Source of the DNA: Macrostomum lignano
Taxonomy: Eukaryota
NCBI GenBank assembly: GCA_002269645.1
Contig: NIVC01004507.1
Location: 1-43,680, forward strand
Direction of reading: 5' to 3'
DNA length: 43,680 nucleotides
The position numbers and the translations under genes are program-made. The stretch's first letter is position 1. Each line of letters begins with the position of its first letter. The notes under the pieces were generated by a model that was given only the letters and a program-made list of their open reading frames with translations, did no database searches and had not been told where the DNA came from. Positions 1-43,680 of this stretch are shown piece after piece.

Positions 1-2636
1 CTCAGAATGGGATCTGGACTGAGAATGGGATCCGGGACTCAGAATGGGATCTGTGACTGAGAATGGGATCTGTGACTAATTATAAGGGGATCTGAGACTG
101 AGAATTGGATCTGGGACTGAGAATGGGATCTGTGACTGTGAATGTGATCTGGGACTCAGAATGGGATCTGGACTGAGAATGGGATCTGTGACTGAGAATG
201 TGATCTGGGACTCAGAATGGGATCTGTGACTGAGAATGGGATCTGTGACTAATTATAAGGGGATCTGAGACTGAGAATTGGATCTGGACTGAGAATGGGA
301 TCTGTGACTGAGAATGTGATCTGGGACTCAGAATGGGATCTGTGACTGAGAATGGGATCTGTGACTAATTATAAGGGGATCTGAGACTGAGAATGGGATC
401 TGGACTGAGAATGGGATCTGTGACTAATTATAAAGGGATCTGAGACTGAGAATGGGATCTAGGACTCAGAATGGGATCTGGGACTGAGAATGGGATCCGG
501 GACTCAGAATAGGATCTGTGACTGAGAATGGGATCTGTGACTAATTATAATGGGATCTGAGACTGAGAATGGGATCTGGGACTGAGAATGGGATCTGGGA
601 CTGAGAATGAGATCCGGGACTCAGAATGGGATCTGGGGCTGAGAATGGGATCTGGGGCTGAGAATGGGATCTGTGAATAATTATAATGGGATCTGAGACT
701 GAGAATGGGATCTGGGACTGAGAATGGGATCTGTGACTAATTATAATGGGATCTGGGACTGAGAATGGGATCTGTGACTAATTAAAATGGGATCTGGGAC
801 TGAGAATGGGATCCGGGACTCAGAATGGGATCTGGGACTGAGAATGGATCTGTGACTGAGAATGTGATCTGGGACTCAGAATGGGATCTGGGACTGAGAA
901 TGGGATCCGGGACTCAGAATGGGATCTGTGACTGAGAATGGGATCTGTGACTAATTATAAGGGGATCTGAGACTGAGAATTGGATCTGGGACTGAGAATG
1001 GGATCTGTGACTGTGAATGTGATCTGGGACTCAGAATGGGATCTGGGACTGAGAATGGATCTGTGACTGAGAATGTGATCTGGGACTCAGAATGGGATCT
1101 GTGACTGAGAATGGGATCTGTGACTAATTATAAGGGGATCTGAGACTGAGAATGGGATCTGGGACTGAGAATGGGATCTGTGACTGAGAATGTGATCTGG
1201 GACTCAGAATGGGATCTGTGACTGAGAATGGATCTGTGACTAATTATAAGGGATCTGAGACTGAGAATGGGATCTGGGACTGAGAATGGGATCTGTGACT
1301 AATTATAAAGGGATCTGAGACTGAGAATGGGATCTAGGACTCAGAATGGGATCTGGGACTGAGAATGGGATCCGGGACTCAGAATAGGATCTGTGACTGA
1401 GAATGGGATCTGTGACTAATTATAATGGGATCTGAGACTGAGAATGGGATCTGGACTGAGAATGGATCTGAGACTGAGAATGGGATCTGGGACTGAGAAT
1501 GAGATCCGGGACTCAGAATGGGATCTGGGGCTGAGAATGGGATCTGGGGCTGAGAATGGGATCTGTGAATAATTATAATGGGATCTGAGACTGAGAATGG
1601 GATCTGGGACTGAGAATGGGATCTGTGACTAATTATAATGGGATCTGGGACTGAGAATGGGATCAGTGACTGAGAATGGAATCTGTGACTAATTATAATG
1701 GGATCTGCGACTGAGAATGGGATCTGGGACTGAGAATGGGATCCGGGACTCAGAATGGGATCTGTGACTGAGAATGGGATCTGTGACTAATTATAATGGG
1801 ATCTGAGACTGAGAATGGGATCTAAGACTGAGAATGGGATCTGGGACTGAGAATGGGATCCGGGACTCAGAATGGGATCTGTGACTGAGAATGGGATCTG
1901 TGACTAATTATAAGGGGATCTGAGACTGAGAATTGGATCTGGGACTGAGAATGGGATCTGTGACTGAGAATGTGATCTGGGACTCAGAATGGGATCTGGG
2001 ACTGAGAATGGGATCTGTGACTGAGAATGTGATCTGGGACTCAGAATGGGATCTGTGACTGAGAATGGGATCTGTGAATAATTATAATGGGATCTGAGAC
2101 TGAGAATGGGATCTGGGACTGAGAATGGGATCTGTGACTAATTATAATGGGATCTGGGACTGAGAATGGGATCAGTGACTGAGAATGGAATCTGTGACTA
2201 ATTATAATGGGATCTGCGACTGAGAATGGGATCTGGGACTGAGAATGGGATCCGGGACTCAGAATGGGATCTGTGACTGAGAATGGGATCTGTGACTAAT
2301 TATAATGGGATCTGAGACTGAGAATGGGATCTGGGACTGAGAATGGGATCCAGGACTGAGAATTGGATCTGTGACTGAGAATGGGATCTGTGACTAATTA
2401 TAATGGGATCTGAGACTGAGAATGGGATCTGAGACTGAGAATGGGATCTGGGACTGAGAATGGGATCCAGGACTGAGAATTGGATCTGTGACTGAGAATG
2501 GGATCTGTGACTAATTATAATGGGATCTGAGACTGAGAATGGGATCTGAGACTGAGAATGGGATCTGTGACTAATTATAATGGGATCTGAGACTGAGAAT
2601 GGGATCTGAAACTGAGAATGGGATCTGGGACTGAGA
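1..2636. repeat. Satellite/minisatellite array, 19-bp monomer (CTGAGAATGGGATCTGGGA) with a 22-bp CTAATTATAATGGG variant
   Basis: Directly visible tandem repeat running from the window edge to ~2636. ORF 2300-2770 is a repeat artefact. Confidence 0.97.
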
Positions 2637-5116
2637 ACTAAATTTAATGAGCTAAAAATCATCGTGTACACGACAAAAACCTGTTGAGCAATTCCGATCG
2701 CAGTGCCCGCGGTTTCTAATGAGCCGGTTATAATTATCACCTTTCCAAGTTCCATAATTACCAAAAGCAAGAGTTGCTAAGAATCTGAATTACGAGGGTT
2801 GTCAGGAAAGTAGTGTTACTTTTACTTGTTGCGGACGTTTGGTCAGTTGCATTGACACAAGTTTGGTGTCGTTTGAAAGTGTCGTTTGAAAGAAAATCCG
2901 ACTGCAAAAACGATGGGGCAGACCGGCAGACTTCGTGAAACGGGAAGGCTGCACGACCGAGACGTGTGCGTGGATTGATATTAGAAGACGAAAGAACTTT
3001 ATTATTTCTTCAGTTCATCTGCACCTGTCTCTGTTTTCTCTCCCTCTCTGTCCAGTTTAGTCTTGTTATTTTCTCTCTCTCCCTCGCTGCTTTCTGATTG
3101 GCTCTCCAATCTTGCCTCTTTCCTCAGTCGCGCAATCGATCCACCCCTCATTTTCTTACTTGCACTCAACCGCCCCACCCCAAGTTTAATGTCAAGGACC
3201 ACTAGAAGTTACCGTTGTATCAAGACGTCTAGTAAAATGCTGTTTTGAAGGCAAGCATCGCTAAATAGGTGTAAACAAAAGGGCCTTCAAATAATTCTGC
3301 AATATTTACGAGTGTTACGACCTGATACAATGGTAACTTCTGAGCGTAGTGGTCCTTGGACCTTGTTTAATGTCTTATAAATTTTACTCATTTGGGCCCT
3401 GCACCCACTTACTGTTTCTTTTCAACTCAAATTAGGTGTCAGATAATTACCCTCAAAAAACGTTTTATACTGCCTCATGGCAGTCGGCGGAGGACGCACT
3501 CCTCTGGCCGAGGCGAAGCCGAGATATTTTCAGAGCAGAATAGACATCGAAGAAGCAAAGAGATAAGATTTGTTGCTCGAACCTTACTGCCAGAAAGGAT
3601 TCTGCACAAAGTAATCACTTGCGAGAAGAGCTTTTAATTTGAGGCAACCGAGCCATCAAAGAAGCTTACACAGACATGCTACTTTAAAATCGAAGTTTAC
3701 CGAGCTGGGGATTTTATGAAAAGCCACTGCATCCGAGGTTCTTATGACAATGTTCAGCCCGATACAAAAGAAACGCTTATGAAATAGAGGACCAACCACT
3801 TTAAATTTATACCCTTTTGGCCGCGCCGAATAAGTCTATGGTCCAATGTACCTCGTAACAGACGTTTATTTGTCCCGGCCAAATAAACGATCCAAATAAA
3901 TAATAAGGCAAACGAATGAGCCATAAGAAAGTACTCAAAGAAATGTACATGTACAAGTAACAGATTATAATGTTTTAGAAAAGCGAGCAGTTGTTAACCA
4001 GTTTTTTGGCTTGACAGTTAAAAGTGAGTCAACGGGTCGTAACAGATCAACTCAATCAAAGTAGACAATCACCCCGCACAACTCCACATTGACCCCCTCC
4101 CCAAGTCACAGAACTCACCAGTTGTCGTGGACATCACTACCAATCACACCTTCACACCAGAGTTTCTCTTCGGACGTCGGCTCTCATTGAATTCCTCGTC
4201 CTTCCAGAGGCTCCATGGCTTTCCGCATTGGTTGAGCAAGTAGTATTGCAGCATGCTGTAATCCTTCAACGTAGAAGCACGTAGAAGTAGAATTAGTAAG
4301 CGATCACCACGTGAATTTCGGATCTCTAAGCTAAAACACTTAAGAACGTAGTTGAGATCGTTGCTCAAACTCGGATAGTCGCTTGCGGTTGCCAATGGCA
4401 AGTCACTTAAGACAGCTTAGACTTCAGCAAGACTACTAAGTGATTCAAGGCAAATAACTCGAAAATGTCACAGAAAAGGTTTAGTAGAGATTGAGACAAC
4501 TACTCGCCTCGGCCAAGAAACTAGTCCTCTGCTTTTGCTTCAGACCAAAGAAATAAATAAACGGAAATAAGTGTCATTTAATACCTACTTGACTACAAGC
4601 CAACGCGTAATAATATCAAACGCACATGTGCCGCAAAGGTTATTCCACCCTATTCGTGGTTCTTGCCAATAGCTGGTATCATCTTGATGGACTCCCCAAA
4701 CCTTTCAATGCTGTCGAGCAGCGTCAACGAACGAGCAACGGATAAATTGGATCTCACTAGAGTTTACTACAATTTTGACGACGGGTGCATCCACCCTATG
4801 AATAAAAAAGCATTCAATATTCACTTGGTGGACGCCACTCGGCTCTTAGCCCTTCAACACCCGCGACAATTAGTCGAAAAAGCTATTTTTTTAAGAAGCC
4901 GATCTCCAATCGAAGACTTGGTCAGGAATAATAACGGAATATAGACGTCCAATGGCTATACTGCAAATGCTATCGGGGGCCGCGATTGGTTAGGGCTGAC
5001 TAAAAAAAGCAATTCTAGCTTCTAAATCTTCTAAGTAGCTACGAGCGTGGTACGGATACATTCTGAATTTTAGCGGCACAAAATTTTTGAGTAAGCTTGA
5101 CTCCAGAACCATCACA

Positions 5117-5919
5117 ATGAATCTCAAACTGCTGACTGCCGCTCTGCTCCTGCAGGCCCTCGTCATCGCCGACTGCCAGGCCAGTTCGAAGAGAAACGAG
5201 TTCCGACTCGACTCAAGCGACAGCAGCTCATCGCCAGTGAGCTTCGCTTCGCGCAAGTCGGCCAGCCGGATCCACTGCTCCGGACTGTGCTCAGCCAGGT
5301 CTGGCTGCTTTGGCATCTGCTGGCTCAGCTTGCTAGAGACTGCCGGCTCTTCACGGTGTCCGCCTTCTTCAACAGGGACTCCTGGACACTGCTCACGACC
5401 GGGCGTTGCGACATCTATGCTCGCGTGGTCCAAGGTAAGTGGAAGGTGCGAGGTCACACTGAGTTTTATGCTGTTTACCAAGCACAATAAAAAACACCTA
5501 TAATTTCAAATGCAAGCATTAGAAAGATTCTGTTCACAGACTGCACTCAAAGCAGGGTTTCATCGGACCGATTTTGCAGCCGGGATATTGATGGAGACAA
5601 GCGTCAAGAATATCTTGACGGATCTTGCAGCCACACATTTAACGAGCCATCTGAGTGGTGGGAGGGCCGGCTGTCACAGCAGTCCATGGTCGCATCCGTC
5701 ACCATCTACAACAGGCAGGACTGCTGCCCTCAACGTTTGAACGACTTCCAGCTGCTGGTTGACGGAGTTGTGTGCCACGAGGTGAACATTGAGACTCCAT
5801 TCTTGGTGAAGAACCTCAGCTGCTGGCAGCTCGGCAATCGAGTTCGAGTTCTGAATCGGCAGGTCCAGGCGTTTTCCATCTGCGAGATCGAAGCATATGG
5901 CTTCTTCTATCCTGGCTGA
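5117..5919 (+). pseudogene. PAN/apple + F-type lectin gene, copy 1 (frameshifted, splice acceptor lost)
   Basis: Near-identical to the gene at 11993-13108. It has a 1-bp deletion at ~5330 (CTCAGCTTGCT vs ATCAGCTCTGCT) and the intron acceptor reads TTTCAA at 5504-5509 instead of TTTCAG. Donor GTAAGT at 5435. Exon 2 frame is still open with IDG, SCSHT, WW and YNRQDCCPQRL motifs. Confidence 0.8.
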
Positions 5920-6936
5920 TCCGGAAGCTTCAATGGAACTCTGTTAGATAGTTGACTAGCTTAATTTTCTAAGCGACATTCATTGAACAGTTTTTTTCAG
6001 AATTCAATCGTTCTAATGGTCGATAAATATACCAAAGCATGTCACAAGGATCTGAAGATTAAAGTGAAATCCCTGCTGACAAGTAAAAGCAATAATTTCA
6101 ATGACTTCGATGTTTTTATTGATTCACTGTTGACAAGTTTGCTCCCTCACAGTGGGGTGCTTTTTCTCAGTGCCAAGTTTTTTGCAGTGAAGGCAAGTGC
6201 TTGACAGCACCTTCTGAGCACACCCTTGTACAAATTTAATTGTTAGCATCAACCTTATCTGACTAAAATGTATATTATCTCGTAGCGTGTCCCCCCCCCT
6301 CGAAGCAGTCTTAGTAAGCGAGTGGTCATTTAAACTGAGCTGCAAATGAACATGCAATAGGAATGCAGACTGGGAGTTATGAGCCGCACTGTCTCAGCCC
6401 TGCATCTTGAGCCAACCTGAGTCGCAGGCGTAAAATTCTGGTTGTCTACTGCAGATTTGAATCCTCAAGGTTCGAATTAGACTTCGCCGTTCGATAAAAG
6501 CTTTCCTGACCAAATGTTTGACAATGAAGAAACGTGTGCGACTGCAATTTTGGGGTGAATTTGCGTGAATTACCCCAGGGAAAATCGACGGCTCACAGCA
6601 GGCTTATATATTTAGTTTAGCTTAAGTTGCACTGCAGTATTGACTATTATTTCAGCAGAAGAAAAGATTGAGTTGCTGAAATATGGAAATTTATGACTGT
6701 TATGACTGTGAAGGAACAAAACCCATCGTAACTGTTTCGGTCGAGTAACATTGCTCCTCAGAAAAATTCTCAAGAGTCCATTGGCTGTACGAAAACTTTG
6801 AGAAAATTTAAATTTCAAAGGTAAAAAATCAATTATTATACTCGGTTTACTCGTAGTAGCATACAAAGAATATTTCAGTCCTAATTTTATTCATAGCATG
6901 TCTAACGCTTCGAGTCTTCGAGTATTGTACTAGGAA

Positions 6937-7530
6937 GTGGCTCCTTTCATCGCAACATGGATTCCGCGTTTTGGAATACCGCTCTACGTCATCACAGATC
7001 GCGAACCACAGTCAGAGTTTGAAGAGGAGCTTTCCGACGTCTTCTCATCCACTGTTGGGCTCCACAGACTTCGCACCACGGCTTACCATCCACAGTGCAG
7101 CGAGAAAGTGGGGAGAGCCCGTCGCACTCCCAAGACGATCCTCAAGGCGCGAGGTGTTTCATGACTCGACAATCTGCCCCTAGCGTTACTTGCGATGCAC
7201 ATCGCACCGGACGATGCAGGTGTCAGCCCTTTCAGCAGACTTACCGGCGAGAACCCCATGCTCCTCGGTCAGCGCTTCGGACCCTGCAACGATTCCATTG
7301 AATGTTGAGCAACTGCTCCAACACCCGCCCAGGGCAATCCGCCGTCAAAACCACGCTCCTAAAGACCTGTGAACAACCGACAAAGTCTGAATCCGAGTGG
7401 ACAGGGTTAGAAGGCCACTGGAAGCGCCATACACAGGACCACCCAGTCAACCGACGCACGCCCAAGTTCTTCATTGTCGAGACGCGACCAAGTCAGGAAG
7501 CAATTTCCATCGACTGTCTGAAACCATGCC
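6937..7530 (+). mobile_element. Degenerate Ty3/Gypsy integrase remnant
   Basis: Translates across frameshifts to WIPRFGIP..ITDR, LRTTAYHPQ, LPLALLAM..SPF..LTGE and ISIDCLKP, typical Gypsy integrase core and C-terminal motifs. No RT or LTRs recognised. Confidence 0.85.
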
Positions 7531-8882
7531 CCTCAGCAGTCCGCAGCCAGATCACAAATAGGACCCGCCACATCGCCACCCAGCGACGGAGACACCCAGG
7601 AGTCTCATCAGGACACTGTGGCCACCGAAAACCACGAGGGAAACCAGAACCACACCAGCAGCAGCCTGCACCCCCAACACAACGGACGACCAGCAAAGAA
7701 GAACCCTTTTTCTACTTCCGACTGCTGACCTTTGCAAACTTGAATATGAACCCAACTTACCCGGCCAACCCATTTCTACATCTCGTAATTGCTGCTTATC
7801 GTTGTACATAACTTCATTGCCATAACACCACACCCACAAGTTGCTACCTGAAGTATATGTATCACCCGATACATAAGACGACTGGGTCACACCAGCAGAA
7901 CCACACCAGCAGACGACTTGTACTTAAATCCCATCTCCGTACATGTGCAGCACAAGGGCAACTTAAGTAGAAGGACGCAACACTCGAAATCTATGGTAAA
8001 TGTTTTGAAGGCAACTTTTCGCCGAAAAATACACTACAGAGATAGGAGGTTTTAATTTTTTCAGCAAAAAAATTGTTATTGCTTTTGATAGGAGACAGGT
8101 CCACTGTTCATCTTTTGATATGTTGTGCATTTTATATTTCTCTATCGATATTCATAAAGCTTTTCGTTCAGTTTTAAAGACAGGTTTCGCCGGAAAAATA
8201 CACTACGGAGATAGGAAATTTCACGATTTTCAACACTAAAGCAGTGATTGAGTCTCTTAACAGTGTCAGAGAAAGTTCTAATCACACTATTTTGTGCCTC
8301 ACAAATGATAATTCTAGCCTTTTGGGTGCAGTGAACGGTAACATCGCGAAAATATGCAGTAAATGCTTGTTGCTATGCTCCATGTCTGAAGTTAAGCTTT
8401 TTCCCACTCCGTTGCTATGCAGTTTCAGCGTCCTCATGCGACTGTCAGTCTTCATAATAGAATTATTCAGCCTCCGGACCGAGCAACAGGGCAACGGACC
8501 TGTCAATCATTACTTTATTGAGGCCACCAGCTACGAAAATTTACTTATTGCGAGTGAGCCATGCATGGCCCTAGAATGCTTCATTGTATGCGATTATACA
8601 ATGCTAAATACAGCCTTCATTGTACGCTCGTATTCTCGCGAAAACAACAAAACAAAACAAAAAGCATCCGTCTCAAAAGAATGCAGTCACTCCACCCACA
8701 CTGTTAGGTTGTCAAAATACATATTTTATGTTCAAAGCACGAATAAAGAGGCCTTCTGTACCAGCATAGCTTAAGCCTCCATAGAACCTAATAGCCACTG
8801 ACCATTGTTGCAGCAGATAGGGAACCATCAATCTTTTTAACTGTGAAATTTGGAATACTCCATTTCTGTCACCATGTCACTC

Positions 8883-9008
8883 CGGGCAGATTTAATGTTT
8901 CTTTCTAATGACTCAGGTAACAGGTGGACACTAACAGTCGTTGACATTGACACCCAGTATAAAGAAGCTCGCCTACTAAAGACAAAAAAGTCTACAAGAA
9001 GCAGTTGA
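8883..9008 (+). mobile_element. Short integrase fragment, Polinton/Maverick- or Ginger-like
   Basis: The + frame reads RADLMFLSNDSGNRWTLTVVDIDTQYKEARLLKTKKS, resembling the QADLxFL..KYxLTVVD.xSRYxxAxPLKxK start of rve integrases in Polinton-type elements. Confidence 0.6.
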
Positions 9009-9103
9009 AAATTCTGCAAGATACTCTAAGAGTATCTTAGAGTATCTTAGAGCACCCTTCAGCTATAGACAAAAGTCTCCTGCAAAAGCACAATGTAAGA
9101 TTA

Positions 9104-10009
9104 CTAATATTGGTTTTTGCATGCTAAGTGAGACATTTTTCAAGCAATCTGAGACTGAATAGCAAAAACACTATTGTCTATGGCCATCCCTCGCTGCAGC
9201 CCAGCTTTTTGGGCGCGCCTTGCAAGTAAAGTGAGAAATTTTTTCAAGCTAAGTGAGAACCAACCACCGTTCGTCGCACAGGCTGGCCAACTCTTGCTCG
9301 ACCCTGCGTCCTTCTCGTCCATAGGTTGTAGCCAGTCTCATCGATAAACACAGCCAGGTCATTCACAGGCAGTCCCGTCATCATCATAGCATAGTCGCGC
9401 CTCGCTTGTATCACATCCTGTGTATTCGCAGCAAGCCTCACGTCGGCATCCTTGGTGGCGACTTTCAGTGAGATAAGCATGGAGTTCATCGCTCTAGCAA
9501 TGGTGGATTCAGAGATAGCCGGCTTTTGTGGCAACTCCAAAGTCAGTTTTCTCTGCACATCCGTCAGAGTAACATAGGGATTTTGCTCAACTATCTGCTC
9601 AACGGCGTTCCGCATTTCAGCATCGATTTTTGTTGACCCCGGCTTGCGGCCACCGCGTTGCAACGCATGGAATTCACCAGTAGCTGCGTAGCGACTCCAT
9701 ATCCGATAGGCCGTCTTCTTGTTCAGATTAAGGATTTTGGACGCAGTCGAAATTGAGTAACCATCTTCGACGGCATTGACCAGGCGCTCTCTATCCTCGT
9801 TGCTTGTTAGACGCAGTTGATTTGCCATAGCCCAGCCTTTGTTTTCAATATGGTTCTCACTTAGCTTTAAAAAATTTCTCACTTTGCTTGCAAGGCGATC
9901 CCAAAAAACTGGGCTGCAGCGAGGGGTGGCCATAGACAATAGTGTTTTTGCTATTCAGTCTCAGATTGCTTGAAAAATGTCTCACTTAGCATGCAAAAAC
10001 CAATACTAG
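9104..10009 (-). mobile_element. IS630/Tc1/mariner-type element with 159-bp TIRs, internally deleted
   Basis: TIRs at 9104-9262 and 9851-10009 are near-perfect reverse complements. Transposase from ATG 9828 has two HTH-like regions and VFIDETGYNLWTRRTQGRA (first catalytic D), then runs directly into the left TIR. Confidence 0.88.
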
Positions 10010-10050
10010 GCTTTCGAGTGCGATAATAGTCTTGGCTCGAGTGCGCGAAG

Positions 10051-10440
10051 TTGTCAGCCTAACTGAGAATAAAGCCATCCAAAGTGAGAATCCTGCCTAC
10101 GCTGACTGCGAAGGGCCTGGCTGCGTGCAGCCTTAGTCTATGGGCCATAGACAATAAAGGACAAGCAAAGTGATAAAAAGCCATCCAATGTGAGAATCCT
10201 GCCTACGCTGAATACGAAGGGCCTGGCTGCGTGCAGCCTTAGTCTATGGGCCATAGACAATAAAGGACAAGCAAAGTTTTAAAAGACCAATCGATTCTCA
10301 CATTGGATGGCTTTTTATCACTTTGCTTGTCCTTTATTGTCTATGGCCCATAGACTAAGGCTGCACGCAGCCAGGCCCTTCGCAGTCAGCGTAGGCAGGA
10401 TTCTCACTTTGGATGGCTTTATTCTCAGTTAGGCTGACAA
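10051..10440. mobile_element. Foldback/MITE-like palindromic element
   Basis: 148-bp inverted arms (10051-10198 and 10293-10440) built from a 106-bp subunit that is also directly repeated internally. No ORF and no clear TSD. Confidence 0.85.
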
Positions 10441-10455
10441 AACCAATATTAGGCA

Positions 10456-11365
10456 TATTGTCCCATGACTGAGCGTGCGTTGAAAAAATTCTTCGTCACA
10501 GCACTGTACTTTATTATCTGCACGCTTTTTGTTCCTGCAGCTAGGAGTTCCTACCATAGACATTTTCTTAGTGACCATAGACAATTTCTTGCTATGCACA
10601 AGCTTCTGATCGTGAGTTTGGCCACATATGGATTCATTATTTCCTAACGGCATGAGAAGCGGCATGACGGCCGGTGAGATCTCCCACCATTTGGAGTGGG
10701 CCGACGTTGAGAAGCTTGTGGACGAGCAGTTACGTCTCCAATCAACTAGTGTGGACGACAACGAGGAGCTGAACCGCCTATTCGACTCCATCCCTGATTT
10801 AAACGACGACTTGGCCTCGATCGACCTTGACGCATCAATCCGGGCGCTGGAGCAAGAGACCGATGTCAAATCGTCTAAGAAGCATGAGACCAATACGTCG
10901 CGAAATTTCGCGATTTCTTGGCCAAGTATCCGCACCTGCGCGTCGATTTGGACACCTCGCAACCTGAGGAGCTGAGCGTTGGCCTGCGCTACTTTTACGG
11001 CACTCTTCGCAAGACTGATGGCCAGCCGTATGCTCCTAGCAGCTCCTATGCTCCGGCTGCAAGTTTGGACGCATCTAAGATCTTCGTCGACCTTTCTGCT
11101 GTCATCTGTTTTACTGCTGACTTTTTGTTTCTGTGCATCGGTGTTAAATTCTGCTGTGTTTTTCTCCTTTGTTTTAATAAACGTTGCTTGCAAACTGCTG
11201 TTTTTTGTGGCGCTGTACGCTATTATCTGCACGCTTTTTCATTATCTGCACGCTTTTTTCATTATCTGCACGCTTTTTTGGCTACGCCGCATAGGGTTGG
11301 GCCATAGACTGTAAGATTAATGCACGCTTTTTGACCAAAAACGCACGCTCAGTCATGGGACAATA
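10456..11365 (+). mobile_element. Non-autonomous Crypton-derived element with 26-bp TIRs
   Basis: TIR TATTGTCCCATGACTGAGCGTGCGTT at 10456-10481 and its reverse complement at 11340-11365. The internal frameshifted ORF (10628-~11080) contains EELSVGLRYFYGTLRKTDGQPYAPSS, matching the LxxFYxxxRKxDGxxYxxxS motif of Crypton/KCTD1/ZMYM/QRICH1-type proteins. The catalytic recombinase domain is absent. Confidence 0.72.
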
Positions 11366-11835
11366 CAAAAATGCTTTGTGGCAGAGTGGAACAACATAGG
11401 GACCAAGCCTATGTAGAAAGAGTATTCAACCGAATAATTAACAATTCAATGATTAAGTCGGAATCGGGTCACGCAGCATCACGGATGAAAATTCAGACAG
11501 TTTTTTTACTTTTGTCAAAAAAAGTCAAAAGTCAAACCCTTCGCAGCTCCTATCCTTAATCATTGCAGGCGCTCTAGGAACCGCAGGCAGAGTAAACTGG
11601 AAGCGGTGGCATCTGCAGTTAAAGACAGGAACGATAGAGCATACCAGCTAGAAATTGAAAAGATTCCAAGAGACAATGGGGTCACAACAAAAGCATAAAA
11701 GGGATTCAAAGTTGCAAAACTGAAGCATTACGTACTAGCGTGCGGGGAAGGATTTACAAATGAGCATGAACGGCTCAACTATGCTCATTGTTATTGAAAA
11801 CAGTGGCTTGTCGATTGAGCTATTAAAATAGGCGG

Positions 11836-11877
11836 CTGCGATTGGTCAGCCACAATCGATCCTATCGACTATTTAAG
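11836..11877 (+). promoter_or_regulatory. Candidate promoter of the intact lectin gene (inverted CCAAT box + TATA-like TATTTAA)
   Basis: GCGATTGGT around 11838-11846, also present upstream of copy 1 at ~4982-4990. TATTTAA at 11870-11876, about 120 nt before the ATG. Confidence 0.35.
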
Positions 11878-11992
11878 TCTCTTCCGAGCCTGACGAAGTA
11901 TGACGGACAGACATCTGCACAGTGGAAAGTTGTTGCTAGCAATTCTACGAGTAATTATTGCGAGACTACCAATAGCTAAAAATATTGAAAGA

Positions 11993-13108
11993 ATGAATCT
12001 CAACCTGCTGACTGCCGCTCTGCTCCTGCAGGCCCTCGTCATCGCCGACTGCCAGGCCAGTTCGAAGAGAAACGAGTTCCGACTCGACTCAAGCGACAGC
12101 AGCTCATCGCCAGTGAGCTTCGCTTCGCACAAGGCGGCCAGCCGGATCCACTGCTCCGGACTGTGCTCAGCCAGGTCTGGCTGCTTTGGCATCTGCTGGA
12201 TCAGCTCTGCTAGAGACTGCCGGCTCTTCACGGTGTCCGCCTTCTTCAACAGGGACTCCTGGACACTGCTCACGACCGGGCGTTGCGATATCTATGCTCC
12301 AGGTAAGTGGAACTTGTGGCTGGTGTCACTACGCTGGTATGAGTCTTGTGAGCACTCTACGAGTGCATATGCTGTTTATGTTGGCTACGAGTTCAACGTC
12401 GTGCTGTATGTCAGCGCCCGCCTTCTGGCCTGCTGCGCGGGAGGCGACTCAGGCTCGCTCGTCACGTCATCCCGTCGGAAAGTCGCTGCCACCAGCCGTT
12501 ACACGACCAGCTTTTGTGGACGGCAGGTTCCGCAGAGACTTTTGACGGATGCGCGAACCCCGGTCTGATTCTGACTTGGGAAGCTGACTTTTTGAGATGT
12601 GCAGCACAAATGCGTGCGTTCTAACACCTCCCCCTCTGTGGCGTATGGTGTTGTTGTTGTTGTTGTTATTAAAGCATATTAAACGCCAACAATTTCAGAT
12701 ACAAGCATTAGGAAGATTATGTTCACAGACTGCACTCAAAGCAGCACTTCATCAGGCGGCGTTTGCAGCCGGGCTATCGATGGAGACAAGCGTCAAAATT
12801 ATTTTGACGGATCTTGCAGCCACACCACCAACCACGGCTCTGAGTGGTGGGAGGGCCGGCTGTCACAGCAGTCCATGGTCGTATCCGTCACCATCTACAA
12901 CAGGCAGGACTGCTGCCCTGAACGTTTGAACGACTTCCAGCTGCTGGTTGACGGAGTTGTGTGCCACGAGGTGAACATTGTGACTCCATTCTTGGTGAAG
13001 AACCTCAGCTGCTGGCAGCTCGGCAATCGAGTTCGAGTTCTGAATCGGCAAGCCGAGGCGTTTGCCATTTGCGAGATTGAAGCATATGGCTTTTTCTATC
13101 CTGGCTGA
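11993..13108 (+). CDS. Secreted PAN/apple-like + F-type lectin (fucolectin) domain protein, 239 aa, 2 exons
   Basis: Exons 11993-12302 and 12699-13108 (GTAAGT donor, TTTCAG acceptor, phase 1, 720 nt total). Signal peptide MNLKLLTAALLLQALVIADC, a Cys-patterned PAN-like domain, then AIDG and an exact F-type lectin fucose-binding motif H-X26-R-X-D-X4-R (SH...NRQDCCPER). Confidence 0.9.
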
Positions 13109-13469
13109 TCCGGAAGCTTCAATGGAAGTCTGTCAGATAGTTGACTAGCTGACTTTTCTAAGCGAAATTCACTGAATGTGTTTTCAGAATTGAATCTTTT
13201 AAAGGTCCATAAATATACCAGAGCATGACAGGGTTCTGAAGATAAAAGTGAAATCCCTGCTGACAAGTAGAAGCAATAATTTCAATGACTTCGATGTTTT
13301 TATTGATTCACTGTTGACAAGTGGGGTGCTTTTTCTGTCAATGCCAAGTTTTTGACAGGGAAGGCAAGTGCTTGAAGCACCTTCTGAGCTGTACATAGCA
13401 CAAAAAGAAGTGTCTTAGTTTTTTTGCAGCTAGTTCGATTCAGTTACCATGTAAAAATCGCTAAGGTCT

Positions 13470-13790
13470 TCTTATTCTGAAGCTGCAGACAGAGCAGCAC
13501 CGTTTTGAGCGACAGGTGCTTGCAGCGCGCTATTGACGGGGCTATCATCAGAATTGTCATCAGAAACGCTCATGCAGCCTCTCCGGCAACCAGTAGGGGA
13601 AGGCTGAATAAGCGCGCATGTGTACGAGAGTATTTATACAATATTTGACAATTTTGATGGCACTCACCTCGCAAATAATTCTACGACTTGTGACCCAAAC
13701 CCAATAGAAAAAATCTTGGATTATCAAGCATTGTGAAACGAGCTGTAACTTTATTTTTGGACGAGCAACTACAGTGTAGTAGTAAAATAA
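13470..13790 (+). pseudogene. Highly decayed F-type lectin domain relic
   Basis: Reads LF*SCRQSST..RAIDG (13475-13540), then GRLNKRACVREYLYN in another frame. This parallels MFTDCTQSST..RAIDG and GRLSQQSMVVSVTIYN of the intact gene. Confidence 0.5.
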
Positions 13791-14320
13791 AAAACCCAAA
13801 TGAAGCAGAGTACAACTACTGGTATGAAAGCAGATGCTTTGATTAAACCAGATTTACATTCATTTAAGTTCAAGAAGCAGCAATGGATTCAACAAAATTG
13901 GTTGCAGCTGCAAAGTGATGAGTTGCCACACGAAGGCCAGCGGATGCTCGGTCGGTACAAATCTTCTGTGTACAGCGGTCACCTCGGACTCCGGTTCGGT
14001 CTCTGTCCTTGCCGCACTGGAATCCTCGATACCGATAAGCCGAACAAATAATAACGAATTTTAAGCTTGTGAAGTTTTCGCTCAAACAAATCCGACTGAT
14101 TGTTTTTGCATCTTTTATTTAAAGATATAAAAACAAAAAACTCCCCCCCCCAGTATCATCTCCCACTAAGTGACATCTATATACTAAAAATGAACCTCGT
14201 TAGTTGACCGACTTTTCGCAAATCATCTCTATGACCGAACACATTCATGCGGTTTTGTTCGAGCCACAACTTCACAAACTTACAATGGTAGATTGTATAG
14301 TATGCAACATAGTTGAATAA

Positions 14321-15330
14321 TGGCCATAGACACTCGTGAGCTACGCGCACTCGTGTTTTGGCTATTATTCAACTCAGTTGCATACTATACAAGTGCATTG
14401 TACTTATACTTTCACTCAGCGCGCGGCCATTATTCCACACTTTTGTCGCTGTCATTATTCCACACTTTTTATCAAGCTTCAATTGGCAGTTTTAAGAGTT
14501 ATTTTACCCATAGACCACTGAGTTGTGTGTCTTAGTTTGACCATAGACACACTGTGATGAGTGCTGATTTCGCTTGCGTCTTGTAAGAAATCAGAAAAGC
14601 GAGTAGTAAGAGAAAAGGCTATTTGTCTTGTCAAACAACCATGGCTGGTGCATCTCGTCAAACAGCCGCGCTTAACAATTGGAAAAATCTTCCTGTCGAC
14701 GACTGAAGGAACCGTGCGGCGCTACCTAGGAAGAAAACTCGACCATGCAGTCTTCAACGCCTCGTCGGCTATAAGCGATGCCTCAAAGCGGCCAATAGAT
14801 TTAGTCGAGCACCCGACAGTCCCAAAGAATCCCAGCTTGGATACTGCGTTACCAAAGAAGCTCATCAGACGAAGCTTATCAGTCGCAAGCCAACCAAGAC
14901 GACGTGCATCTTTCAAATGGTAAGTTCGGCATCTATACTTGAGCACCTGTATTTCTCTTTTATAGAAAACATTCAAAATAGACCAACTCCTTTTGCAGTG
15001 TTAAATCATTAGGCTTAAGTGTCGAGCATCTTTGGGAACTGCGGCTTTGAGAACTATGCATGTTTCACTTTGGGTGACAAATAGATTTTCACATTGTTAA
15101 ATTTCGACTACAAACTGTTGAACTGCACTAGCTGTGACATTTATCATGAACGCTTTTCGTGTAGCTGGTACTTTAGTTTTAATGATTTTTCCTTTTTGTT
15201 CATTTACTCCTTGCTGTTATGTATTTATTAACAAAAATACTGTGCGATGATTTTTTCAATCCAAATGTCTATGGTACACATCAAAACTGTGGTAGAATGG
15301 ATAAATAATCAGCGGCGCGAGTCATAGACA
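14321..15330. mobile_element. Putative second CCATAGAC-family (Crypton-like) non-autonomous element, boundaries uncertain
   Basis: CCATAGAC at 14324, 14508 and 14541, GTCTATGG at 15267. Shares TCTTAGT(TT)GACCATAGACA and duplicated CATTAT..CAC.CTTTT boxes with the left end of the 10456-11365 element. Confidence 0.4.
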
Positions 15331-16392
15331 AATCGTTGTCACGTGCTGCGACCGCTGATTCTTTACATTGTTTTTCTGTTTGACGATCCTACAGACAATG
15401 CATTGTTTGTAGTAATGGATTGTTCTGCATTAAAAATGTGAATAATGATCGTCAAATTGCTAAACAATGGCCAAAATATTTTGTTATTGCGTCTGGGTAA
15501 AAGTATAATTACAATGATGTAGCATTTATTATTTACTCTTCTGTTGATGTTTTTGATTTATTCAGCCGAACAGACAGATGATATACTTCGAGTATTGGGT
15601 TAATGCTGCGATTTTTTGCATTTCGAAAGCAGTTGGCAGCAAGTCTTCTCGATTGAAACTTCCAAGAATCTCTGAAATCAGGTAATATTTGATATTAAAA
15701 GCTTTTTTGCATTTAGATTTCTTTTTCAGTTGGAGTTGTTCTCACGGAGATTTGCAATTCATGCAAAAAGTCGCTGAAAATGGATTATCGAGATTTCGGA
15801 ATATTTATGTTTTTTTAGCACTGAATTCCCGATGTCTCTCATTTTCTGGTCTTCCGAACTACAAGCGGAACAAGTATATTTTATCCGAGGTGCACTCACA
15901 ACTTTGTCTGTGGTTAGAATGTGGGGCTTTGGACCCCCGCTAGCAGCCAAAGGAAATATCTATGGAAAAAGCCTACTAACAATCATCGCCCCTCCTTTTT
16001 GGGCAGAACTGGGAAAACTCCACGCTGGGAAGAAAAGAGACAAAAATAGACTAGAGACAAAAAATTGCTTGTTCCGTTGGTAATTTGGAAGTCGAGAAAC
16101 CGGGGGTATTGTGAGGCATAGTGCCGAAAACTTCCTATCTCAGTGATGCATCACCGTCAGCAGGCCTGTCAAAGTAGACTAAGTAGGCCTGTCAAATATA
16201 GACTACTGAGAAAAGTAGACAAATAAATATTTGAATCGTGAAATCTCTCAAATAGCCCAAAAATGTCTCCATGTAAAAGAAATGGCAGCATAAAAGAAAC
16301 GTCAGTGCACACTGCGAGTGGTGGGAGAGGACGGCGTGTGGCTGTGGTTGACTGACGAACGGAAACTGGTCTGGGTCTGTATAAAGCTTTAT

Positions 16393-19300
16393 CTATAGCT
16401 CGCATAATGTCACAGCAGTTCCCTTATGAGGACTCACAGTGCCTACAGTGCTATCCTTGAAAAGCCGGTCCCGCATCGCTCGCTGCAGTTCCGGCTCTCG
16501 TCCGATGACGCTTCTGTGTCGGTGAGCGATGCCGACCAGCCTGTCAACGTCCTGACCGAATATCAGCGCCAGATAGATCTCCTGAGGGTCGGCAGACGGA
16601 TCTTCTGCCAGCCTTGTAGTGTCCTCAATAATTGGCAGGTTGCACTGGCCCGGCAACAAAATTTTGGCCAGGTAGACAGCCAAAGCGTTGAAGTTCATGT
16701 AGAAAGCATTGATATGGTTTGACAAATGAACTGGAAAGATGTTGGAGTTGAATTCGCGCAGCACCAGTTTATCTGTGTCAATTTTATATTCGTCATCAAG
16801 CCGACAACAGAATTTAGCGATGTAGTTTTTCCTTAGCAGTTGCTGGCTCAGCTCAGTAGCAGTCCGACAGTGTTCGGGGTCCAGTCTTCCTGACGATGAC
16901 CAGTCTGGTTCGCTGCAACTGGTTAGAAAATGCAGCAGCTCCTCTCGAGCGTTGTCTCTCTGGCTGCGTCTCAACAATAACAGAACCCTCAAACAGACCT
17001 TTGCTGCGATCGCGAAGTCACCAATGGTTTCTGTCAAGGCCATGGCTTCTGCAAATTCATCGTCAGTTTTTGACGATTCGTCTGTAGAAAGTATTTCCAT
17101 GCACCTGGTTACAGCTACCGTGGCATTGTAAATGGCAGCGGAGTGGGCAGGTAAACTCTCCGATGCAGTCCCATCTTCCGGCTTGACGAGGTTCAATCGA
17201 CAAAAACTCAGTGAAAAGTGGAGAAGCGGGTTGTAGATAATCTTCTCGTCCCCGACCTGCGGTCTCAACATCAGGGCAAATTCATTTAGAACCTTGTCCA
17301 AACTGTTAATTACTTTAGTAGTCGACTCGGCAATTGAAGCCGCGCAGCTCGATTCCTTCAGGTACAGTGCTGCTTCAGGCAGAAAAAAGTGCTTCATTAG
17401 TTTGAGGTCACCCGGTTGGACGGCTTTTAATGCGCTCTCCAATTCTGTCAGAGATTTTAGTAACAACGGGCGCAGGTTTTCCTTCTGCCAACACTCCGGT
17501 GGAGTGGCATCAAGAGCCTGGAATAGCAGCGTCTTCACGTGATAAGTCTTCAGGCCGAAAGTACTCGTGGAGGTGCAGATCGCATGCTTCACGATGTATT
17601 TTAATGTAACAAAGAACCAACACTGCACAGTGTTGAGACTCTTCATGACAATGTTTTCAAGAAAAGCGGTGCTGATTCTCTTCTGTCGGCCCCTCCTACC
17701 CGGTGCAGCTGCAGAGACCACGTGACAGGACTGCGGCCGATCGATCTCGATTTTCAAGGCTTGTAGCACATTCTCGGGAAAGTACCGAGCATTGTCCAGC
17801 AGAAATATTGTCGGGTAGCAGCAGCAAATCTGCGCTGCAACCATGTCCATGGACGGTTTGAGGTGCGACGGACCGTAGTATTTAGTCGGGTTGGATGCTA
17901 AAAGACACGACGGGAAAGAAATGGAAGCCAATGGTACAGAATTACAACAAAGTTCACTGTCACAAGATGAAGGCACTCACTGACTCCTGAAATCGTCACG
18001 TGCCCATCCTCGTACGCCATCTTGCTGCTGTCCGATACTGTTGGGCAACGACAGAACGATGCAATGTGAATCGGCTCCCGAGTCTTGTCCAACAACAGTA
18101 CGTCGATGTCAGATTCCAAGTCCGTGCTGCCATCGGCACTCACAATAGAATTGCCGCATCCGTCACTGTAGCTGCCGACGAGGTGAGCTTCGAAGCCGCT
18201 CCAGTCGGCGCTGTCGGCAAACTGACAGCGCAAGATTGCCTGCTGAACTTTCGCCCTGACTTGCAGGCACTGCATTCGCTCCTGGTTGAAACCGGCTCGT
18301 TCCAAAGCCTCGACCAATACAGACACACTGCTAGGATTGAAAGCAAACAAAAGCATACAAATAAGTAACAATTTCAAACAGGTTCCGTCTTGGTCGTCTG
18401 CAGTTTGATTAGTGTTAATGCACTCAATTCTAACTGTCAGGATGGTACCAATGTCATCCAGCACTCTATTCTGACTGTCAGGACGGTACCAATGTCATCC
18501 AGCACTCCATTCTTACTGTCAGGATGGCACCAACGTCATCGAGCACTCCATTCTAACTGTCAGGATGGTACCAATGTCATCCAGCACTCCATTCTGACTG
18601 TCAGGATGGTACCAATGTCATCCAGCACTCCATTCTGACTGTCAGGATGGCTGCAACACACTCCTTCGACGCCAACGGTTGGTTAGCTAGTTCCGATAGG
18701 AATATAACACAAAATATTTGTTAAACTGAAAGATAAAGAGACAAAAATTACTTGAATCCATCGGAACACATTTCAGCCTCGGTAATTAGAGTCAGCATCT
18801 GCTCATTGTCTAGTAGCCTAACCAGTCCTTGGACCGAAAACGTTTGCGGCAAGCTCAGCAGAGCACTGACCGCCTCCTCCTTGCTGCACTGCATCAAGAG
18901 CTCCTTGCAGCATTCGATGTGGCCAAACGCGGATGCAAGGCGCAGGACCGCGCCAAGCGTCAACTTTGACGAGCGCTTAAGATACGGTAGCAGGCATTTT
19001 AGACTTTCCAAAAGTCCACTTCGCGCAGCCAGCTCGATCGGCGTCAGGTTTTCAGCGTTAGAAGCGTCAGGATTCGCTCCATGGCGGAGCAGAAGTCGGA
19101 CAATCGCTGCGTGACCTCGCATGACAGCAGTGTGCAGCGGCGTCATATTTGATTTATCGGGATGTCCGATTAAACTTGGCGAACCGAGCGCCTCCAAGAG
19201 CAGCCTGGCTGCCTCTAGGTGTCCATCTCGACAAGCCAGGTGCAGCGGCATTCTACCAAAGTCGTCTTGCCTGTCAGCCTCAGCTCTCGCCTTCAGCAGT

Positions 19301-19673
19301 CGCTGGATGACGTCAGAGTAGCCATACAGGGTGGCCACATGCAGCGGCGTGGAGCTTTTGCAGTCCGGTGAGTTTACATCGTCACCAGCTTGGATCAAGC
19401 GCTGTACAACTAAGCCGTGACCATTATAGGCGGCTAGGTGCAGTGGCCTCCAGAGATCACTCTTGCACTTTGTTATGCTGGCGCCTCGTTCAAGTAGCAG
19501 TCCGACCACAGTTTCGTGACCTCTCTCAGCTGCCAGAATCAGAGGCGTGAGTTGTCCACCTCGTCTTGCTCATTCACGTCTGCTCCGGAATCGAGAAGCT
19601 GCTCTACCTTATCAAGTCTGCCTTCTGAAGCAGCAGCGTTTAGAGGCGTCCGGAAGCAGTTTCTGTTTTCCAT
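16393..19673 (-). CDS. Ankyrin-repeat + Mab-21/cGAS-like (cGLR) nucleotidyltransferase, ~925 aa, 3 exons, one 1-nt frameshift near the 5' end
   Basis: Exons 19673-18752, 18330-17981 and 17897-16393. Intron 1 is AA|GTAATT...CCTAG|C (phase 2 on both sides); intron 2 is A|GTGAGT...TTTTAG|CA (phase 1). About 8 TPLH-type ankyrin repeats, then NTase motifs LVGSYSDG, SDID and SMDMV, then a Mab-21 C-lobe (LKTYHVKTLLF, W.KENL, KHFFLPE) and a helical tail. A 1-nt gap at ~19555 separates ANK1 from the rest of the frame. Confidence 0.8.
18421..18651. repeat. 41-bp minisatellite (~5.5 copies) in intron 1 of the ANK-cGLR gene
   Basis: Unit CTGTCAGGATGGTACCAATGTCATCCAGCACTCCATTCTGA starts at 18434, 18475, 18516, 18557, 18598 and 18639. 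Confidence 0.95.
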
Positions 19674-20909
19674 TAGAAATTTCAAACATGCATGGTTTTT
19701 GACGCTTTGTATGGCGAGTTAAAAATCTGAAAAGTAATTAGAGAGCTCCAGAGCCATCAGAGGATGGCTCAGAGCTAAAAAGAAAGCGCATAAGGACGCT
19801 AGGAGAAGAAACAAGCCGCGCCCCTGAGCTCCCTCATTTCAACCAGCCAGCCCGATGGAAAAGCCACGGAGCTGCCGCGGACCTGCCTGGCAAGGGAACA
19901 AGATAGAGCCGATCGATGGGCCTCCCGGACGAAGCTGGATAAGGCTCGTATCCCTTCCTAAGATGAACAGAAGCATGTGTACTGTTGACGGTGAAGGGAT
20001 TAAAGTACTGTAGGGGATGGCGTAGCCGTATAGCTGCATCTAGCTTCTAGCACAACCTATGCATTAGAAATCCCCCACTCCGTTACCCCTGCGAGGCCAG
20101 AGCGGCCTTTTTATAGGCTGGCTAGTTTTTAAAGTGCTTTGGGACAGAACTTTTATCGGGGCCCGGGGGTTGCGTCCCCAATCCAAACTCTCCGAGTACC
20201 GTGTGCATGTAAAGCCATTGGTAAATTTTTTAACTCCTTCTCGGAGGACAGGAATTTCGGAATTAAATTAAAGGAGGAGTCTCATTTTTTATTTCTCCTC
20301 GCTCCCATGAAGCTTGGCAACCTATCAGTCGTAGAATTGATGTTCTAGATAATCACAGTTCTTCTTTGTCTCTGATATCGCGGGTTAGATTCACCTGAGA
20401 CCGACGACATATATATGTTAGGCATGCAGTACTGCTCAAACCGTACAGAATCAGTACGTTGTAATAGGTGCGCTATTGTCCAAATTGCCCCACCACCCGG
20501 AAAAGTCCCACATCCCGTTTAACAATCCGCGACGTCGGTCTGCGGTCGGTCCGACGTCGGCCATCGTCGGATTGCTGTACGGGCATCGGCCCAATAATAT
20601 GCCATAAGACAAAAGCTATGTACAGAAGCCATCAGCTAAAAACTGTCTCGAGAAGGGCCGGGGTTCATTTTAGGTTTTAATAATTCGAAGTTAGATATAT
20701 AGCAGGTCCACCTAATTGTGGGAGGTATTTAATTGACACAGGTATACTACAGTCTGAGAAGCCTAATGTAGGCTGTAGTATAGTGTCTTTCCAAGTTTAT
20801 AACTTATGAATTACATGTACATTTAGGTAGTCTTTAATTATAATGATGTATTACGGGCACTGCTAGAGTTTCTCACAGAGAATCACAATAACAATAAACT
20901 TAACATGGC

Positions 20910-21123
20910 AGAAAAGTTCAAGAAACGAATTCTGACTCGAATCAAGTGGAAGCAGCTCCTCGCCAGAGTTTTATTTCACACAATTAGGTAGGCATTAATC
21001 ACACAATTATAGATTCCCACTGCTCCGCGGACTGTGCTTAGGTTTTAGCTGCTTTGGAATCTGCTGACTTAGTGCTGCAAAGAGACTGCCGCGACTCTTC
21101 ACGGTGTTTGCCTGTTTCAACGT
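20910..21123 (+). pseudogene. Decayed relic of lectin exon 1 (PAN-like domain)
   Basis: AAGAAACGAATTCTGACTCGAATCAAG..AGCAGCTCCTCGCCAG and CCACTGCTCC..GGACTGTGCT..GCTGCTTTGG.ATCTGCTG..AGAGACTGCC..CTCTTCACGGTG..TTCAAC align to 12060-12250, with indels and a stop. Confidence 0.8.
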
Positions 21124-22284
21124 AGCACAGTACAGGGAACTAGATGCAGAAATAATGTATAGTAGACATCTGCATTAAAGCATTCTATTTGTCATACATG
21201 TACATGCATTTTGCATAGTCAATACAAATTACTATTGGATTATCATATTCGAATTGAAGTGGTTTCTATAAAATTTTTCCTTTATTTTATTACCAGGTTG
21301 CACCAAATGGCTACTGCAGTGAACATAATTACTACATGTAAGTAAGAGTTACAGAGATACCCGTTGCTGCAAAGGTTGCACAAAAAAATGTTCCTATCTG
21401 GGTGATTTGCTATGTTGCACGTCAACATTCCTGCAACAGTCCTGAGCGCGACAAATGAAACATAACATCTTCTACTTGTTGTCATCAACGTTCCTGCAAC
21501 AGTGCTGCAACAAACTTGGCACTAGGGGATTATTAATTGCCGGCTTCTGGCGATCGGCACAGTGCGTGTACAAATGGCATGTATTCGTAGAGAGGAACAA
21601 AAACGGACTGTCTTATTAGATGTATTTTAAATGTAAATGCACATGAATGTACGTCTTTATAGTATTTTCCCTTCAAACTCCGACCCATGCAAACTTTCTG
21701 CCATGTCACTTTACACGTAACATGCGTGGTACACAATGAACCAAAGTCAAAGTGGTGGTTTTCAGGGTACGCCACCGGTCGTCGGAGCCACCATAGTTAC
21801 TTTGCCAATGACCTACCCTGTGCGAAAAAAAGCCAAAGTTTTTTGTAGAACTGCAGCTAACTCTGCGTTGTTTGAGCGTAATTGTTACGTAGTCACCGTG
21901 TTCACTGCTTTTAAATAGAACTGAGATCGATTTTTTCTAAGAAACTTATTTTAGCTTACTTCTTGTATTTCGGCGCTGCGCTTGACTTCACTTGATGCCT
22001 AAGGGCTAAGAGTGTAGTGTTATTGTGTTAACTATTTTCTAGCTAATAAAAGTCGTTTGGGTGTGTTCAGATCAATTTTTACATAGCTAGAGAGCAAAGA
22101 TACAATTAAGTCAATCCAAGCCGAATACATAAAATGCCTGTCAATGTAAGCCTAAGGCTAAATGTCTGGCTCAGTGTCTAAAATTAAACGGTTTCTTTGC
22201 TAGGTCAATGCTGTGCCAGTACCCACCTATTTAAAATTGACATCTATTCGCTTTTTATTGCACATAATATTGCTTTTTGTTGTC

Positions 22285-24399
22285 ATGTTTAAAAAACTGC
22301 GCCAAAAGATTGAAGAAACTGATGGAATTAAGAAGGTAAGCCAGCATATTTTAATTTTGTTATCTTTATCTGGACAATTTTTATTATCCCAACGTAATTA
22401 TCTTGATACTAAGTCATTAACTCGTCTGTATGCATGTATCATACCAAAAGGTTAGCAAAATGAGAATGATTGATTGATTGCCTACTTATTGCATTGGCTT
22501 AGACTAGGGACAAGGTCTAGGTCTATATTTTTATTTCTACTTTGATAAATTTGCCCAAAGTATGTTAAAATTATTGTTTAGCTAAAATTGTTATAGGCCT
22601 ATAATATTGTATAAAATTTTTATAAATCTAAAGATTAAATAATATATTAATAGCAATATAATTTGTAGGCCTATTTTATTATTCTACATTGATACTATCT
22701 ATTGCTATTTTTAAAAATGTTTGTTTGATCTATTGTATGCATTATAAAGCTTATTGGCCATAGTTTATTAGGCAACATATATGCCAAGATTTCCTGGTAT
22801 ATAACAAGGGTACTTATTAGCAAAACTACAGCTTATTCCAATTCTCCGTATTCCATAGCCATAGGGACCCTGAAATTACCATATTCCCATAGTTCCCATA
22901 TGGCCATAGCCATATCTGTAGTTTTAACAAAAGTCTAAAAAACGAAATATTTTGAATCAAGAAGATAACCTAGTGCTTAAACAACTGCAAATTAAATTAG
23001 AAAATAAAAGAAACGCTTGATTGCCTTTGTAAGATTATATTTCATCTTTTTTCAGAGCAACAATACTTAATCGTTACTGAAAGTACTAATGCTAAACTTT
23101 TTCTTGTAAATAAATGTTAGAGTTTGCTATTGTTTTATTGTACTTTTTTAGTTATATTTTATAAGTTTCTAGGTTGATAATACAGTTTACTAAAAGTATC
23201 TTTGTTTTACTCTACCTGTTTCTAATATTTTTTTCAATTTTTGACATTAATACTTATGGCTATGGGAATCTACGGAATGTGACAGCAACTACCATATTTC
23301 TGTAATCGTAGCTGTAAGAGCAGCTAGCTGCCGTAGACACCTATTTTACTGTATTTGCTATAGGATCCCATAGCCGTAGCTACGGCTATGGGGGAACACT
23401 AGTACTTATCATTTTTCAGCATATATTAGCATATATCCTAGATGCAGGGGCAGATTTAGGGGGGAGATAGGGAGGGGGTAGCCCCCCAAAAATAGCTTGA
23501 CCAAACATATTGTACACCCCAAAAACCTAAATTTGCACCCCTCTAAACTTGATTTTTCACTCCCCAATGCCTTTTTATGCCCCTAAAAAACCTAGGGATT
23601 TTTGTTAAGCCAAGCATTAAAAGAAGAGTTTTAAAGTTAAGGCTATAGCTTAAAAGGAGGCTTTGATATCACTATATCAAAAGGGATACTTATATCTTAT
23701 AATAAATACTAGGTTATTCAGTTCAAGGCTAATGATTTTTGTTTAAAATATTTAAAAAAAATAACAATTATGACCTATATGTAGATAAGGTTAAAAGCTA
23801 TGTTTATAGTTATCTATTGATATTAAAAAAATATTAATTTTTTGTTGCCACTTCAATAGCCAATAAAGATTTGCTAGTAACTTCTAAAAGCATTAATAAA
23901 TATCTAATTATCAAAATATAATTTCTATTTAAAAAGCTTCAGATTAGCATATTTACATAGGTACCTATTTCATAGCCATAGCAGTAATTATAGTGGACCG
24001 CTACTAAATACATAATCAAACAGGCAAGCGACTCTCTGCTAGGCAAGTACATGAGTCCAGGCTCTGGTCAGCAAGCGGAAGCTACATCACTGGGCTCCGA
24101 GTCGCCAGCTTTCTCCACAGCTTCCTCTACGCCGCATCAGCTCTCAGCAGCGGCGCCAGCAAAGTCGCGCTCTCGACAGTCTTCAATTGGTTCTGCTGTT
24201 AGTGAAACTCCTTCATCTGTTGCTGCGGCTGCTGCTGTTACTGCGGGGACTGGCGAGGCGTCAGCGACTGCGGCAGCCGCCTCGGCGCTGGAGTCTCTGA
24301 GCCGGCCGGAGCTGCTGCAGCGGTTGAGTCACGCGCAGTCGCTGGCCCGTCGTTACAAGGCTCGCCTGTTCGAAGCTGACAATCGGCTGCGCGATGTCT

Positions 24400-24440
<41 letters not shown>

Positions 24441-27400
24441 CATCTGCTGCCGAAACTGGCTGCTCGCGATCGGCTGATTGACTCACTGAAATTGCAGGTG
24501 CGAGTGTCCGACTGGCTGCTCTTGCATTGTCACTCATATAATTTGCATTGTCACTCATATAATTTGCATTGTCACTCTTATCTCACTTGCATTGTCACTC
24601 TTATCTCACTTGCATTGTCACTCTTATCCCACTTGCATTGTCACTCTTATCTGACTTGCATTGTCACTCTTATCCCACTTGCATTGTCACTCTTATCTAA
24701 CTTGCATTGTCACTCTTATCTCACTTGCATTAGCACTCTTATCTCACTTGCATTTTCACTCTCATCTGACTTGCATTGTCACTCTTATCTCACTTGCATT
24801 AGCACTCTTATCTCACTTGCATTTTCACTCTCATCTGACTTGCATTGTCACTCTTACCTGTGACAATGCTATTAGCTTTGGACGAAAACCGGCAGAAATC
24901 CCTCTGATCCCTTGCCTTTCTCCAGTCCAAACTGCTATCCGAAGGCCGTCCGGTGCCTGACGATTTGCTGGCCGGGATTGTCCAAGCTGAATCGGAAGTA
25001 GCCGAGCTGACTGAGGAGACCCCGGCCGCCGACTTGAAGCAGAAAGCATCGAACGGTGACAGCAGCTTGGCGAAGTCTGATCATCGAGATCGCGAGGAGT
25101 CTGCGGAGAAGCTGCGTATGGAAATCCAACAGCTTAGAGAGCTGCTGGATGCTAAAGCTGTGAGCTCTAATTTATTAAACCCTACTGAAGGATCCGCCCT
25201 AATTTATTAAACCCTACTGAAGGATCCACCGGGAGACCAGCGGCCTTTAAAAGAGGACCCGTAGGGAGACCAGCGGCCTTTAAAAGAGGACCCGTAGGGA
25301 GACCAGCGGCCTTTAAAAGAGGACCCGTAGGGAGACCAGCGGCCTTTAAAAGAGGACCCGTAGGGAGACCAGCGGCCTTTAAAAGAGGACCCGTAGGGAG
25401 AACAGCGGCCTTTAAAAGAGGACCCGTAGGGAGACCAGCGGCCCTTAAAAGAGGACCCGTAAGGAGACCAGCGGCTTTTAAAAGAGGACCCGTAGGGAGA
25501 CCAGCGGCCTTTAAAAGAGGACCCGTAGGGAGACCAGCGGCCCTTAAAAGAGGACCCGTAGGGAGACCAGCGGCTTTTAAAAGAGGACCCGTAGGGAGAC
25601 CAGCGGCCTTTAAAAGAGGACCCGTAGGGAGACCAGCGGCTTTTAAAAGAGGACCCGTAGGGAGACCAGCGGCCTTTAAAAGAGGACCCGTAGGGAGACC
25701 AGCGGCCTTTAAAAGAGGACCCGTAGGGAGACCAGCGGCCTTTAAAAGAGGACCCGTAGGGAGACCAGCGGCTTTTAAAAGAGGACCCGTAGGGAGACCA
25801 GCGGCCCTTAAAAGAGGACCCGTAGGGAGACCAGCGGCCTTTAAAAGAGAACCCGTAGGGAGACCAGCGGCCTTTAAAAAAGAACCCGTAGGGTGACCAG
25901 CGGCCCTTAAAAGAGGACCCGTAGGGAGACCAGCGGCCCTTAAAAAGAGGACCCGTAGGGAGACCAGCGGCCCTTAAAAAGAGGACCCGTAGGGAGACCA
26001 GCGGCCCTTAAAAGAGGACCCGTAGGGAGACCCTGCTAAATAACCTGCTAACGCATTTAAGCATCCAATATATTTCCAAAGGCCGAGCTCAACGACCTGC
26101 AAAAGCAGTTGGCCTCGCTGCGCCGAACTGCCGCCTCCCCAGCTGCCGGCAGCAGCAGCGGCAGCGACCCCGACGCCTCGGCATTGGAGGGCCGCCTGCG
26201 CGACGCCGAAGCCAAACTGGCGGCGGCTGAGCAGCGGCACCGCGACGAGAGGGCCATCGCTGCCGAGGAGGCGGCCGCCGGCAAGCGGCGGTTGAAGCAA
26301 CAACTGGCTGAGCTGCAGCAGCAGCTGCATGCGAGAGAGCGCGAGGCGGCGCTTAAGGTTTGGACTCGAGACGTAGAAAAGTCTGCGCAGTTTGATATTT
26401 CAGATGGTTTTTAGGGGCTTTAGTACCAGGGGCTTTAGTACCAGGGGCTTTAGCACCAGGGGCTTTAGCCAAGGGGCTTTAGCACGAGGGGCTTTAGCAC
26501 GAGGGGCTTTAGCCAAGGGGCTTTAGCACGAGGGGCTTTAGTACCAGGGGCTTTAGCACCAGGGGCTTTAGCCAAGGGGCTTTAGCACCAGGGGCTTTAG
26601 CCAAGGGGCTTTAGCACGAGGGGCTTTAGTACCAGGGGCTTTAGCACGAGGGGCTTTAGTACCAGGGGCTTTAGCACCAGGGGCTTTAGCCAAGGGGCTT
26701 TAGCACCAGGGGCTTTAGCCAAGGGGCTTTAGCACGAGGGGCTTTAGCACGAGGGGCTTTAGCACGAGGGGCTTTAGTACCAGGGGCTTTAGCACCAGGG
26801 GCTTTAGCCAAGGGGCTTTAGCACCAGGGGCTTTAGCCAAGGGGCTTTAGCACGAGGGGCTTTAGCCAAGGGGCTTTAGCACGAGGGGCTTTAGTACCAG
26901 GGGCTTTAGCACGAGGGGCTTTAGTACCAGGGGCTTTTTAAAATTTTTTTATTAGAGACAGGGGGGTTGTGTGCACCCTGGCGCACTTTAAGCGACATCA
27001 ACACACAAACGGCGAGAGGCATTTATTGCCCATTCCGCCGACTCCCCTGAGCAGGCACACAAGCGCGCGGATACGTACGCAGGCAGACACTCACACAGGA
27101 GTGTACAGCGGCCCTAACTTTATTTTATCGTTAGGCATGTACACTTCACTGCGCCTTGGGGGGTTGGCTCTCAAGGCCGTTAATTGCACGAGCAGAGCCA
27201 AGCCGAGATTCCAATTCAGCCCAAAATTAATGTGACTGCACTTGGAATCGAGTCTGGGTCGCTGGCACACCAGAGCCTGCGCTAGACCGCTGGGCAACGC
27301 CCCCCCTTGCACCAGGGGCTTTAGCCAAGGGGCGCCGTAGTTTTTGCCTCCTCCCTCTAGGCTACGTCCCAGATTGTTGATCCTAAATTTCGAGTTTCGC

Positions 27401-30400
27401 TTCCCCAGGACTCGACCGGGGCCACTCGCGAGTCGGAAATCCGCACCCTGAAGGAGCGTCTGGACAGTCGGCTGGCTAGCGAGAAGCGACTCCGCGAGGA
27501 GGTGAAAACGCGCAGCGCGGAGGCGACTACTCTGGCTGAGCAGCTGCGCGCCAGTCGTCAAGAGGCGGAGAGCCTGGCGTGCGAGTGCCGAGATCAGCGG
27601 CGCCAATTGGAGGCGGGGCTGTCCAGCCAGATTGAGCAGCTGGAGACGGAGCAGGCGGACAAGTTGAAAGCGGCTGCCAAAGAGTTTCAGGACCGGCTGG
27701 ACGCTAAGGAGCGCGAGTTTCAGGCCAAGTTTCAGGTTGGAGTTCTGGGATGGCCTGCGTACAATTTGGGGTGGTTGGTAGGGAGGGGTTGGTTTTCCCC
27801 TTGGCCTCCGTACAATATGGGGTGGGGTGGGGTTTCATCCGTGGCCTGCGTACAATTTGGGGTAGGTGGTGGGAGGTTCGTGTTCCTGCGTGCCGTGCGT
27901 GGCCTGCGTACAATTTGGGGTGGTTGGTGGGGAGGGGTTGGTGTTCCCGCGTGGCCTCCGTACAATATGGGGTGGGGTGGTTTTTTTTGCGTGGCCTGCG
28001 TACAATTTGGGGTGGCTGGTGGGGGGTTCGCGTTCCCGCGTGGCCTGCGTACAATAATGGGTGGGGTGGGATTTCATGCGTGGCCTGCGTACAATTTGGG
28101 GTGGTTGGTTGCGGGTTCGTGTTTCCCCCGTGGGCTGCGTACAATTTGAGGTGGGTGGTTGCGGGTTCGTGTTTCCCCCGTGGGCTGCGTACAATTTGAG
28201 GTGGGTGGTGGGTGGTTGGTGTTCCCGCGTGGCCTGCGTACAATTTGGGGTGGGTGGCAGGGGGTTGGTGTTCTCGCGTGGCTTGAGTACAATTTGGCGT
28301 GGGTGGTAGGGGGTTGGTGTTCCCGCGTGGCCTCCGTACAATTTGGGGGTGGGTGGTGGGGTTGGGGTTCCCATTTGGACTGCTTACAATTTGGGTTGGG
28401 TAGCGAGGGAGTTTTTTTCCGCGTGGCCTCGATACAATACGGGGCGGGTAGCGGGGGAATTGCTGACTTGCTTTTGCATCTTGAAAGCAGCTGGAATGCT
28501 GCTGCATCCTAATTAAGTTACAAGAGCAGCATTTGCGTCTCGAAGCATCTCAACGCAACAGAGTGGGGTAAAAAGCTACGTTTCTCCCGCCGCATGCAGC
28601 TGTGGAAATGCTGCTCTTACTGAATGTTGAACAGGAGAGGCGTAGTCCAAATGGGTAGGAATACGAGTTCAATTCCTGCAGCAACAACCTGAAACAACCA
28701 CACCAAAACGCTTAAAACTGCCACAGCTTATTAAAACATAGTATTAAATATTATATTAATTAATTTTCTCCCCCTCCTCAACCTCCGGTTCCCCAGGATG
28801 CGGTGGACCGGTTCCAGGAGGCGGAGAGCCGGGCCCGAGCCGCCCACCGGCTGGAGACTGACGAGCTGCTGCAGGGCCTGGAAGCCCGCGAGCTGGCCGA
28901 AGGCCGGCTGAGGCGCCAGCTGGAAGCGGCCGAAGCTGAGCGGGACGCCGCCCTGGCCGAGCTAAGCGCCAGCCAGTCTACCTCAGTCGAGGAAGTCGAA
29001 CGACTTCGCGCCGAACTCGCCGAAGCCGAGGCTGGCCGCTTGGCTGCGGAGTCGACTGTTGGCGAACTGCGCTCTCAGCTGGAGGCCGCCGCTGCCGCTG
29101 CCTCGACGGGGACGGCAGCTTCCGGCGCAAAAACTGGCGAAGGAGAAGTGTTGGCGGAGTCTGGAAAAGTAAGACTTGGCACAAAGTTATTTGCGCTACA
29201 TATCGGCTATTGTCTACAAAGTTATTTACGCTACATATCGTCTACTGTCTACAAAGTTATTTACGCTACATATCGTCTACTGTCTACAAAGTTATTTACG
29301 ATACATATCGGCCATTGTGTATATAAAATTATTTACGATACATATCGTCTATTGTCTACAAAGTTATTTACGATATATTTCGGCCATTGTGTATATAAAG
29401 TTATTTACGATACATATCGGCCATTGTGTATATAAAATTATTTACGATACATATCGTCTATTGTCTACAAAGTTATTTACGATACATATCGGCAATTGTA
29501 TCTATAAGTTATTTACGATACATATCGGTCATTGTGTATATAAAGTTATTTACGATACATATCGGCCATTGTGTATATCAAGTTATTTACGATACATATC
29601 GGCAATTGTATCTATAAGTTATTTACGATACATATCGGTCATTGTGTATATAAAGTTATTTACGATACATATCGCCTATTGTCTGTAAAGTTTTCTACGA
29701 TACACATAGTCTATTATAAATTCATTCAAGCTAAATATTGTCAGAAAGTAGGGCCTATTGCTTACCAAGGACCGCTAGTAGTAAAAAAAGTCTTATTCCG
29801 AAAAATGCAACAACCTTCTATGCAACATTTGCTTCGATACCAATTTATGCATTTTTACAGTGCCATTCAGACGCACTGGCTTTGCTGTGCCGAATTCAGG
29901 TACTCTTCTGATTGTATGGCGCAGTGTCTTTCCATAAATTCATGCCAACCTAACAAAACCGGTTTTGGGTGCAAATCTATGCACAGGAGGAATTGGAATC
30001 TGCGGTAAATCTTCCACTCGGAAATACGAGGACACACCCGCACCTGCTGTAGCTTTCCATTCTCACAAGCTTTTCTAAGAAAAAAACAATTCAAATTTCT
30101 CAATTCAAGGACGCTATCAAGTCTGCGTTATCGACTGAGAACAATGGCTCTCATTGGTTGCACGGCCTGGCTGGTCAAGTTGACGAACTCAGAACTGCTG
30201 CTGTGTAAGTGAAGCCGATTTTATCTATCTGAGTGCCTGTCAGTAAAGTACTTCATGCCCTACTTTTATTGCAGCGACGGCAGGCACACCGGGGACAGCG
30301 TTAGTGCTGAAGACTATGAGGCAGTCAAGATGTACGCTGCAGATCTGCAGGTGGGCATCTTGCGTTTCTTATTGCTTTAACCCATGCTATGTATTTTACC

Positions 30401-33400
30401 TGAATGGGACTGATTGATGGGGATTTGGATTGATGGGGGGAATGGGATTGATGGGGAATGAGATTGATGGGGATTGGGATTGATGGGGATTGGGATTGAT
30501 GGAGAGGATGGGATTGATGGGGGGAATGGGATTGATGGGAGAATGGGATTGATGGGGAATGGGATTGATGGGGATTGGGATTGATGGGGGAATGGGATTG
30601 ATGGGAGAATGGGATTGATGGGGAATGGGATTGATGGGGATTGGGATTGATGGGGGAATGGGATTGATGGGGGGAATGGGATTGATGGAGAGGATGGGAT
30701 TGATGGGGAATGGGATTGATGGGGGAATGGGATTGATGGGGGGAATGGGATTGATGGAGAGGATGGGATTGATGGGGAATGGGATTGATGGGGGAATGGG
30801 ATTGATGGGGAATGGGATTGATGGGGATTGGGATTGATGGGGGGAATGGGATTGATGGAGAGGATGGGATTGATGGGGAATGGGATTGATGGGTGTTATG
30901 ACTGAGGCTTTCGGAGGCTGAGGCTAAGGTTGTCGGATTTGCAGCTCGCAGCTGCCTAGTTACATGTATTTTCGCTCAGTTCTGAGCCGAGCTTTTCGAG
31001 CTCTCTTTTTTATATAACTTAACTTTTTAACGCATGCGCATAGTAGTTCAACTTAGAAAAATAAAGAGCAGCCTGTGCTCAAATTCATATCTATGGCCAA
31101 GCCATAGCAATGGGGAATGGGATTGATGGGGAATGGGATTGATGGGGAAAATGGGATTGATGGGGAAAATGGGATTGATGGGGGGAATGGGATTGATGGG
31201 GAAAATGGGATTGATGGGGGGAATGGGATTGATGGGGAAAATGGGATTGATGGGGAAAATGGGATTGATGGGGGGAATGGGATTGATGGGGAAAATGGGA
31301 TTGATGGGGGAATGGGATTGATGGGGAAAATGGGATTGATGGGGAAAATGGGATTGATGGGGGGAATGGGATTAATGGGGAATAGGATTGATGGGGGATG
31401 GGATTGATAGGGAGAATGGGATTGATGGGGGATGGGATTGATGGGGAATGGGATTGATGTGGGACTTTGATTTGAGATCGCGCTACTGCCTGCATACGGA
31501 GTCCCTCAATTACCCTCCACCGCACCCGACAGAAGCAGCTGATGAGCGTCAGCTCCGAGCTGTCCGAGCTTCGAACCCGCGGCCCCCAGCCGCCGCCCCC
31601 GCAGCCGCCAGCGCCGGTAGCCAGCAGCAGGCCCGACCGGCACAAGACCCGCGCATTCACCGACATTCCCGAGGTGGAATACCTGAGAAATGTGCTGTAC
31701 AAGTACATGCTCGGTGAGAAGACTCAGGTGAGTTTTCTTAGTTTTCATTTCTAACATAATGCTGAATTTAACTAATTTAGTAAAACAAAACATTCGCTTC
31801 CAGACCTTGGCCAGGGTGATCTGCACGGTGCTGAAGTTCACAGACTACCAAATTCAGCAGATCATGGACCACGAAGGCAAAAGGGCAGCGGTGAGTGTCG
31901 CTGAGAATTGGTTTTGTTTGGCTAGATTATCGAATCTCACTCTTCAAAGTCTCACTCTGCATGGTGTCCGATTTCAAAGTCTCACTCTGTATGGTGTCCG
32001 ATTTCAAAATCTCACTCTGTATGGTGTCCGATTTCAAAGTCTCACTCTGTATGGTGTCCGATTTCAAAATCTCACTCTATATGGTGTCTGATTTCAAAAT
32101 CTTACTCTGTATGGTGTCCGATTTCAAAGTCTCACTCTGTATGGTGTCTGATTTCAAAATCTCACTCTGTATGGTGTCTGATTTCAAAATCTCACTCCAT
32201 GTGGTGTCCGATTTCAAAATCTCTCTGTATGGTGTCCGATTTTAAAATCTCACTCTGTATGGTGTCTGATTTCAAAATCTCACTCTGTATGGTGTCCGAT
32301 TTCAAAATCTCACTCTGTATGGTGTCTGATTTCAAAATCTCACTCTGTATGGTGTCCGATTTCAAAATCTCACTCTGTATGGTGTCCGATTTCAAAATCT
32401 CACTCTGTATGGTGTCCGATTTCAAAATCTCACTCTATATGGTGTCCGATTTCAAAATCTCACTCTGTATGGTGTCTGATTTCAAAATCTCTCTGTATGG
32501 TGTCTGATTTCAAAATCTCTCTGTATGGTGTCTGATTTCAAAATCTCACTCTGTATGGTGTCCGATTTCAAAATCTCACTCTGTATGGTGTCTGATTTCA
32601 AAATCTCACTCTGTATGGTGTCCGATTTCAAAATCTCACTCTGTATGGTGTCCGATTTCAAAATCTCACTCTGTATGGTGTCTGATTTCAAAATCTCACT
32701 CTGTATGGTGTCCGATTTCAAAATCTCACTCTGTATGGTGTCCGATTTCAAAATCTCACTCTGTATGGTGTCCGATTTCAAAGTCTCACTCTGTATGGTG
32801 TCTGATTTCAAAATCTCACTCTGTATGGTGTCCGATTTCAAAATCTCACTCTGTATGGTGTCCGATTTCAAAATCTCTCTCTGTATGGTGTCCGATTTTA
32901 AAATCTCTCTCTGTATGGTGTCTGATTTCAAAATCTCACTCTGTATGGTGTCCGATTTCAAAATCTCTCTGTATGGTGTCTGATTTCAAAATCTCACTCT
33001 GTATGGTGTCTGATTTCAAAATCTCACTCTGTATGGTGTCCGATTTCAAAGTCTCACTCTGTATGGTGTCCGATTTCAAAGTCTCACTCTGTATGGTGTC
33101 CGATTTCAAAATCTCACTCTGTATGGTGTCCGATTTCAAAATCTCACTCTGTATGGTGTCTGATTTCAAAATCTCTCTGTATGGTGTCTGATTTCAAAAT
33201 CTCACTTTGTATGGTGTCTGATTTCAAAATCTCACTCTGTATGGTGTCCGATTTCAAAGTCTCACTCTGTATGGTGTCCGATTTCAAAGTCTCACTCTGT
33301 ATGGTGTCCGATTTCAAAATCTCACTCTGTATGGTGTCCGATTTCAAAATCTCACTCTGTATGGTGTCCGATTTCAAAATCTCACTCTGTATGGTGTCCG

Positions 33401-34934
33401 ATTTCAAAATCTCACTCTGTATGGTGTCCGATTTCAAAATCTCTCTGTATGGTGTCTGATTTCAAAATCTCACTCTGTATGGTGTCCGATTTCAAAATCT
33501 CACTCTGTATGGTGTCCGATTTCAAAATCTCACTCTGTATGGTGTCCGATTTCAAAATCTCACTCTGTATGGTGTCCGATTTCAAAATCTCTCTGTATGG
33601 TGTCTGATTTCAAAATCTCTCTGTATGGTGTCCGATTTCAAAATCTCACTCTGTATGGTGTCCGATTTCAAAATCTCTCTGTATGGTGTCTGATTTCAAA
33701 ATCTCACTCTGTATGGTGTCCGATTTCAAAATCTCACTCTGTATGGTGTCCGATTTCAAAGTCTCACTCTGTATGGTGTCCGATTTCAAAATCTCACTCT
33801 GCATGGGGTCTGATTTCAAAATCTCACTATGGTGTCTAATTTTAAAATCTCACTCTGTATGGTGTCTGATTTCAAAATCTCACTCTGTATGGTGTCTGAT
33901 TTCAAAATCTCACTCTGTATGGTGTCTGATTTCAAAATCTCACTCTGTATGGTGTCTGATTTCAAAATCTCACTCTGTATGGTGTCTGATTTCAAAATCT
34001 CACTCTGTATGGTGTCTGATTTCAAAATCTCACTCTGTATGGTGTCTGATTTCAAAATCTCACTCTGTATGGTGTCTGATTTCAAAATCTCACTCTGTAT
34101 GGTGTCTGATTTCAAAATCTCACTCTGTATGGTGTCTGATTTCAAAATCTCACTCTGTATGGTGTCCGATTTCAAAATCTCACCCTATATGGTGTCTAAT
34201 TTCAAAATTTCATTCTGCATGGTGTCTGATTTCAAAATCTCACTATGGGGTCTGATTTCAAAATCTCACTCTGCATGGGGTCTGATGTCAAAATCTCACT
34301 ATGGGGTCTGATTTCAAAATCTCACTCTGCATGGGGTCTGATGTCAAAATCTCACTATGGGGTCTGATTTCAAAATCTCACTCTGCATGGGGTCTGATGT
34401 CAAAATCTCACTATGGGGTCTGATTTCAAAATCTCACTCTGCATGGGGTCTGATTTCAAAATCTCACTCTGCATGGGATCTGATTTTAAAATCTCACTAT
34501 GGTGTCTAATTTTAAAATCTCACTCCATGTGGTGTCTGATTTCAAAATCTCACCTTATATGGTGTCCGATTTCAAAATATTATCTTACTACAAACTTATT
34601 AATCTCCACAATGTTTGTACTTTAGCACACATGTCTATATTCGAATGTCTTTATAAAACTTAGGCATTAAATTGAATTGACCACACTGGCACAGAGGTAT
34701 ATTTGATTCACACTCTACTTAACCCGACAGATGCATGTTCCGTGAAGGTAAACCTAGCCCAAGTCTATGTTTGCATTCAGAATAATTATTTTTTCCGGTG
34801 TTTGGGTTGCTTTTGTTATACCGAATTTGCTTGGTGATTGGTTTATTTTAACAAAAAAATATTGAATTTTACTGATATTTGATGAGCAAATTAACTACCC
34901 TTTTCAATTTCAGAATTGGCTAGTAACGCCTTGA
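22285..34934 (+). CDS. GOLGA4: GRIP-domain golgin (golgin-245/GOLGA4-like), ~735 aa, 11 exons
   Basis: Phase-compatible GT-AG exons: 22285-22335, 24024-24497, 24926-25159, 26082-26357, 27409-27735, 28797-29168, 30110-30204, 30275-30350, 31533-31727, 31804-31890, 34914-34934. N-terminus MFKKLRQKIEE resembles GOLGA4 MFKKLKQKI. Coiled-coil body. GRIP domain EYLRNVLYKYMLGEKTQTLARVICTVLKF followed by terminal NWL. Confidence 0.88.
23367..23402 (+). mobile_element. Probable Helitron 3' terminus
   Basis: Perfect 26-bp palindrome CCCATAGCCGTAGCTACGGCTATGGG (23367-23392), followed 6 nt later by CTAG|T (23399-23403), the canonical Helitron 3' signature. 5' end not identified. Confidence 0.55.
23445..23600 (+). 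mobile_element. Single MITE-like terminus (CAGGGGCAGATTTAGGGGG), possibly PIF/Harbinger-type
   Basis: Resembles AGGGGCGGAT-type MITE ends, followed by GCACCCC boxes. No matching opposite end found. Confidence 0.3.
24510..24860. repeat. 23-bp intronic minisatellite (CACTTGCATTGTCACTCTTATCT)
   Basis: Tandem array filling golgin intron 2. Confidence 0.95.
25230..26032. repeat. 33-bp intronic minisatellite (GGGAGACCAGCGGCCTTTAAAAGAGGACCCGTA)
   Basis: Tandem array filling golgin intron 3. Confidence 0.96.
26413..26936. repeat. 15-bp intronic minisatellite (GGGGCTTTAGCACCA variants)
   Basis: Tandem array in golgin intron 4, with a stray continuation at ~27308-27333. Confidence 0.96.
27745..28440. 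repeat. G-rich ~46-50-bp intronic minisatellite (GTGGCCTGCGTACAATTTGGGG core)
   Basis: Degenerate tandem array in golgin intron 5. Confidence 0.92.
29185..29700. repeat. AT-rich 35/37-bp intronic minisatellite (AAAGTTATTTACGATACATATCG core)
   Basis: Tandem array in golgin intron 6. Confidence 0.93.
30408..31460. repeat. G-rich 14-16-bp minisatellite (GGGATTGATGGGGAAT), split by a unique ~215-bp island at 30892-31108
   Basis: Two blocks of the same unit in golgin intron 8. Confidence 0.93.
31930..34575. repeat. 30-bp intronic minisatellite (GATTTCAAAATCTCACTCTGTATGGTGTCC), ~2.6 kb
   Basis: Homogeneous tandem array in the last golgin intron, with occasional 28-bp units. Confidence 0.97.
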
Positions 34935-36954
34935 TTCCGCATTGTGAATTCTGTGCGGCTACCTTCAGTAGTATGTTCTGCAAATGTTGCGTTTTACTTT
35001 TAAGTCAATTTACATTGATTGAAAAAATCTCGCCATTAAAATAATGTAACCTTACTGTAAAGCGTTGTCTTGCACACGTGCCTTAACTAGCTGAGAATTG
35101 TATTGCTATTCAATTCTGTTGAGAGCCTACCTACTACTAGTCTATATATTACTACTGTTGTTGTCATGCCAGCTGTTAATATTGTTCTGTTGATCTATTG
35201 TTGACTCTCATTTTGTGTTCTCAATTCTTTCCTCCCTGTGGTCGGTGCTCGCTTATGTATTAATAATAAATAGAAGTTGTATTATTCATCTTATTTAATT
35301 AATGCATGCCAATTAAAAGCAGAAAAAATGTAAATTTATATCTACTATTAGTAGAGTAGTATGGGGAAATGTTGATTTTTTATTTATATAAAAGAAAAAT
35401 TCTGAATGCTGTGTTTAGTTTAGTTACAGGAGTATGTGTTCTATCATTGAATTTCTATAAATAGCGAAGTTAGTGTCCATTACTCATTGACAAGTCAAAA
35501 ACAGATCTTAGAAAAAAACTACGGACCACGGTAGATATGTCACTGGCAAAAAAAGTTTTAAAATATTGTGAAAAACGCAGAACGTCAACTTATTTTCAGT
35601 AGTTAATTAATTAAATTGATTTCCTTCCTCAAGAGCATTGAACAAAAACTTTTAACTCAATGGGGGTGGGCAGGCCAGCTCAGCCAATGAGAGAGCAGTA
35701 AGGAGAGAGGTCAAAGTCAGTCGGACGAAACTTTGCCTGGGGGGCAAGGCCAAATCTAGCTCAGCCAATAAGAGAGCAGTAAGGAGGCTCTTCATATTGC
35801 TTGTTCTGGTTCTAGAACCAGAACCAATTTGTAAAGTATAACTTTTTGTCTCCTAAACTAGAGGGATTTTAGTGCTTTAAAATTGTGATTATTGGATGGC
35901 AATAGCCAAGAAGAAAGTGAAAAATTGTGCAGAGTGAGGCTGTTAAGGCAGTCAAACATTCAACAAAGTTAAAAAGTTATACTGCTTTTTTTCTTGGAAA
36001 TCCGAACCGATTCTGGTTCTGGAATCGATTGCCGTGAAGAGCCTCAAGGAGAGAAGTCAAAATCAAGACACAAGCGGGGAGAGAGGAAAGGAAAGCCAAA
36101 CTGTTCATCGACCTGGCTGGTGGCTGTGGCGCCACCCCTATCTCTTGCTCGCTATGCTCACGCACAGTTGGGTGCAGCTTCAAACAGGGTGAAGATGCTA
36201 GAAGATGCTCTGCTTGAAGAAAGCCAGAGGCAATTGTTGCAGCTTTAAAACTTTAATATATCTGTAAATAATCTTATTTAATTTTACTAAATATTTCTAT
36301 TAAGGCAAAAAGGCTGATTTTGCTACTGAAAAAGAGTAGACGAGTGCAGTTTTGCAAGTGACATACAGTTATTCCAATGTGTGGCTAAACCATTAGATAA
36401 GAGAATGACTGCTTCACCAGTCAGCTTTGTGACAGTAACATAATAGTTGCTATGGCGGCCATATAAAATACTAGAATTATTAAGAGCTGAAAGTTCCTTC
36501 AAACACTGTGGAAGCCTGGAGTGGTGTAACCGTCATCCTAAAATATCTGTTGAGAGTTTATACGCTAATAAAGCCAGAGCATACCTGTACATGTTGAACG
36601 ATATTGCACACAGATTACAGGCGAAGTCAACTTTGATTGTATAATAAAAATTAGAATCTATTAAAATATATGCCAGTAGATATGAATATCTATGTAAAAA
36701 CAGTCTGACTGTACATCTAGATTGACGGGGAAAGCAAATACTTGAAGCAGAAATGTGCAGAAGAAATCGATATCTTTCTAAGAAAGAATCGACTTGTCGG
36801 ACACGTTGATAAAAATCATCAAAACTTTACAAAACAGAATAGAAAAGAGATCGGGATGAAGCATAAGTGCGGGAATATGTAGGCTGCTTCGTTTTAAAAA
36901 TGATTATAAGCATGAAAATCTTAGAAAATTAGGTATAAACTGCACGGAATTACA

Positions 36955-37170
36955 CGATTTAGGGGCGATTCTTGAAGTGCGATTTAGGGGCGATTCTTGA
37001 AGGCGATTTAAGGGAGATTTTTGAAGGCGATTCAGGGGCGATTCTAGAAGGCAGTTTAGGGGCGATTCTTCAAGGCGATTTAAGGGAGATTTTTGAAGGC
37101 GATTTGGGGGCGATTCTTCAAGACGATTCAGGGGCGATTTAGGGTCCACGTGGGGGATTCTTGAAGGCGA
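36955..37170. repeat. Short GGGGCGATTCTTGAAGGCGATTTA-type minisatellite
   Basis: Tandem degenerate units just downstream of the EHBP1 stop codon. Confidence 0.85.
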
Positions 37171-37269
37171 TAGCTTCAAATTGATCAGCATGGCTTAGAA
37201 TGAGTGAAAAAGCAACGAAATCAACAAATTAAAGCGATGCCGGATAGAAACTCCAGGCTAAAAGACTGA

Positions 37270-40200
37270 TTATTGAACGGAGCAAGTCCGGCCGCTACCG
37301 GCCCCGCTGCCCCTGTTCAGCCGCTCCATGGCCTTCCGCTCGATGTCCAAGTCTTTGACAATCTCCCTCTCGTGCAGGTCCATCTCGCGGACCACTTCGT
37401 CCCGCTTGCGCACAATGTCCATCAGGTCGCGCAGCAGCAGGTCCTCTCGGCGCCGCTCCTCGTCGGTTTTCTGCCAATCCTCTACGCTCATGACGCCGCG
37501 GAGCTCCAGTTCGAGCATCCGGTAGCGCTTCTCGAGGTCCTGCTCCTGATCCAGCATGTCCAGCTGGCGGGCCCGCCTGATCAGCGCATTCTTCTTGTTC
37601 ACCTGGGATTACGTTTGTGAGGATTTGTGAGTTTAATAGGACAAAAATCTCGAATTTGTCATTTAATCTCTGTAATTAGCTTTGAATTTCAAAATCTCAC
37701 TCCTATGTAGCTTCAAATTTCAAAATCTCATCCTCTATGTAGCTTTGAATTTAAAAATCTCACTCCTGTGTAGCTTTGAATTTTAAAATCTCACTCCTAT
37801 ATAGCTTTGAATTTAAAAATCTCACTCCTGTGTAGCTTTGAATTTTAAAATCTCACTCCTATATAGCTTTGAATTTCAAAATCTCACTCCTGTGTAGCTT
37901 TGAATTTTAAAATCTCACTCCTATATAGCTTTGAATTTTAAAATCTCACTCCTATATAGCTTTGAATTTAAAAATCTCACTCCTATATAGCTTTGAATTT
38001 AAAAATCTCACTCCTGTGTAGCTTTGATTTTTAAAATCTCACTCCTATATAGCTTTGAATTTAAAAATCTCACTCCTGTGTAGCTTTGAATTTTAAAATC
38101 TCACTCCTATATAGCTTTGAATTTCAAAATCTCACTCCTATGTAGCTTTGAATTTCAAAATCTTATCCTCTATGTAGCTTTGAATTTCAAAATCTCACTC
38201 CTGTGTAGCTTTGAATTTCAAAGTCTCACCCCTATTTAGGTTTGAATTTCAAAATCTCACCCTATGTAGCTTTGAATTTCAAAATCTCACTCCTGTGTAG
38301 CTTTGAATTTCAAAATATCACTCCTATGTAGCTTTAAATTTCAAAATCTCATCCTCTATGTAGCTTTGAATTTCAAAATCTCACTCCTGTGTAGCTTTGA
38401 ATTTCAAAGTCTCACCCCTATTTAGGTTTGAATTTCAAAATCTCACCCTATGTAGCTATCTCATCATATCTCACCGTAATCTCACCATATTGGCACACAA
38501 TAATATACAGCATCAACCAACCAATTGAAACCACTGGGTCAGCAGGGGCTGCTCCTCGTCCTTGGAGCCGCTGGAGCCGCACAGCACGCCGCGCAGCCGT
38601 TTCTCCAGCACCTCCGCCTGACTGTCGATGTCGCTCTGTTCCGCTTCCAAAGCCAGCCTCTCAGAAGCAACGTAGGCGGAAGTGTCCAGCACCCGGTTGA
38701 AATTCGACAGCACCGTTGACGACGGCCTGGCCGCGTCCTCATCATTGTCCTCGTCCTCAGCATCCTCCACGGTTTTCTCCTCATCGCCGCTGAAACCTCT
38801 TTTCCTCTCTTCGTCGGCCTTCTTCAGCGAAGCAGCGCCGCTCTTGGCTGCCGATTTGGCGTCGGATTTCAGCTGGAAGTTGGCGCCGCTCTGCCTTACG
38901 GTCGACCCGGCCGACACCTGATCCCGGACGGTGCCGTCAGTGTTGTAGCTGCTCAGCAGGCGGATCTCCTTGGCGGCCCGCGTAGCCAAATCGCGGTCGC
39001 GTTCCCGGCGCAGCTCTTTGAAACCGCGGCCGGCGCTCGAACTTGTTGGCAAGGCGGCGGGGGTGGCTGTCGACAAACCGGCGGAGTCGGTTTTCGATTT
39101 CGGCATCTGCTGCTGCTGTTGCTGCTTGACCACCTGTCCTGAGGCCTGGTCGACTTGTTTAGCAGTAGTCTGCAGCTTCTTAGCTTCATCAGTATGGTCC
39201 GTATTATCACCATTGCCATCGCTGTGATCAGCATCCTTGTCCTCATCCGGCTGGGCCAGGGTGTAGCTGCTCTCCGACGAGGCCAGACGGGACACCAGGC
39301 GAATCTCCTGATTAGTGAAATGCGCCCGCAGCTGGTGCAGGAAAGTCATCACCAGCAGCTGGTCCGGGATGGTCTTCATCACCATGTCGGCCGGGTCCAT
39401 CACCCTGCAGAGGTTGGGGGCAAAGGTGCAAGCATATCTGGTGGACAGGGGATTCCCGCTTAGGGGGAATCTCATCCTTAATGAACAGGTGATCCCCAGC
39501 AATGGGGAATCCCTGCAGGGTGGGTAATCCCTGGTTACTGGGATCGCTGGTCTCTATAATAGACAAGCGATTCCCAATCAGGGAGAATCCCATCTCTACA
39601 ATAGACGGGTGATCCCCAATCAAGGAGAATCCCATTTCTATAACGGACAGGTGATTCCCAATCAGGGAGTATCCCATCTCTATAACAGACAGGTGATTCC
39701 AAATCAAGGAGAATCCAATCTCTATAACAGACAGGTGATCCCCAATCAAGGAGAATCCCATTTCTATAACGGACAGGTGATTCCCAATCAGGGAGTATCC
39801 CATCTCTATAACAGACAGGTGATTCCAAATCAAGGAGAATCCCATCTCTATAATAGACGGGCGATCCCCAATCGGGGAGAATCCCATTTTTATAAAAGAC
39901 AGGTAATTCCAATCAGGGAGAATCCCATCTCTATAACAGACAGGTGATCCTAATCAGGGAGAATCTCATCTCTATTAAAAATAGACAGCTTACCTCGGCA
40001 CGCCCAGCTGGTGAGCAGCCTCAAAGGCCCGCCTATTATTCTCGCGCAAGTCGTGCGCTTTCAGCCCGGCGAATTCCAGCAGGTCGGGCCGGTGGTGATG
40101 AATGATGGCGCAGAAGGCCAGGCCGTTACGAAACGATGTCGTGAGATTGTTGACGAATACGCCTCTGTTTCTGTAGCCGGCTGTGACGGACTGGGCCCAG

Positions 40201-42075
40201 GCGAGCAAATCCTGAGATAGTACATAAGGCGATGGTTACTATGTCCACAGATATTGAAGAGTGAAAGGGGAGTGCTTAGACGAGTAGTGACAGGCGCTAG
40301 TGGAGCGAGAGGGCTTGATTGGGAGATGCTCGGAAAGGGATTGGGTCGCTAGGAGTGCTCAGAAGAATAGTTAGAAGAGTGCTTAGATAAGTGCATAAAA
40401 TCTAGATAGAAAAGTGACAAGACAAACAGATGTCACCTGACTGGCCGCCGAGCCGACCACCTCCGTGGGGGCGGCATGTCCGCCTGTTGTTGCTGCAAAC
40501 GGCAAGCTCGGAGAGGCCGGCGACGCGACGAAGGCTGCTTCAGCGGCCGCAGCGACGCCAGAAATCTTGCCCGCGTCGCCGTCGTTAGTCGGCGTGCCGG
40601 TCGGCGATTCGTCGTCAGCAGCAGCAGTGGCAGCCGCGCCGCCGGTTGCCTCGGTGTCGGCGTCGAGGCCGCGAAGGCGCTCGACAAGCCGGTTGAAGCT
40701 GGCGTCGTTGTCGCTGGGTGACGGGACGTCAACTTCGTCGTCAAAGTCGCGCAGGTTGGCGATCTCAGAGCTGCCGCCCGCGCCGGCGCCCGTCGCCGCT
40801 GCGGCGCCGCCTCGTCCAGCGCCGCCGGAGTCTCGCCGGCTGTCATTCAGAGACATCAGAGAGGCGATGGACACCATGTCCTCGTCTTGGGCGTCTCTCT
40901 CTTTGTCGAGCAGCACGGAGTGCAGGGTCAGGGACAGCGTCACTGACGTCACCTGGCAGGTGCATGGGGAAAGCGATGGGCGTGACCAACACTGATAGCT
41001 GTGTATAAAAATTCACTGAGGATCTGGGAGGCTGGCCCAACAACTGAGGATCTGGGAGGCTGGCCCAACAACTGAGGATCTGGCAGGCTGGCCCGGCAAC
41101 TGAGGATCTGGGAGGCTGGCCCAGAAACTGAGGATCTGGGAGGCTGGCCCAACAACTGAGGATCTGGGAGGCTGGCTTAACAACTGAGGATCTGGGAGGC
41201 TGGCCCAGCAACTGAGGATCTGGGAGGCTGGCCCAACAACTGAGGATCTGGGAGGCTGGCCCAACAACTGAGGATCTGGGAGGCTGGCCCAACAACTGAG
41301 GATCTGGGAGGCTGGCCCAACAACTGAGGATCTGGGAGGCTGGCCCAACAACTGAGAATCTGGGAGGCTGGCCCAACAACTGAGGATCTGGGAGGCTGGC
41401 CCAGCAACTGAGGATCTGGGAGGCTGGCCCAACAACTGAGGATCTGGGAGGCTGGCCCAACAACTGAGGATCTGGGAGGCTGGCCCAGAAACTGAGGATC
41501 TGGGAGGCTGGCCCAGAAACTGAGGATCTGGGAGGCGGAGGCTGGCCCAGAAACTGAGGATCTGGGAGGCTGGCCCAGAAACTGAGGATCTGGGAGGATT
41601 TGAAATGAAAAGTCGAAAGGCTAGGAGAGGAGGGCCTCACCTTCTTGCTCCCGGGCTTCAGTTTCACTGTCAGAGGAGTCTGCTTGGCCTCGCCGTTGCT
41701 AACGCACAGCTTCTGCAGATCCACCGGACGCGAAGCGATGGCCTTCCGTCTGCCGTTGGCCATCTGGTCCTCCACCACAAAAGTCCACTCCTTGCTCTCG
41801 TATTCGGCTCGCTTAGGATCGCGATACAGAATAGAAGTGATCTCCACGTTCTCTGGCGGCTCCCAGGACACGCAGCACTGGCGCGGGTTGGCCAGGCTGG
41901 CGGTCCACACGGCCGGGTCCGTGGAGTAGCGCCGGTTCCGCCGGGTCCAGACCACCACCAGGCGGTGCGGCTGGTAGGCGCGGCCGCACTCCACGGTCAG
42001 GCCGTGATAGCAGGCCGTCAGCTGGAATTTCGCGGCCTTCTTGCCGACCCGCTGGAGCCGCTTCCAGACGCTCAT
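37270..42075 (-). CDS. EHBP1: EH domain-binding protein 1 (NT-C2 + CH + bMERB, C-terminal CAAX), ~794 aa, 5 exons
   Basis: Exons 42075-41641, 40952-40437, 40211-39994, 39404-38522 and 37602-37270, all GT-AG and phase-compatible. MSVWKRLQRVGKKAAKFQ NT-C2 domain, CH domain (TTSFRNGLAFCAIIHHHRPDL), bMERB (LTQWFQLVNKKNALIRR), terminal CSVQ. Confidence 0.93.
37680..38455. repeat. 31-bp intronic minisatellite (TAGCTTTGAATTTCAAAATCTCACTCCTATG)
   Basis: Tandem array in EHBP1 intron 4. Confidence 0.95.
39470..39975. repeat. 42-bp intronic minisatellite (GACAGGTGATTCCCAATCAGGGAGAATCCCATCTCTATAACA)
   Basis: Tandem array in EHBP1 intron 3. Confidence 0.93.
41014..41598. repeat. 28-bp intronic minisatellite (AACTGAGGATCTGGGAGGCTGGCCCAAC)
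   Basis: Tandem array in EHBP1 intron 1. Confidence 0.96.
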
Positions 42076-42119
42076 TGTTAGGCCTGCGGGATGGACAGAT
42101 GGACAAGAGCATTGCAGGG

Positions 42120-43225
42120 ACAGGGAGATCTTGGCACCCTACAGAATGTACAGGGAGAACACGGCACCCTACAAGAGGGGCAGGGAGATCACGGCAGCCT
42201 ACAAGATGGGCAGGGAGATCACGGCAGCCTACAAGATGGGCAGGGAGATCACGGCAGCCTACAGGAGGGACAGGAAGATCACGGCAGCCTACAGGAGGGA
42301 CGGGGAGAACACGGCAGCCTACAGGATAGACGGGGAGAACACAGCGGCCCACAGGGAGATCACGGCAGCCTACAGGATAGACGGGGAGAACACGGCAGCC
42401 TACAGGATAGACGGGGAGAACACGGCAGCCTACAGGATAGACGGGGAGAACACGGCAGCCTACAGGATAGACAGGGAGAACACGGCAGCCTACAGGATAG
42501 ACAAAGAGAACACGGCAGCCTACAGGATAGACAGGGAGAACGCAGCAGCCCACAGGGAGAACACGGCAGCCTACAGGATAGACGGGGAGAACACGGCAGC
42601 CTACAGGATAGACAGGGAGAACACGGCAGCCTACAGGATAGACAGGGAGAACGCAGCAGCCCACAGGGAGAACACGGCAGCCTACAGGATAGACAAAGAG
42701 AACACGGCAGCCTACAGGATAGACAAAGAGAACACGGCAGCCTACAGGATAGACGGGGAGAACACGGCAGCCTACAGGATAGACAGGGAGAACGCAGCAG
42801 CCCACAGGGAGAACACGGCAGCCTACAGGATAGACGGGGAGAACACGGCAGCCTACAGGATAGACAAAGAGAACACGGCAGCCTACAGGATAGACAAAGA
42901 GAACACGGCAGCCTACAGGATAGACGGGGAGAACGCAGCAGCCCACAAAGAGAACACGGCAGCCTACAGGATAGACGGGAGAACGCAGCAGCCCACAAAG
43001 AGAACACGGCAGCCTACAGGATAGACGGGGAGAACGCAGCAGCCCACAAAGAGAACACGGCAGCCTACAGGATAGACGGGGAGAACTCAGCAGCCCACAA
43101 AGAGAACACGGCAGCCTACAGGATAGACGGGGAGAACTCAGCAGCCCACAAAGAGAACACGGCAGCCTACAGGATAGACAGGGAGAACACGGCAGCCCAC
43201 AGGGATAACACGGCAGCCTACAGGC
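42120..43225. repeat. 30-bp minisatellite with interspersed 21-bp variant units (GAGAACACGGCAGCCTACAGGATAGACGGG)
   Basis: Tandem array immediately upstream of the EHBP1 start codon. The long ORFs here are repeat artefacts. Confidence 0.95.
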
Positions 43226-43680
43226 GCAATATAGCTATACCATAGCTTTACCAATTAATACACAATACAGTTGTGAAGTAAGTCTAACACAAACAAGAAG
43301 TCGCGTGAAACCGGCATTTTTATTCTGCAGCATTCGCCCACAGGTTTATTTATTGTAGAGCAATAATTACTACCGAGCTGGCTGAAACAATTTGAAGAAA
43401 TCGAGTGACAAATGAGAGTGACTGCGAGGGCTTGAGAGAGACAGCTGGCTAACACTGCGGGGAGCTAGAATTTCAGTCTTAAAGATAGGACTACGCTATA
43501 CTGGCAAACAATAAAGCTTATTTATATTACTATTATAATAAACAATAGTGCATGCAATTTCTTTTAGGAACACAAACTAATGCGTGTATATAGTAGTAGT
43601 AGTAGTATAATGACTAAATTTAATATCAAATAATGCCGGTAGACACAACCAGAAACATTTTGTCAGATTTTAGACACACA

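Follow-up and report, generated by a model that had tools for sequence, protein, structure and literature searches.

Fusion of ankyrin (ANK) repeats to a cGAS-like receptor (cGLR) is an already listed domain architecture (Li et al. 2023, Fig. 1C, S2A and Table S2; PMC9980059), and the ANK-cGLRs listed there for the flatworm Macrostomum lignano are PAA45980.1, PAA86972.1, PAA68676.1, PAA67649.1, PAA58690.1 and PAA68216.1. Five M. lignano paralogues were cloned for the activity screen of that study (constructs 89-93), each from the nucleotidyltransferase (NTase) domain onward and without the ankyrin repeats, and the only ligands offered to the screened constructs were dsDNA and poly I:C. The 15 active enzymes that the study characterised are from insects, anemones, molluscs, hydras and corals; none of the five belongs to them, and no flatworm is represented (PMC9980059). 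Because the screened constructs lacked the ankyrin repeats, this outcome is compatible with activity of the full-length proteins. For the coral cGLR fusions, the fused modules have been proposed to interact with ligands, and Mab21L1/2/3 are described as having a developmental role and no predicted functional active site (Li et al. 2023, Fig. 1A legend; PMC9980059). In the accessible part of Table S5 of the same work, the flatworms listed are credited with neither a cGLR nor a STING, and M. lignano is absent from it. Our literature search found no report of a STING in M. lignano and no functional characterisation of any ANK-cGLR.

The window analysed here is the whole of contig NIVC01004507.1 (43,680 nucleotides) from the M. 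lignano assembly Mlig_3_7. It contains a real four-exon M. lignano gene, in which ankyrin repeats are joined to a cGAS-like NTase. A preceding reading made from the sequence alone had called this gene hidden and had proposed a distinct innate-sensing architecture. Neither description stands: the locus is annotated in two M. lignano assemblies (GenBank model BOX15_Mlig016808g2 / PAA47279.1), and ANK-cGLR fusions had been listed before. Since the gene is annotated and its family is catalogued in the cGLR literature, it is one more ANK-cGLR member and not a new kind of sensor, although PAA47279.1 itself was not found among the accessible entries of the tables of Li et al. 2023 (PMC9980059). With the M. 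lignano ANK-cGLRs listed there, it shares the species, the ANK-NTase-helical-tail architecture and the family signature GSxxxGWGNS...DGxTD..SDID and LKxYHxKT; it differs from them as a separate paralogue, about 30% identical, with a short array of eight repeats. We therefore read the product, with reasonable though not full confidence, as eight ankyrin repeats, a short linker, a cGLR NTase whose catalytic motif is complete, and a helical tail of about 270 residues, belonging to this catalogued family.

Exon structure and annotation of the locus

The coordinates of the gene, which lies on the minus strand, are collected in Table 1. Both introns predicted by the sequence-only reading were recovered with their phases, the flanking junctions (DGF/NSVSV and ISGV/TSNPT) being the same in PAA47279.1 and in agreement between the gene models of the two assemblies. 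The second junction is identical across proteins P0001, P0002, P0005 and P0006; at the first, the tandem acceptor is used differently, giving FNSVSV in P0001 and FNVSV in P0005 and P0006. The intronic minisatellite also proved real, as did the positions assigned to the GS motif, SDID and the third Asp. The 3' end, in contrast, had to be revised: coding was thought to end with a TAG at 16393, whereas the transcript is spliced upstream of it, at 16437, into a fourth exon, and the polyadenylation signal read beyond that exon fits the four-exon model. The corrected full-length product comprises about 933 residues.

Table 1 Features of the ANK-NTase gene in the window
Feature	Position	Strand	Details
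Coding exon 1	18752..19673	-	ATG 19673-19671; translation
Ankyrin repeats, about 8	19673-18853	-	Pfam Ank/Ank_2, E 7e-57; in exon 1
Linker, 33 aa	18852-18752	-	Translation; end of exon 1
Frameshift, 1-nt deletion	19548..19549	-	Compared nucleotide by nucleotide with sister contig L002
Intron 1, 421 nt, phase 2	18331..18751	-	GTAATT...CCTAG; exon end 18752 joins 18330
Tandem NAGNAG acceptor of intron 1 (tag/cag)	18331/18328	-	
Minisatellite, 41 bp, 5.6 copies	18420..18650	.	In intron 1; Tandem Repeats Finder, 92% matches, score 399
Coding exon 2	17981..18330	-	First half of NTase N-lobe, with spine helix
GS motif	18176-18171	-	Exon 2
SDID (DxD strand)	18113-18102	-	Exon 2
DxD Asp codons	18110-18108 and 18104-18102	-	
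Conserved His/Cys cluster	H 18068-18066, C 18053-18051, C 18047-18045, H 18002-18000	-	Exon 2
Intron 2, 83 nt, phase 1	17898..17980	-	GTGAGT...TTTTAG; exon end 17981 joins 17897
Coding exon 3	16438..17897	-	N-lobe remainder, Mab-21_C helix bundle, most of helical tail
Third catalytic Asp (predicted)	17847-17845	-	Exon 3
Mab-21_C Pfam match	17604-17362	-	Core end about 17260
Family-specific helical tail, exon 3 part	17259-16438	-	
Intron 3, 766 nt, phase 0	15672..16437	-	GTGAGT...TTTCAG; used in P0001, P0002, P0005, P0006
Coding exon 4, RFLEVSIEKTCCQLLSKCKKSQH	15600..15671	-	Stop TAA 15602-15600
AATAAA polyadenylation signal	15557..15562	-	38 nt beyond stop codon; sequence read

A TAA at 18750-18748, right behind the donor of intron 1, means that an unspliced transcript would end the ankyrin ORF there, as would suit two separate genes, one ANK and one Mab-21, that are joinable in appearance only. 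This arrangement is very improbable. The models of both assemblies place the two parts in one gene, as had been proposed, and the GenBank models rest on a genome-guided RNA-seq assembly made with StringTie, TACO and TBONE (PMC5730564). Of 42 paralogues whose N-termini are long, 41 show the same ANK-NTase order, and the alignment of one paralogue, P0035, with the full-length protein covers 855 residues (29% identity, E 7e-86) and spans both the ankyrin and the NTase parts. An exact-protein look-up of P0002, P0003, P0005 and P0006 returned no contigs; because no spliced transcript contig matched, the transcript support for the fusion is that of the RNA-seq-based GenBank annotation.

A single-base deletion in the ankyrin exon

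The sequence-only reading overlooked a frameshift in exon 1. In the window, a 1-nt deletion at 19548/19549 destroys the frame 41 codons past ATG 19673, so that the ORF stops after 44 codons and the first ankyrin repeat no longer shares the reading frame of the rest of the exon; the 44-residue N-terminal peptide matches Pfam Ank (E 2.6e-6). Because the frameshift breaks exon 1, the start codon in the PAA47279.1 model is that of an internal Met, at 19251. At the deletion, the window reads AACTC-ACGCC and the sister contig L002, which is 99.8% identical to the window contig, reads AACTCTACGCC (D-N-S-T-P-L). Within the gene, the two contigs differ by two 1-nt indels, one per contig, and by no substitution, the separate deletion of L002 lying in a CCC run. 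P0006, a 929-residue model from the other assembly, reads through the site, and the N-terminus is intact in P0004 and P0006.

Since both the sister contig and the 929-residue model read through, comparison of these copies indicates that the frameshift most likely arose as an error in the PacBio-based assembly and is not a true lesion. Mlig_3_7, a highly redundant assembly, was built from PacBio reads with Canu and then polished with Pilon (PMC5730564). This polishing of the assembly that holds the deletion, its position outside a long homopolymer (CTCT to CTC) and its presence in the given sequence would all speak for a true pseudogene or shortened allele, with a 793-residue product from Met 19251, and the start of the GenBank model at that internal Met is what such an allele would lead one to expect. 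We consider a real deletion improbable nonetheless, given that L002 is otherwise identical across the gene and carries a different 1-nt deletion, a pattern typical of long-read consensus errors, and that the model of the other assembly is intact. Two probable single-base assembly errors are thus flagged, and both GenBank models of the gene are cut short by them. A mini-intron spanning the frameshift (GT...AG, about 19554-19519) was also considered and rejected, since the ankyrin repeat that it would cut runs uninterrupted through the site in the sister copies.

Catalytic core and predicted fold

Tandem 33-residue repeats, about eight by inspection of P0006, matched the Pfam profiles Ank_2 (190 bits) and Ank (121 bits) above thresholds, and Mab-21_C (PF20266) was matched at 32.0-32.8 bits against a cut-off of 24.1 and by 17 of 19 paralogues. 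Of the domain matches anticipated from the sequence, the ankyrin part was thus borne out and Mab-21_C was recovered, whereas the Mab-21 N-lobe profile PF03281 gave no match for the protein at E<=1 and matched none of 19 family NTase+tail sequences at E<=0.1. As a result, establishing homology of the N-lobe needed profile and structure comparison. Aligned with hhalign to canonical proteins that carry PF03281 and PF20266, the family profile matched over 304 columns (99.9% probability, E 1.2e-33, query columns 5-325), and in this alignment GS, SDxD and the third Asp coincide. These invertebrate Mab-21/cGLR proteins (set A5), some with C-terminal TPR, are the nearest relatives found without an M. 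lignano name; in contrast to the family, they have ankyrin repeats in none of ten scanned, and where they match the family profile, the match ends before the tail region. Against the PDB, the family profile matched cGLR1 (8gjy, E 5.6e-6) and cGAS (E 1e-5), and MAB21L1 (5eog) was a weak sequence match (E 0.06).

The relaxed cGLR motif G[S/G]...[DE]h[DE]h...X50-90...h[DE]h, by which active sites were recognised in Li et al. 2023 (PMC9980059), occurs once in the protein, as GS-x20-DIDV-x55-MDM; the strict h[QT]GS form is missed only because Val precedes GS (LVGS). Across 19 paralogues, the motif residues are about 90-100% conserved (G53 in 19/19, S54, D75 and D77 in 18/19 each, D135 in 17/19), and judging from these alignments the catalytic residues look intact. 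In the AF2 model (pLDDT 85.6, pTM 0.87), GS follows beta-1 (strand 47-52), strand 75-82 carries DxD and strand 133-142 carries the third Asp, a layout as in Pol-beta-type NTases. In the Foldseek search of the PDB that had been suggested as a check, all 50 matches listed were cGAS or cGLR (Cv-cGLR1), at probability 1.00 and E about 1e-6, with TM normalised to target of 0.49-0.62 over 350-415 aligned columns and 12-15% identity. The model thus supports a cGAS/cGLR fold, and the features by which Li et al. 2023 (PMC9980059) identify cGLR homology, an NTase core followed by a C-terminal helix bundle and AlphaFold2-predicted structural homology to known cGLR/CD-NTase enzymes, are both found here. 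In common with human cGAS, Cv-cGLR1 (8gjw) and cGLR1 (8gjy), the protein has a bilobed NTase with helix bundle, a GS loop and a homologous acidic triad, to which it adds the N-terminal ankyrin array and the 270-residue C-terminal tail; unlike them, it leaves PF03281 unmatched.

In the mechanism that we propose, the NTase would link NTPs to form a second messenger, a cyclic or short oligonucleotide, with the three Asp presumably holding two metal ions for this joining and the GS activation loop gating activity. The variable ankyrin solenoid may serve as a ligand-binding or autoinhibitory module, and the nucleotide product would act on a downstream receptor, be it STING or another.

MAB21L1 and MAB21L2 have the fold of this superfamily too but are described as having no predicted functional active site (PMC9980059), whereas the acidic triad is conserved here. 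MiD51 binds a nucleotide without turning it over. The protein could, like MAB21L1 or MiD51, be a catalytically silent Mab-21-fold scaffold that acts by partner binding, and the divergence of the N-lobe from PF03281, the deviation from the strict h[QT]GS motif and the fact that none of the five cloned paralogues is among the 15 characterised active enzymes (PMC9980059) are in keeping with this. We regard a silent scaffold as rather unlikely. The retention of GS, the DxD Asps and the third Asp in 17-19 of 19 paralogues with only about 30% overall identity would not be expected were catalysis dispensable; furthermore, the screened constructs had no ANK module and received dsDNA and poly I:C only (PMC9980059). 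An active NTase of other chemistry, producing OAS-like linear 2'-5' oligonucleotides or adding nucleotides to RNA or protein, would agree with the GSxxxGxGN...SDhD spacing, which resembles classical Pol-beta-type NTases, and with weak matches of 2 of the 19 paralogues to an MTPAP-like palm domain (E 0.03), and the sequence does not reveal the product. Such chemistry nevertheless appears quite unlikely, as none of the 50 structural matches listed was an OAS or a poly(A) polymerase and the Mab-21 profile match extends over both lobes (E 1e-33). A cGLR NTase accordingly remains our preferred reading of the core.

Paralogue family and possible sensing role

An exhaustive HMMER search of representatives yielded 72 clusters at E<1e-30; M. 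lignano has at least 70 paralogue clusters, of which the gene represents one. Its nearest relatives are same-species paralogues, and every source-named cluster sampled was from M. lignano; within the searches run, the ANK-cGLR family is found in this species only. Word-indexed searches, with the single protein or with a 19-sequence family alignment, gave three M. lignano proteins only, and it was the exhaustive HMMER search in which the family was seen. N-terminal ankyrin repeats, in the shared order described above, were present in 41 of 42 long members scanned; in the coral, which belongs to a different phylum and whose cGLR fusions likewise combine a cGLR core with a protein-interaction module (Li et al. 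2023, Fig. 4C), only 3 of 42 cGLRs are fusions. The NTase, at a mean pairwise identity of 41%, is the best conserved part of the family, ahead of the tail (29%) and the ankyrin part (28%). N-terminal extensions range in length between about 240 and more than 900 residues, many relatives having about 16 or more ankyrin repeats compared with eight here.

Neither close cGAS orthology, at the identity given above, nor a basic DNA-binding surface was found: the predicted pI is 7.2 for the NTase core and 6.0 for the whole protein, compared with more than 8.5 in nucleic-acid-sensing cGLRs (PMC9980059). This near-neutral calculated charge of the core is a weak hint that the ligand may be a protein or something else that is not a nucleic acid. 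The helical tail of about 270 residues is found only in the M. lignano ANK-cGLR family. Modelled by itself (pLDDT 77.9), it gave a best E of 0.29 against the PDB at probability of at most 0.23, with GPCRs and TPR-like proteins mixed, which we take as no match.

A bolder reading, which we offer as a tentative suggestion with the odds against it, is that of a lineage-specific, expanded receptor family in which the variable ankyrin array recognises proteins or other non-nucleic-acid ligands, the tail controls activation or oligomerisation and the product is received by something other than a canonical STING. If this holds, an ANK-cGLR receptor family would sit in a phylum whose other members are believed to have lost cGLR signalling. 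Both transgenesis and RNAi work in M. lignano, and its ANK-cGLR paralogues form at least 70 clusters, whereas most flatworm species have none; this makes the worm a usable system for studying cGLR sensing gated by repeat domains. The NTase of P0035 equals, by eye, the PAA45980.1 screen construct bar one residue. The conserved His/Cys cluster lies in the N-lobe, apart from what we take to be the position of the cGAS zinc thumb.

Exon structure, splicing and single-base indels

On the minus strand, the exons flanking introns 1 and 2 join into a single uninterrupted frame, and both introns are confirmed as the sequence-only reading had proposed them, together with the minisatellite inside the first and the positions of the GS, SDID and third-Asp motifs (table). 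Both junctions, DGF/NSVSV and ISGV/TSNPT, also occur in GenBank PAA47279.1 (BOX15_Mlig016808g2, 793 aa) and in UniProt models of the older ML2 assembly; the gene, which had been called hidden, was thus already annotated, and it is real. The Mlig_3_7 GenBank annotation rests on RNA-seq transcripts assembled along the genome with StringTie, TACO and TBONE and with the help of trans-splicing and poly(A) evidence (PMC5730564). This gives the ANK-to-NTase junction indirect transcript support, and it is scarcely credible that the ankyrin and Mab-21 parts are two separate genes. The intron 1 acceptor is a tandem NAGNAG, so that gene models differ by one Ser, reading FNSVSV in one and FNVSV in the others. 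The CDS had been ended at the TAG at 16393; the annotated CDS splices out earlier, at 16437, into a third intron and a short last exon.

Features of the cGLR gene and its surroundings in the window
Feature	Position	Strand	Remarks
Intron 1	18751-18331	minus	GTAATT...CCTAG, phase 2
NAGNAG acceptor of intron 1	18328-18333	minus	tag/cag
Minisatellite in intron 1	18420-18650		41 bp x 5.6
GS	18176-18171	minus
SDID	18113-18102	minus
His/Cys cluster	18068-18000	minus	His-x4-Cys-x-Cys-x14-His
Intron 2	17980-17898	minus	GTGAGT...TTTTAG, phase 1
Third Asp	17847-17845	minus
Helical C-terminal tail, ~270 aa	17259-16438 and 15671-15600	minus	conserved across the M. lignano family
Intron 3	16437 (GTGAGT) to 15672 (TTTCAG)	minus	phase 0; annotated model and sequence
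Last coding exon	15671-15600, stop 15602-15600	minus	23 codons; annotated CDS
AATAAA	15562-15557	minus	downstream of stop
GRIP-domain gene	~22800-30800	plus	golgin-like coiled coil
EHBP1-like gene	38513-42075	minus	NT-C2 E 6e-13, bMERB start E 9e-7
Transposase-like ORF	9244-9939	minus	HTH_32, HTH_28, IS630-type transposase N-terminal domains
F5/8 type C exon	12719-13108	plus	galactose-binding-like
ORFs sharing peptides	4990-5503 and 11869-12568
Tandem-repeat arrays	1-3000, 30000-32000, 32480-34310, 41000-43250

Translation from the proposed ATG at 19673 (MENRNCF...) runs into a stop after 44 codons, which the sequence-only reading had overlooked, because the remaining ankyrin exon lies in another frame. 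The sister contig NIVC01001258.1 is 99.8% identical to the window over 8.9 kb, and inside the gene the two differ only by two 1-nt indels, with zero substitutions. The window lacks one T at 19548/19549 (AACTC-ACGCC versus AACTCTACGCC in the sister contig, whose reading encodes D-N-S-T-P-L), and the sister contig is one C short in the CCC run at 17778 of the window (11897 of its own sequence), which cuts its model PAA70212.1 (Mlig016808g1) to 471 aa. Both GenBank models of the gene are shortened by such single-base indels in otherwise identical sequence. The ML2-derived A0A1I8HI38 (P0006, 929 aa) is intact across both sites. Mlig_3_7 was assembled from PacBio reads with Canu, polished with Pilon and is redundant (PMC5730564), and one private single-base deletion per copy without substitutions favours consensus errors over pseudogenes. 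A truly frameshifted copy, which would be compatible with the other alternatives, is distinctly unlikely; the comparison of the copies points to consensus errors.

Fold, catalytic motif and predicted activity

In the window's protein, Pfam detects Ank_2 at 190 bits, inspection showing about eight repeats, and Mab-21_C at 32 bits (cut-off 24.1). Of the two Pfam searches suggested beforehand, that for ankyrin repeats thus succeeds, while the Mab-21 N-lobe model PF03281 has no match in this protein or in 19 family NTase+tail sequences. Our AlphaFold2 model of NTase and tail, built from an alignment of 19 paralogues, has a pLDDT of 85.6 and a pTM of 0.87, and in the Foldseek comparison that had likewise been suggested, here against the PDB, the 50 matches listed are all cGAS or oyster cGLR1 (probability 1.00, E ~1e-6, 350-415 columns aligned, target-normalised TM at most 0.62). 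Run against PDB sequences, the family profile picks out cGLR1 (8gjy, E 5.6e-6) and cGAS (E 1e-5). The weakest matches of our exhaustive family search are canonical Mab-21 proteins (both PF03281 and PF20266 in 10 of the 10 scanned), and profile-profile comparison aligns the family with such proteins over 304 columns and both lobes (99.9% probability, E 1.2e-33), in a register that pairs GS and SDxD with the identical motifs there, and the third Asp with the D in their D-x-V-x-A...C..WP strand. The NTase and Mab-21 identity proposed for the fused protein is thus upheld by the cGAS/cGLR fold, the aligned motif and the Mab-21_C match, and we are highly confident of the gene, its family and its fold.

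The relaxed cGLR motif of Li et al. (G[S/G], [DE]h[DE]h, X50-90, h[DE]h) occurs once, its parts 20 and 55 residues apart; their strict h[QT]GS form is lacking solely because Val precedes GS. The AlphaFold2 model has GS after strand 47-52 and places DID and the third Asp on strands 75-82 and 133-142, respectively, a predicted placement that is the expected Pol-beta NTase topology. The five key catalytic residues are retained in 17-19 of the 19 paralogues, which are ~30% identical, and a catalytically silent scaffold is unlikely. An NTase with different chemistry is very unlikely. Beyond the established fold, motif and architecture, we infer a mechanism in which the three Asp residues would hold two metal ions and the GS loop would control activity, NTPs would be condensed into a cyclic or short oligonucleotide signal, and the ankyrin array would bind the activating ligand or keep the enzyme inactive until it is bound by a partner. 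This account is the best explanation overall and moderately probable; for an active, ligand-gated second-messenger synthase the chances are about even. The NTase core is near neutral at pI 7.2 and the whole protein has a pI of 6.0, whereas nucleic-acid-sensing cGLRs are reported at >8.5 (PMC9980059); the lower value weakly favours a non-nucleic-acid ligand.

Between the DxD and third-Asp strands lies a His/Cys cluster (H89, C94, C96 and H111, core numbering), conserved in 15-18 of 19 paralogues, that may form a zinc site. The zinc thumb of cGAS occupies another place in the fold. The tail carries the consensus elements FHPF, LPD.A..AR, DSAWKF and Y.NF.AL across the M. lignano family; modelled alone, it gives a confident AlphaFold2 model (pLDDT 77.9) with no significant match in the PDB (best E 0.29).

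The paralogue family and published cGLRs

An exhaustive HMMER search over 1.84 billion representative proteins gave 279 matches, 72 with E<1e-30, which puts the family at 72 or more clusters at the 50% identity level. Every sampled cluster bearing a source name is from M. lignano, and the majority are labelled ANK_REP_REGION. Among 42 long members, ankyrin repeats lie N-terminal to the NTase in 41 and Mab-21_C is matched in 31; since the family match usually runs in one stretch through NTase, helix bundle and tail, ANK-NTase-tail is the standard family architecture. Conservation is highest in the NTase (mean pairwise identity 41%, versus 28% for the ankyrin region and 29% for the tail), and N-terminal extensions of ~240 to >900 residues cluster near 300 and 560. 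A conserved catalytic module joined to a variable repeat module would be expected of an expanded receptor family. The P0007 member model contains two NTase-tail units in tandem, and that of P0029 runs to 3379 aa.

We tested on the window's protein all three criteria for cGLRs set out in Li et al. 2023 ('cGLRs are a diverse family of pattern recognition receptors', PMC9980059): motif, two-lobe sequence homology and AlphaFold2 structural homology. These authors report 87% of cGLRs as single-domain and some as carrying fused TPR or ankyrin repeats (Fig. 1C, S2A, Table S2), and call coral cGLRs with ankyrin repeats and death domains potentially ligand-interacting. Table S2 lists PAA67649.1, PAA58690.1, PAA68676.1, PAA86972.1, PAA45980.1 and PAA68216.1 from M. 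lignano with Ank_2; the accession of the window's gene was not found in the accessible text of the tables (PMC9980059). The claimed novelty of the architecture therefore falls, as ANK-cGLR fusions, including those of M. lignano, are already catalogued, and the window's gene is a further paralogue of that family. The sequence-only reading was thus largely right in its observation, if incomplete, and its protein likeness survives where its novelty does not.

According to Table S3, five M. lignano enzymes (numbers 89-93) were cloned for the screen of Li et al. (PMC9980059); these constructs start at the NTase, i.e., without ankyrin repeats, and share the family signature of the window's gene. Compared by eye, the PAA45980.1 construct equals the paralogue P0035 except for one residue, and the alignment of P0035 with the full-length form of the window's protein covers 855 residues at 29% identity (E 7e-86). 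The only ligands offered were dsDNA and poly I:C, and no flatworm is among the sources of the 15 characterised active enzymes, which are insects, anemones, molluscs, hydras and corals (PMC9980059). The majority of Platyhelminthes have no cGLR besides Mab21-like proteins, and the tapeworms in Table S5 are given 0 cGLR and 0 STING (PMC9980059). No functional characterisation of any ANK-cGLR was found in the literature searched. The interest of the window's gene is modest, mainly as a reminder that the screened M. lignano forms left out the ankyrin repeats.

Surroundings of the gene

M. lignano is a free-living flatworm; the window spans all 43,680 bp of contig NIVC01004507.1 in Mlig_3_7 (GCA_002269645.1), and the contig around the gene is ordinary eukaryotic sequence with many minisatellites. 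The GRIP-domain gene, with a GRIP Pfam match on the sister contig's annotation, has repeat-rich parts that are 87-97% identical between the sister contigs, versus 99.8% in the flanking 8.9 kb. The EHBP1-like gene is broken up by minisatellite arrays, proline-rich ones among them, an F5/8 type C exon lies on the plus strand, and the transposase-like ORF is probably a Tc1/mariner-like transposon fragment. Two further ORFs have long identical peptide stretches in common, so the region is partly duplicated within the window. In the long tandem-repeat arrays, GC skew is strong (at most 0.5) and both strands carry repetitive pseudo-ORFs; the arrays fit the reported 15% of simple and tandem repeats in the M. 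lignano genome.
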